Made by a program: the position numbers and the translations under genes. A stretch of DNA of 64,000 nt. It comes from an uncultured Bdellovibrionales bacterium. Lineage in GTDB: Bacteria > Patescibacteriota > Minisyncoccia > Moranbacterales > UBA1568. The stretch covers positions 33,393-97,392 of the forward strand of contig CAYTED010000003.1 in the NCBI GenBank assembly GCA_964436855.1, given 5' to 3'. The notes under the pieces were generated by a model, which saw only the letters and a program-made list of their open reading frames with translations, was not told the origin of the DNA and searched no databases. This document shows positions 1 through 64,000 of this stretch, in pieces (within the stretch, counting starts at the first letter, position 1; the number at the start of each line of letters is the position of its first letter).

Positions 1-334
1 TCGTTCAGAAATCATCCTCTCAAAAAAGGTTTTTTTCATATCGAAACCTCGCGGGATGGATGATGCTCCTTGCTTTCTTCTACGGAGCGATCATCCTTCT
101 CGTCATATCATAAAATAACAAAAATCCCCACGATAGCGGGGATTGTATGTTTTAGTTGCGATCGTTCGATTCGAAATCAATCACTCTTTTTTTTCACAAT
201 TGTTTAGCGATAAAATCATCGTAAGAAAATATTTCATGACAGATGATTGTATCTGGACAGAAACTTTTCTCGACAACAAATTGAGAGACTATCAAAAGAG
301 CACAGAATCGAAACCTGAACAATAAACAGGAGTT

Positions 335-1129
335 CTAATTCATCTCCGCCAATCGGATCCACTCCTCCACCGACAGCTCCTGCGCGCGGACAGTCGGGAG
401 AAGGTTACACTTCGCGAGTCTCGCCTCGACCGTTTCGCGGGAAATATGAAGCGAATTCGCAAGATTATTCGCCAGTGTTTTCCGACGCGCGGCAAATCCC
501 GCACGAACGATTTGAAAAATTTTTCGATCTTCTTCTCGATCAAAAACTCTCTTCGGAAGGAGTTTTACGACCGCACTTTCCACTTCCGGAATCGGATCAA
601 ATGCTTCGCGCGACACGACAAATTCTTTCGTCACATCGGCATAGTATTGCGCCATCACGGAAAGAAGCGACATATCGCCGGGTTTCGCCGCCAATCTTTC
701 CGCCACCTCATTCTGCACCATAAGAACGAGCATCGACGGTTGCGCCGAGAGTGAAAGAAGCGTCCGAATAATCGGCGCGGTAATATAGTACGGAATATTC
801 GCCACCACTTTATATTTGCGATGAATATATCCGACATTCGCAAGCATTTCTTCCAAGTGAATATCAAGAATATTCCCTTCAAGGATTGAAACATTTTCAG
901 AATGAACGAAGTGCTCATTCAATCGTTCAACAAGTCGATGATCGAGTTCGACAGCGTGTACCATCGCTCCTGCCTGTGCAAGTTTTTCGGTAAGTGCTCC
1001 GGTTCCCGGACCGATTTCAAGCACCCTATCACTCGACTGCACCCCGGCAGCTTCGAGAATCCGCGCGAGCACATCCTCATCTTTCAAAAAATTCTGCCCG
1101 AGCGACTTCTTCGCTTTTATATGTTCCAT
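335..1129 (-). CDS. rsmA: 16S rRNA (adenine1518/adenine1519-N6)-dimethyltransferase
   Basis: 264 aa; SAM-binding motif VLEIGPGTGALT, NIPY motif and full-length KsgA/RsmA architecture. Confidence 0.9.
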   Translation of the reverse strand: MEHIKAKKSLGQNFLKDEDVLARILEAAGVQSSDRVLEIGPGTGALTEKLAQAGAMVHAVELDHRLVERLNEHFVHSENVSILEGNILDIHLEEMLANVGYIHRKYKVVANIPYYITAPIIRTLLSLSAQPSMLVLMVQNEVAERLAAKPGDMSLLSVMAQYYADVTKEFVVSREAFDPIPEVESAVVKLLPKRVFDREEDRKIFQIVRAGFAARRKTLANNLANSLHISRETVEARLAKCNLLPTVRAQELSVEEWIRLAEMN

Positions 1130-1221
1130 ATATTCCTGACAACTTATGATATTTTTTTCGTGAATCTCCCCGAGCTTACGCTCGGGGGGGTTATATGCGC
1201 GCTAAAATCTCCCAGAACATT

Positions 1222-1260
1222 TTGTACACAAAAATAAGCGGTCGCTTACAATTGTGCACA
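1222..1260. promoter_or_regulatory. Imperfect inverted repeat TTGTACACAAAAATAAGCGGTCGCTTACAATTGTGCACA upstream of rsmA; second copy at 60658-60695
   Basis: Arms TGTACACA / TGTGCACA separated by ~22 nt; near-identical motif recurs in another intergenic region. Confidence 0.35.
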
Positions 1261-1322
1261 GTTCGTTTTTTTTATTTCCTATTTTTAACTCCTTTTTCTG
1301 TCTCTATGTTCAACATTCACTT

Positions 1323-2297
1323 CTAATTAACTATTTCCTCCATCTTCACATTAATCACGCCGGCGCCGATAGAGGCAATTTTTGCAAAAGCGACTTTGTC
1401 GAGGTCGATAATGCGCCCCGGAACAAACGGGCCGCGATCATTGATTCGTACAATCACCGATTTTCCATTCTCCATATTCGTTACCTTCACATAACTTCCG
1501 ATCGGAAGCCACGGATTCGCCGCTGCCATCGTTCCGGTGAAGGCATACCACGATGCCGCGCCCCGATGCGACTTTCCGAGTTTCACATAGGTTCCCTGTG
1601 TCGTCAATTCCGGAACCGACTCCTTCACAATTTCCGTATTCGTAATTTTTCGATTCACCTCTTTGCCATCGTGATACGCCACACGATAGGTTGTCCGCTT
1701 GGTTCCGTTTTCTCCTTTTTGCGTCACGATCGTTTTTCGAAACGAAAGTTCCGAATCTTCCGTTATTTTTTTCTCAAATGCAATCGACGTATCTTTATGC
1801 TCCTCGCGAATCTCGACGCGTGTAACGGAAATCTTTACATCTTCTGTGAGATATTCGCCCCGTTCCGGTTTTACAATATCGTCTTCATCAAGCGAAATAT
1901 TCACATCGGAAAACATTTCTCCTATCGTTCGTGCGCGCGACACTATTCCCATTTCCTTGCCATCGACTCTTACCGTTGCCGTTCGCGCTCGCGTAATCAA
2001 AATCGTTTGATGCGGAAAAATATTCGATGAAAGTTCCGGCCATACCGTATCTTCGGATCGCAATTTTACTCCACCGTTTCGGAGCACGGCTTCCACCGTT
2101 TTCCCGGACACGCCCGAAAGTTCCGCAATAATCCCATCATCATTGATTGTTATCGTTTTTTCCCCGTCAAAATTCAATTTCTCGTCCTTATAAAAAACAA
2201 AATATATGCCTATACCAAGCAACAGAAAAAATAGGAAGATTTTCTTCCTCTTTTTCAAATCCTGATTCTTTATTCTTGATTCCTGATTCATCCGCAC
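1323..2297 (-). CDS. Membrane-anchored G5-domain protein with C-terminal RlpA-like double-psi beta-barrel (putative cell-wall binding/lytic transglycosylase-like)
   Basis: N-terminal TM helix; C-terminal GAASWYAFTGTMAAANPWLPIGSYVKVTNMENGKSVIVRINDRGPF matches the RlpA DPBB signature. Confidence 0.65.
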   Translation of the reverse strand: MRMNQESRIKNQDLKKRKKIFLFFLLLGIGIYFVFYKDEKLNFDGEKTITINDDGIIAELSGVSGKTVEAVLRNGGVKLRSEDTVWPELSSNIFPHQTILITRARTATVRVDGKEMGIVSRARTIGEMFSDVNISLDEDDIVKPERGEYLTEDVKISVTRVEIREEHKDTSIAFEKKITEDSELSFRKTIVTQKGENGTKRTTYRVAYHDGKEVNRKITNTEIVKESVPELTTQGTYVKLGKSHRGAASWYAFTGTMAAANPWLPIGSYVKVTNMENGKSVIVRINDRGPFVPGRIIDLDKVAFAKIASIGAGVINVKMEEIVN

Positions 2298-2298
2298 A

Positions 2299-3825
2299 TT
2301 ATTCTTCCTCCGTAAACCGATACTGCAATGCCTCCGCGATATGCGTCGATGTTATTTGAGGAAGCGCCGAAAGATCCGCAATCGTTCGCGCGACTTTCAA
2401 AATCCGATGATACGCGCGTGCCGACAACCGATATTTCGACACCGCATTGTGAAGAATTTCTTTCGAAATATCATCGAGCGCGCAGTGTACTCGAAGCACT
2501 TCCGTGCCCATCTCGGCATTTGATCGAACACTCGTTCCCTCGAACCGCTTTCTCTGAATCGCACGCGCTGCCTCGACTCGCTTTCGAATTGATTCGCTTG
2601 ATTCCGATAAAACGCTTTCTTCCAATTTCTCTACCCTCATTCGCGGTACCGATACCTGAAGGTCTATTCTATCAAGAATCGGGCCGGAAATCTTCCGTTT
2701 GTATTTTTCGATACTATACGGCGGACACACGCACGGCCGGTCCGGATCACCAAAGAAACCGCAGGGGCACGGATTCATCGCCGCTACCAGGGTAAATCGC
2801 GCCGGAAATCGATGCGTCCCCTTGGCGCGTGAAACGGTAATATGACCCTCTTCGAGCGGTTGACGAAGATTTTCTATCACCTGCCGAGAAAATTCCGGAA
2901 ACTCGTCGAGAAAAAGTACGCCGCGATGCGCCAAACTGATTTCTCCCGGCTTCGGAAAGGCTCCCCCGCCCACGAGCGACACCGCACTCGCCCCATGATG
3001 CGGCGCTCGAAACGGGCGCTCTCTGACCAATGCGTCGTGCTTTGGCAAAAGCCCCGCTATTGAGAAGATTTTCGTTGTCTCAAGACTTTCATCAAAAGTA
3101 AGCCGCGGAAGAATCGTCGGGAGTGCCCGGGCGAGCAAGGTTTTCCCCGATCCGGGAGGGCCGGAAAAAAGAAGGTTGTGCGCTCCGGCAGCCGCAATCT
3201 CGAGTGCGCGTTTCGCTTGCTCTTGTCCGCGAATAAATGCCATATCGGTCGCGCTTGAGAGTGTTTCTTCCGTTTCAAACACCGTTTTTTCAAACGGAAG
3301 AATTTTTTCCTCTCCCGAAAAATGTCTCGCGAGCGAGTAAAGATCTTTTACAGGAAGAATAGAAATGCCATCGACAAGCGCCGCCTCTTTCGCATTCGCC
3401 TCCGGAAGGTAGAGCTCTTCAAATCCGGCCTCCTTTGCAAACAGAGCGATCGGAAGCGCACCGTGCACGCGACGCGTCTCTCCGGAAAGCGACAACTCTC
3501 CGAAAAAAAGTTTCTTTGACGGATCAAGGTTCACCTGCTCGGTCGAAAGCAAAAATGCGACCGCGAGGGGTAAATCATAAATCGGCGCATTCTTCGGAAT
3601 ATCCGCCGGCGCCAAGTTGGCGGTTACGCGACCGGAGTGGTGCGGCGGCTTGAAACCGCTATTTTTAAGCGCCGAGCTTACGCGATCACGCGATTCACGT
3701 ACTGAGGTATCCGGTAATCCGACAAGCGTAAACTGGTGCAATCCCTGTGAGAGAATATCCACTTCAACTTCCACCGGAAAACTCTCAAGACCAAGCGTTG
3801 CCGCGGAAAAGACTTTGGAAGGCAT
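2299..3825 (-). CDS. comM: YifB/ComM family Mg-chelatase-like AAA+ ATPase
   Basis: 508 aa; Lon-like N-terminal domain followed by Walker A GPPGSGKT and Mg-chelatase ChlI-like region. Confidence 0.9.
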   Translation of the reverse strand: MPSKVFSAATLGLESFPVEVEVDILSQGLHQFTLVGLPDTSVRESRDRVSSALKNSGFKPPHHSGRVTANLAPADIPKNAPIYDLPLAVAFLLSTEQVNLDPSKKLFFGELSLSGETRRVHGALPIALFAKEAGFEELYLPEANAKEAALVDGISILPVKDLYSLARHFSGEEKILPFEKTVFETEETLSSATDMAFIRGQEQAKRALEIAAAGAHNLLFSGPPGSGKTLLARALPTILPRLTFDESLETTKIFSIAGLLPKHDALVRERPFRAPHHGASAVSLVGGGAFPKPGEISLAHRGVLFLDEFPEFSRQVIENLRQPLEEGHITVSRAKGTHRFPARFTLVAAMNPCPCGFFGDPDRPCVCPPYSIEKYKRKISGPILDRIDLQVSVPRMRVEKLEESVLSESSESIRKRVEAARAIQRKRFEGTSVRSNAEMGTEVLRVHCALDDISKEILHNAVSKYRLSARAYHRILKVARTIADLSALPQITSTHIAEALQYRFTEEE

Positions 3826-3957
3826 AAAACAATATTAAAATTGAAAAATCAAAATGAAAAATGACAAATCAAAATTGAAAATGTATTCCGAATCTTACAT
3901 TTTACATGGTCATTTTCCTGTCTGCCGACAGGCAGGGATTTTTGAGATTTACATTTT

Positions 3958-4359
3958 TCATTTCTCAACAAGAGGCTCTTTACTCCGAGTAGCCAGAACG
4001 ATCACACATACTCCAGCCACTGTTAAGTATACATCCGCCAGATTGAAGATTGGAAACCACTCGAATACCCGAATATAATCGGTTATACAGCCAAATTGCC
4101 AGCGTTCGAAAAGATTCGAGAGGCCGCCGGAAAGAAAAAGAATAAACGGAACGATGTGCCCGTATTTCCACAGCACACAACCTCCAAGAAAAAGAAATAC
4201 ACCGCTAAAAAAAGAAAGTATGTTCGAGGGAATGTCCGTTCCAAATCCACCCAATGAATTACAGATTGAATATGGTATGAGTATCCGAGTGCTCTGTGCT
4301 ATACCAAAAAGAAAAAAGACGGCAACGATCCCTCGAAAAACCGCCTTTTTCGTATTCAT
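3958..4359 (-). CDS. lspA: Lipoprotein signal peptidase II
   Basis: Four TM segments and the FNLADVYLTVAG motif typical of LspA; start chosen at MNTKKAVF. Confidence 0.8.
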   Translation of the reverse strand: MNTKKAVFRGIVAVFFLFGIAQSTRILIPYSICNSLGGFGTDIPSNILSFFSGVFLFLGGCVLWKYGHIVPFILFLSGGLSNLFERWQFGCITDYIRVFEWFPIFNLADVYLTVAGVCVIVLATRSKEPLVEK

Positions 4360-4369
4360 ACCGCCAAGA

Positions 4370-4726
4370 TTACTCTCCGACAACACACGTTGTGTGTGTT
4401 CGTGCCGCCGGATAGGCATTCAGCCGATCAAAATCGATTTCTTTTCCGCACGACTCGCATTTTCCATATGTACCCGCCTCTACTCGAGAAAGCGCGTCGT
4501 TTACCTCACGCAATTCGTGTTCGAGTGTTACTTCAAGCGCCTTATTGTCTACATATTCTTCCACCTCGCTTGCGTTTTCATCGCGATCCGTCCCCATATC
4601 TTGATACTTCGTCTCATATTCCCCTTCTCCATCCACCGGCTTTGCAAATCGTGAAAGCTCGCCTTTTAAGCGTTCCGCTTCTCCAAGAAGTTTTTCTTTC
4701 AATTGAGCCGTTTTTGCCGCATCCAT
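4370..4726 (-). CDS. DksA/TraR family C4-type zinc-finger protein
   Basis: Coiled-coil N-terminus followed by CESCGKEIDFDRLNAYPAARTHTTC zinc-finger; start at MDAAKTAQL. Confidence 0.7.
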   Translation of the reverse strand: MDAAKTAQLKEKLLGEAERLKGELSRFAKPVDGEGEYETKYQDMGTDRDENASEVEEYVDNKALEVTLEHELREVNDALSRVEAGTYGKCESCGKEIDFDRLNAYPAARTHTTCVVGE

Positions 4727-4934
4727 ACGTTTAGAACCTGTCCGAAATCTCCATATTCTGCTGCAACACTGAAATGTTAGCTGCAAAAAGTTCAGATCTC
4801 GTCAGGTTATATTCTAATAGCCTTCCTCCATCTTCACTTTCTTCGCTCAACATTTCAGTGTTTCGCGACGAAAGAGAGATTTCGGACAGGCTCTTACATT
4901 AAACCGTTACAAGGAAAGTATAGCATAAAAATTT

Positions 4935-5330
4935 CTAAAGAAACACCCTCTCCAAATGCCGTATTTCCCGTATTTTTCCATTCATAGCATCTAAAAAAAT
5001 GGAAAGAACGTCAAAGTGATATGGGAAGGCCTCTCTTTTCTTCGCTCGAAGATACGAAACGGCAATTTTTTCCAACCGGTGAAGCTTTGTGCGCGTCACG
5101 CTCTCTTCCGGAAGCGGCGCATTTTCTTTCCATTCCCGCGTTTTTACCTCCACAAAGACAATTTCTCCTTTATATTCCGCGACAATATCAAGCTCTCCGA
5201 GTCGCCTTCCCTTCGTATTTGCGTAATTCCGATCGAGAATCCGATACCCTTTCTTCCGTAAAAAATCCGTCGCAACATCTTCGCCAAAATTCCCGGCACT
5301 CTTCGTTTGTTTTTTCCAAAATGAGAACAT
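4935..5330 (-). CDS. yraN: YraN family (UPF0102) endonuclease
   Basis: 131 aa; GEDVATDFLRKKGYRILDRNY...GELDIVA...EVKTR pattern typical of UPF0102. Confidence 0.8.
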   Translation of the reverse strand: MFSFWKKQTKSAGNFGEDVATDFLRKKGYRILDRNYANTKGRRLGELDIVAEYKGEIVFVEVKTREWKENAPLPEESVTRTKLHRLEKIAVSYLRAKKREAFPYHFDVLSIFLDAMNGKIREIRHLERVFL

Positions 5331-5366
5331 ACCCTATTCTACTTTGAGTTATGAAACTCTCAAAAG

Positions 5367-5461
5367 TGTCACTTCGACCGATCCGCCAGCTGGCGGAGAG
5401 TGGAGGAATCTCTTTTCTTTCAAATGAAATATAAGATCCCTCGACTTCGCTCGGGATGACA
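5367..5461 (+). repeat. MITE/REP-like hairpin element, TGTCAYYYCGACCGA ... TCGGGATGACA termini (copy a)
   Basis: ~95-nt element with terminal and nested inverted repeats; homologous copies at 12194-12278 (+) and 11144-11229 (-); short hairpin-only versions at 10316-10343 and 50791-50815. Confidence 0.7.
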
Positions 5462-6471
5462 GAAAGAGGAGTTTTGTAATTTAAGATTTTGCAGCCTCAC
5501 TTCGCAGCGGGCGAAAAAGCAACAAAAAAACGGCCCGTCTTGGCCATCTCACACCTATTTCTTCCATTTTTTTTCACTCCCCTTACCTTCCTTTCTCTAT
5601 TATTTATTACCTCCCGGCACCATTTTTGAGCATTGTTGGTGCCGGGCGCTACGTCTGCGCCCTAATAATAATTTATTTGGCTGAGTGTAGCGCCCGACTG
5701 ATGCGCCAACACGTACTTTGGATTCTGTCGCCCACGGGTGTGAAGGCAACGGGAATTCACAATGAGGCACGTGTGTTTTGTGCGCATCTCTGAATCGGTT
5801 CCGACGAAGCGATTCCTCCTTTACTACCGTCCTCTGGCGTATTGCCGTTTTGTTGAAAGAACTATTTTTTTTCTTTTTTTCTTTGTTTTTGTTCCTCCCG
5901 ATTTATCGTGAGAGGTCGGCAGCCGGACAAGAGAAGTTTCCAATTGATTTCGATTCGAAACTTTTTTTGTCCGACTCCCTTTTTTTGTTTTTGTTTTTGT
6001 CCCATCAGTCGGATTTTTTGATGGGGTAAGAAAGGTCAAAGTTTACCTTTCTTGTTCGGACAGTAGAAGGGTTCCTGCCGCAATAGGGGGATATTGCGAC
6101 TGGAACCCTTCTACCCTTTAGAGCACTTCCGCGTTTGGCACATTTCTTCGTTGCAACCTCCGGTGCTCGACACCGTATCTTGATCAGTACGGCTTACTCC
6201 GCTCCTCGGTTGCGTCTTGAGCTGTACTCAAACGCGAAAGTTCTCTCCTCTAGTTGTCAAAGTTCACCGTTACAGATCAATTATAGCAAAAAAATCACCT
6301 TCGGTCAATCGAAAAAATGCTTTTTTGTTTTTGTTTTTGTTGAGCCAAAATATTTTTTCTCAAAAAATTCTTTTTTAAGAAAATTTTTCGAATTTTTTCA
6401 GGAAAAAAATAGTCGTGGATTTTTTTGTGGCTTCATTCAGCCGTAAAAAGATATTCTCATCGAACACGTTC

Positions 6472-7788
6472 TCACAACGACGGGCCGAATGTGTCGATTA
6501 TCGATCGAAGAGTATTCTTGCTTGTTCCAATCGCCCATTTTTTCCCAAGCAAAGCGTAGTCGACAGAGAGACCTTCTCCACCGGTAATATTGAAGTATCG
6601 TATTTCAAATCCATTATGCGAACCGGAAGAAAACTTTCCCGTTGATATTTTTGCTTTCGGAGAATGATTGAGATATATCGCCTGCAGTGCGAACGGGATC
6701 TCGCTTTCACTTTTTTCGATCGCCTGTTTCAACAAATCTTTATTCTTAAACGACACCGTGAGACCGGCTCGAGCGACACCATCGTCAAGAAAAAGATACA
6801 AAGAAAACGACTCTTCGATTTGGTCGAGTACGGCTTGCGAGAGCGATATTTTCATTAGGGAGGCAAATCTTGCAAAGGCAACCGGATTATTGTTTTTATC
6901 GGTTACAAAGAATTCGACGGGTTGCGCTATGCCGCTTACTCGGAGCAATTCGCTTTTCTCCAAAAGAAGTCCCCGAAACGCTTCAGGCGTTATCGTTTCA
7001 ACATCAACGGAGAGATAGTTCGGAGAAGAAAGCGAGAAGGGAGTCGAAACATTCGGAGCCTCCGAACTCTGCTCTGATTGAGGAAGAGCTGTTTCGGTCG
7101 GAGTCATTTCCTGCGCTTGCATATTCGGCTCCTCGGTACTCTTTGAAGAGAAGAAAAAATAGGCAAACGCACCACCGGCAAGAAGCGCCACAAAAAGAAG
7201 GACAAGCCCCGCGATCAATAATCCTTTACCGCTTTTTTCCGCGGGTTTCTCCTGAAAAACCGGCTTTCCGGAAAACGGGAGTTCTTTTTTCGGGCGCATC
7301 CCACCGTTCCCGGGAAATGCATCGGGAGCGATTGGAAGCGTTGACGGAGGAATCGAAGAAATCGGTTTCGGCGGAAGAGTATCGAGCTTCAAGGGATTTT
7401 CAGTAGAGTCTTTTCTTGTTGGTTCCGACAGATTCTCTTCTTTTTCGAGTAAAAACGGACTTGACTCACGAGGATCCGGTCGCGCCCCGCTTCGATCAAC
7501 AGCGGTTACCACTACCGGGGACGTGAGGCCATTTCGTGTTGCTGGCGGAGTATTCCGCAAGGCGGGATTATCATTGAAAATTCCCGGCCGACTTACTGCG
7601 GCCTTCGCTTGTACATTTTGTTTCGGAGCTTTTTTCCCGGCAAGCACATCAAGGTCATCTTGCATCGTATTCACCGAGTCAAGAATTTCACTCGGGAGAT
7701 CCGATCCATTGGACGATTTGTTTCCAAAGATACCCATAAAAAAATTTGTTTTTTCAAAAAGAGAAAGGAGAGAAGTGCTAGAGCTCAT
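6472..7788 (-). CDS. Hypothetical single-pass membrane protein with disordered Pro/Ser-rich N-terminal region
   Basis: 438 aa ORF; one TM helix (LLIAGLVLLFVALLAGGAFAYFFF); no recognisable catalytic motif. Confidence 0.5.
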   Translation of the reverse strand: MSSSTSLLSLFEKTNFFMGIFGNKSSNGSDLPSEILDSVNTMQDDLDVLAGKKAPKQNVQAKAAVSRPGIFNDNPALRNTPPATRNGLTSPVVVTAVDRSGARPDPRESSPFLLEKEENLSEPTRKDSTENPLKLDTLPPKPISSIPPSTLPIAPDAFPGNGGMRPKKELPFSGKPVFQEKPAEKSGKGLLIAGLVLLFVALLAGGAFAYFFFSSKSTEEPNMQAQEMTPTETALPQSEQSSEAPNVSTPFSLSSPNYLSVDVETITPEAFRGLLLEKSELLRVSGIAQPVEFFVTDKNNNPVAFARFASLMKISLSQAVLDQIEESFSLYLFLDDGVARAGLTVSFKNKDLLKQAIEKSESEIPFALQAIYLNHSPKAKISTGKFSSGSHNGFEIRYFNITGGEGLSVDYALLGKKWAIGTSKNTLRSIIDTFGPSL

Positions 7789-7820
7789 CTCAAAAATAGT
7801 TTCGAAACGCTTTTCGTAGA

Positions 7821-7942
7821 TTTTCGTGCGAAAAATGCACGGATTGAGAAGGGCTATCGGGCGATAACCCGACGAGATACGAGCATTTTGCAGCCGAAAA
7901 GAACGGAAAGCAAGTCGAAAATTATTTTTGAGATGAGCTCTG
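7821..7942 (+). repeat. ~125-nt non-coding repeat, copy 1 (GATTGAGRAGGGCTATYCGG..GATAACCCGA..TTTTGCAGCC..)
   Basis: ~75% identical to 21724-21847; the ORF present in copy 2 is not conserved here (stop in frame), so probably RNA or DNA element. Confidence 0.6.
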
Positions 7943-7982
7943 CTCCTTTCATTATATACGGCAATTCTTTTTCACGGAAGAT

Positions 7983-10109
7983 CTACTCGGTCGCAATTCC
8001 CGATTCGGCTTCCATCCTTCGCTTTGCCTGCTTGTGTGAAAGATTGATCCGTCCCTGCGCATCGATTTCTTTCACTACAACCGGAACGATATCGCCAATC
8101 TTCACCACATCTTCCACTTTTTCCACGCGATAATCGGCAAGTTCGGAAATATGAATGAGTCCTTCTTGGTTCGGCAACACTTCCGCAAAGGCACCGAAAT
8201 TCATAAGACGCGTAATACGACCCTGGAACAATTCGCCCGCTTTCACTTCACGAGTGATGTTTTTGATCCAATCTGTCGCTTCTTTCGCGCTCGTTTCATC
8301 GGTCGAGGTAATGAAAACCGATCCATCATCCTCGATATCGATCGACACGCCGGTTTCATCGATAATCCGGTTAATCATCTTCCCGCCGGGGCCGATCACA
8401 TCGCGGATTTTCTCCGGGTTGATATGAAGAGTGATGATACGCGGCGCATACGGAGACATTTCTTTGCGCGATTCTGGCAAAGTTTCAAGCATTTTTCCGA
8501 GAATTTCGAGACGGGCTCGCTTTGCTTGCGCGATCGCCACCGCAAGCATCGACGGTGTGAGTCCATCGATCTTCACATCCATCTGCATCGCAGTAATACC
8601 ATCCGTCGTTCCCGCAACCTTGAAATCCATATCGCCATAATGATCTTCCAGTCCTTGAATGTCGGTCAGTACCTTGTATTCCCCTTCTTTTCCAGTAATC
8701 ACTCCCATCGCAATACCCGATACCGGCTTCTTGATCGGAACACCCGCATCCATAAGCGCGAGCGTTGAACCACACGTTGACGCCATCGACGATGAACCAT
8801 TTGAGGAGAGCACTTCGGAGACAAGTAGAATAGTGTACGGAAATTCTTCTTTCGGCGGAAGCATCGGGAGGAGCGCCTTTTCCGCGAGGGCGCCGTGCCC
8901 AACTTCTCGCCGTCCCGGACCACGCATCGGCTTCACCTCACCCACCGAATACGGCGGAAAATTGTAGAAGTGCATATATCGCTTCTTCATATCGACTTCC
9001 ATCGTATCAACCACCATTTCATCGCCGGGCGCGCCGAGTGTCGCAACCGTGAGCACCTGCGTCTCACCGCGCGTAAAGAGCCCGGTGCCGTGCGTTCGCG
9101 GGAGAACTCCCACACGAGACCAGATCGGTCGGATTTCTTCGAGACCACGCCCATCCGGACGAGCGTCTTTCTTCAAGATATTCTCGTGTACAATCTCATC
9201 GGACACCTCTTCATACACAATGCCCGTTATTTCCTTCGCGTATTTTTCATCCGGAAAGTTTTCCTTCACGTATTCGGCAAGTTTTTCCTCAATTTCGGAA
9301 ACCTTCTCCTGCATCGCCTGTTTCGGGCGAAGATAAAGCGCTTCATTCAAACCAGAATTCTTCAAGAATTCCCGCACACCCGCTTCAAACGCCTCCGATC
9401 CCAAGAGCATCGCCGCTTCGCGCTTTTCTTTGCCGATTTCCGTGCGGATATCTTCGATAAAGGTCGCGATTTTCTGAATCGCCTCAAAACCAAATTCAAA
9501 CGCCTTTGCCATCGTTTCTTCGGGAATTTCGTTCGCACCCGCCTCAATCATATTGATTTTTTCCTTCGTTCCCGAAAGAAGCAGGTCGAGCTTCCCGACT
9601 TCGCGCTCATCCGTCGCCGGATTCAAGACAAAATCGCCATTCGTCATTCCGACACGCACCGCACCAATCGGCCCGTTCCACGGAATATCCGAGAGGGCAA
9701 GCGCCGCCGAAGCCGCATTCATCGCAACCGTATCCGGATCGTTTTCACCATCAAAACAGAGGGTTGTAACCACCACCTGCACATCGGTCCGCATCCGTGA
9801 ATTGAAAAGTGGTCGGATCGTCCGATCCACCGCGCGCCCCGAAAGAATCGCGTCATCCGACGGGCGACCTTCACGTTTGATAAAACGCGACCCTTTAATT
9901 TTCCCCGCCGCGTAATACCGTTCTTCGTAATCCACCATCAAAGGAAAGTAGCCCATAATATTGGACGCACCCTTTCCCATCGTTGCTGCCGCAAGGACAA
10001 CCGTATCGCCGTACTGCGCTGTTACCGAACCGTTCGCCTGTCCGGCGAGCAAACCGGCCGTAATTTTAAGCTCGCGGCCGCCGAGCTGCAGACTCCATGA
10101 TTTTTCCAT
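7983..10109 (-). CDS. pnp: Polyribonucleotide nucleotidyltransferase (PNPase)
   Basis: Two RNase PH domains, KH and C-terminal S1 domain; start at [11 protein letters not shown]. Confidence 0.95.
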
Positions 10110-10373
10110 AGGAAAACCACGGCACGGAAAGAAGCTAAGAAACACGGCCTTACGCCAAAACCTTTGACGCACCGCTGTGCCTTCTAGCCATCTTCGTGCC
10201 ACATTTTTACTTGTTAACCACTTTTACCGTACGGGAAATCCGGTGCTTTGTCAAAAAAAAATTGAACTGTGGGTGCAAAAAATCATTCTTGTTTTGAATG
10301 CGCCATTTCATTCTCTGTCATCCCCGCGGAGGCGGGGATGACAAATAGAGGAAAAGTGAGTTCTTGCTCTCAC

Positions 10374-10408
10374 AAAAAACGCCCGGGATCCCGGGCGTTT
10401 TCTTTTTG
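10374..10408. terminator. Rho-independent terminator (bidirectional hairpin GCCCGGGATCCCGGGC flanked by A/T tracts)
   Basis: Perfect 16-nt GC palindrome followed by TTTTCTTTTT on the + strand and preceded by AAAAAA. Confidence 0.7.
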
Positions 10409-10420
10409 TATATAAATATT

Positions 10421-10918
10421 CTAAATGAGGAACTTCCGTTTGTCTTCGGAAATATTTGTAAAATCATCTGCTCCTTCGATGAGTTTTGCCGAAGCGGATT
10501 CGCCGAACGCGATCACCTCCACCCGGCAACCCGTGATTCCTTGGAGATACTCAACGAGCGGGAGATAGTCTCCGTCGCCGGATACAAGTACGATCACATC
10601 GAGTTTCGGCGCCATTTTGATCGCATCAACCGCAATACCGACATCCCAATCCCCTTTTTTCGATCCATCCGGAAAAATCTGGAGATCTTTCGTCTTCACG
10701 TCGTATCCGCTCTTCTCAAGCGCTTCGAAAAATTTTTCTTCCGTTTGTTCAACTGTCTTCACGCCGTATGCGATCGCGCGAATAAGTTTCCGCCCCGATA
10801 CCGCCGCGTCGAGCACGGCTTTAAAATTCACTTTTTTGCTATAAATGATCCGCGCGCTGTAGTACATATTCTGAATGTCTACGAGCACCCCGACCCGTTG
10901 TTCTGCAAACTTTGCCAT
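10421..10918 (-). CDS. NYN domain (LabA-like, PIN-related) protein
   Basis: 165 aa; VGVLVDIQNMYY...DWDVGIAVDAIKMA...VIVLVSGDGDYLPLVEYL typical of NYN/LabA. Confidence 0.75.
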   Translation of the reverse strand: MAKFAEQRVGVLVDIQNMYYSARIIYSKKVNFKAVLDAAVSGRKLIRAIAYGVKTVEQTEEKFFEALEKSGYDVKTKDLQIFPDGSKKGDWDVGIAVDAIKMAPKLDVIVLVSGDGDYLPLVEYLQGITGCRVEVIAFGESASAKLIEGADDFTNISEDKRKFLI

Positions 10919-11143
10919 AATCGTCTATGAGCGAAGCGAATAGCTACGATTATGAGCATCCGCCACGATTCCCTTATAAAAATTATTTCTTATACCAAAC
11001 GAGCCGTCAGGCGGTCCACTCATTCGTTCCCAAATATCAAAACGATACTTCGCAGGGAATCGGGCGGACAGCCATAATTTTTTTCATATTATTTCTTTTT
11101 TCAGTCTACCACCTCCCCCACAAAATACGAAAACACCCACTCA

Positions 11144-11229
11144 TGTCATCCCGAGCAAAGTCGGGGGATCTCCCTATCAAGAAAGAGATTCCTCGACTCT
11201 CCGCCAGCCGGCGGATCATTCGGAATGAC
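11144..11229 (-). repeat. MITE/REP-like hairpin element (copy c, inverted orientation)
   Basis: The reverse complement is ~80% identical to copy a, including GATCCGCCRGCTGGCGGAGAGT.GAGGAATCTCTTT. Confidence 0.7.
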
Positions 11230-11331
11230 AAGCGGGGGTTGGCTCACAGAACAATACAGAGAGAAGGCTCAAGAATGGTAAACAAAATACCAAGATACGA
11301 AAACCACTCCTCGATGGAGCGGTTTGGAAGA

Positions 11332-11595
11332 TTACAATCCGAGTTTTTCGACGAGCTTCTTCGCGGCATCCGCATTGGTTCGCTCGAGATACGCAAGCAA
11401 TTTCTTTCGCTTCGCCACCATCTTGAGAAGTCCCCGACGCGAATGAAAATCTTTCTTGTTTTTCTTCAAATGAGCCGTCAATCGCTTGATCTGCTCCGTA
11501 AAGAGGGCGATCTGATATTCCGGAGAACCGGTATCTTTCTCGTGCCGCTTCACTTCCTTTGTTACCCGCCCCTTCTGCTTGTTTGAAAGCGCCAT
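11332..11595 (-). CDS. rpsO: 30S ribosomal protein S15
   Basis: 87 aa; canonical S15 sequence and conserved position upstream of pnp. Confidence 0.95.
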
Positions 11596-11785
11596 ACACT
11601 TTGTCGAGCTCTACCCTCGTGCCGATACTCGTACACCAAGGTAGGCTACCAAAAAAAATTATTACAGATTGAGAATGACACAACTTTTTCCTTTTGGCAA
11701 ATTTCGGAAAATTTTTCATTGACTGACCCCTAAAAATATGATTTATAGGAGACAGCCCGATTTTGGGTATTTTTGGAGCTTAAAA

Positions 11786-12100
11786 ATGATTTTCGAGATC
11801 GAAGCGCATCACCGTCCGTGGCGAAGAACCTTTACGCCAAGAAACTCCCTCCGTGAATGCGTGCTCAATGAATTCACGCTTCAGGGAGTTGCCTCGTTCG
11901 ATGTCCTTAGGCAGATCTTCCGAGGCGGCGGCGTCCCCATCGAGTTCGGCGACGATGCGGTTATTCTTTCACCGAACATTCCGATCACGGTGAATAAGAT
12001 GGCTGTTATGCAGGGAGATAAGCGGGTCATCCCGACAAACACTGGCATTCTCACGCTCGGAATCGATATGCTCACATTCAGTGTCATCGCCACATCCTGA
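11786..12100 (+). CDS. Hypothetical small protein
   Basis: ~104 aa ORF followed by a strong intrinsic terminator; no recognisable domain. Confidence 0.35.
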   Translation: MIFEIEAHHRPWRRTFTPRNSLRECVLNEFTLQGVASFDVLRQIFRGGGVPIEFGDDAVILSPNIPITVNKMAVMQGDKRVIPTNTGILTLGIDMLTFSVIATS

Positions 12101-12120
12101 AGGAAGTCGCGAGTCAACCA

Positions 12121-12153
12121 AAAACCCTCCGTTTCACCGGAGGGTTCGTTTTT
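12121..12153 (+). terminator. Rho-independent terminator
   Basis: CCCTCCGTTTCACCGGAGGG hairpin followed by TTCGTTTTTT. Confidence 0.7.
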
Positions 12154-12193
12154 TATCTATTTTGAATTACGAAACTCCCAGAGATGTCATTCC

Positions 12194-12278
12194 AACCGAG
12201 TCTGCGGGTGGAGGAATCTCTCCTCTTTCAGAGAAAATGCACGATCCCTCGACTCCGCTCGGGATGACAGAAATATGG
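12194..12278 (+). repeat. MITE/REP-like hairpin element (copy b)
   Basis: TGTCATTCCAACCGAG...GGAGGAATCTC...GATCCCTCGACTCCGCTCGGGATGACA; homologous to 5367-5461. Confidence 0.7.
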
Positions 12279-12334
12279 GTTTTATCACGAAGCTCTCTCC
12301 GCATTTACCAATTCAGAAATGCAGCGTATATACC

Positions 12335-14785
12335 TTACAAGATGGTAAACGCGCTCACCTGATCGCCTGCTTGCGGGCGCATCACGCGCACACCCTGCGT
12401 TACGCGAGAGAGAAGCGGGACCGATTTGAACGGCACGCGGATAATCGTTCCTTTTTCCGATGTGAGAATAAGATCGTCTTCGATATTTCCCATACTCGTG
12501 ATCATCGCGCCGACGAGTTTTCCGGTTTTCGGCGTAACTTTCATCGTCTTGATTCCCGAACCGCCACGTTTCTGCACCTTGTAACTCTTGAGGTCGCTCC
12601 GTTTCCCGAGTCCGTTCTGCGAGAGAATGAGAAGCTCCATTCCTTTCAGGTCGTCCTTTTTTACGACATCCGCACTCACCACTTCGTCGCCATTGTCGAG
12701 CTTGATCCCGCGCACACCCGCCGCGCCGCGACCCATCGGCCGCACATCGGTTTCTTTGAATCGGATCGCTTGACCGTCTTTTGTTACCATGACAAGTTCG
12801 TCCGATCCGGTCGTAATCCGTACCCATCCGAGAAGGTCGCCCTTGTCGAGTGTGATCGCGATGAGCCCGCTCCGGCGCACATTTGCAAATTCTTCGATTT
12901 TTGACTTCTTTACCGTACCGTTCTTTGTCGCCATAAAGAGAAACTTTCCTTCGCCTTTCCGTACCGCAACCATTTCGGTGATTTTTTCTTCCGACGAAAT
13001 CTGGAGAAAGTTCACCACGGCTTGACCCTTTGCCGTACGCGACGATTCCGGAATTTCGTACGCCTTCGTCTGAAATACTTTTCCGGTATTCGTAAAAAAC
13101 ATCAGGTCGTCGTGCGTCTCAAGCGTGATTACCTGCGCGATCTTGTCTTCTTCCTTCGCAACTGCACCAATTACACCCTTTCCGCCACGCTTCTGCACGC
13201 GATACACGGTCGGGTTCATCCGCTTGATATAGCCATCCTCGGTAAGCGTAATAATCGCTTCTTCATTCGGAATGAGATCTTCTTGTCGAAACTCGCCGAT
13301 CCCGCCCTTCACGACCTTTGTCTTTCGTTCATCGCCGTACTTGTCGCGCAATTCGATAAGCTCGCTTTTCACGAGTCCGAGAATTTTCTTCCGGTGCTTC
13401 AGAAGATCTTCGAGATAGGCGATCAGTTTGTACTTTTCTTCGAGTTCGTCTTCGATTTTCTTCCGTTCGAGTCCGGCGAGTGTCTGAAGGCGCATTTCGA
13501 GAATCGCCGTCGCCTGACGCTCGGAGAGCTTGAACTTCTTCATTAAGTTCATATGCGCCTCTTCTTTGGTCGGCGATTTCTTGATCGTATTGATGATTTC
13601 GTCGATATGATCGAGCGCTTTTTTCAAACCTTCAAGAATATGCGCGCGATCTTTCGCCTTCGCAAGGTCGTGTTCGGTGCGACGAATCACGACTTTCTCG
13701 CGGTGTGCGATATAGTGCTCCAAGATCGACTTTAGGTTGAGAATCTGCGGGTCGATACCATCGACGAGCGCGAGCATGTTTACGTTAAAATTTTTCTGAA
13801 GATCGGTAAGTGAATAGAGCTGATTCAAAATCTTTTCCGGATAAGCCTCTTTCTTAAGATCAACCACGATCCGCACACCGTCTTTGTCGGATTCATCACG
13901 GAGATCCTTGATTCCGACAATACGTCCGTCTTTCACGAGGTTCGCGATATTCTCGATCAGGGTTGCTTTGTTCGTCGCGTAGGTGATTTCCGTAATGACA
14001 ATTTGATACGCTCCGGCTTTCGCCTCGACAATTTCCGCGCGACCACGCGTCGTGATTTTCCCGCGACCGGTCGCATACGCTTCGCGAATATCGCGCTCGT
14101 TGTAAATAATCCCGCCCGTCGGGAAGTCCGGACCTTTGACGAATTGCATCAAGTCTTCGATCCCTGCATCCGGATTGTCGATCAGGTGCACGATTCCGTC
14201 CGAGAGTTCATTTAAATTGTGCGGCGGAATATTAGTCGCCATACCGACCGCGATACCAACCGTCCCATTGAGGAGTAGTTGCGGAAGTTTTGCCGGAAGC
14301 ACGGTCGGTTCCTCGTGCATCCCATCGAAGTTCGGGATGAAGTCCACCGTGTCTTTCTCGATATCAATCAACAATTCCTCCGCGATTGCGGCGAGTTTCG
14401 CTTCGGTATATCGGTATGCCGCCGCGCCATCGCCGTCAAGCGAGCCGAAGTTTCCCTGCCCGTGAACGAGCGGATAGCGAAGCGAAAAATCCTGCGCCAT
14501 ACGAACCATAGTCTCGTACACCGCCGAGTCGCCGTGCGGATGATATTTTCCAAGCACCTCACCGACAACCGTCGCCGATTTTCGGAATTTTGCGCTTGAT
14601 CGAAGTCCGGTTGACCACATCGAGTACAAAATGCGACGATGCACCGGTTTCAAACCATCGCGAACATCGGGAAGCGCGCGCGATACAATAACCGACATCG
14701 CATAATCAAGATACGACTGCTTCACTTCATCGGTGATATTCCGACCCTCAACCTTTCCTTCAAATAATGTTTCTGTCTTTGCCAT
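12335..14785 (-). CDS. gyrA: DNA gyrase subunit A
   Basis: 816 aa; [23 protein letters not shown] active-site region and C-terminal beta-pinwheel repeats. Confidence 0.97.
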
Positions 14786-14823
14786 ACGGAAAAAATACCC
14801 CTACTTATAATTTTTTTGAAATC

Positions 14824-15129
14824 CTACCGACTCCGTCCGAATTCCGATCGAAAATATTCATCCGCCTGTTCGAGATCGGAAGCGGACTCCCCCCGAGAAG
14901 ATGGGTCGCCGATATTTTGTATCGACGTTCCTTCTTTATCCGGAAGAATCGTTTCTTTCAACGCCGGCGCTTCTTGCGAAATTCCGCGCAGCCCTTCCCG
15001 CGCCGAGAGAATCCACAAAAACACCACCGCTATCATTGAAACCACCACCGCAACAAGAAGATACTTCGCTCGAACACCTTCGGGCTCCGACTGAATATTT
15101 CGAATTTTTTGTTCAATGTTCCCGATCAT
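14824..15129 (-). CDS. Hypothetical small membrane protein
   Basis: 101 aa; one TM helix (LLVAVVVSMIAVVFLWIL); position between gyrA and the MBL gene. Confidence 0.3.
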   Translation of the reverse strand: MIGNIEQKIRNIQSEPEGVRAKYLLVAVVVSMIAVVFLWILSAREGLRGISQEAPALKETILPDKEGTSIQNIGDPSSRGESASDLEQADEYFRSEFGRSR

Positions 15130-15150
15130 ACCATTCGTTACGATAGAAAC

Positions 15151-15813
15151 CTACTCCCGATCGATCACAATGATTTCCATATTTTTCCCCTCCAAGTCTT
15201 TCTTTTTCAGGGAAAGCTTGGTGATTTTTCCTTCGGGGCAATACCCGGCTTCCATACAAAACGCTTTCATATCGCCAAAATTTCCCGTCATTCCGCTTGT
15301 CTTGTAGTGCATCGGGATCGCGATTTTCGGTTCAACTTTCCGGATAATGTCGTCCGAGAGTTTCGGTGAAACAGCGTCTCCACCACCGACCGGCAGAAGC
15401 AAAATATCGATGCCGTTCATTTTTTCAAGCAAGTCGGCAGGGAGATCGTGCCCGATGGCGCCAAGATAACAAATGTGAATCCCTTCGGACTCGAATACGA
15501 ACACTGTATTCGCACCTCGTTCGGAACCACCCTTATCATCACGATACGAAGAAAACCCGAGCGCCGTTACGCCTTTTGCCGCATATTCCCCCGGCGCATC
15601 GAGAATCACCGGTTCTTCCTTCAAAAGTCCGGAGATATCATCATCATTTCGATCCATATGAGAGAGAAGAACAATATCCGCGCGTCCAAACGGCGCCCGA
15701 AGACCGACTGCTTTCCCGCACGGATCCGTAAAGATCACGACGTCTTCCGTCGCCCGCCCCGCCGGTTTCGTCGTTATCTTAAAGCAATAGTCGCCGTAAT
15801 ATTCGATTTGCAT
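15151..15813 (-). CDS. Metallo-beta-lactamase-fold hydrolase (UPF0173-like)
   Basis: MQIEYYGDYCFKI...ADIVLLSHMDRND...HICYLGAIGHDL...IAIPMHYKT pattern of MBL-fold proteins; metal ligands partly atypical. Confidence 0.6.
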   Translation of the reverse strand: MQIEYYGDYCFKITTKPAGRATEDVVIFTDPCGKAVGLRAPFGRADIVLLSHMDRNDDDISGLLKEEPVILDAPGEYAAKGVTALGFSSYRDDKGGSERGANTVFVFESEGIHICYLGAIGHDLPADLLEKMNGIDILLLPVGGGDAVSPKLSDDIIRKVEPKIAIPMHYKTSGMTGNFGDMKAFCMEAGYCPEGKITKLSLKKKDLEGKNMEIIVIDRE

Positions 15814-16126
15814 AGGTAAAACGCTCAATCAATGACTGTCCTATTCTAACCGAAAACAACGCGGAAATCAAACACATACATTCTCTCTTCACACTTGCAT
15901 TTTTTTTCGTTTCCGGTATAATCAGTTCGTTATAAAAAGTAACACAACTGAATACGGGGATGCCATTCAATCCTCGGAAGAAATCCTTCTTAAAGCCTTT
16001 TCCGGGCTTTTCAGATTTCAACTGTTTTTGAATCGCATCCGTTTTCATCGGATGTTTTGCTTTTTATCAGACAGATGCGCTCATAATTTTTTACGGGATT
16101 GCGCATCGTCCCAAAAGCAATATTCT

Positions 16127-17278
16127 ATGACTCAAGCAACTGAAGAAGAAAAGCAGGTTTCCGCTATGGAAGCCCTTCTCGAGAAGGAATCTATTGTCAT
16201 TCCGGAAATCGGCGATGTGATCGAAGGAGCGGTTTCGTTCGTTTCCTCCAATCACGCCCTGATCGATCTTGGCGCCCTTGGAACCGGTATCGTTCTCGGC
16301 AAGGAAATGAAGGACGGGATGCGCAGCGGATCGAAATTGAAAGTCGGCGATCGTGTGACCGCCACTCTTGTTTCCTATGAGGGAGAAGAGGGGTATATCG
16401 AGCTTTCCGTTCGCGAAGCGTCTCACGAACGCTCATGGGAAGATATCGAAGCAAAGCGAAAGAATATGGAGGTCGTTACGACCAAGGTCGTCGACGCGAA
16501 CAAGGGCGGACTGATGGTGGAGGTGAACGGCATCGTCGGCTTCCTCCCGGTTTCCCAGCTTTCAAACGAACACTATCCGCGCGTTGAAGACGGCGACAAG
16601 ATGAAAATCCTCGAACTCTTGAAGAAGCTCATCGGAACCGAAATTCATGTTCGCATCCTCGACAGCGATCGTGAGGGAGACAAACTTATCGTCTCGGAAA
16701 AGGCCGCGCAGAGCGAAAAAGAGCGCGCTCTTATCAACAAGCTCCACGTCGGAGACACAATTTCCGGAGAAGTGAGCGGCGTGGTTGACTTTGGCGCATT
16801 CGTCAAATTTTTCCCGCCGGAAGTTGAAGGAGAGAAAAAACCGACCGAAAAACTCGAGGGCTTGGTTCACATTTCCGAACTCGCATGGCAATTGATCGAC
16901 GATCCGCGTGAAATCGTAAAAACCGGCGATCACGTTGAAGCAAAAATCATCGGCATCGAAGATACGCGTATCTCTCTTTCGATGAAATCGCTCCGTGAAG
17001 ATCCGTGGACCCGCGCCGAAGAGAAGTATCATGTAGACGACACCGTCCTCGGAAAAGTCGACAAGATCAATCACTTTGGAGCTTTCGTCTATCTCGACAA
17101 AGACATTCACGGTCTTGCGCACGTTTCGGAATTTCACGATGTGTACCCGAATCGAAAGATGGAAGAAATTTTCCAAATCGGCGAAACCTACAACTGGAAA
17201 ATTCTTTCGATTGAGCCAAGATCGCATCGAATGGGACTTCTGCCAATAAAAGAGAAAATCGAGGCGTCAAAGGAATAA
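16127..17278 (+). CDS. rpsA: 30S ribosomal protein S1 (four S1 domains)
   Basis: Repeated S1 domains (GDVIEGAV, GDRVTATLV, GDTISGEV, GDHVEAKIIG); start at MTQATEEEK. Confidence 0.85.
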   Translation: MTQATEEEKQVSAMEALLEKESIVIPEIGDVIEGAVSFVSSNHALIDLGALGTGIVLGKEMKDGMRSGSKLKVGDRVTATLVSYEGEEGYIELSVREASHERSWEDIEAKRKNMEVVTTKVVDANKGGLMVEVNGIVGFLPVSQLSNEHYPRVEDGDKMKILELLKKLIGTEIHVRILDSDREGDKLIVSEKAAQSEKERALINKLHVGDTISGEVSGVVDFGAFVKFFPPEVEGEKKPTEKLEGLVHISELAWQLIDDPREIVKTGDHVEAKIIGIEDTRISLSMKSLREDPWTRAEEKYHVDDTVLGKVDKINHFGAFVYLDKDIHGLAHVSEFHDVYPNRKMEEIFQIGETYNWKILSIEPRSHRMGLLPIKEKIEASKE

Positions 17279-17363
17279 TGTCCCTGCTTCCCAAAAAAGA
17301 AAACCCGCTCGCACAAAGAGCGGTTTTCTTTTCAAAAGGGAGAAAGTATGCATTAATTCCCAT

Positions 17364-17942
17364 ATGAACGCACATCATATTTTTATCATTTCCGGACCAT
17401 CCGGCGCCGGCGAAGATTCCGTTATTGCCGGACTCAATCGTCTGTTTGACACGGAAACCGTCCATACCACAACAACGCGAGAACCTCGAAAGGGTGAGGG
17501 CGATGGAAATCCGTATTTTTTCGTCTCGTACGAAACATTCCAAAAGAGCATTGAGGAAGGTCGGTTTATCGAGTGGGCCGAACAATATAACGGGAATCTC
17601 TACGGTATTACCAAAGAAGAATTCGAGCGCATCGAACGTTCGGGAAAAATCGCTTTCTGGAAAATAGACTATAAGGGCGTTATTTCCGCGAAAAAACTCT
17701 TCCCGAATATTGTCGCCATTCTCCTCACCGCCCCGCTTCACACTCTCGAATCACGTATCCGCAGACGCGACAACCCCGGCGAAGATTTTATCCGGGAGCG
17801 AATGGAATACACCAAAGAATGGCTCAAGCATACCGATATCTATGACTACACGATCGAAAACACCGAGGGCAAACTCGAAGAAACCATCGAACAAGCGGCG
17901 CGCATCATTAGAACATCCCTCGAGGAAGCCGGCCGCCGTTAA
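17364..17942 (+). CDS. gmk: Guanylate kinase
   Basis: P-loop ISGPSGAGEDS and GMP-binding region; 192 aa. Confidence 0.9.
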   Translation: MNAHHIFIISGPSGAGEDSVIAGLNRLFDTETVHTTTTREPRKGEGDGNPYFFVSYETFQKSIEEGRFIEWAEQYNGNLYGITKEEFERIERSGKIAFWKIDYKGVISAKKLFPNIVAILLTAPLHTLESRIRRRDNPGEDFIRERMEYTKEWLKHTDIYDYTIENTEGKLEETIEQAARIIRTSLEEAGRR

Positions 17943-18933
17943 TGTTCCCCCGAACGCTCGGGCGCTTATTCGCCGTATTCAAAACGAGAGCCATCGAAAA
18001 AACCTCTGGCATTACGGATCGTCGTTTATCTTCGGGATTTCCGGAGGCGCCGACAGTACCGCCCTCCTCGATATCCTCGCCTTCCTTGCGCCCAAATACG
18101 ACTTTCGCATTGTGGTCGCTCATGTAAATTATCGTCTCCGTGGAACAGATTCGAACGAAGACGAACGCTTCGTCCGATCACTCGCAAAAAAATATGAGTT
18201 CCCTTGCGAGGTCCTTCGCCCCCGTATTCCAAAAAAAGGGAATCTCGAAGAAAATTTGAGAGTTCTTCGCTATGATTTCTTTGAAAAACTCCGGAAAAAA
18301 TACCGGTATGAAAGCATTGTAACCGCCCACCAAGAAGACGATCAGGCGGAAACCTTTCTCCTGCGATTGTTTCGCGGATCAGGGCTTGCGGGGCTTTCCG
18401 CTATCCCAGAGAAAAACAACTCCGTTATTCGGCCACTCCTCACGGTTTCTCGCAAAGAAATTCTCTCCTACCTCGCTACACGCAATCTCCCCTTTCGTAC
18501 CGACAAAAGCAATTTCGACACTCGTTTTCTTCGCAACCGTATCCGAAATGAGCTTCTTCCGCTCCTTGAAACACAATACGAGCAGGCTATTCGAAAAAAT
18601 TTGTCCCGTTCCGCAACACTCCTTGCGGCAGAACTTTCCTCAAAAAAAGAGTTGAGTGTTCAACTTTTTCCCTTTTTGAAAAATAAGGAAGAACAGTCGA
18701 TTACCTTTGATCGAAACGATTATCTCTCCCTTTCCGATACCGAAAAAAAACATCTCTTTCCATCTTTGTTCCATTGTTTCAAAAAAGATCTGAACCCCCT
18801 CTCCGGTAACGCCCTGCTCGAAATTGATCGGCTCCTTCTTTCGCAAAAATCAAAAAATCAATCCTTTCATATGAAAGGATTGAAACTTCTCCGAAAAGGT
18901 GATAAGGTAACCCTCGTAAAAAGCCTTTTGTAA
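17842..18933 (+). CDS. tilS: tRNA(Ile)-lysidine synthetase
   Basis: PP-loop SGGADS, conserved TilS core and C-terminal domain. No ATG/GTG/TTG lies between the gmk stop and the PP-loop, so the start either overlaps gmk (ATG at 17842) or is non-canonical. Confidence 0.8.
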   Translation: MTTRSKTPRANSKKPSNKRRASLEHPSRKPAAVNVPPNARALIRRIQNESHRKNLWHYGSSFIFGISGGADSTALLDILAFLAPKYDFRIVVAHVNYRLRGTDSNEDERFVRSLAKKYEFPCEVLRPRIPKKGNLEENLRVLRYDFFEKLRKKYRYESIVTAHQEDDQAETFLLRLFRGSGLAGLSAIPEKNNSVIRPLLTVSRKEILSYLATRNLPFRTDKSNFDTRFLRNRIRNELLPLLETQYEQAIRKNLSRSATLLAAELSSKKELSVQLFPFLKNKEEQSITFDRNDYLSLSDTEKKHLFPSLFHCFKKDLNPLSGNALLEIDRLLLSQKSKNQSFHMKGLKLLRKGDKVTLVKSLL

Positions 18934-18945
18934 CCCTCCAAAATT

Positions 18946-20799
18946 ATGGACAAAATTCTTCGACACCTCTCGACGATTCTCCTTGTTTTCTTCCTCTTTG
19001 TGGGAATCGCGATTCTCTATCAAACCCCCGAGAAAAAACCGGTCAATATTTCTCTATCCGACCTTGTTTCGGAGATCAATAACGGCGAAATCAAACAAAT
19101 TACCGTCAAGGCAAACGATCTCTCTATCGAGAAAAAAGATGGAACAAAGGGAAAAGCCGTGAAAGAATCCGAATCCGCCATTACGGAAACTCTCAAGAAC
19201 TACAATGTCGATACGGAAAAACTGAAAGAGGTTTCGATCGTTATCGAGCAAGAATCCGGTTTTTCGTATTGGGCGGCGGTTATTCTTCCGTTTCTCCTCC
19301 CTTTCCTTCTTATCGGACTGTTTATTTGGTTTATGATGCGCCAAGCACAACGCGGCAACAACCAAGCGCTTTCATTCGGTCTTTCCAAGGCGCGCATTCT
19401 CGATCCGAAGGACAAGAAAAAACGTATCACTTTTAAAGACGTCGCCGGCGCCACCGAAGCGAAAGAAGAACTGATGGAAGTCGTAGAGTTCCTGAAACAT
19501 CCGAAAAAATTCCTCGATATGGGCGCAAAAATCCCGCGCGGCGTGCTCCTGCTCGGCCCTCCCGGCACCGGAAAAACCCTTATGTCAAAGGCGGTCGCTG
19601 GAGAAGCAGGCGTTCCCTTTTTCAATATCAGCGGCTCGGAATTTGTCGAAATGTTCGTCGGTGTGGGTGCCTCACGCGTCCGCGATCTCTTCAAACAAGC
19701 GAAGAAAAACGCGCCCGCTATCGTTTTTATCGACGAAATCGATGCCGTTGGACGACACCGCGGCGCGGGACTTGGCGGCGGACACGATGAGCGCGAACAA
19801 ACCTTGAATCAAATTCTCGTCGAAATGGACGGGTTCGAAACCGATTCAAGCGTTATTGTTATCGCCGCTACCAATCGTCCCGATGTCCTCGATCCGGCGC
19901 TTCTCCGTCCGGGACGCTTTGATCGCCGTGTTACGATGGATCTTCCGGATATCAACGAGCGGGAGCAAATCCTCTCTATTCACATTAAAGGAAAACCGAT
20001 CATCGACGGAATCAATATCCGAAATATCGCCGAACGTACCCCGGGATTTTCCGGCGCCGATCTTGCAAACCTTGTCAACGAAGCCGCCATTCTTGCCACT
20101 CGGAGAGGGAAGAAAAAAATCGAACTCATCGAACTCCTTGAGTCGATCGAAAAAGTTATCCTCGGTCCGGAACGGCGAAGTCGCGTCATCAATGAAAAAG
20201 AAAAAAGCGTCGTTGCCTATCACGAAGCGGGGCACGCGCTTGTTGCCGCATCGCTCCCGAATGCCGATCCGGTACAAAAAGTGTCTATTGTTTCCCGTGG
20301 ACATGCCGGCGGATACACGCTTGCTGTCCCAACCGAAGACAAAATGCTCCACTCAAGTTCATATTTTTCCGATGAACTCGCCACACTTCTCGGCGGGTAC
20401 GCGAGTGAGAAGCTCATCTTCGACGATACGACCACCGGTCCCTCAAACGACCTCGAGCGCGCCACCGCTATGGCACGCAATATGGTCACCCGCTATGGAA
20501 TGAGTCGCCTCGGATCCCGAACCTTCGGACACAAAGAAGAGCTTATTTTCCTCGGCAAAGAACTTCACGAAGAACGAAATTATTCCGAAAAGACCGCCGA
20601 AGCGATTGATGCCGAAGTCTCGCGGCTCGTTACCGAGGCATTCGAACGTGCGACATCCATTCTCACCGACAAGCGCACGACACTCGATACCATCGCAAAA
20701 ACCCTCCTTGAAAAAGAAACTCTTGAGAAAGATGAATTCAATGCGCTCGTTGGTATTGTTGAACCAAGCACAGCCTCGTCAGCAAAAGAAGTCATATAA
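18946..20799 (+). CDS. ftsH: ATP-dependent zinc metalloprotease FtsH
   Basis: Two N-terminal TM helices, AAA module (GPPGTGKT, second region of homology) and HEAGHAL zinc site. Confidence 0.97.
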
Positions 20800-20803
20800 C
20801 GCT

Positions 20804-21685
20804 ATGGAAAATTTTTCTTCCCCGAAGATTCCCCCGACACGGGGAACTCCGGCGCCGGAATCATTTTCTCCCAACACCATTCTCCTCCGGGCTTTTCGAT
20901 TCACCATCCATCGAAAAGACGCTTGGGTATTCGGATTTTTTCTCTCTCTTCCTACAATCACCCTTCTCCTTCTTTCAAAATCCATTTCATTTGCCGAGAA
21001 AATCACAAGCGGAACATTCAGTAGCACCACGCTCTTCCTCTTTCTCTTTCTTTCGCTATTCTTCTTTCTCGTCGGCGAAAGCGGCCTTGTCCTCTGTTAT
21101 GACCCGTCAAAACACCCCGCATCGATTCTTTCCCGAATTGCCGCACTCGGCGCGCTCGGACGTTGGTATTTTTTCTTCTTCCTTATTCTCCTCTCGCTTT
21201 TCTCGATTCTTTTCCTTCCCTCGGTTGTTTTCCCCGGTCCGGAAGGAAGTCTCGATATTCTTCGCATACTCGGTATCGTTTTTTTTCTTCCTCTTCTCGC
21301 TCTTCTTTTCCTGATCAAAAATTTCGGTGTTTTCTATCTGCTTCTTTCGCACCTCAATCTCAAAGACTCTGCACTTCAAAGTTACGAACTTTTCCTCAAA
21401 GAAAAAAGTTTTTCTTTTCTTTCATTGCTGTTCATTCTGATTGTTACCGCGCTCTTTTTCCTATTCTCTCGAATTATGTTCGATATCATCCCCTCCCCGT
21501 TGTCTCTCGCTCCATTGCCACTCCTTGCGTGTTTTGGATATATCGCGCTCTCTTTCTTCGGAAGTATTTTCATACAGTCTCTCTGGTACTTTTCTTTCGA
21601 AAAAATAGCCGGCAATCACCCGCAGGATTGGCAAAAAGAAAAAGAAATGGTACAAAAGGAAATGGCTTCCGTGGGAGAGGTGTAA
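20804..21685 (+). CDS. Hypothetical polytopic membrane protein
   Basis: ~294 aa, at least six hydrophobic helices; starts 5 nt after the ftsH stop (MENFSSPKIP). Confidence 0.5.
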   Translation: MENFSSPKIPPTRGTPAPESFSPNTILLRAFRFTIHRKDAWVFGFFLSLPTITLLLLSKSISFAEKITSGTFSSTTLFLFLFLSLFFFLVGESGLVLCYDPSKHPASILSRIAALGALGRWYFFFFLILLSLFSILFLPSVVFPGPEGSLDILRILGIVFFLPLLALLFLIKNFGVFYLLLSHLNLKDSALQSYELFLKEKSFSFLSLLFILIVTALFFLFSRIMFDIIPSPLSLAPLPLLACFGYIALSFFGSIFIQSLWYFSFEKIAGNHPQDWQKEKEMVQKEMASVGEV

Positions 21686-21723
21686 GAGCCTGTTCTCAAA
21701 GTCTCTTTCGTCGCGAAATTCTA

Positions 21724-21847
21724 GTTTTTTGAGCGAAAAAAATGAAGATTGAGGAGGGCTATTCGGAGGATAACCCGATGAAATCTGAATCTTTTGCAGC
21801 CAAAAAACTGGAATTGCAGCAGAATACGGATTTTAAGAACAGGCTCT
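21724..21847 (+). repeat. ~125-nt non-coding repeat, copy 2 (immediately upstream of tRNA-Val)
   Basis: Homologous to 7821-7942. Confidence 0.6.
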
Positions 21848-21852
21848 AAAAA

Positions 21853-21929
21853 GGGTGTATAGCTCAGTTGGTTAGAGCGTCACATTGACATTGTGAAGGT
21901 CTCTGGTTCGAATCCAGATACACCCACCA
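21853..21929 (+). tRNA. tRNA-Val (anticodon GAC), CCA encoded
   Basis: Cloverleaf: acceptor GGGTGTA/TACACCC, anticodon loop TTGACAT, T-loop TTCGAAT. Confidence 0.9.
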
Positions 21930-21947
21930 AAAAAAGCCGCCACAATA

Positions 21948-21978
21948 AAACACCCATTCGGGGGTGTTTTTGTTTTCA
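21948..21978. terminator. Rho-independent terminator shared by tRNA-Val and the convergent secreted-protein gene
   Basis: AACACCCATTCGGGGGTGTT hairpin followed by TTTGTTTT; A/T tracts on both sides. Confidence 0.65.
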
Positions 21979-21989
21979 TATTTTTTCCT

Positions 21990-23003
21990 TCAATCTCCGT
22001 AAATCGGTTCCTTTGTCGCCGCGCGAAATTTAATCGTCGCTTCGCGTTGAATGTCCGGGAGGAATCGTGCGCCCGGCCCAAGTACTTGCGTCGCCCCATT
22101 TATGAGCGCATCGGCCTGCGCCGCGGTCGATCGCATTTCGCTCAAGATCTGGGCCTGCACCGTCCCTACGCCCTGTTGAACCAAGTTATTCATCGCCTTA
22201 TTGAGCTGCGCCGCAACAAGCGACCCGGCAAGTTCGGTCGGATTGGTCGCTCCCGCTATTATTTTGTTCGGCAAGTCTTGCGCGTTGGAATATAAGTCTT
22301 TCAGAAGAATTCCGGGTGCGGATACCTTGTTATCATCCCCGCCGACCGACGTTCCCTTGAATCCCTGATTCGCAATCGACCGCACTTCAGCAAGTTTTTT
22401 CTCCTCTTCAAGTTTCTTTTGATATACCTGCTCCATTGTCAGAGAATACCCGAGTGGATTGTTTAAAGGATTTGCCACGAGTTCACGGAATGCCCCCCAA
22501 TCACCCCGATCAATCGCATCGACTCCCCCGTAATTCTGTATGGTTACCGTTCCCGGATTGTCTCCATAAATGGTCGCTCGCGCTCGCGCCTCAAGCTGTC
22601 GCGCATAATTCCCGCCATTCCCAATACCATAATCGGTTGCGCTGATATAATTCGCCGACGATCCCATCCCTCGCGTTGTCAGTGTAAACGCATCGTTCAT
22701 ATAATCCCGTGTTCGCACTTCCGGAAGCGCGAACAATTCTTCCCGCCAATCGGTCACAAATCTCGGTCCACCACCACCTACGCCACCAATCAGTTGATTT
22801 ATCTGTTGGTTAAGTGCAGTGAACGCTGTCATTTTGAGCGCCCCAAGTTCTATTCCTTCCATTCGATGTGCGGATTGATTTGCAATAAATGTCCATATTG
22901 CAGCAGCTTGATTCGTACCCCAGCCGTCCGCACGAACCGATATCGGTAAAAGTGCCAGGATCGTCCACAAAAAAAAGATGGATTTTTTAGCAAAAGAAAT
23001 CAT
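21990..23003 (-). CDS. Hypothetical secreted protein (signal peptide, Gly/Asn/Gln-rich)
   Basis: N-terminal signal peptide MISFAKKSIFFLWTILALLPISVRA; no known domain recognised. Confidence 0.5.
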   Translation of the reverse strand: MISFAKKSIFFLWTILALLPISVRADGWGTNQAAAIWTFIANQSAHRMEGIELGALKMTAFTALNQQINQLIGGVGGGGPRFVTDWREELFALPEVRTRDYMNDAFTLTTRGMGSSANYISATDYGIGNGGNYARQLEARARATIYGDNPGTVTIQNYGGVDAIDRGDWGAFRELVANPLNNPLGYSLTMEQVYQKKLEEEKKLAEVRSIANQGFKGTSVGGDDNKVSAPGILLKDLYSNAQDLPNKIIAGATNPTELAGSLVAAQLNKAMNNLVQQGVGTVQAQILSEMRSTAAQADALINGATQVLGPGARFLPDIQREATIKFRAATKEPIYGD

Positions 23004-23011
23004 ACAAGTTT

Positions 23012-24025
23012 CTATAATTCTATTGGAACATTTGCAATTTCATATTCTGAAAGTTTTCCTTGGAAGTCTTCAACAAAAATCGAAAAGACATTCATAAATG
23101 CTTGAATTTTGGCGAGTACTGCTATACCACGAAGTGGATCGCCAGATGAATCATTAAGAAATTTTGCGTCTTCCTTGAGTTGAATGGCGTACTTTGCCAT
23201 TCGAAGTGCTTTCATATGTGTTTCTACCATAGCTTCCGGAACTTCCATTTCTCGAATTTGTTCTAACATGTGTTCTGCGTTTTTCGAAAGGTCCTCAACA
23301 TAGCCAAAATTTCCGGTAGAAAGGCTTGAAAAGGATTGATCAACAATAGATGTAGCAGTAGATTCAAGTTCCTTTATGTCTCGAAATGCCACAGGAGAAT
23401 TATTCACAAAAATATAAGCCATCGATGTCAGGTATTCCACGATATACTCCTTCTCCTTTGCCTTTCGTTCTTCCGCATCGAGTTTTTTCTCTTTCTTGGA
23501 AAGCTTTCGGATTTTTATTTCATCAATGCTTACTTCCGGCAGCACCACCTCATTATCATCCATACCATCGAGCGCTTTCGATACCGCCGCGTCCACCTGA
23601 TCGAGCGATATGTCACCCTGACCCGACTCCGTCACCAGATCCGCAACACTTTCCGAAACTTTTTTCGTGAGATTTTCTTTTGAATTATCGTTTTGCGACG
23701 AAGATTCCGCAGTCGATGTTTTTTGAATAATTCTATCCCCCGGCGCTTTCACAAGCGGATCATATCCGCCGCGCACTTCCACACCATCAGAATACCCATC
23801 TCCATCCGTATCTTTTACAAATGGATCGGTTCCATAGAGACGTTCTTCTTCATTGCTTAAACCATCACCATCACTATCTTCGAAAATATTTTTTCCGGAA
23901 AACGTATCGTCCGCCGAGACAAAAACAGTCACGGAAAAAAAGGCAAGAAGAAAAAACAAAGCTGTCGGCCGCACGCACAAGCCGAACAGCTTTTTTATAC
24001 TCTGAAAAAAAATATCACTCAACAT
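23012..24025 (-). CDS. Hypothetical secreted protein with thrombospondin type-3-like Ca-binding repeats
   Basis: Signal peptide/TM, then DSDGDGLSNEEERLYGTDPFVKDTDGDGYSDGVE (TSP3-type DxDxDG repeats) and a coiled-coil region. Confidence 0.5.
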   Translation of the reverse strand: MLSDIFFQSIKKLFGLCVRPTALFFLLAFFSVTVFVSADDTFSGKNIFEDSDGDGLSNEEERLYGTDPFVKDTDGDGYSDGVEVRGGYDPLVKAPGDRIIQKTSTAESSSQNDNSKENLTKKVSESVADLVTESGQGDISLDQVDAAVSKALDGMDDNEVVLPEVSIDEIKIRKLSKKEKKLDAEERKAKEKEYIVEYLTSMAYIFVNNSPVAFRDIKELESTATSIVDQSFSSLSTGNFGYVEDLSKNAEHMLEQIREMEVPEAMVETHMKALRMAKYAIQLKEDAKFLNDSSGDPLRGIAVLAKIQAFMNVFSIFVEDFQGKLSEYEIANVPIEL

Positions 24026-24389
24026 AATATCACTCCGGTTTTGTTTGCTTTCAGTATATCATTCTTGAAAAAAAAAGAAAAAAATCTTTTTTGAAATATC
24101 ACTTCAAGTCCACATAACTTTATAAGGCACAAGCTTCACGCGGTAGTACCAGTCTTTTATTTCCAATCTGAAACGCTCATCCGCCTTCATAATGGAAATC
24201 CATTGAATGCATTCTTGCAAAAAGGAAATCTCCAAACTCGCCCGACATACCGACGCGGGTACGTATAAAACAAGATTGAAAATAACAACTCTTAGAAATA
24301 CTCTCAATAATAAACCCTCTATAAAAAATATTAAGAAATATATTATATATTTTGTCAAGTACTTCGAGGGATAGGCTCTCTGTGAGAAT

Positions 24390-24990
24390 CAATTTGTTCC
24401 ACGTGGAACAAATTGATCTTGTAGTTTTCTTTCATAATGTTCCACGTGGAACAATCTTTTACAAAATCTTCATTGAACACAATTTATCCACATATAATTC
24501 ATTAAAAATTCGAATTTTGTTCCACGTGGAACAATTTACCTTGCCTTTATCAGATGTTCCACGTGGAACATCCACGAAAACAACGCGTTTCAGTATAAAT
24601 TTTCATATTTTAATCGTAATTTATGAATAAATTCAATAAAAGTATAACAAAAAAAAGTTCCACGTGGAACAAATTTTCAAATACTTATTTCAATAATGTT
24701 CCACGTGGAACATAAAATTGTACTTATACACTTATTATTCAGTATTATAGATAAAAAAATCATCCATGATTTCGTTTTAAGTACAGAATGTTCCACGTGG
24801 AACAATTTCATATATCTTTTTCACATACTTTTGTTCCACGTGGAACAAATTGGTGATGAAATTACATTTACACACTTGTTATACATTAAATACTAATAAT
24901 AGAGCTACTCAAAATTGTATTTTCTACAAAAATGTTCCACGTGGAACAATTTTTTGAATCTATACTGTCTCTTTGTTCCACGTGGAACAT
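24390..24990. promoter_or_regulatory. parS: Array of ten parS-like 16-bp perfect palindromes TGTTCCACGTGGAACA (centromere-like ParB-binding sites)
   Basis: GTTCCACGTGGAAC cores at 24396, 24439, 24519, 24556, 24657, 24698, 24790, 24833, 24934 and 24975. They form five pairs, 37-43 bp apart within a pair and ~123-144 bp between pairs. The sequence differs from Firmicute parS TGTTNCACGTGAAACA only by a symmetric G/C change. Confidence 0.75.
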
Positions 24991-25086
24991 TTCATTACTT
25001 TTATATTGACATAATTATAATATTATGTCTTAATTATTCGTTTGACGGAAATAGGATTCCTGAATATAGTAGAAAGGCTTTTGTTT

Positions 25087-25159
25087 GGGCCATTAGCTCA
25101 TTTGGTAGAGCACTTCCATGGCATGGAAGGGGTGACCGGTTCGAATCCGGTATGGTCCA
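25087..25159 (+). tRNA. tRNA-Ala (anticodon GGC)
   Basis: G3:U70 pair in acceptor GGGCCAT/ATGGTCC, anticodon loop ATGGCAT; CCA not encoded. Confidence 0.85.
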
Positions 25160-25186
25160 CAATATTTTTATATTTTGTCAAGTTTC

Positions 25187-25258
25187 GCCTCCATAGCTCA
25201 ATGGATAGAGCTACCCCGTCCTAAGGGGGAGATCTGGGTTCGATTCCTGGTGGGGGCA
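25187..25258 (+). tRNA. tRNA-Arg (anticodon CCT)
   Basis: Acceptor GCCTCCA/TGGGGGC, anticodon loop GTCCTAA, T-loop TTCGATT. Confidence 0.7.
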
Positions 25259-25349
25259 CAATATTTTCATCGCACCTCACAACGAAAACCTTGTCTTCTT
25301 CCAAAAAATGCGTTACACTTCGAGGCTTTGTTTATATACCAAATTCACT

Positions 25350-25691
25350 ATGCCCTCACGAAGAATCGCACGCGTCAATGAACAGGTTCGCGCCTTGTTT
25401 GCACAACTTATCGAACGAGAGCTCTCTTTGAAACAGGGGGTTATTGTTACTGTCGTGAAAGCCGATACGACGGCGGATTTACAGCATTCTAAAATTTCTC
25501 TTTCAATTTATCCGGAAGGGGAGGAGGGGTATGCGATTACCGCTGTCAAAAACCATCTTTCGGACCTGCAAAAGAAACTTCACCGGAATCTTACGATGAA
25601 AATTCGCCCCCATATCCATATTCTTTCTGATCATACCGAATCAAAAGCAAGCGAAATTGAGCTTCTTTTAAAACAAATATCCGAGGAATAA
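25350..25691 (+). CDS. rbfA: Ribosome-binding factor A
   Basis: RIARVNEQVRALFAQLIERE...VTVVKADTTADLQHSKI typical RbfA KH-like fold; start at MPSRRIARV. Confidence 0.8.
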   Translation: MPSRRIARVNEQVRALFAQLIERELSLKQGVIVTVVKADTTADLQHSKISLSIYPEGEEGYAITAVKNHLSDLQKKLHRNLTMKIRPHIHILSDHTESKASEIELLLKQISEE

Positions 25692-25707
25692 ACTTTCTTC
25701 ACGCCGT

Positions 25708-26670
25708 ATGCACCGTTTTTCTTCCGAATTCAAAAATCTTTCCTACGTCTTTGAAAAGGCCGAACGTATACTTCTCTTCGCGCACAATCGTCCCGACCCG
25801 GATTCCGTCGGATCGAATTTGGCGCTCAAATACGCGCTTGAGTTCAGTGGAAAACCGGTGGATATCGCCTGTTACGATGATTTTCCCGGATATATCTCCC
25901 CACTTTTTCCCAAAGAAACATTTCTTCATCCCGATACTATCAATCCAAGTACGTACGATGTGATTGTTGGATCCGATAGTGTCGATCGCGGATTTCATAT
26001 CTTTCGTGAAAAAATAACACATGATCCGGTCATTGCCGTGATTGATCATCATCCGAATATTTCCGTTGCCGCGGATATTTCCATTCTTGACGATGAGGCA
26101 TCTTCGGCATCCGAACTCGTGTATGATTTTTTTGTTCAATCCGGGATACCGTTTGATACGCATGCGGCAAGCGCGCTCTTGATGGGCATTCTCTTCGATA
26201 CGGGGAATTTTCAGCATACGAATACGAAACCACGGACGTTTGAAATTGGCGCCGATCTTGTCAAAAGGGGAGCAAAGCTCAAGAAAATCACCGAGACGGT
26301 CTTTACGAATCGAAAAATCGGAACGCTTCGTATCTGGGGGAAAGCGCTCCTTAAGGCGCGAATGCTCGCAGAAAACAAAATGATTGTCTCCGCGCTCACC
26401 GAGCAAGATATCAAAGAGTGTAATGCCTCGGTTGAAGAAATCAATCAGGCGGTGCCACTCCTCAACAATGTCTCCGATGCGAAATTTTCTCTCCTTTTGT
26501 TTCAGAAAGATCCCTCGACTATTCGAGGAAGTTTACGGTCGGATCAGGAAAAAAATATCGATGTTTCGAGCATTGCGAAACTTTTCGGGGGCGGGGGGCA
26601 CAAGTTTGCGAGCGGATTTGAAATTCCCGGAAGAATCGTGGAAACTGAAATGGGGTGGGAGGTAGTATAA
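25708..26670 (+). CDS. nrnA: DHH-DHHA1 phosphoesterase, NrnA-like oligoribonuclease/pAp phosphatase
   Basis: DHH motif (AVIDHHP) and C-terminal GGGGH; conserved position after rbfA. Confidence 0.8.
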   Translation: MHRFSSEFKNLSYVFEKAERILLFAHNRPDPDSVGSNLALKYALEFSGKPVDIACYDDFPGYISPLFPKETFLHPDTINPSTYDVIVGSDSVDRGFHIFREKITHDPVIAVIDHHPNISVAADISILDDEASSASELVYDFFVQSGIPFDTHAASALLMGILFDTGNFQHTNTKPRTFEIGADLVKRGAKLKKITETVFTNRKIGTLRIWGKALLKARMLAENKMIVSALTEQDIKECNASVEEINQAVPLLNNVSDAKFSLLLFQKDPSTIRGSLRSDQEKNIDVSSIAKLFGGGGHKFASGFEIPGRIVETEMGWEVV

Positions 26671-26721
26671 AAATCAAAATGAAAACATCAAAATGAAAAA
26701 TTATCCCTCTTTACGGCTCTT

Positions 26722-27309
26722 ATGACACAGAAACAAAAGCTTCTTGAAGAAATCAATACCCGATGGAAAGAGAAGTGCGCCTGCGCGCTCCGCAACACCG
26801 CGACGCAAGCAGTGCCGGGAGATGGAAACGCCGATGCCGAAATTTTGTTTATCGGAGAGGCTCCCGGACAAAAAGAAGATGAACAAGGGATTCCGTTTGT
26901 CGGTGCGGCAGGAAAATTTTTGAACGAAATGCTTCACTCCATTCACTTGAAACGAGAAGACATTTACATCACCAATGTTGTAAAGTATCGACCGCCAAAT
27001 AACCGCGATCCACTACCGGAAGAAAAAGAAGCTTGTCGGGAGTGGCTTGTGGAGCAGGTGAATTGCATTGATCCAAAACTGATCGTTCCGCTTGGTCGCC
27101 ACGCGATGGAAAACTTTCTCCCGGGAATGAAAATTTCCGACGTACACGGACAGGCGTTCCGTCGAAAATTTCCTGACATGGGCGAGCGGACTTTTTTCGT
27201 TCTCTTCCATCCTGCCGCCGCACTCTACAATGGTGGCCTCCGCGAGACGCTCATCAAAGATTTCAAGAAAATCCCAAAGGTGCTGGAGAAAATAAAAAAC
27301 GAGGCTTGA
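26722..27309 (+). CDS. Uracil-DNA glycosylase, family 4
   Basis: GEAPGQKEDEQGIPFVGAAGKFL and HPAAALYN motifs typical of family-4 UDG. Confidence 0.85.
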   Translation: MTQKQKLLEEINTRWKEKCACALRNTATQAVPGDGNADAEILFIGEAPGQKEDEQGIPFVGAAGKFLNEMLHSIHLKREDIYITNVVKYRPPNNRDPLPEEKEACREWLVEQVNCIDPKLIVPLGRHAMENFLPGMKISDVHGQAFRRKFPDMGERTFFVLFHPAAALYNGGLRETLIKDFKKIPKVLEKIKNEA

Positions 27310-27325
27310 ATCTCGTTTTTTAATC

Positions 27326-27411
27326 TGGTGGGCCAGGTGGGACTCGAACCCACATGCTTTTGAGGCACAACATTTTAAGTGTCGCGCGTATACCAATTCC
27401 GCCACTGGCCC
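27326..27411 (-). tRNA. tRNA-Leu (anticodon TAA), long variable arm, CCA encoded
   Basis: Acceptor GGGCCAG/CTGGCCC, anticodon loop CTTAAAA, long variable arm, T-loop TTCGAGT. Confidence 0.85.
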
Positions 27412-27443
27412 AAGATTTTATGTTATTCAACAAGTATTTTTTG

Positions 27444-27514
27444 AGGTCGCGTCCGGAATTGAACCGGAGTAAAGGGTTTTGCAGACCCGTGCCTCACCAC
27501 TCGGCCACGCGACC
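27444..27514 (-). tRNA. tRNA-Cys (anticodon GCA)
   Basis: Acceptor GGTCGCG/CGCGACC, anticodon loop CTGCAAA, discriminator U73 typical of tRNA-Cys. Confidence 0.8.
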
Positions 27515-27614
27515 AAATTTTCGAAGAATAACAGAATCAGCCTAGCAAATGCGCGGAGGAGAGTCAAAAGAAAAATCCCGTTCGCGAGGAACGGGATTCT
27601 TCACTCTCTTTGTT

Positions 27615-28184
27615 TTAGTCTACGACTTCGGCCTCCAAATTGCGGCGACCGAAAGCGAAGGCTTGTTGTTTGGTTTCCATATAAATATCGAAGTGATTCC
27701 CCTTAATCGCTCCACCGCGGTCTTCACAGCGGTAGACACCCATTCCTTCGATCGCGATCTTCGCACCGAACGGGTATTCCGGCGGACAGGCGAGGGTTCG
27801 ATTTTCCTCTACCTTGAGTCCCGAAGAGGTAATTCCGTTCGATTTTCCACACTCATCTGCGGCGGCCGTATAGGCAGACGCGTTGATGATAAACTTCTCC
27901 TTCGGAAGGTTTTCCCACTTTTCAGCTTGCTTTGCCTTCCATTTTTCAAGCTTGGCATCCTCTTTGTTCGCGGGATATTGGGTGGATAACTCGTTTTCGA
28001 GCGACTTATCCACATGTTCCACACGAAAGGTCCAATCGAGAAGAAACGGGTCCGAAGAAAAAGAATACAATGCGAGCTCCGTATTGAGCGTTTCAGCCGA
28101 CTCATCTGACGCAAGCGCCGTAGATGTCAGAGAAACAACTACTACCGCAAAGAGTGCTGAACGTAATAGCTTCTGAAAAGCCAT
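27615..28184 (-). CDS. Secreted 3D-domain protein (MltA/YabE-like cell-wall binding/hydrolase domain)
   Basis: Signal peptide; C-terminal TLACPPEYPFGAKIAIEGMGVYRCEDRGGAIKGNHFDIYMET matches the 3D (Asp-Asp-Asp) domain. Confidence 0.7.
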   Translation of the reverse strand: MAFQKLLRSALFAVVVVSLTSTALASDESAETLNTELALYSFSSDPFLLDWTFRVEHVDKSLENELSTQYPANKEDAKLEKWKAKQAEKWENLPKEKFIINASAYTAAADECGKSNGITSSGLKVEENRTLACPPEYPFGAKIAIEGMGVYRCEDRGGAIKGNHFDIYMETKQQAFAFGRRNLEAEVVD

Positions 28185-28273
28185 ATATTGCCTTAGAATC
28201 TTATCCTGGCCGCCCCTCCGGCCGGGTCGCCTCCTTGAACCTGCTCACAATTGAGCTCTAAGGTTGACTGGAC

Positions 28274-28302
28274 AATATAGCACATTTTATTATTCCTGTC
28301 AA
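28274..28302 (-). promoter_or_regulatory. Sigma70-type promoter (TTGACA-17-TATATT) for the 3D-domain gene, with ~90-nt GC-hairpin leader
   Basis: Minus-strand TTGACAGGAATAATAAAATGTGCTATATT; the leader contains a CCGGCCGGAGGGGCGGCCAGG hairpin before the start codon. Confidence 0.5.
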
Positions 28303-28329
28303 TGATATTATTCGAATTATGGCTTTATA

Positions 28330-28356
28330 AAAGCAAAAAACCTCTTTTCAGAGGTC
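28330..28356 (-). terminator. Rho-independent terminator downstream of the small membrane-protein gene
   Basis: CCTCTGAAAAGAGG hairpin followed by TTTTTTGCTTTT on the minus strand. Confidence 0.65.
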
Positions 28357-28396
28357 GTTTTACAGCTCACTATTCGTGATTGACAAAAGCCCTCGG

Positions 28397-28618
28397 CTAG
28401 AGCTTGCCGTTGAGGTATTTGCCGGCCACACTCAAGGCAAAAGAGGGGAGAATAATAAAAACTGTGCCAAAAATAAGCCTGATAAGCAGGATTTGGGTCG
28501 GGGTATCAGGCTGATCGGGGCCAAAAGGACTTGTCATGACCAGAATAATTCCCAAAACCCCAAAAGCAACTGAGGCATAGATAAATATTCGCGTAGCTAT
28601 CTTTTGCATGTTTTGCAT
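28397..28618 (-). CDS. Hypothetical small membrane protein (2 TM)
   Basis: Start at MQNMQKIATRIF; two hydrophobic helices; own terminator. Confidence 0.4.
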   Translation of the reverse strand: MQNMQKIATRIFIYASVAFGVLGIILVMTSPFGPDQPDTPTQILLIRLIFGTVFIILPSFALSVAGKYLNGKL

Positions 28619-28768
28619 ATACCGAGTATACCATGAGAGACATTCTTGTCCGAATAAATAGAGAGCCTCTTGCAATTCCTTTTTTCAAAAATGTACCGTT
28701 CCCTTATGTTGCAGCGAAGTACACAAATGAAAAGCCGCCACCCCCTCTCAAGAGAGCAGCGGCCACAG

Positions 28769-29041
28769 TCAGTTTTTCGTGTCCACCTCCAGCCGTAATC
28801 CTTGGATATTCCCAAATCTCATTTCTGTGAAGGGCACTTGCCCGGTTAGATTGAGCATTTGGAGAACCAATTGATGGAGCTCATTCCCTCCTGAATTTGA
28901 CCGCGTCCTCGATGCAAAATCGTCAATCACCCGCTCTATTTGGGAGAGGAGCGCTCTCGTCTCGTTAAAGTTTCTTAGATTGTGGATATAGGTTTGTGTG
29001 CCTATCCAAAGCGGACTCATTAAAATACTAATCTTCATCAT
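28769..29041 (-). CDS. Hypothetical protein
   Basis: ~90 aa ORF (MMKISILMSPLW...) between the tRNA cluster and the GIY-YIG gene; no recognisable motif. Confidence 0.3.
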   Translation of the reverse strand: MMKISILMSPLWIGTQTYIHNLRNFNETRALLSQIERVIDDFASRTRSNSGGNELHQLVLQMLNLTGQVPFTEMRFGNIQGLRLEVDTKN

Positions 29042-29197
29042 CTTGTCCACCCCAGTTCGACTGAACTTAGGGGTAATAAAAAACAAGGCTCTGGTAAGCC
29101 TCGTTTTTAGCTGCGTGCCACGTGATGAACAAAGTGAATTTTACGTGGAGCGGGTAACCCTTCTTCATAAATCTTCGGACGGGCAGGCGGGAGAATC

Positions 29198-29455
29198 TCA
29201 CTCGCTTTTAAAGTCACTTTCAAACATCTCTTTTAGTTTTCTCCTACCAGCACCACTTTTCCACCATAACTCACGTCTTTTTGCTTCTTGTACAGTTTTG
29301 AATTCTTCTGTGAATATGATTCTCAATGGTCGACGACTTTTTGTAGCCTTTACACGGCCGGACTCATGTTGCTTGAATCGTTCGGTGATATTTTGAGAAT
29401 AACCAACATAGGTCCTTTTATCTTTCAAACTTAAAAGGATATAGATGCCATACAT
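29198..29455 (-). CDS. GIY-YIG nuclease domain protein
   Basis: MYGIYILLSLKDKRTYVGYSQNITERFKQH = GIY-(10)-YVG motif with the conserved Arg and Glu; 85 aa. Confidence 0.75.
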   Translation of the reverse strand: MYGIYILLSLKDKRTYVGYSQNITERFKQHESGRVKATKSRRPLRIIFTEEFKTVQEAKRRELWWKSGAGRRKLKEMFESDFKSE

Positions 29456-29544
29456 ATTCTATTTGAGAGCGGGCCGCCTTTCATCCAGCCCGAAGGGCGG
29501 ATGGGCGAGCCTCGCTCAAAAATTTTGCTCAAGAAAAATTTTTG

Positions 29545-29616
29545 AGCGGGTAACGGGAGTCGAACCCGTATCTAGTCCTTGGCAAGGACTCATAATAGCC
29601 GCTATACGATACCCGC
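29545..29616 (-). tRNA. tRNA-Gly (anticodon GCC)
   Basis: Acceptor GCGGGTA/TACCCGC, anticodon stem AGTCC/GGACT with loop TTGCCAA, T-loop TTCGACT, U73. Confidence 0.8.
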
Positions 29617-29735
29617 TTTCGCAAAGCCTTCGGCGGGCAAACCCGCTTTTGCTTTACAGTTTTGTACAAAACTCCCCCCTCAATCAATTCATTCTGTGGG
29701 ACCGGTTGGAATCGAACCAACGACCAATCGGTTAT

Positions 29736-30359
29736 GCTTCTCACTATTGCTTTCGCAACTTTTTTCAAATTTGTGAGCTGGACTATCCCTTCACCCAAAC
29801 AGGGTGTCTGCCGTCTAGTCTCTACACCTTCCCCAGCAAAACGCAGGGGCTTGGCTCGGGATTGTCATGCGACTTGCAAAAAGTTTGTCGTTTAGATTTC
29901 CCCGAATTTGGCAGAGTATCACTTGGAAATTACTTCCCAAGCAGCCCTTCGTATTCATTACATCTTGTGTTATTGTTTCGCTATGAAAAAAATCACAACT
30001 TGTACCGTGTGTGGCAAGACATTATCCGGAAGGCAACTTCGGTTTTGTTCGATGCAATGCAAGAACCAAGTTCACCAATCATACCAAGCGCAACAGGCTC
30101 GGGGACTCAAAAGAAAAATGCTTCTCTTAAAGCGATTTGGTGGAAAATGCTCCATCTGCAATTACGACAAAAACCTCGCCGCACTTACATTTCATCATAT
30201 CGACCCGAAGCAAAAGAGTTTCCAACTTGATATGCGATCTCTTTCGAATCGAAAACAATCCCAAATCGATACCGAGATACGAAAATGCATACTCGTTTGC
30301 AATAACTGTCATGCCGAACTCCACAACCCACAACACAATTTGAAATGAACTTTTTGAGC
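29736..30359 (-). mobile_element. Group I intron (Azoarcus-like IC3 core) in the tRNA(CAU) anticodon loop
   Basis: The intron RNA contains GGGGAAATCTAAACG, CCCGAGCCAAGC, and GAAGGTGTAGAGACTAGACGGCA followed by GGGATAGTCC (P7 GACTA/TAGTC). The 5' splice site follows U33 and the intron ends in G. Of the ~624 nt, ~366 nt are the antisense HNH ORF. Confidence 0.8.
29983..30348 (+). CDS. HNH homing-type endonuclease (encoded antisense within the group I intron)
   Basis: CxxC...CSICNYDKNLAALTFHHIDPKQKSF...LVCNNCHAELHN = zinc-finger plus HNH motif; ORF 29908-30348, probable start at M26 (29983). Confidence 0.75.
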   Translation: MKKITTCTVCGKTLSGRQLRFCSMQCKNQVHQSYQAQQARGLKRKMLLLKRFGGKCSICNYDKNLAALTFHHIDPKQKSFQLDMRSLSNRKQSQIDTEIRKCILVCNNCHAELHNPQHNLK

Positions 30360-30418
30360 CGACCGCTCTAACCCCTGAGCTACGGTCCCTTCTTGTCTCT
30401 CACCTTCCCTGAGCTCTG

Positions 30419-30490
30419 TGCCGGAGGGCAGAATTGAACTGCCGACGCAAGGATTTTCAGTCCTTCGCTCTACCACTGAGCTACTCCGGC
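30419..30490 (-). tRNA. tRNA-Phe (anticodon GAA)
   Basis: Acceptor GCCGGAG/CTCCGGC, anticodon loop CTGAAAA, T-loop TTCAATT. Confidence 0.85.
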
Positions 30491-30542
30491 ATTTGAAACG
30501 AACACCTCTCTATTATCCACACATTATCCCAAAAATCAACGG

Positions 30543-30616
30543 TGCACGCTCAAGGATTCGAACCTTGGACCCCCTCGGTGTAAACGAGGTGCTCTAACCA
30601 ACTGAGCTAAGCGTGC
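30543..30616 (-). tRNA. tRNA-Val (anticodon TAC)
   Basis: Acceptor GCACGCT/AGCGTGC, anticodon stem CCTCG/CGAGG with loop TTTACAC, T-loop TTCGAAT. Confidence 0.85.
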
Positions 30617-30672
30617 GAACAACATTATTACTGTACCACAAAAAGAAAAAGCGCTTTGTGCGCTTTATTCTG

Positions 30673-30756
30673 TGCCCAAGAGAGGACTCGAACCTCCAAT
30701 CCCTTGCGGGAACTAGCACCTCAAGCTAGCGCGTATACCAATTCCGCCACCTGGGC
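30673..30756 (-). tRNA. tRNA-Leu (anticodon GAG), long variable arm
   Basis: Acceptor GCCCAGG/CTTGGGC, anticodon stem CTAGC/GCTAG with loop TTGAGGT, long variable arm, T-loop TTCGAGT. Confidence 0.8.
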
Positions 30757-30842
30757 ATTCTTCTCAAAACACAGTCTATTATCAATCGTTTCTCTCTTTT
30801 TGGCAAGAAAAATCCCGCTTGTGAGAGCGGGGGATTTCAGGT

Positions 30843-31316
30843 TCATTCAGACCCTTTCTTTTCCTCCGCCGGTATTTCTTCTTTCGGCGTTTCCATTTCA
30901 GCCGGAAGGGTTTCTCCTTCGGGCGTACCCTCTTCCACCACTACAACGTCCTTCGCCTTGAGCGCAACCTCTTTCAATTTCTTCGAAAGTACGCGGACGG
31001 ATTTCTTACGGACATAATACAGTTTTGCGCGTCGCGACTTGGTGCTCTTTACAATCTCGATTTTCTCGATTGCCGGGGAAAGAAGAGGAAGTACGAGTTC
31101 TACACCGACTCCAAAAGAAATTTTCCGCACGGTTATCGTCGGAGACGAACTTTGCCCACCCTTGAGGGCGATAACCGTCCCCTGAAAAAGTTGGGTTCTC
31201 TCTTTTCCGCCTTCTTTGATCTTCCGGTATACCTTGATCACGTCACCCGAATGAAGGTCCGGGAGAGTGGATTTTTTGCGGAGTGATTGGTTGAATTCAA
31301 TGAGTTTCTTGTGCAT
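30843..31316 (-). CDS. rplS: 50S ribosomal protein L19 with acidic/Lys-rich C-terminal extension
   Basis: GDVIKVYRKIKEGGKERTQLFQGTVIALKG core L19 sequence. Confidence 0.9.
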   Translation of the reverse strand: MHKKLIEFNQSLRKKSTLPDLHSGDVIKVYRKIKEGGKERTQLFQGTVIALKGGQSSSPTITVRKISFGVGVELVLPLLSPAIEKIEIVKSTKSRRAKLYYVRKKSVRVLSKKLKEVALKAKDVVVVEEGTPEGETLPAEMETPKEEIPAEEKKGSE

Positions 31317-31380
31317 AAACGTTCAAACATTTTCTGAAAAAAGAAAAGGGTGTTTCACCCTGAATAGAAGCGAATCCATC

Positions 31381-32367
31381 TTATCGCGTTTTTACTTCTT
31401 CGTCAAGCGCCCGAAGCACCGATAGAAAGTCTTCCGGAAGCTCGGAAGAAAAATGATAGAATTTTCCAAAAAGATTGAAAGAAAGCCCTGATGCGTGCAG
31501 GAGATGCCTCTTTGGCGCCCATATCTTTCCCAAGAGATTCCTCGAAAGCCGGCGCCCGTATACCGAGTCGCCAACTACCGGATGACCAATTGAGAGCAAG
31601 TGTACCCGAATCTGATGCGTTCGACCGGATTTCGGAAAAAGCGTCACGAGATCAAATTCGGAAAATCGCTTTTCGACCGTATATTTTGTCTCGGCGGTTC
31701 TTGCTCCGGTATCGGTCGTTTTGGCAACTCGACGGCGCAATGTGTGCGGAATCCGCGCAATACTTCCTTGTATCGATCCGATTTTCTTTGAAAGATTTCC
31801 GTATACGAGCGCCCGATACGTCTTTTGCACCTTTCTTTCTTCGAAAAGAATCTTGAGCGCCTTCCATACGGACGGTTGCTTCGCAAGCACCACTACTCCC
31901 GATGTCTCCCGATCAAGTCGGTGCACGAGACCAAATCGACACTCCTCGCCCAATAGTGCCGCCTCTTTCGGATACTTCTGAAGAAACCACGAGAGCACCG
32001 AATCTTTCCCTGTTGATGAAAGCGGTGTTTCGAGATGTGCCGGTTTCTCGAGAATCAAAAACTGTTCGTTTTCAAAAAGAATCTCCGGGAATGGAACGGG
32101 AACTGATTTTTTGCGAACTTCCGAAAACACTTCTTCGTGGAGAGAAAACGCCACGCGATCACCAGATCGCAATTTACGATTCGGTCGATTTACCGGACGA
32201 TTATTTACGATCGCCCCGAAATTTCGCACCGAGCGCGCAAATGTGTTCCGCGATTGCTCTGGAGCTCCGCATGTTTCAAAAAATTTTGAAAACAAGAAAA
32301 CGTCGAGACGCTTTCCGGCATCCTTCGGGCCGACAATTCCTTCAAATTTCCACTCTTTCTTTTTCAT
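31381..32367 (-). CDS. RluA-family pseudouridine synthase (S4 domain + catalytic domain)
   Basis: S4-like GKRLDVFL region and catalytic HRLDRETSGVVVLAK motif; start at MKKKEWKF (ORF extends to 32445). Confidence 0.8.
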   Translation of the reverse strand: MKKKEWKFEGIVGPKDAGKRLDVFLFSKFFETCGAPEQSRNTFARSVRNFGAIVNNRPVNRPNRKLRSGDRVAFSLHEEVFSEVRKKSVPVPFPEILFENEQFLILEKPAHLETPLSSTGKDSVLSWFLQKYPKEAALLGEECRFGLVHRLDRETSGVVVLAKQPSVWKALKILFEERKVQKTYRALVYGNLSKKIGSIQGSIARIPHTLRRRVAKTTDTGARTAETKYTVEKRFSEFDLVTLFPKSGRTHQIRVHLLSIGHPVVGDSVYGRRLSRNLLGKIWAPKRHLLHASGLSFNLFGKFYHFSSELPEDFLSVLRALDEEVKTR

Positions 32368-32667
32368 ACTCCGAGTATACAATGTTCTTCGTCCAAAAAA
32401 CATTTTCTCCGTATGCGCCACACGTCGTTTCTTTGATTTTTTCAAAACACTTTCTCGAGTTCCTTTTTTTTCTTATTGTGTATTTTATAAAAGAAAAAAC
32501 ACTATATATAGTAATTTTTTCGAAAAATATTTGATTTTTTTCTATTTTATGTTCCAATAATACGCTTATTTCGCGCCTATTTGACAGGCGAATTTTCCGA
32601 GTCGTATGATAGGTGAGCGTCGAGAATTTTTCTCGAACGACATCCTAATTTTTTCTCTTCCAAACAT

Positions 32668-33270
32668 ATGCATACGGAAAAAAGCTCGGAAGCTCCTTGC
32701 TCCACCGTACTCGGCGTAGGCGACACTCTTCCGGATATCGAGTTCGAATATTTTCAAGATGAATCGTTTCGAAAAATGAAACTTTCAGATCTTCGCGGGA
32801 AGTGGGTGGTTGTTCTCTTCTATCCGGCAGATTTTACTTTTGTCTGTCCGACCGAACTTGAGGAACTCGCCGAACGGTATGAAAAATTCAAGACGCTTGG
32901 CGCCGAGGTTCTTTCTTTCAGTACGGATACCGTATTTGTTCACAAGGCGTGGCATGATCACTCGAACGCAATCAAAAAAATCGCCTTTCCAATGGGAGCC
33001 GATCCGACCGGAAAAATCTCCCGCCTCTTCAATGTTTATCTTGAAGATGAGGGTCTTGCGCTTCGCGGTACGTTTGTCATTGATCCGGATGGCGTAGTGC
33101 AAACATCGGAAATTCACGCAAACAATATCGGTCGAAGCGCCGACGAAGCACTCCGAAAACTCGAGGCTGCTATTTTTGTCCGTGAACATCCGGGACAGGT
33201 ATGCCCTGCGAACTGGCAAAAGGGGAAAGAGACGCTCAAGCCGGGAGTGGATCTTGTCGGAAAAATCTAA
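32668..33270 (+). CDS. Peroxiredoxin (typical 2-Cys, AhpC/TSA family)
   Basis: FTFVCPTEL peroxidatic Cys motif and C-terminal VCPANW resolving Cys. Confidence 0.9.
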   Translation: MHTEKSSEAPCSTVLGVGDTLPDIEFEYFQDESFRKMKLSDLRGKWVVVLFYPADFTFVCPTELEELAERYEKFKTLGAEVLSFSTDTVFVHKAWHDHSNAIKKIAFPMGADPTGKISRLFNVYLEDEGLALRGTFVIDPDGVVQTSEIHANNIGRSADEALRKLEAAIFVREHPGQVCPANWQKGKETLKPGVDLVGKI

Positions 33271-33316
33271 CTATTCCAAAATATTTTCTCGCGCGCCTCA
33301 CTCTTAAAACAAACTC

Positions 33317-33883
33317 ATGCCTTACGAACAAAAAAATTTCTCGCATCTTATCGGGATGGAAGGACTTTCGGAGACACTTCTTACTAATCACTTCACGCTC
33401 TACGAAGGGTATGTCAAAAATACCAATACTCTGGTCGACCTTCTCAAACAAGCTGCTATCGGAACACCGGAATATGCCGAGTTGCATCGACGATTTGGCT
33501 GGGAGTGGAATGGCATGCGACTTCATGAGCTCTATTTCGAAAACATGAGCATGGAACGTTCTTCGTTTTCCGGAGAGAAGCTCGGTGCTCTGATCGACTC
33601 GACTTGGGGTTCTTTTGAAAATTGGAAAAATGATTTTGTCGGATGCGGCGCGATGCGTGGGATCGGCTGGGTCGTTCTCGCGCTCGACGAGGAGCACGGG
33701 AAGCTCTTCAATCTCTGGATCAATGAACACGACTTGGGACATCTCGCCGGCGCAAAACCAATTCTTGTTATGGATGTTTTCGAGCACGCATATATGATCG
33801 ATTATGGCTTGAAAAAGGCAGATTATCTCAATACTTTCTTTGATCACATTGATTGGACAGTGGTTGAGGGTCGGATTCAGTAG
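33317..33883 (+). CDS. sodA: Fe/Mn superoxide dismutase
   Basis: HHxxH-type N-terminal region and DVFEHAYMIDY metal-binding motif. Confidence 0.85.
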   Translation: MPYEQKNFSHLIGMEGLSETLLTNHFTLYEGYVKNTNTLVDLLKQAAIGTPEYAELHRRFGWEWNGMRLHELYFENMSMERSSFSGEKLGALIDSTWGSFENWKNDFVGCGAMRGIGWVVLALDEEHGKLFNLWINEHDLGHLAGAKPILVMDVFEHAYMIDYGLKKADYLNTFFDHIDWTVVEGRIQ

Positions 33884-33964
33884 GAAACACAGTCGCACGT
33901 TTTACACGCACTATTTTTACAAAACATACTGTTTTCAATTAACCCGCATTAACCGAGGGATTGT

Positions 33965-36580
33965 ATGGCCATCGAAAAAATAAAAACAAGGGAAGGGGAT
34001 ATCGTCGACTTTATGCCGGAGCGAATTGATAATGCGATCGAGCTCGCCTGTGATGCAATCGGGGAAAACGACAAAGCGTTTATTCCCGAAATTTCCAAAA
34101 AGGTCGTGCATGACCTTGAACACGTTTTCAATGAGATTTTCGTCAATCGAATGCCCTCCGTCGAAGATGTTCAGGATATTGTCGAGCGCAATCTCGTCAA
34201 GGCAAACAAATTTGAGCTTGCCAAGGCATATATTCTCTATCGAGCGGAACGACAGAAAGAACGGGCGGAACGAAAAGAAAAACTGATTCGGGAGTTTGAG
34301 AAAAATACGCTCAAGGTAACGAAGACCGACGGATCAAAAGAGCACTTTGATATCAATAAACTTCGGGCGGTTTTTGATCGAGCGGCAAAGGGCTACAGCG
34401 ATATTTGCCGTTTTGAAGACCTGATGGGTGCTTTCAAGAAAAACCTCGTCGAGGATATCAGGACTTCCGATATTGAGAAACTTCTTGTCAAAACCTGTAT
34501 TGACCTTGTAACAATCGACAATATCTCCTGGCAAAATATTGCGGCGCGTATTCTCCTTGGAGGAATCTACAAAAAGGCAATCAAAAATCGAAACATCACA
34601 CAAAAGGAGATCTATTCTCCGGAGGCATTCAAAGCACATTTTGACCGATATATACAAAAAGAACTCTACTATAAGGATTTCTACAAATATTACTCCCAAG
34701 AAGACATCCTTGAAGCAGGGAAACACCTCGATATCGCGACCGATGAGGGCTACGAATATACGACGATCGTTTCCTTTATCAAGCGATATCTTCTTAATCC
34801 GAATAAGGTTGTCGAGGAGCTTCCTCAGGAAATGTACATGGCGGTGGCACTTTTCCTCGCGATTCCTGAAAAAGACGGTGAGCGTCTTCCGCTTGCACTC
34901 AAGATTTACGAACATTGCTCGAAGCAGCGTATTTCTCTCCCCACGCCGACACTCCTCAATGCGCGTACCAATTACCATCAGCTTTCGAGTTGCTTCAAGA
35001 TCAATGTTGACGACGATTTGCGGGGGATTTACCACGCTGTGGAAAATATGGCACAAATCTCCAAGTTTGGCGGTGGTGTCGGGGTTTACCTCGGCAATAT
35101 TCGCGCGAGAGGCAGCGCTATTCGTGGGGTAAAAGGCATGTCGGGCGGGGTGAATCCTTGGATAAAAGTCATCAACGACACAGCGGTCGCCGTCAATCAG
35201 CTTGGCTCTCGGCTTGGCGCTATATCCGTCACGCTCGATATGTGGCACCTCGATATTTACGACTTCCTCGATCTGCAGACCGAAACGGGGGATATTCGAG
35301 CCAAAGCCTTTGATATTTTTCCTGCGGTTGCTGTCCCGGATCTCTTCATGGAGCGCCTTCGAAATGACGGCGACTGGACACTCTTTGATCCGCATGAGGT
35401 GAAATCCGTTACCGGAATCTCGCTTCAGGATCATTTCAATGAGGATTTCGAGACAATTTATAAGGAATTGGAACAAAACGAGCGCCTCACCATGAAGAGA
35501 TCACTCAAAGCGAAAGAGATCTTCAAGAAATTCCTCAAGACAACCGTCGAAACCGGAATGCCGTATGTATTTTTCCGCGATACGGTCAATCGCCTCAATC
35601 CCAACAAGCACGCGGGCAACATCTACTCCACTCAGCTCTGTACGGAAATTTGCCAGAATACTTCTGCTTCAAAGTTTATCGAGGAAGAAATCGAGGACGG
35701 AAAAATCATTCTTCGCTATGATCCGGGAGACCTTGTTGTTTGCAATCTCGCGTCCGTCAACGTCGCGACTGTTTTTTCGGATGAGGTGATCGCGAGCGTT
35801 TTCCCCGTACTGATGCGCGTTCTCGACAACGTCATCACGCTCAACTACTACCCGATCAAGGAAGCCAAGCGCACCTCCATGCGGTACCGAAGCGTCGGCG
35901 TCGGGTATCTCGGACTTGCCGAGTATCTTGCCACGAGAAAGATTGCTTATGATTCAGAAGAAGCACGCAAAGAAGCCGATCGCTTGTTTGAGCGGTACGC
36001 CTACCACACCTACCGCTCTTCGATCGACCTTGCAAAGGAGCGCGGACACTATGAACTCTATCCGGGAAGCGAGTACTCAAAGGGGATACTTCTTGGAAAG
36101 GCTGTTGATTGGTTTGAGATTCACACAAACTTCGGCGAGGATTGGAAGCGGCTCTTTGCCGATATGAAAGAGCATGGCGTTCGATTTGCCTATCACACCG
36201 CTCCGGCGCCGAACACTTCAACTGCCGGCGTTGTCGGCACCACTGCAGCGCTTCTCCCTATTTACAAGCGATATTTCATTGAGACAAATCTCTCCGCACC
36301 TACGATCCGTGTCGCTCCGAAGCTCTCCAAGGACAATTTCTGGTTTTACAAAGAATACGTCAATATGGATATGAACGACGTGATCGCGATGATGGCAACG
36401 ATTTATCCTTGGATCGATCAGTCTATCAGCTTCGAGTGGATGATCGACCCGGCAAAAGTAAGCCCTGCGCAACTCTACGGATACTATGTCAAAGCGTGGG
36501 AAGAGGGGATCAAAACCGTGTACTATGTCCGATCGCTTTCGGGAGAAGTAAAGGATAACTGCGTTTCCTGCAGCGGATAA
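33965..36580 (+). CDS. nrdA: Ribonucleoside-diphosphate reductase alpha subunit (class I) with N-terminal ATP-cone
   Basis: 871 aa; ATP-cone and catalytic NLCTEI (Cys/Glu) motif; C-terminal Cys pair. Confidence 0.92.
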   Translation: MAIEKIKTREGDIVDFMPERIDNAIELACDAIGENDKAFIPEISKKVVHDLEHVFNEIFVNRMPSVEDVQDIVERNLVKANKFELAKAYILYRAERQKERAERKEKLIREFEKNTLKVTKTDGSKEHFDINKLRAVFDRAAKGYSDICRFEDLMGAFKKNLVEDIRTSDIEKLLVKTCIDLVTIDNISWQNIAARILLGGIYKKAIKNRNITQKEIYSPEAFKAHFDRYIQKELYYKDFYKYYSQEDILEAGKHLDIATDEGYEYTTIVSFIKRYLLNPNKVVEELPQEMYMAVALFLAIPEKDGERLPLALKIYEHCSKQRISLPTPTLLNARTNYHQLSSCFKINVDDDLRGIYHAVENMAQISKFGGGVGVYLGNIRARGSAIRGVKGMSGGVNPWIKVINDTAVAVNQLGSRLGAISVTLDMWHLDIYDFLDLQTETGDIRAKAFDIFPAVAVPDLFMERLRNDGDWTLFDPHEVKSVTGISLQDHFNEDFETIYKELEQNERLTMKRSLKAKEIFKKFLKTTVETGMPYVFFRDTVNRLNPNKHAGNIYSTQLCTEICQNTSASKFIEEEIEDGKIILRYDPGDLVVCNLASVNVATVFSDEVIASVFPVLMRVLDNVITLNYYPIKEAKRTSMRYRSVGVGYLGLAEYLATRKIAYDSEEARKEADRLFERYAYHTYRSSIDLAKERGHYELYPGSEYSKGILLGKAVDWFEIHTNFGEDWKRLFADMKEHGVRFAYHTAPAPNTSTAGVVGTTAALLPIYKRYFIETNLSAPTIRVAPKLSKDNFWFYKEYVNMDMNDVIAMMATIYPWIDQSISFEWMIDPAKVSPAQLYGYYVKAWEEGIKTVYYVRSLSGEVKDNCVSCSG

Positions 36581-36600
36581 AAAAGAGAATCTGGAATCTA

Positions 36601-36722
36601 GAATAAAGAATCTAGACGAAGCCATCTTGAAACAACCCTTCACTCCCTGTAACTCTGCAATAGAAAATAAGTGGATAATATTTTCGAAAATAAATAACCG
36701 AATCCAGATTCAAAATTCTAGA
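36601..36722. promoter_or_regulatory. nrdA-nrdB intergenic region with three copies of palindromic GAATCTAGA / TCTAGATTC motif
   Basis: GGAATCTAGAAT, AGAATCTAGACG and AATTCTAGATTCTT within 120 bp; does not match the NrdR-box consensus. Confidence 0.3.
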
Positions 36723-36739
36723 TTCTTCATTCCTCTCCT

Positions 36740-37783
36740 ATGACCGAAGCAATGCAAACAAACGCGCTCTTCAATCCGACGGGCAACGATTCCGTCGAGT
36801 CGAGAACGATCATAAAGGGCGGAACCACGGGACTTTTCAATCTCAATGCCACGAAATACCCATGGGCGAAGTCGCTCTATCAGATTATGATCGGAAATTT
36901 TTGGGTGCCCGAAAAAGTCTCCGGTCTCAAAGACGATGCGCGGATGTTTCATTCGGATCTCTCTCCCGAAGAACAGCTTGCTTATAAAGGCATTCTCTCT
37001 TTCCTCATCTTTCTTGATTCAATTCAAACGGTGAATCTTCCCCATTTCTCGGACTATGTGACTTCGCCCGAGGTCAATCTCATTCTCTCGATACAGGCCT
37101 ATCAAGAGGCCATTCACTCGCAATCGTATGCGACGATTCTTGAAACCGTGGTCGAGAGTAAAGAGCGTGAAGAAATCTATTATTTTTGGCGAAACGATAA
37201 GATTTTGCTCGAGCGAAACAAATATATCGGCCAGATGTACCAGGATTTCATCGATCATCCGTCGGACACCAATTTCTTCCGTGGAATCGTCGCGAACTTC
37301 CTGCTCGAATCAATTTATTTCTACAACGGATTTGCTTTCTTTGACACCTTGGTCGATCGCATGAAAATGCTCGCAACCGGGCGAATGATCGCCTATATTC
37401 GCCGTGACGAGCTCACGCACGTAACGATCTTCTCCAATATCATCCGCGAAATCAAACGAGAGTTTCCGGAGATTTACGACGAATCGCTCATCAAGGACAT
37501 GATGAAAACCGCCGCTGAGCAGGAAATTGCGTGGGGAAAGCATATTCTCGGCGATCGTATTCCCGGCATCAACGGGCAAACCACCACCGAATACACACAT
37601 TGGCTCGCCAATAAGCGTCTCGGTATGCTCAATATCGATCCCCTCTATCCGGAAGCGATCGAAAATCCCTACAAACATCTCGATCGACTCCAAGACGTCA
37701 ACTCCGACAAAGGAAACTTCTTTGAGACAACCGTGGTGAACTACACGCAGTCATCGAGCCTGAATGGCAGCTGGGATTTTTAA
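36740..37783 (+). CDS. nrdB: Ribonucleoside-diphosphate reductase beta subunit (class I, ferritin-like di-metal)
   Basis: EAIHSQSY and ELTHV E..H metal ligands, tyrosyl radical region. Confidence 0.9.
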   Translation: MTEAMQTNALFNPTGNDSVESRTIIKGGTTGLFNLNATKYPWAKSLYQIMIGNFWVPEKVSGLKDDARMFHSDLSPEEQLAYKGILSFLIFLDSIQTVNLPHFSDYVTSPEVNLILSIQAYQEAIHSQSYATILETVVESKEREEIYYFWRNDKILLERNKYIGQMYQDFIDHPSDTNFFRGIVANFLLESIYFYNGFAFFDTLVDRMKMLATGRMIAYIRRDELTHVTIFSNIIREIKREFPEIYDESLIKDMMKTAAEQEIAWGKHILGDRIPGINGQTTTEYTHWLANKRLGMLNIDPLYPEAIENPYKHLDRLQDVNSDKGNFFETTVVNYTQSSSLNGSWDF

Positions 37784-37867
37784 ATTCTCCCATGCATTGG
37801 TTTTTGTGCAAAATCACGAGTATTCATTTCTCGTTGATTTTTTTATTTTGTTGTATAATCATGCTAT

Positions 37868-39181
37868 ATGCGCTTCAAAAAAATAAAACTTTTTTTTATT
37901 TTTTTTCTTGTGTTTTTTAACGCACCGGAATATTCCTTTGCACTAACCAGTAAAGAGTGCACTGACCTCCACGGACAAAAATTTCCAAAAAACACCTCTT
38001 GTCCATCATCGCTTCCAAATTCTTCCGGGGCACTCGCTGCACCGTTTTTTGATTTCCAATGCTGTCTAAAACAGCCACCACCGGATAAGCAAAAGCTCTG
38101 TTATAACAACGCCGACGAAGTAATCGACTGCGCCTCTACAACACCACGCGTCAGTGATTCCGATTGCGGTGCGGCTTTTGGCGGAATAGCCATCCCAAAC
38201 ACACGCTCTTGCCCAGATTCAAATCCTTTTTTTATCGGTCCGATATCTTCTTCGCTACAATCGAATCTTAACTGCTGCGGATCAAGAGAAAAACCACTTA
38301 TTCCGCAACAAGTTCAAATAGAAGGCGCAGACAAGCCTAAACCCCAATCATTCAACCCCAATCTTCAATATTCTCTTCTTGAAAAACTTCCGGGGATTAG
38401 CGGAACGGAATTCAGTTTGCCGGAATATATCGCCGCCGTCTACAAACTGGCAATCTGGATTGTCGGTCTCTCGGCGCTCTTTATGTTTCTCCTCGGCGCT
38501 TTTATGTATATGCTTTCCGCTGGAAATACCTCCAAAATGGGTTCCGGTAAAGACATTATGCAAGACGCACTCATCGGTCTCGTCCTTGCGCTTGCCTCTT
38601 ACCTTATTCTCTACGTCATCAACCCGGATCTTCTCAAGCTCAAGCTCTCCAGCCTCTCGCTTTCTTCCCAAGGAGCCCAGGAGCAGGCAGCCTCGCCGAC
38701 ATCTGTCAGTATTCCCGTTCCGGGAGATATGAAAAGCGCCGCCGCACAGATCCTCTCGAACGGAAAAATCACCCTCGCAACAAACGGTTCTTGTCGATCC
38801 GAATCCGGACCGGTTACCCCGAGAAAAAATATGGAAGATATCGCTGCGGGAAAATCAATGGACGGGTGTTATTCCGGATGCAATGCGCCAAATGCCAAGC
38901 CCTGCAACCTTCGCATCAATCCCTCTGAAAACATGCTTGATGCGATCCTTATCGTCTCACAAAAATACGCCATTTCCATAACCAGTTTTTCCGGAGGAAG
39001 CCACTCAAAAACATCCCGGCATTACAGCGGACGCGCGACCGATCTTACATCGGGCAATAAATCCGATTGGCCGGGAATCGTGGCTGAATTCAAAAAAAAT
39101 GGCGCCAGTCAGGCTTTTTGTGATAAAAATGGCAATCAGGTAAGCTGCGACAGCGCCGATCATATTCATGTGGGTTACTAA
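37868..39181 (+). CDS. Cys-rich secreted/membrane protein with C-terminal LAS-type (peptidase M15/VanY-like) zinc D,D-peptidase domain
   Basis: Signal peptide and Cys-rich N-domain, then a central two-helix hydrophobic hairpin. The C-terminus has SRHYSGRATD (SxHxxGxAxD) and DHIHVGY, diagnostic of LAS metallopeptidases. Confidence 0.55.
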   Translation: MRFKKIKLFFIFFLVFFNAPEYSFALTSKECTDLHGQKFPKNTSCPSSLPNSSGALAAPFFDFQCCLKQPPPDKQKLCYNNADEVIDCASTTPRVSDSDCGAAFGGIAIPNTRSCPDSNPFFIGPISSSLQSNLNCCGSREKPLIPQQVQIEGADKPKPQSFNPNLQYSLLEKLPGISGTEFSLPEYIAAVYKLAIWIVGLSALFMFLLGAFMYMLSAGNTSKMGSGKDIMQDALIGLVLALASYLILYVINPDLLKLKLSSLSLSSQGAQEQAASPTSVSIPVPGDMKSAAAQILSNGKITLATNGSCRSESGPVTPRKNMEDIAAGKSMDGCYSGCNAPNAKPCNLRINPSENMLDAILIVSQKYAISITSFSGGSHSKTSRHYSGRATDLTSGNKSDWPGIVAEFKKNGASQAFCDKNGNQVSCDSADHIHVGY

Positions 39182-39190
39182 AATGTCCGT

Positions 39191-40333
39191 ATGAAAACAT
39201 TTTTTTTCATTTCCCTTTCGATTTTTCTTGTCGTGCTTGTTTTTTTTGGGGCATATAATTTTCTCTATCGGAACAATCCACTCGATCCGACTGTCCCCGG
39301 AAGCGATATCACCAGTTTTTCTTCGGATAATAAAGCTCCGAAAGAACCTGCCACGCAGTCGAAAATAGAACTCATCATCAATGAAAAAAGCGTCGGGCAA
39401 ACCCTTGCCGATACCGGCCGCCTTTTTTATTTCACCACCACCGGAAAGACCCTCAAATCCCTCTCTCTCGAAACAAAGGAATCGGAAACCCTGATCGACT
39501 CCCTCCCCGGAACACCGATCGAGGCAATATGGGCGAAAGGAAAAGATAAAGCCCTTCTTCTTCTTGAAAATTCCGGATCTCTTCGGTGGCATCTCGTCCG
39601 ACTCGATGACCGGTCGGTACTTCCTCTCAAAGAAAACCTGAAGTATCCCGCCTTTTCCAATCTCGGTGATCGAATTTTCTATCAATTCAACGATCCAAAA
39701 ACGGGAGATGTAACACTCAATACAGCCAACCCGGATGGCAGCAACTGGAAGACCCTCGTCGATATTCCAACCAAAAACATTTTCATCGCCGCTATCCCAA
39801 AAAGCGTGGATGTTTCGATTTGGAATCGGCCGAACGGGAATGAAACGAGTTACTTTCAAGGTATCCCCGGAGGAGGAGGCGAACTAAAAAACATCCTCAC
39901 CGGAAAATATGGCGGCGATTACCTCTGGTCTCCCAATGGGGGCAAGGCTCTCATAAGCTCCCTGAAAGAAAAAGGCGGATCAAAGATTTTCCTCTCGACT
40001 ATCAATCGAAACGGGGGGGAATTCACCAATCTCGATGTCCGAACACTCGTTTCGAAAGCAACTTGGTCAAAAGATGAAAAGACTGTCTACTATGCACTCC
40101 CCGGATCGCTTCCGGATAACATCACTCTTCCAAATGATTATTTTTCTCAAAAACTCGAAACAACCGACACGTTCTGGAAGGTAAACATTGAAACCGGTGA
40201 AAAGAGTCGTCTTGTTGAAATAAGCGATATCGGATTCGAATTCGACAGCACCAATCTTTTTCTTTCAGAAAGGGAAGACATCCTCTACTTTCTCAATCGA
40301 CGCGACGGAAAAACCTATGCGATCGAACTTTAG
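39191..40333 (+). CDS. Membrane-anchored beta-propeller (TolB/PD40-like) protein
   Basis: N-terminal TM anchor; repeated beta-strand-rich segments with WxxxG/DG turns resembling TolB-type propellers. Confidence 0.45.
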   Translation: MKTFFFISLSIFLVVLVFFGAYNFLYRNNPLDPTVPGSDITSFSSDNKAPKEPATQSKIELIINEKSVGQTLADTGRLFYFTTTGKTLKSLSLETKESETLIDSLPGTPIEAIWAKGKDKALLLLENSGSLRWHLVRLDDRSVLPLKENLKYPAFSNLGDRIFYQFNDPKTGDVTLNTANPDGSNWKTLVDIPTKNIFIAAIPKSVDVSIWNRPNGNETSYFQGIPGGGGELKNILTGKYGGDYLWSPNGGKALISSLKEKGGSKIFLSTINRNGGEFTNLDVRTLVSKATWSKDEKTVYYALPGSLPDNITLPNDYFSQKLETTDTFWKVNIETGEKSRLVEISDIGFEFDSTNLFLSEREDILYFLNRRDGKTYAIEL

Positions 40334-41556
40334 TTTTTCTTCCTGAAAAGAAAAATTCCAAGCATTCCAAACCAAAAAGTAAAGGCGAGATTGTTCCGAT
40401 AGATCGGAGTATCCACCATTCCCGAAAACAAAAGAAAGATTCCAAATCCCAAACAAACGAGAAAAAAAGCTTCATTCTCGTTTTTTTGTTCCCCCTCTAG
40501 AAAGAAGCCTTCCTTTAGAACGACAAGAAAAAGAAGTGCGATGCCAAGAAATCCTCCAATCCCAGCATCGAGCCACAGCGTAAGAAAAATGTTATGCGGG
40601 TGTGGCGCTGACCATTCGAGATACGGCGGGAAAAACCTCTGATACTCGAGATATTTCTCCGGAAAATTCCCCTGTCCAATACCGAAAATCGGATGGTCCG
40701 AGAGAATTTTTGCTGCCGATCGCCAGATCATCTCCCGAGAAGCGACCGATGACCGCCTGTCTCCGGAAACCAGACTTTGCCATTTTTCACTCCCTCCCTC
40801 AACAAAGAAAACCGTCACAAGAAAACAGATCAGTATAATGTAAAAAGCAATCGTCCTTTCTTTTGAAAGCTCTGAAGCAACATACCTCCTCAAAAGAATC
40901 CCCATTGCTCCAGCCGCCACTCCGATTATCGCCGCGTATGAGTGCGTGAGAAAAATCGTTCCCCCGAGAAAGAAGAGTGCCATCCCCAACAACAAAGAAT
41001 TCTTTTTCTGGAAAAACAGATTTCCCGCGAAAAAGAGGGGGAGTACAAGCGAAAAAGCAAGCTGATTCGGTGAATCGAACCCTCCGCGCAATCGACCGTC
41101 ATACGTTATCGCCGTATCGGAAAAAGCAATAGCCAGAAATGTTTGAAACGAGAAGAGGAGTCCGGAAAAAACAAAAGAAAGCGCCACATCGTTCATTCGC
41201 ATATTCCCTTTATAAAACCAAACGGAGAGGAGGAACACATACAAAATCGGGAATACATACCAACTTTTCAATTCGCCGTATGCAGACACCAGAATACCAT
41301 TTACGAGCGCGCTTACAAACCAACCAAGAAAGAGGAGGACAATCGACGCTCTGACAAGAAACGGAAGGAAAAGAAAGGTGCTCCACAAACCGGAAAAACC
41401 CGCCCGTCCCTCCGATACAAGAAAAAGAACGAGCGCAACAATGATCGCCATTTCCGGAATATACAGAGGCACGCCCGCAATCACCGCTCGTTCGGTGGAA
41501 AACGGGAGAAGTATCGGAAGAGAAAGAAGTATTCCGGTTATGATGGCTTTTTGCAT
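40330..41556 (-). CDS. O-antigen ligase (Wzy_C) family membrane protein
   Basis: ~11 TM helices; periplasmic loop FGIGQGNF...SAPHPHNIFLTLWLDAGIGG characteristic of WaaL/O-antigen ligase family. Confidence 0.75.
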   Translation of the reverse strand: MQKAIITGILLSLPILLPFSTERAVIAGVPLYIPEMAIIVALVLFLVSEGRAGFSGLWSTFLFLPFLVRASIVLLFLGWFVSALVNGILVSAYGELKSWYVFPILYVFLLSVWFYKGNMRMNDVALSFVFSGLLFSFQTFLAIAFSDTAITYDGRLRGGFDSPNQLAFSLVLPLFFAGNLFFQKKNSLLLGMALFFLGGTIFLTHSYAAIIGVAAGAMGILLRRYVASELSKERTIAFYIILICFLVTVFFVEGGSEKWQSLVSGDRRSSVASREMIWRSAAKILSDHPIFGIGQGNFPEKYLEYQRFFPPYLEWSAPHPHNIFLTLWLDAGIGGFLGIALLFLVVLKEGFFLEGEQKNENEAFFLVCLGFGIFLLFSGMVDTPIYRNNLAFTFWFGMLGIFLFRKKN

Positions 41557-42875
41557 AGAGATTCTTTCATTGCAACAAGAAAAAGAAGTATCGGGAGAAT
41601 ATGTACCGAAAAAAGCGCGCTATCGACTAAGGAATGAACGAAAAAAACGATACTTGCCGAAGCAATCCCCGCAAAGAGAGGGGTTCTCAACTCCTCGCCG
41701 GAGAATCGACTGGCGAACAATCCGAGAAAAAACAAAAGTCCGAATACTCCGATTTCCGCCCAAAGATCGAGATAGAGATTGTGTGCATAAAACGGGTCCC
41801 GATACGAAGCGCTCGGAAATACGGAGAGCGGGTAATTCCCGAGACCAACACCAAAAAAAGGATTTTCGGAAATAATCCCCGCGACTTCTTTCCAAATACC
41901 GATCCTCGCCGCATTTGAACCTTCTTCGAAAGAAAATACCGAAAGAAAGCGCTCGCGAATCACACCGCCGCCAAAGAAAAGAATCGCAAGAAATACCAGA
42001 ACCGCCGCGCCTTTTTTCACAGAAAATACGTCTTTCAAAAAATGCCGCCGCGCCATCGATGTCGCACAAAAGAATATTCCTCCCACCAAAAGCGCAAGAT
42101 ACCCGCCGCGAGAAAACGAAAAGAGAACCGCGGAAAAAAGAAGTATAGCGATGGAAAGAAATACAGTCTTTTTCTCGGAGAAAAAAATACCCAGCGAGAG
42201 AAATCCGGTTATCCCGAAAAAAAGTGCGGCGATGTGCGGATCGGGGAATAATCCGACCGCGCGAAGTATCGGTTTGCCAAGTATTTCCACAAAAAGACTC
42301 GGGTGTTCGGCAACCGATCTTGCAAAGCTCTCCCCAAGCCATATTGGGTATACCTCTTCCACAAGCACCCGGAAAACTCGTTCGGCAGAAAAGAAAAACT
42401 GCGCAAAAAACTGGAGAAGCGCGGCCCCGCCGGCAATTGCCGCTCCGAACACGGTTGGCTTCAGAAGAAATGAAACGCCCTTCCTTGAAAGAACATCGGA
42501 GAAAACGAAGAGAAGCGGGAACAAGCTCGCAAGAAACGCCCATTTTCGAAGAGTCCACATTGGTTCTTCACTCCAAAAAACCGAGAGAAGAGCGATACCA
42601 AGAAATCCCGACCAGAAAAAAAGAATTTTCGGACCTGGAAGCGATACCTCACCGCGCGCAAGCGATCGAATGAGCCACCATACAAAAATCCCGGCTGCCG
42701 CCACTCTCGCGAGAGAAAGATCCACCCCTTCCGATGGATTGAGGGCGAATTGAAATGGAAGCGCGAAAAGAAATATGGCGACGCATCGATCAAGCATAGA
42801 GATTTCGAAGTATGGAAAAAATGAGTGCCGAAATTCGGTGTCCGTTTTTACAATAAAACCGCTCTTGCGATTCAT
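41538..42875 (-). CDS. O-antigen ligase (Wzy_C) family membrane protein, second paralog
   Basis: FGVGLGNYPL...FYAHNLYLDLWAEIGVFG loop; polytopic membrane protein. Confidence 0.75.
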   Translation of the reverse strand: MNRKSGFIVKTDTEFRHSFFPYFEISMLDRCVAIFLFALPFQFALNPSEGVDLSLARVAAAGIFVWWLIRSLARGEVSLPGPKILFFWSGFLGIALLSVFWSEEPMWTLRKWAFLASLFPLLFVFSDVLSRKGVSFLLKPTVFGAAIAGGAALLQFFAQFFFSAERVFRVLVEEVYPIWLGESFARSVAEHPSLFVEILGKPILRAVGLFPDPHIAALFFGITGFLSLGIFFSEKKTVFLSIAILLFSAVLFSFSRGGYLALLVGGIFFCATSMARRHFLKDVFSVKKGAAVLVFLAILFFGGGVIRERFLSVFSFEEGSNAARIGIWKEVAGIISENPFFGVGLGNYPLSVFPSASYRDPFYAHNLYLDLWAEIGVFGLLFFLGLFASRFSGEELRTPLFAGIASASIVFFVHSLVDSALFSVHILPILLFLVAMKESLCKKPS

Positions 42876-43551
42876 AGTACCGGAATTTTTGTTCCCTTCT
42901 CTTTGAAAAACTCTCTCCTCCGCGGTGTTTTACCCGAAAACAATCGATTCGATCTATTTTTTTTCCGAAACGAGTCGCGCGCGCACAATAGTCCATATCC
43001 TCAAAATAGAGAAAAAATCGTTCATCGAAACCGGAGAGCGATTCAAATACGACTCTTGGCGTAAAGAGTGCCCCGCCGCTTACCCATTCAATCCGATGTG
43101 CCTGTCGATTTGAAAAAAACGGGAGTTTCGCCAAAATCGACCGCAGGAGCGACGCCCGCCTCCCGAAGCTCCCTTTTTCTTCGGTACCTTTTTCTGAAAT
43201 AAGAATCGCGCCAAGCGCACCGATATGTTTTTCTTTCAAACAAAACTCCAGCATATGGGGAAAATCCCCGGAAAGAATTTCGGTATCCGGATTGAGAAAA
43301 AAAAGAATATCTCCGCGAGCGATTTTTGCGCCGATATTCGCCCCCGCCGCAAATCCGACATTTTGAGAATGAAAAAGAATGAGAGAATGATGCGCTGAAA
43401 GCCGCTCCAAAATCAATCGTTCCGATGGATCGTTGTTGACAACAATAATCTCAGCGGGAACGCCATTCAGAGAAGCAGCGAGAGAGCGAATCGAGAGGGA
43501 AAGCACGCGGGCGCTCCTATAATTCACGTAAATGATTGAGAGGAGGGGCAT
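42790..43551 (-). CDS. Glycosyltransferase family 2
   Basis: LSIIYVNYRS...IIVVNNDPS...VGFAAGANIG...FLNPDT GT2 signature. Confidence 0.8.
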   Translation of the reverse strand: MPLLSIIYVNYRSARVLSLSIRSLAASLNGVPAEIIVVNNDPSERLILERLSAHHSLILFHSQNVGFAAGANIGAKIARGDILFFLNPDTEILSGDFPHMLEFCLKEKHIGALGAILISEKGTEEKGSFGRRASLLRSILAKLPFFSNRQAHRIEWVSGGALFTPRVVFESLSGFDERFFLYFEDMDYCARATRFGKKIDRIDCFRVKHRGGESFSKRREQKFRYYESQERFYCKNGHRISALIFSILRNLYA

Positions 43552-44401
43552 TCTCCCGAGATCGGCGCTCATACGCTTCAAATGCATGGGAAACCTGGAA
43601 CGCCTCCTTTTTCCGTGTCCCGAAAAACCAAATGATGGCTTTATTATAACGTTTTCTTAAGAAATAAGACATCCGGAACCAAATCCTCGCCCAGCCCTTC
43701 GAGTGTTTTTCAAAAAAGAGAAGCCCCGAAAGCACTAAATAAAAGATTTTTTTCGGGTTTCTCACGCTTACTTCCCGATGGAAAACCTTTGATTTTAGCT
43801 CTACAAAAAGCTTCCATCCGCCTTTTTTCAGACGGACCGACAAATCGGCATCTTCGTAATAGAGAAAAAACCGCTCATCAAACAGCCCTTCCTGCTCGAT
43901 CGCCTTTTTCCGTATAAAAAATGCGCAACCGGTCAGGTACCCCGTCTCGAAAGCATCTTTTTGAGACAACTCTCTTTGATGCATTGTCCGTATTCGAACA
44001 AAATCGATGCTTCCGCCGGCAAACCACACCTTTCCTTCCGGGAAAAGAATTATCGGGCTTGCGGCGCCGATTTTCGGGTATTTTTCAAGAAGCTCGACAA
44101 GATGCGTGAGCGAATCCGGGGCAACCGTTGCATCGTTATTGAGAAGCCAAAAAAAATCCGCACCACTTTCTTGCGCAGCGCGAATGCCCACATTCATTCC
44201 TCCGGCGAACCCGAGGTTTTGATCATTTTTGATCGTACGAACACCCGGAAATTTTTCAGTTATGCGAAAAGAATCATCGGCCGAATTATTGTCCACAACA
44301 AAAACCTCCCGATCCGTATATTTCAGAGAAAAAACGGATTGCAGGCACTGGCGTAAGCAATCCGCGCCATTGTAATTAAGAATAATAATAGCGACTTTCA
44401 T
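43517..44401 (-). CDS. Glycosyltransferase family 2
   Basis: VAIIILNYNGADCL...FVVDNNSADDS...LGFAGGMNVG GT2 signature. Confidence 0.8.
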   Translation of the reverse strand: MKVAIIILNYNGADCLRQCLQSVFSLKYTDREVFVVDNNSADDSFRITEKFPGVRTIKNDQNLGFAGGMNVGIRAAQESGADFFWLLNNDATVAPDSLTHLVELLEKYPKIGAASPIILFPEGKVWFAGGSIDFVRIRTMHQRELSQKDAFETGYLTGCAFFIRKKAIEQEGLFDERFFLYYEDADLSVRLKKGGWKLFVELKSKVFHREVSVRNPKKIFYLVLSGLLFFEKHSKGWARIWFRMSYFLRKRYNKAIIWFFGTRKKEAFQVSHAFEAYERRSRENAPPLNHLREL

Positions 44402-44416
44402 CCCCTCGAAATTCAA

Positions 44417-45883
44417 TCATTCTATATGCATATCCACGCTTGCTGCGGATTCCTTGGCAAGCCTTCTCCCCGAGAGAATAATATCGATCTCGTCGCGAGA
44501 AACTCCTCGGAAAAGCCAGAGGAGGGCAAGGTAGAGGAATACCGCCGCAAATCCAAGCACAAGAAACGGCATTGTTTTGTCAAAAAAGAAGAGAAATACA
44601 CCCATACCGAAGCCCGCGAGAAAAATTCGCCCGATTCCGGAAAATCCCGGAAAAAAAGCCGCGCTTTTCCAAGCAATAGAGGCCGAGAGAACAACAACGA
44701 GCATTTCCGTTAAAAGCGACGCGGTCGCCGACCCCATATAGGAAAACCTTGGAATAAGAAAGAGGTTGATTCCAATGTTGAATACCGCCGCGAGCGAAAG
44801 CGCCCACATTAATTTCTTCTGCGCGTTCGAAACAAGCACGATCATATTGAAATAATGCCCGAAAAAAATGAATGCGAGCGAAAAAACGAGGATTTCCAGA
44901 ACCGGAATCGATGCGACGAAGCTCTCCCCGCTCACAATGCGAATAATATCATCAGCGAGAAACATTGTTCCGACAAGAGTCGGCGTAACAATGATAAAAA
45001 ACACCTTGAAAGTCTTTTTGGCAATCGTTTCAAACTTCGCCCGATCAGATCGAATCGTGTGCGAAAGAAGCGGGATAATAAGCCCCGCGAGCATTGCCGG
45101 AAAAAAAACGAGGTTTTCCATCACTTTGTATGCGACATTGTAAATACCGACATCCGTACTTGATTGAAAAACCGAAAGAAGAATCGTGTCGAATTTGAAG
45201 TAAAGGAAGGTGATAATCGCGGTAATCCCCATCGGATACGATTCCCGAAGAAATTCTTTCCAGTACGAAGTATCAAACCGCAACGCGGCGGACACGTATC
45301 GACGACTCAAGAGAAATACCGTTACCGCATTGAATCCCATCGACACGAGGAGCGACGAAACCACCGCAAGAAATCCCCAGTCCGACATAATGGCAAACGC
45401 CACAAACGATACCTGAAGCACCTTTCCGATAAACTCCACCATCGCAACTCGATGCATCGCAACCCGTTTCTGAAAAACACCATTCAAAACAAGCGACATG
45501 GTCGAAAACACAATGGCGAATGCGCCGATCAAAATTCCCGCCTTCAAATCCTGCGAATAATCAAAAAAAAGAATGATGATCGGCGAAAGAAGAAAGACAC
45601 CGAATGACGAGAGGAGACGAAGCGAAAACACATTTCCAAGAATTTTTTGTTCATTGGCATTTTCGCGCGATATCTCCCGAACAGTAATCATTCCCATTCC
45701 GAGATCGGCCAATGCCGAAAAAAAGGCAAAAAATGCGAGTACGGTGGAATACCGGCCAAACCCCTCCGGCCCGAGATACCCGGTAATAAGCCGAATCGAA
45801 AAAAGCGACAAAAAAACCGTCGATACGACTTTCAGTATCGAGACAATAACCACGTTGTACGCTATTTTCCTCGCCAAAACCAT
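44417..45883 (-). CDS. wzx: Polysaccharide biosynthesis flippase (Wzx, MOP superfamily)
   Basis: 488 aa, ~12-14 TM helices, N-terminal region typical of PST/Wzx flippases. Confidence 0.75.
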   Translation of the reverse strand: MVLARKIAYNVVIVSILKVVSTVFLSLFSIRLITGYLGPEGFGRYSTVLAFFAFFSALADLGMGMITVREISRENANEQKILGNVFSLRLLSSFGVFLLSPIIILFFDYSQDLKAGILIGAFAIVFSTMSLVLNGVFQKRVAMHRVAMVEFIGKVLQVSFVAFAIMSDWGFLAVVSSLLVSMGFNAVTVFLLSRRYVSAALRFDTSYWKEFLRESYPMGITAIITFLYFKFDTILLSVFQSSTDVGIYNVAYKVMENLVFFPAMLAGLIIPLLSHTIRSDRAKFETIAKKTFKVFFIIVTPTLVGTMFLADDIIRIVSGESFVASIPVLEILVFSLAFIFFGHYFNMIVLVSNAQKKLMWALSLAAVFNIGINLFLIPRFSYMGSATASLLTEMLVVVLSASIAWKSAAFFPGFSGIGRIFLAGFGMGVFLFFFDKTMPFLVLGFAAVFLYLALLWLFRGVSRDEIDIILSGRRLAKESAASVDMHIE

Positions 45884-45943
45884 AGCCCTATTGTAAACGA
45901 AAAAAGCCCCCGTGTCTCGGGAGGGATTTTCGGAAAATGTTCT

Positions 45944-46411
45944 TTAAAGAGCGACTTGCGGGGCGGGCTTGATGATGATTTTTCGATCCTCACCTCTTCC
46001 GGAACTTTCCGTAAGGACTTTCCCGCGATTGGCGAGATAGGTATGCACAATTTTCCGCTCATAAGGGAACATCGGGCGAAGGGTGACGGTCCGGCCCGTG
46101 CGAAGCGCCTCTTCTTCGGCCTCCAAGGCCTCGCGCTCGAGAATCGGTTTCTTTTCTTCCAAATAATGATTCACATCAATAAGAAGATCGATGCGTTCCG
46201 AAAGCTTTTGGGAGAGAATCGAACGCGCGATGTATTGAAACGCCGCAAGCGAAACGCCGTGCTGCCCGATAAAAATCTTCGATCCATCCGAAAGGGCAAT
46301 ATCGGCGGAATATGCCGTTTCTCCCGATTTTTGAACGGATACCTCGCCGGAAAATCCCATTCTTTGCAGGAGTTCGGTTATAACTTGTCGCACCATTTCT
46401 TCGTGATTCAT
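45944..46411 (-). CDS. jag: Jag/KhpB-like RNA-binding protein (KH + R3H)
   Basis: Jag_N-like N-terminus, KH and C-terminal R3H (HTYLANRGKVLTESSGRGEDRKIIIKP); conserved position after yidC. Confidence 0.8.
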   Translation of the reverse strand: MNHEEMVRQVITELLQRMGFSGEVSVQKSGETAYSADIALSDGSKIFIGQHGVSLAAFQYIARSILSQKLSERIDLLIDVNHYLEEKKPILEREALEAEEEALRTGRTVTLRPMFPYERKIVHTYLANRGKVLTESSGRGEDRKIIIKPAPQVAL

Positions 46412-46423
46412 ACGTCGTTTCGG

Positions 46424-47197
46424 TTATTTCTTTACTTCTGTATGTTCCGCATGCTTCTCTTTGAAAATAAATTGCTGCTGAATAATAGTGAAAACCGTAG
46501 AAACAAGCCAGTACAGAGAAAGCCCCGCCGGAAACGTAATACCGACAAAAAGCGTCATCCCGGGTCCGAGAATAAGCATTTGCTTATTCATAATAGTCGC
46601 GAAGTCCGGCTTTTCATCCGATTGTTCCTCTTTCTTTTCCTTTTCTTTTCGCGCTTCTGCGGATTTTTTCTGCACATCAAGCATCATCTTGGTCTGATAA
46701 TACTGTGCCGCCGCCGCAAGAATCGCAAAAAGATAGCTCGGTTTCGCAAGATCGGCAATTCCGAAAAAGTGATGCGAGATCTCTCCGGGATGAGAAACAA
46801 AAGAGTAGAGTTGTGCGGCATCGACGGAAAATCCTGCCGCGGAAACGCTGATAATCGCCCGATAAATCGCAATCAGAAAAACGACCTGCACAATAAGCGG
46901 GAGGCACCCGGCAAACGGATTCACCTTATGCTCCTGATAGAGTTCCATAAGGGCTTTCTGTTGCGCCGCTTTGTCATCTTTGTATTTCCGTTGGATTTCC
47001 TTCGTGAGCGGTTGGATTTCCTGCAGCTCCTTTTGCGATTTGATTTGTTTTTTGTAGAGCGGAATAAAGAGGACTCTCAAAAGAAGGGTTGTCGCGATAA
47101 TCGCGAGGCCAAAATCGCTCCCCGGGATGGTATTGTAGAAAAAAATGAGCGAGTTATAAATCGGCTGAGCGACAAGAGTATGGAAAAGTTCAGTCAT
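46424..47197 (-). CDS. yidC: Membrane protein insertase YidC (short, Gram-positive type)
   Basis: 257 aa; conserved NPFAGCLPLIVQ helix and YidC/Oxa1 core. Confidence 0.9.
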   Translation of the reverse strand: MTELFHTLVAQPIYNSLIFFYNTIPGSDFGLAIIATTLLLRVLFIPLYKKQIKSQKELQEIQPLTKEIQRKYKDDKAAQQKALMELYQEHKVNPFAGCLPLIVQVVFLIAIYRAIISVSAAGFSVDAAQLYSFVSHPGEISHHFFGIADLAKPSYLFAILAAAAQYYQTKMMLDVQKKSAEARKEKEKKEEQSDEKPDFATIMNKQMLILGPGMTLFVGITFPAGLSLYWLVSTVFTIIQQQFIFKEKHAEHTEVKK

Positions 47198-47210
47198 AGG
47201 AATAAAAATA

Positions 47211-47558
47211 TTATTTTCGGATTTTTTGGAGGCATCCCGAAAGCGTGCGGGACACTTCTTCCAGTGTAAGCGATTCCGGCCGTTTCGTATAGAAGAAGGC
47301 GTATTCTCCCGCTGGAAAAAGCTTTTTTTTCAGATAATCACGGCTTGCTTCTCGGAGAAGTCTCTTTGCTCGATTTCGTTCCGTCGCTTTGCGAAAGTAT
47401 TTTTTCGATGCGATTACCGCTATTTTTACCTCTTTTCCTTTGTTTTCAGCGGAAAATACCACTTTCCCACCCAGAAAAAGATAAAAAAGGGGCTTTCCTT
47501 CACGAAAAACCCTTTCTATTTCCCCTGTACCGGTCATTCGATTTCCCTTGGGAAGCAT
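47211..47558 (-). CDS. rnpA: Ribonuclease P protein component
   Basis: LPKGNRMTGTGEIERVFREG...ERNRAKRLLREA RnpA signature. Confidence 0.85.
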   Translation of the reverse strand: MLPKGNRMTGTGEIERVFREGKPLFYLFLGGKVVFSAENKGKEVKIAVIASKKYFRKATERNRAKRLLREASRDYLKKKLFPAGEYAFFYTKRPESLTLEEVSRTLSGCLQKIRK

Positions 47559-47564
47559 ATCGCC

Positions 47565-47706
47565 TTTATACTGTCAGTCGCTTGCGCCCTTCACGGCGTC
47601 GCTTTGCAACGACTTTTCTCCCGTTTTTTGTTGACATCCGCTTCAAAAAGCCATGACGTCTTGTTCGGCGGCGTTTTTTCGGCTGATAGGTTCTCTTCGT
47701 GCTCAT
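47565..47706 (-). CDS. rpmH: 50S ribosomal protein L34 (apparent +1 frameshift near C-terminus)
   Basis: Not in the ORF track (<60 aa). The reverse-strand translation [42 protein letters not shown] is canonical L34. The conserved ending RLTV-stop is reached only if one G in AAGGCG is skipped. The in-frame reading instead runs to 47533. Confidence 0.75.
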
Positions 47707-47889
47707 ATCTCTGAAAAGCTTATTACAACACTCAAAAGAATACTTCCTTTTCAGAAAAAAGTCAAACGGTATGCGCTGTATGCCTCGTTATCCACTTATA
47801 CACCGGATATACACCAGCTTCCTCGATACCAATTTCGCTCCGTGATATAATGCTTTCGTTTTCTCTTTATCCCCCGTGAATATTCCCCT
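47707..47889. promoter_or_regulatory. rpmH-dnaA intergenic region: DnaA-box cluster and dnaA promoter (TATAAT at 47845-47850)
   Basis: TTATCCACT (47785-47793), TTATACACC and ATATACACC box-like repeats; GTGATATAATGC -10 element. Confidence 0.55.
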
Positions 47890-49332
47890 ATGACCAATGA
47901 AGAGCTCTGGAAAGCCGCACTTGGACAAATCGAGCTTTCCATTTCCAAGGCAAACTTCATAACGTGGTTTAAAAACACCGCCCTTCTCTCGATTTCCGAT
48001 GGATCGGTTTCTATCGCCGTCCCAAATGGATTCGCAAAAGAATGGCTTGAAAACAAGTACAATCTTTACATTCTTCGAGCGCTTCGGGATATTTCCGGAA
48101 CCGATATCAAAAAAATTCTCTGTATTATACAAGCCGAGCAAGGATCCACTCCTTCGGAACATCGGCCTCGCGGTCCGTTTATCGATGCCGTAAAAGCTCC
48201 GGAAAGGCTTTCTTTCGAACAAAACACGACTTATACACCGTCTTCACACACCCCGTCCGGCTCCTTTCAGCCGATTTCCATTGCAAAAAACGAACCCATT
48301 TACCCGCATCACTCTAATTTGAACCATCGGTATACTTTCGAAAATTTTATCGTTTCGGAGAACAACGAACTCGCCCGAGCGGCCTGTTATGCCGTTTCCC
48401 AAAATCCCGGAACTATCTACAACCCGCTTTTTATTTATGGCGGCGTCGGACTCGGGAAAACCCACCTTCTTCAATCTATCGGAAATGAACTCGTAAAAAA
48501 TCACCCGGAAAAACGCATTAAATACATTACTTCCGAACGATTTACCACCGAACTTGTCGATTCCATTCGCAATCAAACAATTGATAAATTTAAAGAATAC
48601 TACCAACATATCGACCTTCTCATTATCGATGATGTACAGTTTCTTTCCGGCAAAGAAAAGACGCAAAATGAATTTTTCCATATTTTTAATGCGCTCTACC
48701 AACTCAATAAACAAATTGTCATTTCGAGCGATCGACCACCACATGCCATCGCCACTCTTGAAGATCGGCTTCGCTCGCGATTCCAAGGCGGGATGATTAC
48801 TGATATCAGTCGTCCAAATTATGAGACACGAATCGCCATTCTTGAAGCGAAAATGCAAGAAAAAGGCTTTCTTCTCGATCGAGAATCAGTTCATTATATT
48901 TCGGAAAATATCACTCAAAACGTCCGCGAACTTGAGGGGGCGTTGAATCGTATTGTTGCGTACTGTGAATTTCACAAAATCACTCCTTCTCTCTCGGCGA
49001 CCCAAAAAATCCTCTCCCAACTCATTTTTCAAACTAAGAAAAACCTCCAAACCGAAGATATTTTCCGCATTATTACCGAATATTATAAAGTCGAAAAAGA
49101 CGATCTCATTCGAAAAGGACGGAAAAAGGAAATTTCCCATCCGCGACAGGTTGCAATGTACCTGATGCGAAGCGAGCTTCAAACTCCTTTCTCCAGTATT
49201 GGAGAAATTTTCGGCGGTCGAGATCACACCACCGCGCTTCACGCATTTGAAAAAATCCATCAAGACACCCAAGAAAATCAAAAAATAAAAGAGGAGCTCA
49301 ACACCCTAAAAGACCACCTTTATTATTCTTAA
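47890..49332 (+). CDS. dnaA: Chromosomal replication initiator DnaA
   Basis: 480 aa; AAA+ Walker A GGVGLGKTHL, sensor motifs and C-terminal DnaA-box-binding helix-turn-helix. Confidence 0.97.
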   Translation: MTNEELWKAALGQIELSISKANFITWFKNTALLSISDGSVSIAVPNGFAKEWLENKYNLYILRALRDISGTDIKKILCIIQAEQGSTPSEHRPRGPFIDAVKAPERLSFEQNTTYTPSSHTPSGSFQPISIAKNEPIYPHHSNLNHRYTFENFIVSENNELARAACYAVSQNPGTIYNPLFIYGGVGLGKTHLLQSIGNELVKNHPEKRIKYITSERFTTELVDSIRNQTIDKFKEYYQHIDLLIIDDVQFLSGKEKTQNEFFHIFNALYQLNKQIVISSDRPPHAIATLEDRLRSRFQGGMITDISRPNYETRIAILEAKMQEKGFLLDRESVHYISENITQNVRELEGALNRIVAYCEFHKITPSLSATQKILSQLIFQTKKNLQTEDIFRIITEYYKVEKDDLIRKGRKKEISHPRQVAMYLMRSELQTPFSSIGEIFGGRDHTTALHAFEKIHQDTQENQKIKEELNTLKDHLYYS

Positions 49333-49613
49333 ATACAATAATACGTGGATAACCTGTGAAAAACTCCTGTATAAATCCTTTCTTTCCTTGTGCACCCTGT
49401 GGATACTTTGTTAAAAAATACTTCAAAAAATTCTCTCCCTGAATATTTTTTCACTTTACCCCCTATTCATTCAGAATAAATCCCCAAAATCTCCCCCTAT
49501 GAATTCCTTATTTTCCCTTTTAATAAAACATTTCACTCACTTTTCCACTTATACACCACACTAATAGTAATAATATTTAATATATATTTAATTAATATTT
49601 ACTTTATAAACAT
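49333..49613. promoter_or_regulatory. oriC: Candidate oriC: DnaA boxes plus AT-rich DNA-unwinding element between dnaA and dnaN
   Basis: CGTGGATAA (49344-49352) and TGTGGATAC (49398-49406) are reverse-complement matches to TTATCCACA at 8/9. CCACTTATACACC is shared with the upstream spacer. 49560-49613 is ~90% A+T. Confidence 0.6.
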
Positions 49614-50765
49614 ATGAAAATTCTTTGTACTCAAGAAAATATTACAAAAGCTATCGGGTCACTCGAGCGAGTAACCGGAAAGCAATCAAGTCTCCCGATT
49701 CTTGCGAATTTTCTCCTGGAAACAAGTAAAGGACGACTGAAGATATCTGCTACTAATCTTGAAATCGGAGTGATTGCGCATATTGGAGCGAAAATCGAGC
49801 GTGAGGGAAAAATTGTGGTTCCGGCAAAACTTTTGAGTAGTTTTATTCATAACCTTCCAGAAGGGGATGTGGTTTCCTTAGAAACGGAAAATCAAACGCT
49901 TCATATCGTGAGCGGGAATTATGATATGAAGATAAAGGGATTTGAATCAAAGGATTTCCCGATCATTCCGCAGTTTGAAGAGGAATATCTCTTTTCCCTT
50001 CCAGCACAGTCGCTCAAAAATGCCCTTTCAAGACTTCTCCCGTGCGTTTCTCTTTCGGATACCCGTATTGAGCTCACGGGAGTGCATATCTTCTTTTTTG
50101 AAAAAGAGCTTCATTTGGCGGCGACGGATAGTTTTCGGCTCGGGGAAGAGATTTTTTCTCTCCAAGATCTTCCGGAAAAGGAAAAATACGATGTGTTCCG
50201 GGAAAAAACCGAAAGCCTTATCTTGCCGGCAACGACGCTTCAGGAAGTCGCCCGGGATATTTTTCCGGAAACAGAACGAGTGGAAATTATGGTTTCTGAA
50301 AATCAAATTTTCTTCCAAATCGGGGATATTCAAATTGTTTCGAGGCTTATCAATGGGAAATATCCGGATTATAAACAGATTATCCCCCAAAACTTCACCT
50401 TTAACGTGGAAATTGAGCGGGAGCTTCTTTTGCGGGCGATCCGGATCGGAAGTATGTTTTCGTCTCAAAGTTCCGGAGAAGTGAGTTTTCGGGTGATTCC
50501 GAACGATGAAATGGTGGTGGTGAAGGCGGTTTCTCGGGAAATCGGAGAAAACACCGTGAAAATACCGGCGAAAATAGAAGGAAATGGAGAAATAACGCTT
50601 ACCTTTAATCCGAGATATATTCTCGATGGGCTTTCGGTGACACATTCTTCAAAAGTGCTTTTCTCTTGCAATACGCCGCAAAGTCCCGCTTCTCTGCGAA
50701 TGGTTGATGAAAAAGGTTCCGTGATTTCCGATTTCCTTTATATTATGATGCCGGTCCGAAAGTGA
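49614..50765 (+). CDS. dnaN: DNA polymerase III beta sliding clamp
   Basis: 383 aa, three-domain clamp; N-terminal MKILCTQENITKAIGSLERV typical. Confidence 0.95.
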   Translation: MKILCTQENITKAIGSLERVTGKQSSLPILANFLLETSKGRLKISATNLEIGVIAHIGAKIEREGKIVVPAKLLSSFIHNLPEGDVVSLETENQTLHIVSGNYDMKIKGFESKDFPIIPQFEEEYLFSLPAQSLKNALSRLLPCVSLSDTRIELTGVHIFFFEKELHLAATDSFRLGEEIFSLQDLPEKEKYDVFREKTESLILPATTLQEVARDIFPETERVEIMVSENQIFFQIGDIQIVSRLINGKYPDYKQIIPQNFTFNVEIERELLLRAIRIGSMFSSQSSGEVSFRVIPNDEMVVVKAVSREIGENTVKIPAKIEGNGEITLTFNPRYILDGLSVTHSSKVLFSCNTPQSPASLRMVDEKGSVISDFLYIMMPVRK

Positions 50766-50868
50766 TACCATGTGATAAATTCATAAGAGTCTGTCATCCC
50801 CGCGAAGGCAGGGATCTAGAATCCACAAATAAACGATTTATTGTAGGGTTAAATTCATCCGGCATACT

Positions 50869-51180
50869 ATGCGAAATCTTTCAGAATATCTTCAAAAAAA
50901 GAATTTTTCCCCGATTGTCGACAGTGGCGAAGAAATTTCTCGCGAAATAGACGACAAAACCGTATTTTCGGTATTCCGAATGGTGATTGAAGGGGAATAC
51001 GGCGCGCGCGGGAAAGAAAATATCGAGCCGCGATTCTATCAGAAGAAAAAACTCTTCGTGAGTTTCCGGAGTTCTCTTTGGGCGAGCGAAGTTTGGCTCA
51101 ATCGCGAGCACCTCAAGAAAAAACTCAACGAAACCCTTGGATTTCAGGGGATCGATGAGATAAAAGTGAGTATGAATTGA
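50869..51180 (+). CDS. dciA: DUF721/DciA-like protein (putative replicative helicase operator)
   Basis: 103 aa; LFVSFRSSLWASEVWLNREHLKKKLNE resembles the DUF721 core; conserved location after dnaN. Confidence 0.55.
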   Translation: MRNLSEYLQKKNFSPIVDSGEEISREIDDKTVFSVFRMVIEGEYGARGKENIEPRFYQKKKLFVSFRSSLWASEVWLNREHLKKKLNETLGFQGIDEIKVSMN

Positions 51181-51273
51181 TAGTTCTAAACTATTGACAA
51201 AAAATTAAAAGAAGTTCATAATTAAATGTTTTATTTAACAATACAAGCATCATTGGCCTAAAGGAGAATTAGC

Positions 51274-52035
51274 ATGAAGCTAAGACTTTGGACAGCAATT
51301 CTTTTGGTGCTATGTCTCGTGCGGATAGACATTATCACCGTTCCATCTCGACCACCGATGTATAGAGATCTAAAATACGTTAAATTTGATCCCAAACACA
51401 ACACCTTTTATGATTACGGGTTAAGTGTTGAAGGGTGGTGTGTGGTAAGTGGTGGTTTTGGTAGGGACCTATGCTCTAGGCCCGACCCTATACCCGCTAA
51501 GGATCAGCTAAAATTCTCTCTTCGAGAGGGAGTGCTAAGGGAGAGGAATTGGTCGTACCTTGTTGGCGCAATATATGTCACACAGAAACGTGTCTTAGAG
51601 CGCCTCTATGATGATATTGAAGGGAAAACGCATTACCTATTTAACTGTGCCGCGCCTCCTTTTACACCGCCAGGCATGAAAGTCGTTATGCATAATGGCA
51701 AGAGATACGCGTGGGACTTTTGTGTTGAGGTGTACTCGCCGCATAGCGAAACAAATAGTGAGTTTGTAAGGGGATATGATTATCTAAAAAAACTCGCCGG
51801 GCGACAGGCGCTAGACGCCACAACACTAGAATATCTTCTCTCAAATCCGTATCTCATACCGCTAAATTGGCGAAAACCAGGAATGCAAATTTTATTCCCT
51901 GGAACGATTTATGGGAATGAATTGGGGGTGTATCACTGTGGTCTACTTTTTAGCACGAATGGTCGGTGGTGCGCTTCGATTGTTCCTCTCGACACTGAAT
52001 GGGCCAACAATGTTGTAGCCGCGATCAAGGTATAA
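51274..52035 (+). CDS. Hypothetical secreted Cys-containing protein in a compositionally atypical cassette
   Basis: Own promoter (TTGACA-17-CATAAT at 51194-51222), strong RBS AAGGAGA and signal peptide. Codon usage is rich in CTA/AGA/AGG/ATA, unlike neighbouring genes. A 10-bp-stem terminator follows. Confidence 0.6.
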   Translation: MKLRLWTAILLVLCLVRIDIITVPSRPPMYRDLKYVKFDPKHNTFYDYGLSVEGWCVVSGGFGRDLCSRPDPIPAKDQLKFSLREGVLRERNWSYLVGAIYVTQKRVLERLYDDIEGKTHYLFNCAAPPFTPPGMKVVMHNGKRYAWDFCVEVYSPHSETNSEFVRGYDYLKKLAGRQALDATTLEYLLSNPYLIPLNWRKPGMQILFPGTIYGNELGVYHCGLLFSTNGRWCASIVPLDTEWANNVVAAIKV

Positions 52036-52040
52036 AAACA

Positions 52041-52080
52041 GCCGTCAAGGAGGGTAACCACCTTGGCGGCCTTTTGTTTG
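52041..52080. terminator. Rho-independent terminator (GCCGTCAAGG...CCTTGGCGGC stem) between the cassette gene and the convergent PBP1A gene
   Basis: 10-bp stem (one G.U) followed by CTTTTGTTTG; A-tract on the other side. Confidence 0.7.
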
Positions 52081-52089
52081 GTCTTCAAC

Positions 52090-54696
52090 TCAATAACTCA
52101 CCGAGACGTTTTTGGAGGATTTTGCTTTGTTGCCGTTCTTATCTTTCACTTCGGCTTCTATTTCAAGCGTGGAATTGTTTTTTTCCGCCGGAATAGAGTA
52201 AGACACCAAGTAGGGCTTGCTCCCGCTTGAGCCGACTTCATTTCCATTCACCCTGTAAGTGACGCTTTCGACGCCATACTCCGCATTGACGCTTGCTTGA
52301 AGCGTGAGAGATGAGGAAGAGGTGCTTCCCGGGACGGAAAGAGAAATCAAGGGGAGATATTTTTTGAAGTCGTCTTGTTCGCATTCATTTTTTGGCGGAT
52401 CATCGACGACGAATTTCTTCCGGTTTTCTTTGTTTTCATACCAGTCTTTCACACCTTTTTCCCATGATTTGTATTGTGAATCGCGGTCGGGTTTGTCCGG
52501 GATCGGTCCCAATGGATCATCGCGGTTCACATAGGAGAGAATGTCGTGTCCGGAAACGAAATCCTTTTTCTCTACGTCTTTATCGCGACAGAATTTATTC
52601 GCGAGGCAGAATTTGTCATCTCCGATTTCACAGACCTTCACGTCTTCTTTCATATCAAGTTTGCCGTTTATCATCGGCTTGTCGACGAGGGTTTTCTCGG
52701 AATCTTTGTTGTCTTTGTCTTCGCCGTCTTTTTTCTCGGTATCGTTGTCTGTTTTGTATTCCGGAAACGATTCGACGGGGGAGTTTTGGAGCGCTTTGTC
52801 AATAAAATTTCGCCAAATCGGTGCGGCGACAACCGAACCATCCGCGCCCGGAGTCATCGCGGCGTTGTCGTTGTTCCCTACCCAGACGCCGACCGCGAGC
52901 GAGGGGGTAAAACCCATTGTCCAGGCATCGCGGAATTCATTTGTCGTTCCGGTTTTCGCGGCAACTTGGCGATTGTCGAAACGAAGCAAATTTTTCTCGC
53001 CGAAAACCGGTGCTCGGTAGTCGTTGGTCGACATTACATGGTCGAGCATCGCGACATATTTTTCATCTACGACGCGTTCCCCCGGGTTTTCTTTGTATTC
53101 CTCGAGCATCGTCCCATCGGTTCCTTCGATGCGGAGAATGGCGGTTTTTTCGCGTTTCACACCGCCTGCTGCGAGGGTCGCATAGGCGTGGGCGTGATCG
53201 ATAAGCTTCACTTCACCGCCACCCAAGACGAGCGAGAGTCCGTATCGATCGGGATAATTGAGCGTCGTGATACCAAGGTCTTTTGCCATTTTGGTTGCGT
53301 CTTTTACGCCAACCAAATAGAGTGTTTTGACCGCGGGAATATTGAGCGATTGCGGAAGTGCTTCTTTCATTGGGATCGGGCCGCGGAATTTTCCATCGTA
53401 ATTCTGCGGTTCGTATTTTTTTTCTTCATTCGTATCGAATTGCGTTGGTGTGTCGTAGAGAAGGGTGTCTGGCGAATAGCCCTTGGTAAACGCGGTAAGG
53501 TAGACATAGGGTTTGATAGAAGAGCCCGGCTGTCGTTCGCGGATGGCGACGTTTACATTGCCGTCGATCGAGGCATCAAAATAGTCTTTTGATCCGACCA
53601 TGGCGAGAATTTGACCGGTTTTCGGGTCGATTGCGACGAGCGCGGCGTTTGAAGCCTTCCATTTCGTTGCATTTTTTTCAACACCTTCGCGCACTGCTTG
53701 CTCGGCGGCCATTTGTTTGTCCCAATCAAGCGTCGTGTATACTTTGAAACCATTTTGTTCGATGGCGAGATCGCCGAATTTTGTCGCGAGGTATTCTTTT
53801 ACGTACATGACGAAGTGCGGCGCGGCGATAATGTCTTTTTGCGGGGAAATTTTTGCGAGAACATCTACAGCGATAGCTTCGTTTGCTTGATCTTCGCCGA
53901 TGTAACCGAGACGCGCCATCGTTTTCAGGGCGACCTCTTGGCGGATTTTGAGTTCATTGGTTCGGGATCCGTACGGGGAATAGCGGCTGGGAGCCTTCGG
54001 GAGCGAGGCGAGGAGCGCCGCTTCGTCGAGGGAGAGATCTTTGGCGGATTTTCCAAAATAAGTTTGCGAGGCCGCTTCGATACCGTAGGCGTTCATTCCA
54101 TACGGGATTTCATTCAAATACATCGCAAGGATCTCGTCTTTCGAGAATTTCTGCTCGATTTCGATCGAGAGAATAGCCTCTTTGATCTTTCGAACGATAG
54201 TTTTCTCATTGGTGAGGAGAGAGTTTTTCACAAATTGCTGGGTGATGGTGGATGCGCCTTGAGCTGCGCCTCGATGGAGGAGATCTTTTAAGGCGGCGCG
54301 GACAATTGAGGTAATTTTAATCCCATGGTGGGAGTAAAAATCTTGATCTTCGAGCGAAAGCGTTGCGGCACGAACAGCTTCTGGCATATCAGAGAAAGGG
54401 ATAACCGTGCGTCGTTCCTCCCCGTGCACTTCGTAGAGGAGGTGCTCGCCGGTGCGGTCGTAGATTTTGGTCGATTCGGCGATAAAGCGCTTGTTTACCT
54501 TGCCGGGACTCGGAAGGTCTTTCGCGACATAGGCAAACACGGCGATTGTCGAGAAGACGCCGATAACAAAGAGAAAAAGAGTGAATTTTACACAAAAACG
54601 AAAGAATTTCCGCCATTTTGAGCGGTTTTTCGGTTTTTCTTCGCGGGGATCTTCATCTCGCGCCTTTTTCGGCCGCAAGAAGTGAATAATGGTCAT
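52090..54696 (-). CDS. Class A penicillin-binding protein (PBP1A: GT51 glycosyltransferase + transpeptidase) with long C-terminal extension
   Basis: N-terminal TM; GT51 motifs (GASTITQQF), transpeptidase SSIKP / KTG motifs; 868 aa. Confidence 0.92.
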   Translation of the reverse strand: MTIIHFLRPKKARDEDPREEKPKNRSKWRKFFRFCVKFTLFLFVIGVFSTIAVFAYVAKDLPSPGKVNKRFIAESTKIYDRTGEHLLYEVHGEERRTVIPFSDMPEAVRAATLSLEDQDFYSHHGIKITSIVRAALKDLLHRGAAQGASTITQQFVKNSLLTNEKTIVRKIKEAILSIEIEQKFSKDEILAMYLNEIPYGMNAYGIEAASQTYFGKSAKDLSLDEAALLASLPKAPSRYSPYGSRTNELKIRQEVALKTMARLGYIGEDQANEAIAVDVLAKISPQKDIIAAPHFVMYVKEYLATKFGDLAIEQNGFKVYTTLDWDKQMAAEQAVREGVEKNATKWKASNAALVAIDPKTGQILAMVGSKDYFDASIDGNVNVAIRERQPGSSIKPYVYLTAFTKGYSPDTLLYDTPTQFDTNEEKKYEPQNYDGKFRGPIPMKEALPQSLNIPAVKTLYLVGVKDATKMAKDLGITTLNYPDRYGLSLVLGGGEVKLIDHAHAYATLAAGGVKREKTAILRIEGTDGTMLEEYKENPGERVVDEKYVAMLDHVMSTNDYRAPVFGEKNLLRFDNRQVAAKTGTTNEFRDAWTMGFTPSLAVGVWVGNNDNAAMTPGADGSVVAAPIWRNFIDKALQNSPVESFPEYKTDNDTEKKDGEDKDNKDSEKTLVDKPMINGKLDMKEDVKVCEIGDDKFCLANKFCRDKDVEKKDFVSGHDILSYVNRDDPLGPIPDKPDRDSQYKSWEKGVKDWYENKENRKKFVVDDPPKNECEQDDFKKYLPLISLSVPGSTSSSSLTLQASVNAEYGVESVTYRVNGNEVGSSGSKPYLVSYSIPAEKNNSTLEIEAEVKDKNGNKAKSSKNVSVSY

Positions 54697-54787
54697 ACAA
54701 GGCTTGTTTAAGGGAAATTTTTATTTTCCACTAAGCCGATTGTACAAGAAAGAAGAGTATTTTTCAAGGTTATTGAACCAATTGCCT

Positions 54788-55726
54788 TTAAGCGGGGAGG
54801 TTAAATATATCTCTCAAAATCGGACGGATAACCATTTGGGGCTGCCCACTTGTTGGGTAATAGTGTATACGAAGATCGGGATATGTATTGGCCTCAAGGA
54901 AGTATACGGACTGCTCTTTCGGTGAAAGGGAAATGTTTTCACAAATAATATCAATTCCGCTTAAATCGAGATTGAGCGCCTTAAGGGATTTCCACGCAAG
55001 AGAGAGAAGCTCCGGGTGCACTTCAGCGGTGCAGTCGCGCGTAGACCCCCCTTCTGAAAGCCGGGAATTTTCTTGAAGACGAACGACCGTATTTTTTTCA
55101 GGGATATTTTTCAGTGTAAGCCCATTCTTTTTCAGTGTTGTCTGAACAGCAGGCGAGAGAATAATTTTTTTTAGAGCATTGATATTTTTCAAATCAATAA
55201 GTTCTTGGATGGTATTTTTTCCATTTCCGATAACGTGAGGGGGAATCATTTGAAGCGCTCCTAAGAGTTTCCCTTTATACAGGAGGAGCCTGTATTCATT
55301 TCCGGTAACCATTTGCTGGACAAGGAAGCTTTTTGAATATGTTTGTGCGACAAGAAAAAGCTCGTCGACACTCTGAATATTCATATGCACATTCATACTT
55401 TTTGATCCGCCGGATTCCTTAGTGATAAGCGGAAAAGAAAGACTGATGGATGTGATAGATTTTTTAAACTCCTCAAAGTTTTTGAAATGATGAAAAGCCG
55501 GGTGAGGAACTCCTTCTTCTTGCCAAAGAGCGTACGAAATCGCCTTGTCTTTTGAAAAACGATAAATTTCCATATAGGGATCGCGCGCTACGGAAAACAA
55601 CTCACATACAAGCAGTGATCTTGATTTATTAAAGATTCGAAATAAATGCTTTGAATCGGAAATAATTTTTGTTTCCAAGCCGAGTGCTGTAGCCTCGGAA
55701 AGAATGAGTTGAGAATTTTTTGTCAT
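54788..55726 (-). CDS. ATP-grasp amidoligase, cyanophycin-synthetase-N-terminal-like
   Basis: ATP-grasp C-terminal half GIDIICENIS...FLEANTYPDLRIHYYPTSGQP resembles the CphA N-terminal ligase domain; no Mur-ligase domain; start at MTKNSQL. Confidence 0.55.
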   Translation of the reverse strand: MTKNSQLILSEATALGLETKIISDSKHLFRIFNKSRSLLVCELFSVARDPYMEIYRFSKDKAISYALWQEEGVPHPAFHHFKNFEEFKKSITSISLSFPLITKESGGSKSMNVHMNIQSVDELFLVAQTYSKSFLVQQMVTGNEYRLLLYKGKLLGALQMIPPHVIGNGKNTIQELIDLKNINALKKIILSPAVQTTLKKNGLTLKNIPEKNTVVRLQENSRLSEGGSTRDCTAEVHPELLSLAWKSLKALNLDLSGIDIICENISLSPKEQSVYFLEANTYPDLRIHYYPTSGQPQMVIRPILRDIFNLPA

Positions 55727-55730
55727 AAAT

Positions 55731-56618
55731 TTATTTTTTTCTGGCACTTGAATATTTAGAGAGTGCATAGTCGATAATAAACGAAGAGGGGTCAATCCCC
55801 GTCACTTCCTTCAGTTTTTTCCATTGAGGAGCGCTGTTTACTTCAAGAACACAATATTTACCATCTTGTTTTTTGATGATATCTACTCCTGCAATCTCAT
55901 AATTCATTACTTGAGCAGCGTCAAGAGCAAGTTTTTTTATTTGCGGCGTTAGGGCGATACGAGACGCCTTTGCGCCAAGAGATGCGTTAGAGCGAAAATC
56001 TCCTTGAAGAATGTGTCGTTTCATTCCGGCAACAACTTGATTGCCGACAACAAAAACCCGAATATCTCCGTCGATAGGAAGGTATTCTTGTAAGAAATAA
56101 CCCCGGTTATTTTTTCTTAAAAATTCTTTTGCCTCTTGAAAATTTTCAAATTTTTTAATGCCATTTCCTTTGCTTCCAAATATTGGCTTTGCGATGATAG
56201 GAAGTCCTATTTTCTCTATTACAAAAGAAAGATCTCGTGCGGATAAGGCCTGTGCGGTTTGCGGATGTGGGATATGGTGTTGATGAAACTGACTCGCTTG
56301 AAATATTTTGTCTCCGAAAAATCCCTCTTTGCCAAGATCGTCATTAACAATGATTTTCTTCTGGTTGAGGAGATATTGAGCAAGGACGGAAACTGCCGGG
56401 CGAACCATTCGGTATCCTCCACGGAAAAGAAAAATATCACAGTCGAGCAAGTTTATATTTTTATAAATAAATACGGGCTCATTTTCTGAAAATGTGATTA
56501 TGATATTCTTCATGCGAACAGGAATCGCAATATGACCTCTTCGGATAATTTCTTCTATGAGGTCTTTGGCGTGTACTCCGGGACGGCCCCCGATAATGGC
56601 AAATTTCAATTTTTTCAT
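55731..56618 (-). CDS. rimK: RimK-family alpha-L-glutamate ligase (ATP-grasp)
   Basis: KPIFGSKGNGI, DIRVFVVGNQVVAGMKR, GDFRSNASLGA, VDIIKKQDGKYCVLEVNSAPQW: canonical RimK motifs; start at MKKLKFAIIGG. Confidence 0.8.
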   Translation of the reverse strand: MKKLKFAIIGGRPGVHAKDLIEEIIRRGHIAIPVRMKNIIITFSENEPVFIYKNINLLDCDIFLFRGGYRMVRPAVSVLAQYLLNQKKIIVNDDLGKEGFFGDKIFQASQFHQHHIPHPQTAQALSARDLSFVIEKIGLPIIAKPIFGSKGNGIKKFENFQEAKEFLRKNNRGYFLQEYLPIDGDIRVFVVGNQVVAGMKRHILQGDFRSNASLGAKASRIALTPQIKKLALDAAQVMNYEIAGVDIIKKQDGKYCVLEVNSAPQWKKLKEVTGIDPSSFIIDYALSKYSSARKK

Positions 56619-56637
56619 ATAACTAAGGGGCGTTGGA

Positions 56638-58047
56638 TTAATTTTTTGAAACATCGATAAGAAATTTCCCGAGATTTTTTCTTCCGATGATAACCGGGTA
56701 TTCGAGTTGTGAGCGATCAACAATAGAAGCTCGGGCTGAAATTTCAATACCATCAAGCAAAAGAGAACACTTCACTTTTGGGCGCAAGCTCACGCCACTT
56801 GATGAGTAGACGACGATAAGATCATCGAGATCCGGGTGCTTTCCGAGGTGTTCTTTTCTGATGTTTGCTTCAAATTCTTTCACGATTTCTCTGGGTATTT
56901 CTACCGGCTTTTTTATGTTTGAAAAATACTCCAATACGGAGGAAAACCCGAGCTCTCTCGCAAGCCCGGTATCAATTGAAGTCGAGTCCGCGCCGGTGTC
57001 GATTTTTGCTTCGACTTCAATCTCTTTTCCATTTTTACCGATAAGCTTTACTTTTTCAACCGTGCCAATGACACGTCGCCCAGAAAGCTCTTCGATTTCT
57101 TCTTCAATTTCACCACCGAAGAGATTCATTCCGAGGCGAACGCCACGCTCAGTTGTTTTAATTTTGATATCCCGAACACGGTCGAGGCGACTCTTTAATC
57201 CATCGAAGTTTGCAAGTTGAATAGAGAGGCCTGGACGTGCATTGAGCTCGAGAATTACGGGGCCGCGATCGCGATCAATCGCTACATCCGCACCAAGAAA
57301 TCCGAGGCCGGAGATTTTCTGCGCGTCAACCGCCATAGTGAGAATTTGTTTCCAATACGGAATTTTGATACCGGAGAGGGCGAGGCGCGTTCCCGGGACG
57401 TGCTCGATAATGGTTCCTTTGCCGACGATAGCGCTTGTTGTGGTACCTGTCGCCATATCGATCCCAACGCCGATCGCGCCCTGCTGGAGATTTGCTTTAC
57501 CGTCGGAGGCGCGTGTTGGAAGTCGGAGCATTGCCATTACCGGTACGGAATTAAAAATGATCACGCGGATGTCGGGGATTCCTTTGAAAGAATATGGCTT
57601 GAAGAGCTTGAGGAGTTTGAGGCGCTCTTCGAAGAAAGCAATGTCGGGTGTGTTAGACAGAGAAAACGATCCATCGAGAATGTTTTGGATATGAATTTTC
57701 AAATCATCAACGGTTACTATTGATCCGTCGGCTTTTACCCAAGCGTCTTCACGGCCCTTCTTCCGCGCATAGACAACGAGAATACCCTCACCGCCGAAAC
57801 CGCGGTTTGGTTTGAGTGCAAAACTATCGGGGAGCCTCGACCAGTCAAACCGATCGAGCTCGTCGTGATTTCGAATTTTTCCGATAAGCCCAGGGACAGG
57901 GAGGCTGGCATCAGAGAGCGTTTTTTTGCAGAGGAGTTTTCGGTCGGCAATTCGCATTCCGCGCTTGCGGTTGAATGGGCGCACATACCCAAGGTTACGT
58001 GCGTTCATCCCGAGCAATTTTCGGCTTTTTCGAAAAAATTCAAACAT
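56638..58047 (-). CDS. RimK-related alpha-L-glutamate-ligase-like ATP-grasp fused to C-terminal retropepsin-like aspartic protease (RimB/DUF785-like)
   Basis: N-terminal GMNARNLGYVRPFNRKRGMRIADRKLLCKKTL and the ATP-grasp core ILELNARPGLS. The C-terminal IGTVEKVKLIGKNGKEIEVEAKIDTGADSTSIDTGLA has a DTGA active site. Confidence 0.65.
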   Translation of the reverse strand: MFEFFRKSRKLLGMNARNLGYVRPFNRKRGMRIADRKLLCKKTLSDASLPVPGLIGKIRNHDELDRFDWSRLPDSFALKPNRGFGGEGILVVYARKKGREDAWVKADGSIVTVDDLKIHIQNILDGSFSLSNTPDIAFFEERLKLLKLFKPYSFKGIPDIRVIIFNSVPVMAMLRLPTRASDGKANLQQGAIGVGIDMATGTTTSAIVGKGTIIEHVPGTRLALSGIKIPYWKQILTMAVDAQKISGLGFLGADVAIDRDRGPVILELNARPGLSIQLANFDGLKSRLDRVRDIKIKTTERGVRLGMNLFGGEIEEEIEELSGRRVIGTVEKVKLIGKNGKEIEVEAKIDTGADSTSIDTGLARELGFSSVLEYFSNIKKPVEIPREIVKEFEANIRKEHLGKHPDLDDLIVVYSSSGVSLRPKVKCSLLLDGIEISARASIVDRSQLEYPVIIGRKNLGKFLIDVSKN

Positions 58048-58068
58048 ACCCGCGTCGGTGAGCGCGAA

Positions 58069-58725
58069 TTAGAGGTACTTGAAAATACGGCGAAATCGCC
58101 AGTATTCCGAGAGACGGAGCCCCGACCATTTGCCGAGGACGATGTTGATTGGGAAAACAAGCAATATCGCCCACGGATAGGCGAGAAGAAACTCTCGAAT
58201 CGATTCGGCACGGATAACGGCGTATCCAGCAAGTGAAATAACAAGTGTTTCGGCGGCGAGAATGAGCGCCACGCGATTTCCTTTCTCAATCTGTGTCGCA
58301 ACAAATTTTTCCGCAAGGGTGATCATAATAAGGAGTGGGAAAATCGAAATCGCCGCGAGGCCGGTGCGTTGAAAGTATCCGCCCGAGACGAGGATGCCGA
58401 GGATGACGAGTGAGATAATCGAGAGTGTGATCGCGACGCGTGGGAGATAGAGGAGACGGAATGGCTTGAGAAGATAGCGCGCGAGCGTCCCGACGGCGAT
58501 GACCGCGATGAAGACGGCGATCCCGTATTTGAGGCCGTTCGGATCGAAAGCGAGAAAAGCGAATGTAACGATCGACGGTGTATAAATGCCAAATGCTTTG
58601 ATGCCGATAACTTGGCGAAAAAACGCAACGAGGGTCGCAACGACTGGAAGAAGCAAAAGGAGTGCGACCGTTTCAAGCGGCACGCCTTCGTTTATGAAAA
58701 AGGTGATAATGGGATGGAGATTCAT
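58069..58725 (-). CDS. Seven-TM membrane protein (7TM module of the type usually fused to an inactive transglutaminase)
   Basis: 218 aa, seven hydrophobic helices; 4-nt overlap with ruvC and directly upstream of the ATP-grasp genes in the same orientation. Confidence 0.5.
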   Translation of the reverse strand: MNLHPIITFFINEGVPLETVALLLLLPVVATLVAFFRQVIGIKAFGIYTPSIVTFAFLAFDPNGLKYGIAVFIAVIAVGTLARYLLKPFRLLYLPRVAITLSIISLVILGILVSGGYFQRTGLAAISIFPLLIMITLAEKFVATQIEKGNRVALILAAETLVISLAGYAVIRAESIREFLLAYPWAILLVFPINIVLGKWSGLRLSEYWRFRRIFKYL

Positions 58726-59222
58726 ACACTTCCAGTTTTTCTTAGGGATTCCACTTTTCTTCGGCTTGCGTGGCAGAGAGCGATTGCGAGAGCGTCCGCG
58801 GTATCGTCGGGCTTTGGAATTGTTTTGAGTTTCAAGACAGCTTTCACCATCAATTGTACTTGTGTTTTGTCCGCTTTCCCATAATTCGTCAAGGCTTGCT
58901 TGACTTCGAGAGGGGTGTAGCCTGCAATACTAACACGGAGGTGCTCTAAAGTCAAGAGAATAACGCCTCGTGCTTGGGCGACGGAAATCGCCGTTTTTTG
59001 GTTATTAAAGAAGAAAAGTTCCTCCACGCCCGCCTCTTTTGGCTTCCATTTTTTGACGATTTTTTCGATATCGTCCGCGATTTCAGTAAGTCGCTTTTCG
59101 AGGGGCAAATCTTTGCTCGTTGAAATATGTCCGTACGCGACGGATTCCGGCTTTCCATTATTTATTTCAATAACCCCCCAGCCGACGGTCGCGGTTCCGG
59201 GATCGATACCGAGGATACGCAT
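58722..59222 (-). CDS. ruvC: Crossover junction endodeoxyribonuclease RuvC
   Basis: MRILGIDPGTATVGWGVIE catalytic Asp and RNase H-like fold, 166 aa. Confidence 0.92.
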   Translation of the reverse strand: MRILGIDPGTATVGWGVIEINNGKPESVAYGHISTSKDLPLEKRLTEIADDIEKIVKKWKPKEAGVEELFFFNNQKTAISVAQARGVILLTLEHLRVSIAGYTPLEVKQALTNYGKADKTQVQLMVKAVLKLKTIPKPDDTADALAIALCHASRRKVESLRKTGSV

Positions 59223-59357
59223 AAATCATGTAGCAATTAACAGCGAACAAATAATACAAGCTAAGAATAGGTTGAAAAAACACTCTTGTCATTCCGGGTT
59301 TCTTTATTTGGTGCAACTGAACCGGAACGCCAATTTTCTTATTGTTGAATTGGTATG

Positions 59358-60164
59358 TTACGAAAAATAATTGTTCAAATCCACTTTTTTTCCAAGCCGA
59401 GTCAATATTGAAAAGAGTATCTTAAATGTTTCAGCGACTTCTCTTCCTCGAATAATCATGGCAACGTCTCGTCTCATGACCGTAATTACGAGAAAGTCTT
59501 TAAAGCAGAAAATATCAGTGTCAAAATTCAGGGCATCATCGGGGAGAATGTAGCCGATGACGAGACGGCCGGTATGGGCGCGCTTCACTTCGGGATTGGT
59601 CGCTTGGATAAGCTTAATGGTTGTTTGTGAACACACCGCCTCAAGAATAACCCCTTTTTTCTTGAAAGCAGATTGCCAGGCTACGATAGTTTCGGTATGT
59701 AGATGAGAAAGTTTTTGTCTGGCAGACCCGGTTCCCTCGATAAAATATGCTCGTTCCCCGGACGGAAGATCGAGAATCATTTTATATGCTGCACGAAAAC
59801 CCGTTTTTGTAGTATGGAGTTCGATTGAATAGTGGGAGCGAACACGCTCCTCATTGAGGAGTGATTGGAGTAAGGGAATCTCTTCTTTTAATTCTTTTAC
59901 ATGTTCATCGAGCATTCTTGCGAGCGCATCAAGATCGGAACATTCATATTCGAAGTGTTTTCTGATTTTTATTCGAGAGACTAATTCATGGGCGAGTAAT
60001 CGATTGATAATAGGGTAGAGAGTAGTGCGGGGGAGGCCGGTGTCTTTTGCAAGATCAGTGATTCGTGAGCTGCCGTGCTTGAGGAGCGCAAAAAAGACAC
60101 AGATTTCCTTCTCTGAAAATCCAAAAGCCAACAGCGCCTCCTTTGTTTTTTGCGCATTCTTCAT
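59358..60164 (-). CDS. TrmB-family transcriptional regulator
   Basis: N-terminal wHTH (LAFGFSEKEICVFFALLKHGSSRITDLAKDTGLPRTTLYPIINRL) plus C-terminal TrmB-like domain. Confidence 0.7.
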   Translation of the reverse strand: MKNAQKTKEALLAFGFSEKEICVFFALLKHGSSRITDLAKDTGLPRTTLYPIINRLLAHELVSRIKIRKHFEYECSDLDALARMLDEHVKELKEEIPLLQSLLNEERVRSHYSIELHTTKTGFRAAYKMILDLPSGERAYFIEGTGSARQKLSHLHTETIVAWQSAFKKKGVILEAVCSQTTIKLIQATNPEVKRAHTGRLVIGYILPDDALNFDTDIFCFKDFLVITVMRRDVAMIIRGREVAETFKILFSILTRLGKKVDLNNYFS

Positions 60165-60337
60165 AGTTAAACTATACAAAACGTCGAATATTTAGTCAAA
60201 ACAATATTTAATATTATGGCTTTCATAAAATAATAATTTGGTAATTGTATTTAACACGTCTTTATTCCAGACATTTTAAAAAATTTTTGCTTTATTTGGT
60301 GCAGGCAATATCGCCTGTCATTTAAGAGGTTTTTCTT

Positions 60338-60532
60338 ATGGAAATCATAAGACAAGTGTCGCCCGAATGCGGGATCGGTGCATGCCCAGCTGTTTTTGAG
60401 ACCGATCAAGAAAGCTTCGTTGTCGTAGGCCGTCAGATCGACCAGAACGAAGTGGTAGCGCTTGGTCTGGAATCGAAGATTGCGCCTGGCGAGAACGCCG
60501 TCGAAGTCCCGAAAAGCACGTTCCGTGTTTAG
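60338..60532 (+). CDS. Small GC-rich ORF with ferredoxin-like N-terminal motif (possible remnant)
   Basis: Strong RBS AAGAGG. SPECGIGACPAVFETD resembles the C.G.C...CP.VFE of single-cluster ferredoxins but lacks the full Cys set. GC is clearly above the surroundings. Confidence 0.3.
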   Translation: MEIIRQVSPECGIGACPAVFETDQESFVVVGRQIDQNEVVALGLESKIAPGENAVEVPKSTFRV

Positions 60533-60780
60533 ATGGGGCGATTCTATTTAAAGGCACAGGTTCCGAGGCAGACATGAACAAAAAGCCTCATGGTTTCCCG
60601 GGTGGCGAACGCGCTACTCGGGATTTTTCTTTTTCTTCAAAATCTTTCCAAAACTTTCTGTACACAAAAGTAAGCGGTCGTGGAGAATTGTGCACGACGG
60701 GCATTGAGAATATAGTATCAACTTATGACGGCCGTCGGGAGATGATACGTTTTTCACAAAAATAGTCATTTATCGCGATT

Positions 60781-60814
60781 AAAATACAGCGGAGAGACCG
60801 CTGTATTTTTTTTG
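60781..60814 (+). terminator. Rho-independent terminator
   Basis: ATACAGCGGAGAGACCGCTGTAT hairpin followed by TTTTTTTT. Confidence 0.7.
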
Positions 60815-60836
60815 TTGACTGTTTATTGCTGATTGC

Positions 60837-61553
60837 TCACTGAAGGTTGTCCCACACGGTTTGTACATCGGTGTTGTCTTCGAGGAGTTCTTTGAGTTTT
60901 TCATACTTTTCGAGGTCGTCTGCGGAAAGCGAAACCATTTGTGTGGGGAGGTATCCGAGCTCGGCGGATTCTGGAATCATATTTTTTGATGCGAAAAAAT
61001 TTTGCACGGTCTGGAGATCTTCGACTTTGGTGATGACGAGGAAGACTTCTTCTTCGAGTTTGAAATCATCGGCGCCAGATTCGACGGCTTCTATTTCAAG
61101 CATATCGATCGAGTATTTCTCGAGTGAAAAAACGATGATGCCGCAACGCTTGAACATGAAAGAAACGGAACCACTCGGCACGAATTTCCCACCGTTCTTC
61201 GTAAGAATGGTTTTCACTTCACCGACGGCGCGGTTTTTGTTGTCGGTCATGCCTTCGATCAAGAGCGCGACTTGCCCCGGTCCGTACGCTTCATAGATCA
61301 CTTCTTCAATGAGCGCGCCTTCTTTTGCTTCGCCAGTACCGACCTTGATGGCGCGGTCGATACGATCCTTCGGCATATTGACACTCCGCGCACGATCGAT
61401 CGCGAGGCGGAGTTTGAAATTCATATCAGGATCCCCGCCGTCGCGTGCGGCGATGGAAATCAGACGACCGTGTTTGGTGAAAATGGCGGCGCGCTTGGCG
61501 TCGTTTATTCCTTTGGCGCGATGGGTGGTAGCCCAGTGGGAGTGTCCGGACAT
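60837..61553 (-). CDS. yebC: YebC/PmpR family DNA-binding transcriptional regulator
   Basis: MSGHSHWATTHRAKGINDAKRAAIFTKHGRLISIAARDGGDP canonical YebC N-terminus, 238 aa. Confidence 0.9.
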   Translation of the reverse strand: MSGHSHWATTHRAKGINDAKRAAIFTKHGRLISIAARDGGDPDMNFKLRLAIDRARSVNMPKDRIDRAIKVGTGEAKEGALIEEVIYEAYGPGQVALLIEGMTDNKNRAVGEVKTILTKNGGKFVPSGSVSFMFKRCGIIVFSLEKYSIDMLEIEAVESGADDFKLEEEVFLVITKVEDLQTVQNFFASKNMIPESAELGYLPTQMVSLSADDLEKYEKLKELLEDNTDVQTVWDNLQ

Positions 61554-61620
61554 AGTGCGTATTTAGTCAGAAAAACAATCTGTATTGTAGAGAAAAGAAG
61601 AAAAAGATCAAGGAGTTTTT

Positions 61621-62850
61621 GTGTGGGTTTTGAAAAGACGACGAGCAAACATTGACACTTGGCCGTTCCTTCGCTATTCTACGCTCTTACTTTCTGATTT
61701 TTCTCCCGAAAATATGAGCCTTTCCCCCGAACGACAGTTCTCCGAACTTTTTCTTCGATCAAACGAGATCCTTGTCCTTCTCCCGAAAAATCCATCGATC
61801 GACCTTCTTTCTTCCGCGTTCGGGATCGCTCACTTCGCGGAAAAAAACGGGAAGCGCGCCACTGTCGTCGGAGAAAATATCAAGGAGAAATCCTCGATTC
61901 TTTCATTCCTCCCTCACCCAACGGCGATCTTCGATCACCTTGCCGGCGCGCGCGAATTCGTCCTCTCCTTCAATACGAAATTCAATCCGATTATCGGCAC
62001 TCGGAGCGCGCAGGAGGAAGATGAATTTCGGGTCTACATTACGCCTGAAAAAGGTATTATTGATCCGCGGGATTTTTCGTTCATCCCGGCAAAATTCAAA
62101 TTCGACCTCGCCCTCGTCCTCGGCGCGCCTGATCGCGAATCGCTCGGCAAAACCTACGAGGACAATCCGGATATTTTCTACGAACTCCCGATTGTAAATA
62201 TCGATTATCATTCGGAAAACGAACGTTTCGGTCAGCTCAATTTCGTCGATCTCGTCGCCTCCTCCGTTTCGGAAATCGTCGCCAAACTTCTCTTCGAAAC
62301 CGCCGGGGACTCTATCAACGACACAACGGCAAACGCCCTCTATACCGGCATCGTCGCCGCAACCGAAAGCTTCCAGAAAGAAAATTCCACTCCGAAAGCA
62401 CTTGAACTCTCGGCGAAACTCCTCTCTCTCGGAGCGAATCGCGAACAAGTGATTCAGTCGCTCTATCGGAACGAATCACTCTCTCTCCTCAAACTCTGGG
62501 GCCGCGCGATGGCAAGTCTCCGCGCGCACGAAGAAATCAGCCTCGCCGCCGCGACCCTCACGTCCGAAGATCTTGTCCTCTCCCGCGCCACACCCGACAA
62601 CATTCCCGCCATTCTTGAGCGCATCCGCCGACACATTTCGTCAAACACGTTTTTTCTGATCCTTCTCCCCGGTCTCTCCGGAGAAACCTTTGCATACATT
62701 CAAGCGGCTAGTCCCGAACGACTCTTTCCGTTTCTCCAAAAATTTCCTCCGACCGAAACGATCGGCGATACCTATGTGTTTCTGTTTCCCGACTCAACAC
62801 CGGAAAAAACCGAGGAGCTTATCGCGTCGATCCTTGGAGAAAAAAAATAA
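61621..62850 (+). CDS. DHH-family phosphoesterase (NrnA/RecJ-like paralog)
   Basis: DHH-fold motifs (NIDYHSEN...). The GTG at 61621 has an AAGGAG RBS. An alternative ATG at 61717 (MSLSPERQ) gives a more typical N-terminus. Confidence 0.55.
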   Translation: MWVLKRRRANIDTWPFLRYSTLLLSDFSPENMSLSPERQFSELFLRSNEILVLLPKNPSIDLLSSAFGIAHFAEKNGKRATVVGENIKEKSSILSFLPHPTAIFDHLAGAREFVLSFNTKFNPIIGTRSAQEEDEFRVYITPEKGIIDPRDFSFIPAKFKFDLALVLGAPDRESLGKTYEDNPDIFYELPIVNIDYHSENERFGQLNFVDLVASSVSEIVAKLLFETAGDSINDTTANALYTGIVAATESFQKENSTPKALELSAKLLSLGANREQVIQSLYRNESLSLLKLWGRAMASLRAHEEISLAAATLTSEDLVLSRATPDNIPAILERIRRHISSNTFFLILLPGLSGETFAYIQAASPERLFPFLQKFPPTETIGDTYVFLFPDSTPEKTEELIASILGEKK

Positions 62851-63001
62851 CGACACTCTTCAAATATTTTTCCGCAAGAAACAAACGCTCTTTCAAAGAG
62901 TGTTTTTTGCATCCAAATTTGGTAGAATAATCATACTTGTTGATTCAAATTTTTTGACTTCTTATTTTTCATTTTGATTTTTGAATTTTTATTTTGCGTT
63001 A

Positions 63002-64000
63002 TATGGTCCAAGTTATCCGAAGCTCAAGCACGCCTGTCGGCGAAACAAAAGGGACCGAGCTTGAAGAAAAATTGAGCAAACTGAAAAGCTCTTCCATCGA
63101 AGAAAGCGCTTCTCGGCTGGCCGCAGAAGTCGGCCTCGCCTACGCCGACCTTCATCTCTTTCCGATTGTCGCCGAAGACATCCGCCTTATCCCCGAAGAA
63201 GACGCCCTGCGTCTCGGCATCGCGCTCTTTCAAAAAAATGGAAAGATTGTTCACTTCGCTCTGCTTGATCCGCGGAATACCGAGGCGAAACAATACATCA
63301 AATCTCTCACCGAAAAAAACGATTGGCAAACAACCCTCCACATCGTCTCAAAACCTTCATTCGACAAGGCAATCGCCGTCTATCACGATACGCCGATCCT
63401 GAAATCCCTCGATCTTATGAAGGTGTCCCTTTCCGGGTCCGACCTCGAAGACTTCGACAAAAATTTCGGCGCGCTCGCCAACCTCGAAAACGAAGCCGAG
63501 AAAATCTCCACCTCGCAGGTGCTCGAAATCATCCTTGCCGGCGCAAAAAAAATGCGCTCAAGCGACATTCACCTCGAGCCGGAAGAAGACGTCGTCCGTC
63601 TGCGCTATCGTATCGACGGCGTGCTTCACGACATCGGCAGATTTTCCAAGTCCGTTTCCCAGCTTGCTACGTCTCGCATTAAAATGCTCGGAAAAATGCG
63701 CCTGAATGTCCGCGATCGCGCGCAAGACGGGCATTTCTTTGTTGATCTCGAAGGAAAACGCGTCGATATCCGCGTCAATGCGATTCCGGGAAAATACGGC
63801 GAAAGTATCAATATGCGTCTCCTCTCGGGCGACGACATTATCGGAAAAATGGAAGATCTCGGGCTGCGCGGCCTCGCCTACGAACTCGTACAAAAAGAAA
63901 TTGCAAAGCCGCACGGAATGATTTTAAACACCGGTCCGACCGGGTCAGGGAAAACGACAACGCTCTATACTCTGCTGAACACGCTCAACGAACCCGGCAC
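63002..64000 (+). CDS. pilB: Type II secretion / type IV pilus assembly ATPase GspE/PilB (3' end beyond window)
   Basis: N-terminal GSPII domain, then the GspE ATPase region; Walker A GPTGSGKTTT at the window edge. Confidence 0.85.

Follow-up and report, generated by a model that had tools for sequence, protein, structure and literature searches.

Gene order at the dnaA locus

The window, by which we mean the whole 64-kb stretch of DNA that was analysed, carried the order rnpA-rpmH / dnaA-dnaN named in the original prediction, and all four genes had Pfam matches. On the minus strand lay rnpA, encoding the RNase P protein (47211..47558; PF00825, E = 2e-14), and rpmH, encoding ribosomal protein L34 (47566..47706; PF00468, E = 2.7e-19); on the plus strand followed dnaA (47890..49332) and dnaN, encoding the sliding clamp (49614..50765; PF00712, PF02767 and PF02768). 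The 480-aa DnaA comprised domains I, III and IV (Pfam DnaA_N, Bac_DnaA and Bac_DnaA_C) and matched the B. subtilis DnaA chain 8btg_A with 374 bits. By its sequence it is a canonical DnaA, with the LEDRLRSRF arginine-finger stretch conserved, the GGRDHTT signature present, and V, K and E at the positions of B. subtilis I190, K222 and E223. After dnaN, 50869..51180 (plus strand) encoded a DciA-like protein adjoining the origin region, likely the helicase operator (PF05258, E = 2.2e-7, 31.4 bits with a cut-off of 24). A parS-like array at 24395-24989 lay about 25 kb from the origin region, in keeping with the 24 kb predicted. When the window was scanned with Rfam, no family matched within the origin region.

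The rpmH-dnaA spacer

DnaA boxes and a TATAAT promoter had been predicted between rpmH and dnaA, and both were found. Three co-oriented predicted boxes occupied 47788..47815 on the plus strand, spaced by 8 and then 11 bp: TTATCCACT (47788-47796), TTATACACC (47796-47804) and ATATACACC (47807-47815). Next came the dnaA promoter (47823..47851, plus strand), consisting of a -35-like TCGATA (47823-47828), a 17-nt spacer and an extended -10, TGATATAAT (47843-47851), in which TG preceded the TATAAT at 47846-47851 (10/12 in the promoter scan); its TGnTATAAT was kept in relatives. A promoter-like site for rpmH, TTGACT-17-TATTCT, lay on the minus strand at 47737..47765 (9/12), and its AAAGTCAA motif (reverse complement TTGACTTT) occurred at the same place in relatives.

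The upstream boxes ended 50, 42 and 31 nt from the -10 hexamer. In relatives these gaps were 61-62, 53-55, 42-44 and 31-33 nt, the last three being constant in about 70 genomes, and the 11-bp register to the dnaA -10 was family-wide, including a clade that lacks the downstream module described below. Since these steps are constant across the family, they suggest that the upstream boxes serve mainly as operators for the dnaA promoter, through which DnaA would regulate its own gene. DnaA boxes likewise adjoin the dnaA promoter in the autoregulation of E. coli and B. subtilis (PMC2533591), but those of the window were phased on the helix at about -44 to -70, 5' of the -35 position, leaving the promoter core clear. 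Some relatives had an extra box abutting the dnaA -10. Neither trios nor an AT-rich element were found in the upstream cluster.

The dnaA-dnaN spacer

Directly 3' of the dnaA stop, three predicted DnaA boxes lay in reverse orientation at 11-bp spacing (49344..49374, minus strand), namely TTATCCACG (49344-49352; listed for the spacer as CGTGGATAA), TTTTTCACA (49355-49363) and TTATACAGG (49366-49374), followed by a further reverse box, GTATCCACA (49398..49406, minus strand; listed as TGTGGATAC). The two boxes predicted for this spacer, CGTGGATAA and TGTGGATAC, are thus both present; the array of three had been overlooked. Relatives also carried reverse boxes, TGTGGATAA/TGTATAA, at the dnaA-proximal end of the spacer.

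At the other end lay an arrangement with the features of a basal unwinding system (BUS). A BUS box has at most 2 mismatches to TTATCCACA and usually forms a co-oriented tandem pair; here, two predicted boxes stood in tandem at 8-bp spacing (49541..49557, plus strand), the distal TTTTCCACT (49541-49549) and the proximal TTATACACC (49549-49557), each with 2 mismatches to TTATCCACA. Boxes and trios are separated by 0-16 nt, with a peak at 10-13 from the better box, and here the gap ACA (49558..49560) left 3 nt between the proximal box and the trios, or 11 nt when counted from the distal box. DnaA-trios are runs of at least three consecutive triplets with a central A and the consensus 3'-GAT-5', on the strand whose 3' end points toward the boxes. 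We found six consecutive predicted trios on the minus strand (49561..49578), which reads 3'-GAT TAT CAT TAT TAT AAA-5' (top strand CTA ATA GTA ATA ATA TTT), with its 3' end facing the boxes, the orientation also seen in the entries for B. subtilis, E. coli and C. difficile; only the first was GAT. The remaining trios are of TAT type, not the preferred GAT/AAT, and the reading frame is ambiguous in this TAA-rich repeat. Because the original prediction had overlooked the trios, the BUS architecture went unrecognised there.

The predicted AT-rich unwinding region ran from 49558 to 49613, immediately before the dnaN start codon, with 91% A+T. The final 54 bases (49560-49613), predicted at about 90%, contained 92.6%, and the most A+T-rich 54-mer of the window began at 49569 (94%). 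This maximum, together with the conserved module, marks the stretch as the likely site of the unwinding element proposed before dnaN. It could also carry dnaN expression signals.

The shared 13-mer

An exact 13-mer, CCACTTATACACC, was indeed common to both spacers, at 47792-47804 and 49545-49557; the first copy had been placed three positions too early, at 47789-47801. With up to 2 mismatches allowed, the window held 5 matches (0.52 expected; 0 of 100 shuffles reached 5). The 13-mer merely spans the junction where one DnaA box follows another head-to-tail at 8-bp spacing, and the complete 17-bp tandem-box unit was identical at 16 of 17 bases between the spacers. A 12/13 copy of uncertain significance, CGACTTATACACC, also escaped the original prediction and lies inside dnaA, 5' of the start of the AAA+ domain (48227..48239, plus strand). 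None of 79 related dnaA genes had a box at that position, and for this reason we treat the copy as lineage-specific or a chance occurrence; a reading of this third near-copy of the junction as a working DnaA site is weaker than that of a shifted box specificity, given below.

Box density, strand asymmetry and conservation

Allowing one mismatch, TTWTNCACA occurred 10 times in the 464 bp of both spacers, where its frequency in the remainder of the window predicts 1.29 (Poisson P ~1e-6), and the densest 300-bp windows of the 64 kb fell at 49251-49650. An oriC is expected to combine an AT-rich unwinding element with an adjacent cluster of at least three DnaA boxes spaced within about 100 bp, and such a cluster adjoined the AT-rich element between dnaA and dnaN. 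The GC-skew analysis proposed in the original prediction was run on the 64-kb window: the cumulative G-C minimum was at 49716, at dnaA-dnaN, flat across 49538-50116, and is a local one as the window spans only 64 kb. The skew turned negative once more after about 61 kb. Within the window, the skew switch coincided with the box cluster. We rejected strand bias as its cause, since minus-strand genes lie on both sides (40-47 kb and 52-61 kb) with opposite skew. The skew minimum, the maxima of box density and A+T, and the BUS module all coincided within about 200 bp.

A strict rule (tandem box plus five trios) found this site only in the window and matched 2 of 100 block-shuffles. The loose published rule, one box plus three NAN trios, found 52 sites and was unspecific; it is therefore no evidence alone, and we used the strict tandem rule and a matrix of relatives instead.

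Among relatives whose DnaA was 57-71% identical to that of the window, 55 of 72 dnaA-dnaN spacers contained the BUS module, conserved as a unit. In these 55 the tandem unit read TTATCCAG[A/T]TATCCACA and was homologous to 49541-49557. A module matrix made from the relatives only, leaving the window out, had one match in the 64 kb, at 49541-49574 on the plus strand (40.0 bits; next best -0.5); it revealed no second unwinding module, be it 5' of dnaA or in any other part of the window. Boxes and CTAATnATAATAA were sharply conserved, with CTAAT almost invariant and an A every 3 nt at columns 23, 26, 29 and 32; the 3-nt gap (columns 17-19, mostly G/C) and the flanks were variable. Past the trios, relatives mostly had 80-100% A+T over about 40 nt. 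In a sister clade of 19 genomes, the module was absent from the short dnaA-dnaN spacer and from 3 kb on either side, so that the arrangement is not universal in the phylum.

DnaA-box specificity

The original prediction suggested a lineage-specific DnaA box in TTATACACC; a rival reading along this line also has the 13-mer as a specialised recognition element. Species-specific variants of the box do occur, the Thermotoga 12-mer being an example. TTATACACC appears three times in 1.8 kb, and A at position 5 was found in 40 of 156 CAC-type boxes in the window's clade versus 2 of 48 in the sister clade. However, TTATACACC agrees with the general consensus TTATNCACA in 8 of its 9 positions and so is not a lineage-specific box; position 5 is the degenerate one, and TTATACACA counts as a standard DnaA box, though of lower affinity (PMC2533591). 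Its homologue in the aligned BUS modules was mostly [A/T]TATCCACA: 68% of the modules had C at position 5 of this box, and 75% had A at position 9. CAC-type boxes predominated in both clades, and the window's spacers also use TTATCCAC, TTTTCCAC and GTATCCACA. The 13-mer crosses a box junction and is not a single box. We consider both parts of this reading quite unlikely.

The residue aligned with E. coli DnaA P423 was Ser in all 55 DnaA sequences of the clade, the window's included, within a motif PFS[ST]IG that contrasts with LP[EK]IG in E. coli, B. subtilis and M. tuberculosis. In E. coli, P423 is one of six base-contacting residues; our search found no literature on Pro423. Boxes carrying G at position 8 (TTATNCAG) were found at 88 sites in the clade's origin spacers, which is 23 times the background, and those carrying A at position 5 were enriched as well. 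In the sister clade, which kept Pro, only 3 sites had G at position 8. A putative shift in the box specificity of the clade's DnaA is a tentative and rather unlikely reading of these sequences. A causal link between the Ser residue and the box shift would make this clade a natural example of initiator-origin co-evolution, with the conserved TTATCCAG distal BUS box and the TAT-type trios as lineage traits.

Comparison with known origins

The B. subtilis oriC BUS comprises DnaA-boxes 6 and 7, trios and an AT-rich element (Richardson 2016/2019; Pelliciari 2021, PMC8287927; cryo-EM PMC10721633), and reads TTATCCACA|AATCCACA, then GGCC, then CTACTATTA (Table S1, PMC8287927). Its counterpart in the window is TTTTCCAC|TTATACACC, then ACA, then CTAATAGTAATAATA. 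In both, the module lies between dnaA and dnaN and has a co-oriented box pair forming a 17-bp unit at 8-bp spacing, a short gap, trios that start with GAT and lie on the strand pointing its 3' end at the boxes, and an AT-rich stretch next to them; more boxes are located 5' in that spacer and also in front of dnaA. The window differs in its gap (3 nt against 4 nt), in trios 2-5 (TAT/CAT against GAT/AAT), in its predicted boxes, TTTTCCACT and TTATACACC, which have two mismatches each to TTATCCACA, and in its likely helicase operator, DciA-like instead of DnaD/DnaB/DnaI. With C. difficile and H. pylori (oriC1/oriC2) it shares the order rpmH-dnaA-dnaN, box clusters on both sides of dnaA, and trios and an unwinding element confined to the downstream part; unlike theirs, its upstream cluster is a small one of 3 boxes, held in phase with the dnaA promoter.

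A probable origin opened through a BUS, and its alternatives

We consider it probable (about 0.8) that the dnaA-dnaN spacer, 49333-49613, is the oriC of this Moranbacteria bacterium and opens via a canonical BUS. The skew minimum, the box density, the A+T maxima and the family-wide module all speak for the origin region originally proposed. It might be a strictly bipartite origin, in which the box clusters on both sides of dnaA (47788-47815 and 49344-49557) are needed for initiation and DnaA mediates a loop between them, on the pattern of B. subtilis, H. pylori and C. difficile. This is possible, if somewhat doubtful: bipartite origins are known in such a gene context (PMC7561715) and both clusters hold the nearly identical tandem unit, but the upstream one comes without trios, an AT-rich element or a second match to the relatives' matrix, and its 11-bp steps from the dnaA -10, kept even in the clade without the module, form an operator-like pattern. 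Such an origin is compatible with the BUS reading and differs from it solely in the role of the upstream array.

Other readings deny the module itself a part in opening. CTAATnATAATAA and the AT-rich stretch might serve as promoter for dnaN or be bound by some other DNA-binding protein, and the conservation of single bases beyond the need of the loose NAN trio rule would fit this, as would TATAAT-like strings 20-30 nt further on in many relatives. We give this little credence, as the promoter scan found no sigma-70-like promoter at 49333-49613 in the window, and the 3-nt periodicity, the fixed 3-nt gap and the first trio CTA (GAT on the bottom strand) fit a BUS. It is very improbable that the region serves just to control expression of dnaA and dnaN, with replication starting at another place on the chromosome, given how closely the extremes of skew, box density and A+T cluster with the conserved module, even with only 64 kb visible and a sister clade that lacks the module at dnaA-dnaN.

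From the favoured reading of the spacer as a BUS-opened origin, we infer how DnaA would bind, which strand it would engage and where the duplex would unwind. Domain IV of DnaA would bind the two co-oriented boxes at 49541-49557, and from this platform ATP-DnaA would oligomerise via its AAA+ domain onto the bottom strand along the trios at 49561-49578. The oligomer would stretch this strand, melting would extend into the AT-rich stretch (91% A+T) as far as dnaN, and helicase loading would follow at the melted stretch, the DciA-like product of the gene after dnaN probably taking part. The likely task of the reverse boxes at 49344-49406 is to bring in or arrange further DnaA.

A full-text search found no paper on the origin architecture of Patescibacteria, and the accessible part of the published BUS survey did not include them among its taxa. 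The spacer provides a precise, testable origin map for an uncultivated lineage of the Patescibacteria (CPR). As a well-conserved and ordinary example, it leaves thinking on how origins work unchanged, and it adds to the evidence for the great age and wide distribution of the box-plus-trio unwinding module. It would also fix the origin position for estimates of replication rate from metagenome read depth.

Gene content and DnaA of the putative origin region

From sequence comparison, we consider it likely (probability roughly 0.8) that the chromosome origin lies at 47707-49613, having a textbook basal unwinding system (BUS) in the dnaA-dnaN spacer and, ahead of dnaA, an array of boxes linked to the dnaA promoter. 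Pfam gene calls bore out the predicted rnpA-rpmH/dnaA-dnaN arrangement: a jag-like R3H protein (45944-46411), yidC (46424-47197), rnpA (47211-47558) and rpmH (47566-47706) were on the minus strand, and dnaA (47890-49332) and dnaN (49614-50765) on the plus strand. Directly 3' of dnaN was a DciA-like gene (50869-51180, plus strand; PF05258), so a likely helicase operator is encoded beside the origin. DnaA with 53-71% identity to that of the window was encoded by 80 metagenome-assembled genomes, most labelled Candidatus Moranbacteria/Moraniibacteriota (Patescibacteria), and the rpmH/dnaA-dnaN order was common to almost all of these relatives that could be checked. Domains III-IV of the window DnaA aligned with B. 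subtilis DnaA of PDB entry 8btg (374 bits), with K222/E223 kept as K255/E256 and I190 of the ssDNA-binding motif conserved as Val; the arginine-finger stretch LEDRLRSRF and the box-recognition signature GGRDHTT were also conserved.

A candidate unwinding module upstream of dnaN

All boxes listed in the original prediction were found in the window, as were its TATAAT promoter and its AT-rich stretch (49560-49613, 92.6% A+T). Against an expectation of 1.29 derived from the remainder of the window, 464 bp of spacer held 10 TTWTNCACA sites with at most one mismatch (P ~1e-6), so the clustering is not due to chance. Across the 64 kb, box density (300-bp windows) and A+T content (54-mers) both peaked in the dnaA-dnaN spacer. 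At its dnaA-proximal end were three reverse boxes in exact 11-bp steps (49344-49374, including CGTGGATAA at 49344-49352, minus strand) and a fourth, TGTGGATAC (49398-49406, minus strand); similar reverse boxes were found in relatives at the matching end of the spacer.

Tandem boxes at 49541-49557 were followed, after a 3-nt gap, by DnaA-trios at 49561-49578. The top strand 3' of the second copy of the 13-mer common to both spacers read ACA CTA ATA GTA ATA ATA TTT, and the bottom strand over the trios 3'-GAT TAT CAT TAT TAT AAA-5', giving six central-A trinucleotides of which the first is the consensus GAT. The A+T-rich stretch continued through the remaining 35 bp to the dnaN ATG (91% A+T over 49558-49613). 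In box orientation, trio strand and short gap, and in the AT-rich element that follows, the module matches a BUS; the layout agrees with B. subtilis, E. coli and other BUS entries (PMC8287927, Table S1), and also with the trio sequence CACCTACTACTATTACTACTATGA of C. difficile, located ahead of the unwinding element in that species' dnaA-dnaN region. The published BUS search rule (boxes with ≤2 mismatches, spacer of 0-16 nt, ≥3 NAN trios) recovered the module; taken by itself this loose rule lacks specificity, matching 52 sites in the window. A stricter search, asking for two boxes (≤2 mismatches) spaced 8-12 bp, a gap of 0-5 nt and five trios, matched only 49541 in the window, and matches arose in 2 of 100 block-shuffles.

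The module was present in 55 of 72 related dnaA-dnaN spacers, 56-120 nt before dnaN, with the consensus TTATCCAG[A/T]TATCCACA-NNN-CTAATGATAATAA. In the aligned modules both boxes were high-information, the three gap columns were variable and mostly G/C, and CTAAT was almost invariant after them; A recurred with a 3-nt period (98% at column 23, 86% at 26, 100% at 29 and 96% at 32), and past the trios ~40 further columns were mostly 80-100% A+T. Directly upstream of the boxes, conservation was much lower. When a weight matrix was derived from relatives alone, its score was 40.0 bits at 49541-49574 (plus strand), the next best score in 64 kb being -0.5. Just upstream of the tandem boxes, 49511-49529 read TTTTCCCTTTTAATAAAAC; in relatives, positions -30 to -12 relative to the BUS boxes held a moderately conserved element consisting of an A-tract, CCC and TAAAAC in that order. 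The sister clade (19 genomes; related DnaA loci L056-L075 and L078) had a short dnaA-dnaN spacer (13-162 nt) with reverse boxes only, if any, and no BUS module was found within 3 kb on either side; nor was an unwinding site located. Although this clade lacks the downstream module, its dnaA promoters retain the phased boxes.

Upstream box array, shared 13-mer and box specificity

Three plus-strand boxes, TTATCCACT (47788-47796), TTATACACC (47796-47804) and ATATACACC (47807-47815), occupied the rpmH-dnaA spacer, ahead of an extended -10, TGATATAAT (47843-47851, plus strand), identified by promoter scan with TCGATA 17 nt upstream. Their gaps to the -10 hexamer were 31, 42 and 50 nt. Across ~70 genomes, co-oriented upstream boxes lay at fixed gaps of 31-33, 42-44 and 53-55 nt, and in some cases one more box followed at 61-62 nt, 8 bp beyond the last; of neighbouring forward boxes, 72 pairs were spaced 11 bp and 16 pairs 8 bp. 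The cluster (47788-47815) had neither trios nor an AT-rich element, and is most simply read as a putative set of operators for the dnaA promoter, lying in helical phase with that promoter; it may also contribute to the origin itself, as upstream boxes do in B. subtilis or C. difficile. In place of TTGACA, the -35 position of the window (47821-47828) and of relatives carried a conserved CTCG(C/A)T-like motif, separated by 17 nt from the extended -10 (TGnTATAAT); this motif may be a promoter trait particular to the clade or a binding site of some other kind.

The predicted 13-mer was indeed present in both spacers (47792-47804 and 49545-49557), its first copy having been placed 3 nt off. Each copy straddles the point where two head-to-tail DnaA boxes meet, their cores 8 bp apart; the upstream unit (TTATCCAC then TTATACACC) and the downstream unit (TTTTCCAC then TTATACACC) were identical at 16 of 17 bases. 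This 17-bp unit corresponds to the pair made by B. subtilis DnaA-boxes 6 and 7, listed along the trio strand (3'->5') as AATAGGTGT, TTAGGTGT, CCGG, GATGATAAT..., and reading TTATCCACA, AATCCACA, GGCC, CTACTATTA on the other strand (Pelliciari et al. 2021, PMC8287927, Table S1). A 12/13 copy overlooked originally, CGACTTATACACC, lay within the dnaA coding sequence (48227-48239, plus strand); it had no counterpart in 79 of 79 related dnaA genes and may have arisen by chance or be a recently acquired additional DnaA site.

The proposal that TTATACACC is a lineage-specific box was not supported as stated, as 8 of its 9 bases agree with TTATNCACA. Degeneracy in the box falls at position 5, and TTATACACA serves as a standard box with somewhat lower affinity (PMC2533591). 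Among aligned modules, 68% of the homologous boxes carried C at position 5 and 75% carried A at position 9. A different clade-level signal was seen in DnaA: in the window's clade (55 sequences) the residue aligned with the base-contacting P423 of E. coli was Ser (motif PFS[ST]IG; PFSSIGE at window residues ~430-436). Pro is found there in B. subtilis and M. tuberculosis and is retained in the sister clade (19 sequences; SYP[GS]IG); Aquifex DnaA likewise lacks it. TTATNCAG was enriched in spacers of the window's clade (88 sites, 23 times background; 3 sites in the sister clade), and TTATACAC made up 40 of 156 CAC-type boxes compared to 2 of 48 in the sister clade. The apparent correlation of Ser with TTATNCAG and TTATACAC use is a weaker signal, a lead and not a result, because it reflects a single evolutionary split with many sites inherited.

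Strand asymmetry and wider context

A cumulative G-C minimum elsewhere would have spoken against the original prediction; within the 64-kb window it fell at 49716, staying within 15 counts across 49538-50116. Skew was -0.10 over 1-47706, -0.21 over dnaA itself and +0.08 over 49614-61000. A coding-strand effect was ruled out as the cause of this switch, because the genes of both flanks (40-47 kb and 52-61 kb) lie wholly on the minus strand and the two sets have opposite skew.

Ten copies of the palindrome TGTTCCACGTGGAACA, parS-like with two mismatches to TGTTTCACGTGAAACA, lay within 600 bp at 24395-24989 (0.27 expected), 24.6-25.1 kb left of the unwinding site, with an exact TTATCCACA box (24484-24492) between two copies. 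A group I catalytic intron (Rfam; 29756-29998, minus strand; 56.6 bits, gathering score 50) sat within a tRNA gene cluster (27329-30756) and may interrupt a tRNA gene.

No Patescibacteria taxa were found in the accessible part of the BUS survey table, and a full-text literature search found no description of origin architecture in Patescibacteria. The known range of the BUS is thus extended: the origin described here widens it, with the mechanism unchanged.

What the first reader, a model, noticed from the sequence alone, without database searches (positions are those of the whole stretch)
51181..52090. Self-contained single-gene cassette with atypical codon usage inserted between the dciA-like gene and the PBP1A gene
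The 253-aa secreted Cys-containing protein (51274-52035) carries its own near-consensus promoter (TTGACA-17-CATAAT), a strong AAGGAGA RBS and a 10-bp-stem bidirectional terminator.

Its codon usage is enriched in CTA, AGA/AGG, ATA and TTA. These codons are almost absent from flanking housekeeping genes, which prefer C/G-ending codons such as CTC, CGC and ATC. The pattern suggests recent horizontal acquisition of a standalone module next to the replication-origin genes. The protein has no recognisable catalytic motif and could be a secreted effector or toxin-like factor.
Basis: partly seen in the sequence, partly recalled or inferred. Interest (0 to 1): 0.5.

Follow-up and report, generated by a model that had tools for sequence, protein, structure and literature searches.

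The report
Lone retroelement-target-type binding gene inserted near origin
A small gene with its own promoter has been inserted next to the replication-origin genes of an uncultured ultra-small (Patescibacteria) bacterium, and it encodes a probably exported relative of the proteins that diversity-generating retroelements hypermutate in this group, but with no retroelement nearby, so it is a modest new variant of a known kind and not a toxin.

Summary
ORF 51274-52035 (253 aa) has an 11/12-match promoter, an AAGGAGA ribosome-binding site and a strong bidirectional hairpin terminator. Its synonymous-codon usage is the most deviant of 51 ORFs in the window (z = -9.2; 12 of the 44 CTA codons counted), although GC and GC3 are ordinary.

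The closest syntenic relative found (L019: DnaA 78%, PBP1A 74% identity) has dciA and PBP1A about 70 bp apart with no such gene. More distant Patescibacteria also lack it at this junction. It is therefore an insertion.

It is not a complete orphan: an exhaustive HMMER search found 573 relatives. Residues 118-253 match an unnamed Patescibacteria family. Three independent members of that family lie beside bAvd and a reverse transcriptase, each with a 121-123-bp template/variable repeat pair that differs only at template adenines. These are bona fide diversity-generating retroelement (DGR) targets.

The alignment-based AlphaFold2 model gives weak but consistent C-type-lectin-fold hits. The gene's rare subfamily (4 clusters) adds a conserved signal peptide and a two-cysteine extension. 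The window contains no template repeat, reverse transcriptase or Avd.

Best reading: a horizontally acquired, exported, DGR-detached ligand-binding protein.

The parts
50869..51180 (+). dciA-like gene (context). Its stop codon is the left border of the insertion.
   Evidence: Pfam PF05258 DciA, E = 2.2e-7, 31.4 bits against a cut-off of 24. It is 58% identical to the dciA of L019.
51194..51222 (+). Sigma-70-type promoter, TTGACA-17-CATAAT.
   Evidence: 11 of 12 consensus matches, the best site in the region scanned. There is no terminator between the dciA stop and this promoter, so read-through from dnaN-dciA is also possible; this is an inference.
51261..51267 (+). Ribosome-binding site AAGGAGA, 6 nt upstream of the ATG.
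   Evidence: Read directly from the sequence. It supports the 253-aa start over the 225-aa start used in the NCBI-derived protein P0001.
51274..52035 (+). The inserted gene (called X in this report), 253 aa plus stop codon.
   Evidence: ORF confirmed. The reading frame is confirmed by homologues P0003 (48% identity, E = 5e-62), P0004 (40%) and P0005 (45%). Codon z = -9.2.
51274..51348 (+). Residues 1-25: N-terminal hydrophobic signal peptide or membrane anchor (MKLRLWTAILLVLCLVRIDIITVPS).
   Evidence: This segment is conserved in all four subfamily members, at 51% mean pairwise identity. AlphaFold2 predicts a helix at residues 2-16. No signal-peptide predictor was available, so export is inferred.
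51349..51624 (+). Residues 26-117: a subfamily-specific extension carrying the conserved pair Cys56/Cys67, followed by a helical segment that matches the N-terminal helices of the ~190-aa canonical family members.
   Evidence: Both cysteines are conserved in X, P0003, P0004 and P0005. Some phmmer hits extend back to residue 78. Model confidence here is pLDDT 47-78.
51625..52032 (+). Residues 118-253: the domain shared with Patescibacteria DGR variable proteins; predicted C-type-lectin-like fold.
51910..52032 (+). Residues 213-253: the segment equivalent to the variable repeat (VR) of DGR-linked relatives. It is not matched by any template repeat in the window.
   Evidence: No repeat of the gene's 3' half occurs anywhere in the 64 kb; the best match is 34 bp at 71%. 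No canonical TR sequence matches the window. Only 7 of the 17 scaffold positions that A-free TR codons fix in the DGR-linked members are retained (and the alignments).
52034..52079 (.). Bidirectional intrinsic terminator: A-run, hairpin 52041-52070, T-run. It serves X (and dciA read-through) on the + strand and PBP1A on the - strand.
   Evidence: Free energy -23.4 kcal/mol, z = -3.8. L019 has an unrelated hairpin terminator at the equivalent place although it lacks X, so this element may predate the insertion.
52090..54696 (-). Class A penicillin-binding protein gene (context). Its stop codon is the right border of the locus.
   Evidence: Pfam Transgly, Transpeptidase and Big_7 domains. It is 74% identical to the PBP1A of L019.

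Best explanation
X is a horizontally acquired single-gene insertion of about 0.86-0.9 kb. It carries its own promoter and RBS and uses, or brought, the terminator. It sits between the dciA stop codon and the dciA/PBP1A terminator of a Patescibacteria (CPR) genome, about 2 kb from the likely origin of replication.

It encodes a probably exported or membrane-anchored protein. The C-terminal 135 residues belong to an unnamed Patescibacteria protein family whose canonical ~190-aa members include the variable (target) proteins of CPR diversity-generating retroelements. That domain most likely adopts a compact C-type-lectin-like fold with a C-terminal ligand-binding surface.

X belongs to a rare subfamily that adds a signal peptide and a disulfide-capable extension and has remodelled the variable-region scaffold. 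No template repeat, reverse transcriptase or Avd lies within the window. It most likely acts as a fixed-specificity surface binding protein (an adhesin or receptor-binding protein for a host cell, particle or phage) and not as an actively hypermutated one.

Shown: the insertion, the codon anomaly, the homology, the DGR linkage of some relatives, and the absence of DGR parts in the window. Inferred: export, fold, binding function, loss of diversification, and the donor.
For: Insertion:
- L019 (DnaA 78%, DnaN 62%, DciA 58%, PBP1A 74% identity) keeps the order dnaA-dnaN-dciA|PBP1A-ATPgrasp-ATPgrasp. Only about 70 bp, holding one hairpin terminator, separate dciA from PBP1A there.
- Kerfeldbacteria and Doudnabacteria loci also have dciA directly abutting PBP1A.

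Foreign character:
- Codon z = -9.2 to -9.8.
- The homologue P0004 lies between an unrelated gene and recJ in a 57%-GC genome. There it is again a codon outlier (z = -9.15, GC3 0.54 against about 0.75) and is bracketed by a 52-nt direct repeat.

Family:
- 573 phmmer hits, with no Pfam, NCBIfam, PHROG or PDB-sequence match.
- P0181, P0191 and P0185 lie immediately upstream of bAvd and RVT_1. Each has a TR/VR pair of 121-123 bp whose 19-20 mismatches are all at TR adenines.
- X against P0181 and P0191 gives BLASTP 9e-19 and 9e-16 over residues 119-253.

Not locally diversified:
- The window has no TR-like repeat and no RT or Avd.
- Only 7 of 17 A-free scaffold positions are kept.
- Within the subfamily, the VR-equivalent segment is not markedly more divergent than the core (0.40 against 0.49 mean pairwise identity).
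- An independent assembly gives an identical protein.

Export: the N-terminal hydrophobic segment and the Cys56/Cys67 pair are conserved in all four subfamily members.

Literature: Roux et al. 2021 (PMC8144416) describe CPR-specific clade-2 DGRs whose targets usually lack recognisable transmembrane or other domains.
Against: - Only 64 kb of the genome is visible, so a DGR elsewhere that targets X remotely is not excluded.
- Only 3 of the 13 family loci examined are DGR-linked within the flank fetched, 5-10 kb on each side for most loci. 'DGR target family' therefore describes part of the family, not all of it.
- No signal-peptide predictor was run, and the LVLC motif is not a canonical lipobox.
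- X's GC equals the host's and no donor was identified.
- No target-site duplication or terminal repeats mark the insertion.
- The nearest comparator is distant, so loss in L019's lineage cannot be formally excluded.
- No binding partner is known for any member of this family.
Confidence: 0.62

Rival explanations
1. X is an active remote target of a DGR encoded elsewhere in the same genome, outside the window. Its C-terminal 41 codons are still being rewritten by mutagenic retrohoming, with the downstream hairpin helping target recognition.
For: X is homologous to proven DGR targets up to its C-terminus. A stable hairpin lies just 3' of the VR-equivalent segment; from established knowledge of the Bordetella phage BPP-1 DGR, such hairpins assist homing. 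Several family members lack an adjacent RT and could also be remote targets. DGRs are enriched in CPR genomes (PMC8144416).
Against: No TR, RT or Avd occurs in the 64 kb. In the three DGR-linked loci the TR begins about 340-350 bp downstream of the target gene. X differs at 10 of the 17 positions that A-free TR codons hold fixed in canonical members, so any TR would have to be of a different type. The VR-equivalent segment shows no excess divergence within the subfamily. An independent assembly gives an identical protein. The hairpin is explained as the dciA/PBP1A terminator, which L019 also has without X.
Confidence: 0.12
2. X is an ancestral resident gene of this lineage that was lost independently in the relatives examined. 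Its odd codon usage reflects weak expression or relaxed selection, not foreign origin.
For: GC and GC3 match the host. No insertion scars are present. The nearest comparator is distant (62-78% protein identity). The dciA-PBP1A interval is variable among Patescibacteria: recF lies between dnaN and dciA in L006/L007, a Nudix-like gene replaces dciA in L009, and L021 has an 800-bp gap.
Against: Every lineage sampled with this junction lacks X. Only 4 clusters of the subfamily exist among 1.84 billion representative proteins. The one homologue with genomic context visible lies elsewhere in its genome and is also a codon outlier there, with flanking direct repeats. z = -9 is far beyond any real gene in the window, including other poorly conserved ones.
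Confidence: 0.08
3. X is a secreted toxin or effector.
For: It probably has an N-terminal export signal and cysteines. It stands alone with foreign codon usage.
Against: No toxin, enzyme or immunity-partner signature appears in Pfam, NCBIfam or PHROGs. PADLOC was not searched. No adjacent immunity gene is present. The homologous family and the predicted fold point to ligand binding.
Confidence: 0.04

Closest known systems
Target (variable) proteins of Patescibacteria/CPR 'clade 2' diversity-generating retroelements (Roux et al. 2021, PMC8144416), exemplified here by P0181, P0191 and P0185
   Same: The roughly 135-aa C-terminal domain is homologous at 30-32% identity (BLASTP 9e-19 and 9e-16), and the conserved motifs are present (DC..PF.P, H..W, LNA..L.YLL..P.LIP..W, F.GT.Y, ..AA at the C-terminus). 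Like them, it occurs in Patescibacteria and is a compositional outlier in its host genome.
   Different: X has a signal peptide and a roughly 50-aa extension with two conserved cysteines, whereas the canonical members have no recognisable transmembrane segment or signal. X has no adjacent TR, bAvd or RT. Ten of its 17 fixed VR-scaffold residues are changed, including three tryptophans. It stands as a lone gene with its own promoter.
Structurally characterised DGR variable proteins with the C-type lectin fold: Mtd (Bordetella phage BPP-1), TvpA (Treponema denticola, PDB 2Y3C), AvpA (Nanoarchaeota) and TaqVP (Thermus aquaticus)
Small integrative cassettes without their own recombinase (cis-mobilisable elements, integron cassettes)
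   Same: X is a unit of about 0.9 kb holding a single gene, placed at the 3' ends of housekeeping genes. The homologous cassette in L011 is bracketed by att-like 52-nt direct repeats that duplicate the recJ 3' end. In L049 a family member sits in an array of small genes separated by a repeated 68-118-nt element.
   Different: The window copy has no flanking repeats. X carries its own promoter, whereas integron cassettes are usually promoterless (from general knowledge). No attC-like site was noted in the flanks, the downstream hairpin is a terminator, and no integrase-like ORF was apparent among the window's ORF translations; neither was searched with a specific model. Mobility is inferred, not shown.

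Membership tests
Unnamed Patescibacteria protein family that includes CPR DGR variable proteins (sequence family) | Significant sequence homology over the whole C-terminal domain to members with proven DGR linkage | tested here: met
   BLASTP 9e-19 (P0181) and 9e-16 (P0191) over residues 119-253. phmmer found 573 hits at E <= 1e-3 and 34 at E <= 1e-10.
Unnamed Patescibacteria protein family that includes CPR DGR variable proteins (sequence family) | Conserved core residues of the family | tested here: met
   X keeps the family residue at 22 of the 30 columns that are at least 90% conserved in alignment A2. The differences are D124N, G143K, L153V, N181D, E197L, W209P, V222C and R223G.
DGR target gene (functional definition) | A variable repeat at the 3' end of the gene, matched by a template repeat whose mismatches fall at TR adenines | tested here: not met
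   No repeat of 51600-52090 longer than 34 bp occurs anywhere in the 64-kb window, and no canonical TR matches it. In contrast, L013, L016/L018 and L048 have 121-123-bp pairs with 19-20 adenine-only mismatches. The rest of the genome could not be tested.
DGR target gene (functional definition) | A DGR reverse transcriptase, with or without the accessory protein bAvd, in cis | tested here: not met
   tblastn of two CPR DGR RT and Avd protein pairs against the window gave nothing below E = 0.1. The genome outside the window was not testable.
DGR target gene (functional definition) | Scaffold residues of the VR, encoded by A-free TR codons, are conserved | tested here: not met
   These 17 positions are shared by the three independent DGR-linked members, apart from an S/R difference at one position. 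X retains 7 of them (alignments).
C-type lectin / FGE-like fold | Three-dimensional similarity to solved C-type-lectin-fold domains | tested here: inconclusive
Sec-exported or membrane-anchored protein | N-terminal positively charged region followed by a hydrophobic core, conserved among homologues | tested here: inconclusive
   MKLR followed by LWTAILLVLCLV is conserved in P0003, P0004 and the upstream-extended P0005, and a helix is predicted at residues 2-16. No SignalP or LipoP was available. The residue before Cys14 is Leu, which does not fit a canonical lipobox.
Insertion sequence / transposon | Transposase gene, terminal inverted repeats and a target-site duplication | tested here: not met
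   The insert holds a single ORF with no transposase homology. Local alignment of the flanks shows no significant direct repeat (score 17 against a shuffle mean of 16). The one inverted match (score 24; 2 of 300 shuffles reach it) lies inside the dciA and PBP1A coding regions, not at the borders of the insert.
Integron gene cassette | A promoterless ORF followed by an attC recombination site, next to intI | not tested
   By eye, X has its own near-consensus promoter, the only downstream palindrome is a 30-nt terminator hairpin with a T-run, and no integrase-like ORF was apparent among the window's ORF translations. No attC or IntI model was run.

The most novel reading that the evidence does not exclude
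The promoter-gene-terminator units of about 0.9 kb that encode this DGR-target-type domain are themselves a class of small mobile cassettes without their own recombinase. They integrate at the 3' ends or terminators of housekeeping genes in Patescibacteria and so spread ready-made binding modules (and potential new DGR targets) between genomes.

The supporting observations are:
- the empty site in L019 against the filled site in the window;
- the 52-nt att-like direct repeats that duplicate the recJ 3' end around the P0004 cassette in L011;
- the array of small genes separated by a repeated 68-118-nt element around a family member in L049;
- the consistent compositional outlier status of family members in their host genomes.
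Probability: 0.1. Interest if true: 0.6.

Novelty: new variant of a known kind. Interest (0 to 1): 0.36.

Why it matters
DGR targets of CPR bacteria are reported to lack recognisable export signals, which leaves open whether they act inside or outside the cell (PMC8144416). This gene defines a rare subfamily of the same domain that has a conserved signal peptide and a disulfide-capable extension and has no retroelement in the surrounding DNA visible (about 51 kb upstream and 12 kb downstream in the window). That shows the scaffold is also used as an exported, apparently fixed binding module, and that it moves between genomes as a single-gene unit.

For episymbiotic ultra-small bacteria, such surface binders are candidates for host attachment.

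The finding also gives an unnamed family of more than 570 clusters (no Pfam, NCBIfam or PHROG model) an evidence-based label. It corrects a deposited gene start that removes the signal peptide.

The practical importance is modest. It is an annotation-level advance and a lead, not a new mechanism.

Tried and rejected
- Word-indexed protein search with X alone returned only X itself. The exhaustive HMMER search was needed to find relatives.
- Pfam, NCBIfam and PHROGs gave nothing for X or its relatives. A recurrent ScsC_N hit (25 members, best E = 0.006, below the cut-off) was judged spurious.
- A profile search of PDB sequences gave no hits at E <= 10.
- Single-sequence AlphaFold2 was unusable (pLDDT 36).
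- Foldseek against the PDB and against viral structures gave nothing significant. The afdb50 library was unavailable.
- tblastn of X against GenBank phages and PLSDB plasmids gave no match.
- DGR parts (TR, RT, Avd) were searched for in the window and around P0004; none were found.
- Target-site duplications and terminal repeats around X were searched for; none were found.
- X's flanks were searched for elsewhere in the window, and compared with the L049 repeat and with the P0003 and P0004 upstream regions. No similarity was found beyond a 13-nt stretch shared by the P0003 and P0004 leaders.
- Integron-cassette and IS explanations were rejected (see the membership table).
- Looking up the NCBI contig through P0001 failed, so the rest of the 136-kb contig and genome could not be scanned for a DGR.
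- The Paul et al. 2017 paper on CPR DGRs could not be retrieved.
- The 800-bp gap at the same junction in L021 has no ORF of 70 aa or more, no Rfam match and no X-like remnant.


Full report
**1. The observation**

The window has 46.2% GC. The ORF at 51274-52035 (+) encodes 253 aa.

- Promoter TTGACA-17-CATAAT at 51194-51222, 11 of 12 consensus matches.
- RBS AAGGAGA at 51261-51267, 6 nt before the ATG.
- A hairpin at 52041-52070, preceded by an A-run and followed by a T-run, with a free energy of -23.4 kcal/mol and z = -3.8 against shuffles. It ends 19 nt before the stop codon of the convergent PBP1A gene, so it can terminate transcription in both directions.

The codon claim also holds. CTA, AGA, AGG, ATA and TTA make up 10.7% of the gene's codons, against 0.5-2.4% in dnaA, dnaN, dciA and PBP1A. 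Twelve of the 44 CTA codons counted in the window's ORF set lie in this gene. Its synonymous-codon log-likelihood under the leave-one-out window background is z = -9.17, the most extreme of 51 ORFs. The next most deviant ORFs (z = -3.3 to -5.4) look like spurious frames.

One correction is needed. GC (0.451) and GC3 (0.425) are ordinary for this window, so the anomaly is in codon choice and not in base composition.

The neighbours are DnaA, DnaN, a DciA-family protein and a class A PBP. Cumulative GC skew reaches its minimum at about 49.4-49.8 kb, in the AT-rich dnaA-dnaN spacer. The gene therefore lies about 2 kb from the probable origin of replication, pointing away from it.

**2. Organism and presence/absence**

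The nearest DnaN sequences among GTDB species representatives are at most 50% identical. They come from MAGs labelled Moranbacteria or Patescibacteria. A metagenome scan found one closer contig, L019, with these identities: DnaA 78%, DnaN 62%, DciA 58%, PBP1A 74%.

L019 keeps the gene order dnaA-dnaN-dciA|PBP1A-ATPgrasp-ATPgrasp. Its dciA and PBP1A stop codons are about 70 bp apart, and that spacer holds a single bidirectional hairpin terminator and nothing else.

Other Patescibacteria loci give the same answer:
- In Kerfeldbacteria (L005, L030), dciA ends about 5 bp from the end of PBP1A.
- In Doudnabacteria-like loci (L006, L007), the two genes are about 30-40 bp apart.
- L009 has a Nudix-like gene at this position, and L021 has an ORF-less gap of about 800 bp.

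No locus has a relative of X at this junction.

Two limits apply. The terminator may be the host's own, because L019 has one at the equivalent distance from PBP1A. No target-site duplication or terminal repeats mark the borders of the insert.

**3. What the protein is**

X alone found only itself in the word-indexed search and matched nothing in Pfam, NCBIfam or PHROGs. An exhaustive phmmer search of 1.84 billion cluster representatives found 573 hits at E <= 1e-3.

Three hits are full-length homologues: P0003 (48% identity), P0004 (40%) and P0005 (45%). All the other hits align to residues about 118-253. They are mostly proteins of about 150-200 aa with strongly conserved motifs (IDCDA.PF.P.GW, H..GG..W, PVLNANVLDYLL..P.LIPEEWKGK, FFWGTIYR, PAA at the C-terminus). 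Where a source names them, they are 'hypothetical protein' from Patescibacteria, Andersenbacteria or Paceibacterota. No Pfam model and no PDB sequence matches the family.

**4. Link to diversity-generating retroelements**

Genomic context gives the family a meaning. P0181 (L013-L015), P0191 (L016-L018) and P0185 (L048) each lie immediately upstream of a bAvd gene (PF22296) and an RVT_1 reverse transcriptase.

In each case the last ~40 codons of the gene are repeated about 340-350 bp downstream as a 121-123-bp copy. The copy differs at 19-20 positions, and every difference falls at an adenine of the downstream copy. This is the defining template-repeat/variable-repeat (TR/VR) signature of DGR mutagenic retrohoming.

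X aligns to P0181 and P0191 through to its C-terminus, with BLASTP E = 9e-19 and 9e-16. It keeps the family residue at 22 of 30 near-invariant columns.

The literature agrees. Roux et al. 2021 describe a DGR clade restricted to Patescibacteria. Its targets, unlike most cellular DGR targets, usually lack recognisable transmembrane or other domains, and the authors expect them to include new C-type-lectin-fold variants (PMC8144416).

**5. Fold**

The single-sequence AlphaFold2 run failed (pLDDT 36). With a 63-sequence alignment, the model reaches pLDDT 80.8 overall and 88-95 across the C-terminal domain.

**6. How X differs from the canonical family**

- *Exported architecture.* X, P0003, P0004 and P0005 all begin with a conserved positively charged and then hydrophobic N-terminus. 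For P0005 this requires extending the ORF to an upstream GTG that has a GAGG ribosome-binding site. The hydrophobic segment is followed by an extension carrying two invariant cysteines, Cys56 and Cys67. The canonical ~190-aa proteins have a hydrophilic helical N-terminus instead. The NCBI-derived protein P0001 starts at Met29 and so loses this signal. The RBS and the homologues support the longer form.
- *No DGR in view.* The 3' half of the gene has no repeat longer than 34 bp anywhere in the 64 kb. Neither canonical TRs nor CPR DGR RT or Avd proteins match the window.
- *Changed scaffold.* In the three DGR-linked members, the 17 VR positions encoded by adenine-free TR codons are shared, apart from an S/R difference at one position. 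X keeps only 7 of them and has lost three scaffold tryptophans.
- *No excess divergence.* Within the X subfamily, the VR-equivalent segment is not much more divergent than the rest of the protein (mean pairwise identity 0.40 against 0.49 for the core).
- *No variation between assemblies.* An independent Logan assembly gives an identical protein. The only nucleotide difference is at 52065, in the terminator stem.

Together these points argue that X is not being diversified by a canonical TR. A remote DGR of a different type, outside the window, cannot be excluded.

**7. Is the whole family a 'DGR target' family?**

Not demonstrably. Of the 13 family loci examined, 3 are DGR-linked. The other ten have no RT, Avd or TR within the flank fetched, 5-10 kb on each side for most loci. 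They are P0199, P0160, P0241, P0231, P0004, X and four IMG/VR contigs. Lone copies are therefore common. They may be remote targets or non-diversified paralogues.

**8. Evidence that these genes move**

- P0004 sits in a 57%-GC Patescibacteria contig between an unrelated gene and recJ, a context unrelated to the window's. There it has GC3 0.54 against about 0.75 for its neighbours, and codon z = -9.15.
- The P0004 promoter-gene-terminator unit is bracketed by 52-nt imperfect direct repeats 941 bp apart. The local-alignment score is 45, against a shuffle maximum of 26-32. The downstream copy comprises the terminator tail plus the last 12 codons of recJ, which is an att-like duplication.
- All four subfamily genes carry their own RBS and terminator, and three of them (X, P0003, P0004) also a TTGACA box upstream.
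- Canonical family members are also compositional outliers in their host genomes, with gene GC 6-15 points above locus GC.
- In L049, a family member lies in an array of small unannotated genes, most of them preceded by a repeated 68-118-nt element, some copies of which contain a TTGACA box.
- The window copy itself shows none of these scars.

**9. Most likely mechanism**

X is transcribed from its own promoter, possibly also by read-through from dnaN-dciA, and transcription ends at the shared terminator. The protein is probably exported or anchored through its N-terminal segment (inferred). Its extension may form a Cys56-Cys67 disulfide (inferred). It would then present a compact C-type-lectin-like domain whose C-terminal face, the part that DGRs rewrite in its relatives, binds a ligand (inferred from the family and from established knowledge of the DGR variable proteins Mtd and TvpA).

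With no cognate retroelement in view and an altered scaffold, its specificity is probably fixed. For an episymbiotic Patescibacteria cell, a host-surface or particle adhesin is the most plausible role. A decoy or receptor for phage is an alternative.

**10. Verdict**

The horizontal-acquisition interpretation is supported, although 'recent' is unproven. The 'no motif / effector or toxin' reading is replaced by an exported, DGR-detached member of the Patescibacteria DGR-target family.

This is a new variant of a known kind, of moderate-to-low interest. The more speculative and more interesting lead is that such single-gene units are themselves small mobile cassettes.

Noticed in passing
window 29756-29998 (-): Rfam group I catalytic intron (RF00028, 56.6 bits against a gathering score of 50). 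It lies in a tRNA cluster, between tRNA-Gly (29544-29616) and tRNA-Phe (30418-30490). ARAGORN run with introns allowed found no interrupted tRNA around it, so its host gene is unidentified.
   Followed up: partly
L011 9866-9917 and 10807-10858: A 52-nt imperfect direct repeat (73% identity, exact core AGGCGCAGGCGGAC) brackets the promoter, gene and terminator of the X homologue P0004. The downstream copy is the terminator tail plus the last 12 codons of recJ. This looks like attL/attR of a 0.94-kb integrative cassette that has no recombinase of its own. Neighbouring genes 7799-8455 (GC 0.33) and 9415-9831 are also compositional outliers.
   Followed up: partly
L049 4751-8657: An array of small, unannotated genes on the + strand, one of which is the family member P0160. 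Most are preceded by a 68-118-nt repeat (copies at 4751, 5600, 6469, 7118, 7638 and 8590) that starts right after a T-run; some copies contain a TTGACA box. It looks like a cassette array with a shared intergenic element.
   Followed up: partly
L021 9497-10298: At the same dciA|PBP1A junction, this Moranbacteria-like contig has a gap of about 800 bp. It has no ORF of 70 aa or more, no Rfam match and no similarity to X. The junction appears to be a recurrent site of insertion or decay.
   Followed up: partly
window 51274-51357 (P0001 compared with P0002): The NCBI-derived protein for this gene (P0001, 225 aa) starts at Met29 and omits the conserved signal peptide. The Logan-derived call (P0002, 253 aa), the AAGGAGA RBS and the homologues all support the longer form. 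Likewise, P0005 was called from an internal GTG and probably starts 33 codons upstream.
   Followed up: yes
window 52065 (L043 position 931): An independent 1,019-bp Logan contig (SRR30303844) equals window 51135-52153 except for G>A at 52065, which breaks a C-G pair in the terminator stem. The contig ends 46 nt into dciA and 64 nt into PBP1A. That would fit assembly breaks near the borders of the insert, for example from presence/absence heterogeneity, but this was not tested.
   Followed up: no
window 49333-49613: The dnaA-dnaN spacer is AT-rich (GC about 0.32) and coincides with the minimum of cumulative GC skew. It is probably oriC. No search for DnaA boxes was made.
   Followed up: no
window 44426-47714 (+ strand ORFs): Long + strand ORFs here (for example 45647-47269, 540 aa) translate to lysine- and arginine-rich low-complexity sequence, have no Pfam hit and have deviant codon usage (z = -4.7). 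They are probably spurious, with the real genes on the - strand (ORFs 45944-46411, 46424-47197 and 47211-47558).
   Followed up: no
L046 367-2040 (IMG/VR contig), and proteins P0006, P0008 and P0010: Some family members carry 3-4 tandem copies of the domain in one protein. In L046 the copies are 81-86% identical at the DNA level, with mismatches not confined to adenines. This indicates recent tandem duplication and not a TR/VR relationship.
   Followed up: partly

Follow-up and report, generated by a model that had tools for sequence, protein, structure and literature searches.

A four-gene operon downstream of ruvC

What would a Candidatus Moranbacteria (CPR) host, with its tiny genome, build with three ATP-grasp ligases, an aspartic protease domain and a seven-helix membrane protein encoded in a row? 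The genes in question lie in a 64,000-nt stretch of DNA, which we call the window. The initial annotation had placed four co-directional genes after ruvC, and this arrangement was borne out: all four are on the minus strand, 3′ of ruvC, within positions 54788–58725.

The stop codon of ruvC (58722–59222, minus strand; PF02075 on an identical Logan contig) and the ATG of gene 1 share 4 nt (ATGA), so ruvC and the membrane protein gene are probably co-transcribed. This is the one true overlap among the "4-nt and short overlaps" described earlier, as the other three junctions are short gaps of 21 nt (gene 1 to gene 2), 19 nt (gene 2 to gene 3) and 4 nt (gene 3 to gene 4). A candidate operon promoter, consisting of two overlapping sigma-70-like matches to consensus, is located 5′ of ruvC (59251–59292, minus strand). 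Some 91 nt 3′ of gene 4 lies the gene for a PBP1A-type bifunctional peptidoglycan synthase (52090–54696, minus strand), which has its own promoter-like site at 54739–54767 and whose ORF is matched by phmmer to syntenic PBP1A genes (L002–L005) annotated with Transgly and Transpeptidase domains. The four genes are a real operon.

The core pairs a 7TM protein with a ligase–protease fusion

Gene 1 (58069–58725, minus strand) encodes a 218-aa RloB-like membrane protein (PF14402 7TM_transglut, E = 5.7e-28) whose seven transmembrane helices, as initially proposed, are found by both hydropathy and an AF2 model; its N-terminus is predicted to lie outside and its C-terminal tail, which is basic, inside. 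It covers only positions 309–507 of the 508 in the NCBIfam RloB model, with no ectodomain, and is 29% identical to residues 310–505 of Legionella RloB (E = 4e-21; all Rlo identities were measured against the canonical rloABC operon of Legionella adelaidensis, L086). Despite its lack of an ectodomain, the Moranbacteria form is highly conserved, and it has many invariant charged or polar residues (R37, K43, D61, R96, E139 and E159) within or beside the helices. Outside the cell, long CPR forms bear a PKD domain; in proteobacterial forms there is an inactive transglutaminase domain.

Gene 2 (56638–58047, minus strand) encodes a single 469-aa chain in which profile searches recover both halves of the protein anticipated by the initial annotation, an RloC-type (PF14397/TIGR02291-type) ATP-grasp ligase fused to a C-terminal RimB/RloA-type retropepsin (PF05618) with a DTGA motif. 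The ATP-grasp (ATPgrasp_ST) domain spans residues 17–291 (57175–57999, minus strand; PF14397, 232 bits, E = 9e-69), scores 289.5 bits against TIGR02291, just below the NCBI cut-off of 314.2, and shares 41% identity with Legionella RloC (E = 9e-73). Its ATP-grasp motif residues K79, D254, E267 and N269 are invariant in the homologue alignments, and its Foldseek matches are ArgX, RimK and PsnB; AF2 models this domain and the linker with moderate to poor confidence (mean pLDDT 65.5). The linker carries a conserved acidic helix, LFGGEIEEEIEELSG (residues 309–323; 57079–57123, minus strand; translation checked), where, across 29 Moranbacteria-type homologues, 11 of 15 residues never change and the remaining 4 change only conservatively; in distant CPR members it is less acidic.

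The protease domain follows at residues 326–467 (56647–57072, minus strand; PF05618, 30.7 bits; cut-off, 27), with the catalytic DTGA at residues 350–353 (56989–57000, minus strand). In the NCBIfam profile search it matches RloA3 (E = 6e-8), and the RimB model gave no match to it at E ≤ 0.01. It is 28% identical to Legionella RloA (E = 1e-6) and is confidently modeled (AF2 pLDDT 85–94), and its top Foldseek matches are RloA (9g58), Lpg0085 (2pma) and RloA2 (9g59). According to the homologue alignments, D350 is invariant and K348, R422 and R445 are conserved; the latter three align with the poly-Glu-binding basic residues K46, R114 and R137 of RloA. A scan of all 469 residues found no transmembrane segment or signal peptide (maximum KD19 = 1.42). 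Because it is fused to the ligase and lacks a signal peptide, the protease should be cytoplasmic, and because the domain has only one Cys it should lack the disulfide of periplasmic RloA.

Two accessory ligases complete the operon

Gene 3 encodes a RimK-family alpha-L-glutamate-ligase-like ATP-grasp protein. Its maximal ORF is 55731–56756, and its likely start is M47 at 56618, in agreement with an independent gene call on Logan contig L001, which gives a 295-aa product (55731–56618, minus strand). The RimK domain expected from the initial annotation was recovered (TIGR00768, 170.5 bits; cut-off, 143.4), and the top-scoring PDB entries are RimK from Pseudomonas and from E. coli (E = 2.5e-28), while the score against the S6-ligase equivalog is only 93 bits for a cut-off of 331.

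Gene 4 (54788–55726, minus strand) encodes a stand-alone ATP-grasp protein of 312 aa, whose start at M24 coincides with that of an identical 312-aa database protein (P0121). A resemblance to cyanophycin synthetase had been predicted and was found, although it is to the ATP-grasp G domain of CphA1 and not to the N domain: gene 4 matches positions 211–471 of TIGR02068 (E = 1.5e-52) and CphA1 chains in the PDB (7lg5, E = 3e-31). It also resembles the C-terminal half of GshAB. By these profile matches, the three ligases are not ordinary paralogs of Ddl or of glutathione synthetase. Overall, every domain call of the initial annotation was recovered by profile searches, and its peptide-tagging or amidoligase reading is supported.

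Conservation separates core from accessories

We surveyed 80 species-representative loci, all CPR/Patescibacteria by name or synteny. The 7TM gene lies directly upstream of the fusion gene, and co-directional with it, in 75 of 76 loci. Extra ligases are hypervariable, being present at 39 of 67 related loci and absent from the other 28. Among the species-representative Moranbacteria loci, RimK-type counterparts are few and only 25–39% identical; in other Moranbacteria the gene 4 position is occupied by a 30%-identical homologue or by an unrelated GSH-S-like ligase. The core is under strong constraint: between Moranbacteria species, the ligase domain has a median identity of 72% and the 7TM protein one of 65%, compared to 63.5% for PBP1A, 62% for RuvC and 25–39% for the accessory ligases. 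Judged from these neighborhoods, the conserved core is the 7TM gene and the ligase–protease fusion, and the RimK-family and CphA-like ligases are swappable accessories.

Further fusions, of the Rosetta-stone kind, occur elsewhere and favor an Rlo-like reading of the core. The 7TM and ATP-grasp domains form single chains in P0297 and in a Halobacterium plasmid protein (L088, 4164–5918), and at other loci the ligase–protease is additionally fused to MATCAP, YdjC or a second ATP-grasp domain. MATCAP-family (PF08014) metallopeptidases are fused or adjacent to the ligase–protease in other CPR, as are YdjC-type sugar deacetylases at some loci (2 of 80). The ruvC gene is upstream in 29 of 66 related loci. 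In 21 of 52 loci, from several CPR classes, a PBP1A gene follows on the same strand no more than 6 kb downstream, and in L050 and L051 it is directly adjacent, so the possible envelope connection suggested earlier from this neighbor has gained recurrent synteny and is still only a hint; the shared gene order also takes in ruvC, dnaN and dnaA.

The closest known system is rloABC

The closest known system to the four-gene locus, and one that the initial annotation did not name, is rloABC, an experimentally studied operon of Gammaproteobacteria that include Pseudomonas aeruginosa (Lormand et al., mBio 2025, PMC12239564). Poly-Glu is cleaved by RloA and by RimB, and a triple rloA mutant dies in low-salt medium unless rloB or rloC is lost, which implies that RloB and RloC make something that the protease must remove (PMC12239564). 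The phenotypes of rlo are connected with osmotic stress; in Pseudomonas, rlo mutants also show altered cell shape and beta-lactam phenotypes, and in Vibrio the regulator VxrAB, which responds to cell-wall damage, induces rloABC (PMC12239564). The two systems share a PF14402 7TM protein, a PF14397/TIGR02291 ATP-grasp ligase and a PF05618 retropepsin linked in one operon, and the Moranbacteria protease keeps the DTG motif and the poly-Glu-binding basic residues. Homology and linkage together show that the two-gene core is Rlo-type.

There are also differences. The Moranbacteria protease forms the C-terminus of the ligase and is predicted to be cytoplasmic, whereas RloA is periplasmic in Pseudomonas (PMC12239564), and the genes run B, C::A where rloABC runs A-B-C. 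Missing from the 7TM protein is the ~300-aa inactive transglutaminase ectodomain of RloB, which other CPR replace with PKD, and one to three additional ATP-grasp ligases accompany the core. Hosts differ as well: the operon is in a CPR bacterium, whereas 96% of RloB matches were reported from Proteobacteria (PMC12239564).

Other systems share single aspects. RimABK and RimBK polyglutamylate ribosomal protein S6, with RimB binding RimK and stimulating its poly-Glu synthesis (Little et al., JBC 2025, PMC11957791). Like them, the Moranbacteria operon has a RimK-family gene and physically pairs a cytoplasmic retropepsin with an ATP-grasp ligase (a Glu ligase in the Rim systems); in the RimBK hybrid, however, the protease is N-terminal to a true RimK and not C-terminal to an ATPgrasp_ST ligase, gene 3 is far under the S6-ligase cut-off, and Rim systems have no 7TM partner. 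Gene 4, which is also like the C-terminal ligase of GshAB, aligns over the whole G domain of CphA1, yet it stands alone, without the N domain or the Mur-like M domain, at an operon position that is not conserved. In the PgsBCA poly-gamma-glutamate synthase, a membrane-coupled, ATP-dependent amide ligase makes and exports an acidic polymer whose length is controlled by a dedicated depolymerase. The resemblance to the Moranbacteria operon is in concept: the proteins belong to unrelated families, PgsB being Mur-ligase-like and no ATP-grasp enzyme, and the Moranbacteria product may be alpha- or gamma-linked. The pairing of ligase–protease and MATCAP in other CPR likewise mirrors the builders and trimmers of tubulin tails (TTL/TTLL and the MATCAP carboxypeptidase), though this analogy is functional only and the window holds no MATCAP gene.

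A proposed mechanism and its alternatives

We favor, at somewhat better than even chances, a reading where the locus is the Moranbacteria version of Rlo, with a membrane-coupled ligase making a poly-Glu-like product that the fused protease cuts. The operon probably encodes a machine at the membrane for building and trimming an acidic peptide. The ligase, working on the cytoplasmic side of the 7TM protein, would use ATP to polymerize or attach the product, which the relatives of the protease and its three conserved basic residues suggest is most likely poly-alpha-glutamate-like. The retropepsin domain, as a homodimer, would cut the product and thereby limit its length or amount, or release it, and the 7TM protein would export or present it at the envelope. 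Further residues would be added by the RimK-family and CphA-G-like ligases; as these ligases differ between species, the product probably does too. Trimming should be cytoplasmic, unlike in Pseudomonas, because the enzyme that carries the protease is cytoplasmic and has no signal peptide, and such a protease fits poorly with a sequence of synthesis, export and trimming outside. Since 28 of 67 related loci have no accessory ligase, the RimK-family ligase and gene 4 may also do something separate.

One alternative is RimK/RimB-type tailing, where gene 3 polyglutamylates the C-terminus of S6 or another cytoplasmic protein, the retropepsin trims it as RimB does, and the 7TM protein is incidental or regulatory. 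In its favor, gene 3 is above the RimK-family cut-off and has true RimK enzymes as its best matches among solved structures, the protease is cytoplasmic as RimB is, and RimB–RimK hybrids are known (PMC11957791). We nevertheless consider this unlikely: gene 3 falls far short of the S6-ligase equivalog, RimK-type genes are hypervariable and missing at many related loci, the protease is joined to an RloC-type ligase and matches RloA models but not RimB at E ≤ 0.01, and S6 modification offers no role for a 7TM partner that is nearly obligate. Neither the window nor the related loci examined yielded an S6 gene or a poly-acidic ORF. It is very improbable that the operon makes a storage polymer of the cyanophycin type or a small osmolyte, for instance a dipeptide amide. 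The likeness of gene 4 to the CphA1 G domain, the GshAB C-terminal ligase and N-acetylglutaminylglutamine synthetase would favor it, but the polymer proposed initially is made unlikely by the missing M and N domains (312 aa; 178.7 bits against a cut-off of 850), gene 4 is missing or replaced by unrelated ligases in related genomes, no cyanophycinase is present, and a dipeptide osmolyte would not need an endoprotease with poly-Glu-binding residues.

Two further alternatives keep the membrane protein central. The ligases could add amino acids or short peptides to peptidoglycan, a glycan or a lipid-linked precursor held or flipped by the 7TM protein, which would agree with the recurring PBP1A synteny, the YdjC-type deacetylases, the Pfam description of the ligase family as "sugar-transfer associated", and the Pseudomonas and Vibrio cell-wall observations (PMC12239564). 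We regard this as just as unlikely as S6 tailing, as 31 of 52 loci have no nearby PBP1A, the synteny may be mere conserved near-origin gene order since it includes ruvC, dnaN and dnaA, YdjC is rare, and a peptide, not a glycan, is what one would expect from a protease with conserved poly-Glu-binding residues. Less probable still is a 7TM sensor of envelope or osmotic state that switches a cytoplasmic ligase–protease, with the acidic peptide or modified protein staying in the cytoplasm. Protease location in CPR, the ligand-binding appearance of the PKD and inactive transglutaminase modules and the osmotic-stress-related rlo phenotypes (PMC12239564) are compatible with such a switch; the Moranbacteria form, however, is highly conserved though wholly without an ectodomain, its invariant helix residues would suit a translocation path, and the Pseudomonas product must reach the outside because the protease there is periplasmic (PMC12239564).

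A four-gene operon downstream of ruvC

On the minus strand, positions 54788–58725 hold four closely packed genes downstream of ruvC (58722–59222, minus strand). The ATG of gene 1 (58069–58725), which encodes a 218-aa 7TM protein, overlaps the ruvC stop codon by 4 nt. Gene 2 (56638–58047; 469 aa), a ligase–protease fusion, starts 21 nt past gene 1. The likeliest start of gene 3, M47 at position 56618, lies 19 nt past gene 2 and recurs in an independent gene call on an identical Logan contig, while gene 4 starts at M24 (position 55726), 4 nt past gene 3, and has an identical 312-aa counterpart in the database. The PBP1A gene (52090–54696) follows on the same strand, 91 nt beyond gene 4. Promoter-like sites, which are consensus pattern matches only, were located upstream of ruvC (59251–59292) and of PBP1A (54739–54767), and a pattern scan found no convincing terminator within the four-gene cluster. 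The initial annotation had proposed an operon of a 7TM protein, a ligase–protease fusion and two further ATP-grasp ligases; this gene layout and the profile identities described below confirm it.

Several neighbors were also recorded. Upstream of ruvC, a TrmB/Lrs14-like HTH regulator (59358–60179, minus strand) has its own promoter-like site (60171–60199), and occupies the same position in the Moranbacteria loci L001–L003, L015, L024, L056 and L061. Convergent with PBP1A is a 253-aa ORF (51274–52035, plus strand) with a signal-peptide-like N-terminus and no Pfam or NCBIfam match. The yidC (minus strand), dnaA (47890–49332, plus strand) and dnaN (49614–50765, plus strand) genes lie together at 46424–50765, the cumulative GC skew reaches its minimum at 48–50 kb of the window, and the chromosomal origin is probably located within it. 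An origin at that position would place the operon 5–10 kb away on the lagging strand. The order PBP1A-DciA-dnaN-dnaA is the same in the related locus L004. A surface-glycan cluster (40330–45883, minus strand) encodes two Wzy_C proteins (O-antigen-ligase-like), two GT2 glycosyltransferases and a Wzx-type flippase. Farther away, a group I intron (29756–29998, minus strand, with flank to 29700; Rfam 56.6 bits compared to a gathering score of 50) is directly followed on its 3′ side by what resembles the T-arm and the 3′ acceptor half of a tRNA (GGTCGTTGGTTCGATTCCAACCGGTCCCACA). A tRNA gene absent from the ARAGORN output is probably split by this intron, and ARAGORN recovered no tRNA when the intron was spliced out in silico.

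Gene 2 joins an RloC-type ligase to a retropepsin

Residues 17–291 of gene 2 match the ATPgrasp_ST family (PF14397, E = 9e-69, 232 bits compared to a cut-off of 31.4). On TIGR02291 the protein scores 289.5 bits, just below the 314.2 cut-off, because the linker replaces the last 26 model positions. The ligase domain is 41% identical to Legionella RloC over 286 residues (E = 9e-73), and its AF2 model, which is of only moderate quality for the ligase and linker, matches ArgX, LysX, RimK and PsnB. The ATP-grasp motif residues are invariant in the homologue alignments; in the window sequence, all three ligases of the operon keep the K-P-x-x-G lysine, the D/E-x-N metal ligands and the arginine.

Residues 326–467 match the retropepsin family PF05618 (30.7 bits compared to a cut-off of 27), with the catalytic DTGA at residues 350–353. 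The NCBIfam models RloA1 to RloA3 all match this domain (RloA3 at E = 6e-8) and the RimB model gives no match at E ≤ 0.01; identity to Legionella RloA is 28% over 151 residues (E = 1e-6). The domain is modeled at a pLDDT of 85–94, and in the PDB it most resembles P. fluorescens RloA (9g58), Legionella Lpg0085 (2pma) and P. aeruginosa RloA2 (9g59). In RloA, poly-Glu is held by the conserved K46, R114 and R137 next to the catalytic D48 (PMC12239564). K348, R422 and R445 of gene 2, which lie beside D350, align with the K, R and R of 9g58 and of Legionella RloA, are invariant in 29 homologues, and have the same 23-residue arginine spacing as the RloA pair. Since 9g58 is a P. fluorescens protein, the correspondence to the P. 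aeruginosa numbering rests on this spacing. Unlike RloA, gene 2 does not encode a separate, secreted retropepsin that has a signal peptide and a disulfide: its protease domain has one cysteine only, and the protein has no signal peptide or hydrophobic segment (maximum KD19 1.42), so that the protease is predicted to be cytoplasmic. In some CPR loci, the fusion gene is immediately followed by another retropepsin gene, which stands alone (about 160 aa, PF05618; L030, 4332–4805; L054, 2843–3334).

The two domains are connected by an acidic linker, LFGGEIEEEIEELSG (57079–57123). Across 29 Moranbacteria-type homologues, 11 of its 15 positions are invariant, whereas the central part of the protease domain is free to vary. 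As a low-probability side idea, the EIEEEIEE stretch could conceivably be used by the fused protease for self-processing or priming, given that its relatives cut runs of Glu. Three observations speak against self-cleavage: the linker is not contiguous poly-Glu, while cleavage requires 5 or more Glu in the case of RimB and 8 or more in that of RloA; it is helical in the AF2 prediction; and it is replaced by a less acidic sequence, LFAxxFADRVKAEEG, in distant fused and unfused members.

Gene 1 corresponds to the 7TM part of RloB

A Pfam profile search assigned gene 1 to 7TM_transglut (PF14402, E = 5.7e-28). The match covers only positions 309–507 of the 508-position NCBI RloB model, which is its C-terminal 7TM part, and identity to Legionella RloB is 29% over 202 residues (E = 4e-21). 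Both hydropathy and the AF2 model (pTM 0.70) give seven helices, and the basic tail suggests an N-out/C-in topology, as in RloB. The inactive transglutaminase ectodomain that forms the RloB N-terminus is absent from gene 1, whose maximal ORF is 218 aa. Among the best 80 of at least 596 related loci, the 7TM protein falls into three length classes, of about 215–250 aa (the window type), 275–336 aa and 470–553 aa; according to Pfam, the longest class has a PKD domain and not a transglutaminase domain. A candidate internal repeat was discarded, as hhalign of helices 1–3 against helices 4–6 was empty and the sole match was an overlap of the cuts.

The accessory ligases vary around a conserved core

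Gene 3 belongs to the RimK family (TIGR00768, 170.5 bits compared to a cut-off of 143.4) and can be aligned over its whole length with RimK enzymes of known structure in the PDB (E = 2.5e-28). Gene 4 matches cyanophycin synthetase (TIGR02068) at positions 211–471 (E = 1.5e-52), CphA1 (PDB 7lg5, E = 3e-31) and also the C-terminal ligase of GshAB. Consequently, its likeness is to the ATP-grasp G domain and not to the CphA N domain as initially suggested; the 312-aa protein has neither the N domain nor the Mur-like M domain, and its TIGR02068 score is 178.7 bits compared to a cut-off of 850.

The fourth position is exchanged between relatives. It is occupied by an unrelated GSH-S-like ligase in L004, and by a CphA-like ligase that is only 30% identical in L002, where a YdjC gene, a 90-aa ORF and a MATCAP-family peptidase gene precede it. 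When the window proteins were compared to Moranbacteria species representatives, the median identity was 72% for the ligase domain, 65% for the 7TM protein, 63.5% for PBP1A and 62% for RuvC, while the RimK-type and CphA-type neighbors ranged from 25 to 39%. These swaps and the low accessory identity indicate that the conserved unit is the 7TM protein together with the ligase–protease, and that the accessory ligases are a variable cassette around this core. The core is more conserved across Moranbacteria species than PBP1A or RuvC, implying an important function in bacteria whose relatives have genomes of only about 1.2 Mb.

Distribution across CPR lineages

Taking an alignment of the fused proteins as the query, we searched a set with a single genome for each GTDB species and found at least 596 relatives. 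Loci were counted among the best 80 of these, with ORFs labeled by phmmer against reference proteins. Wherever the labels of these best 80 are informative, the loci are all from CPR lineages, most of which are uncultured: Moran-, Pacei-, Dojka-, Kerfeld-, Falkow-, Woese-, Levy-, Nomura-, Kaiser-, Peregrini-, Gracili- and Peribacteria. Some MAG loci are labeled Bdellovibrionales or Gammaproteobacteria; they have Moranbacteria synteny and up to 74% identity, and these labels therefore look like placeholders. The window itself comes from a member of Candidatus Moranbacteria (CPR/Patescibacteria): over 100 clusters that are 68–76% identical to gene 2 are Moranbacteria or Moraniibacteriota wherever named. 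The complete genome of a relative measures 1.2 Mb.

Within the best 80 of at least 596 loci, a co-directional 7TM gene lies directly upstream in 75 of 76. Extra downstream ATP-grasp genes are present in 39 of 67 (28 have none, 16 have one, 18 have two and 5 have three), PBP1A lies within 6 kb downstream on the same strand in 21 of 52, and RuvC lies upstream in 29 of 66.

Fusions in other lineages link the ligase to the membrane and to peptidases

A search of 1.84 billion cluster representatives returned 2227 relatives, and Pfam scans of selected ones revealed further domain combinations. Many representatives are ligase, retropepsin and MATCAP proteins of about 790 aa; others join the ligase and retropepsin to YdjC (protein P0149) or to a second ATP-grasp (P0175), or fuse 7TM_transglut directly to the ligase (P0297), and unfused ligases of about 315 aa also occur. 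In the archaeon Halobacterium sp. DL1, plasmid CP007061.1 carries an unannotated 584-aa 7TM_transglut::ATPgrasp_ST single chain (L088, 4164–5918), with neither a retropepsin match nor an unannotated ORF of at least 100 aa beside it. These fusions suggest that the 7TM protein receives the ligase on its C-terminal, cytoplasmic side, and that endo- and carboxypeptidases act on the product of the ligase.

Other CPR have a MATCAP-family metallopeptidase and a YdjC deacetylase, either as insertions within the operon or as fusions with the ligase–protease (L002, 10438–12472; L003, 6888–8922; proteins P0150, P0157 and P0161). The MATCAP family is the tubulin detyrosinase family, and carries the NCBIfam name 'QEGLA motif protein'. 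The L002 MATCAP gene is broken into two ORFs, and is possibly a pseudogene.

Relationship to the Rlo and Rim systems

Neighborhoods of this kind were reportedly first predicted by the comparative genomics of Iyer et al. in 2009. The link to Rlo was found through the NCBIfam RloA and RloB names. The P. aeruginosa operon encodes a secreted retropepsin (RloA), an inactive transglutaminase with a 7TM domain (RloB) and an ATP-grasp (RloC); RloA cuts Glu runs of at least 8 in vitro (Lormand et al., mBio 2025; PMC12239564). The loss of all three RloA paralogs leads to death in low-salt medium, and the triple mutants are defective in cell shape, biofilm and antibiotic tolerance, but are rescued by deletion of rloB or rloC (PMC12239564). 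RloB was described as 96% proteobacterial (PMC12239564). As a reference rloABC operon we used one from a Legionella adelaidensis plasmid (L086), whose genes are annotated as a 'RimK/LysX family protein' (152 aa), an 'inactive transglutaminase family protein' (508 aa) and an 'alpha-L-glutamate ligase-like protein' (314 aa). In that order, their profile scores are 99.7 bits (RloA2), 472 bits (RloB) and 436 bits (TIGR02291).

Like Rlo, the window locus has an RloC-type ATP-grasp ligase (in gene 2), the 7TM domain, the DTG and poly-Glu-binding basic residues, and operon linkage of the three components. Unlike Rlo, its 7TM protein has no transglutaminase ectodomain and its protease is fused rather than secreted. 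The locus is very probably homologous to the Rlo system, and the initial interpretation as a peptide-tagging or amidoligase operon appears, at the level of sequence, essentially right, biochemical function aside. PADLOC defence-system models gave no match to the four proteins at E ≤ 0.01.

In the cytoplasmic RimB–RimK pair, RimB trims and RimK builds a poly-Glu tail on ribosomal protein S6; RimB further stimulates the synthesis of free poly-Glu, and a RimB::RimK hybrid with an N-terminal protease has been described (PMC11957791). The window fusion differs from that hybrid, as its protease is C-terminal and its ligase is of the ATPgrasp_ST family.

A proposed mechanism and its alternatives

On balance, we favor an Rlo-like mechanism in which the 7TM protein would hold the ligase at the membrane, and the ligase would make an acidic peptide or tail resembling poly-alpha-Glu. 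The retropepsin would, like RloA and RimB, form a homodimer and cut this product to limit its length or amount, the 7TM protein would export or display it, and the accessory ligases would extend or vary it. Such a mechanism agrees with the genetics of Pseudomonas, in which the product does harm if it is not removed by the protease, and also with RimB's stimulation of RimK. The fusion may reflect the absence of an outer membrane: such a cell may lose a secreted protease, and trimming would hence be cytoplasmic.

Alternatively, the operon could tail S6 or another protein as RimK and RimB do. A RimK-family gene and a cytoplasmic protease are indeed present; however, RimK presence is variable while the 7TM partner is constant, and although gene 3 belongs to the RimK family, it scores only 93.2 bits on the S6-ligase equivalog NF007764 (cut-off of 331). 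No S6 gene (rpsF) was found in the window ORFs or in 85 related loci, and no window ORF has a run of at least 5 acidic residues. We consider protein tailing unlikely. Equally, the product could decorate the envelope in connection with peptidoglycan or glycans, as PBP1A synteny across CPR classes, the YdjC fusions, and the cell-wall phenotypes in Pseudomonas and Vibrio would suggest. The synteny block also includes dnaN and dnaA, however, and maybe is just a conserved gene order near the origin; envelope decoration is likewise improbable. That the 7TM protein is a sensor and not an exporter seems quite unlikely. Gene 4 is like CphA1 in its ATP-grasp G domain, but unlike it in missing the N and M domains, and a cyanophycin-like polymer or osmolyte is a highly improbable product.

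Implications for the Rlo family and CPR bacteria

Compared to the Rlo-like mechanism, we propose a broader interpretation only tentatively: the 7TM protein and the ligase–protease may constitute a previously unrecognized machine for ribosome-independent synthesis and export of peptide polymers, widespread in CPR and a single fused chain in archaea. Its conserved core would make an acidic backbone, which a fast-evolving accessory ATP-grasp cassette and, in some lineages, MATCAP-type trimmers would turn into a species-specific surface or envelope peptide.

We regard as new the C::A-order ligase::protease fusion, the 7TM protein lacking an ectodomain, the hypervariable ligase cassette, and the wide CPR distribution with an archaeal 7TM::ligase example; a literature search found no paper describing the CPR form or the fusion. 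The range of the family thus extends well beyond Proteobacteria, and the CPR form suggests that the transglutaminase-like ectodomain is dispensable. Because the CPR ligase and protease are one polypeptide, they would work in one compartment and on one and the same molecule, and the ligase::7TM fusion in other lineages places the chemistry at the membrane. The single-chain versions offer simple constructs for finding the product biochemically. If the broader interpretation is true, the system would parallel, in prokaryotes, the enzymes for building and trimming tubulin tails, and would possibly bear on how CPR episymbionts meet their hosts or phages.
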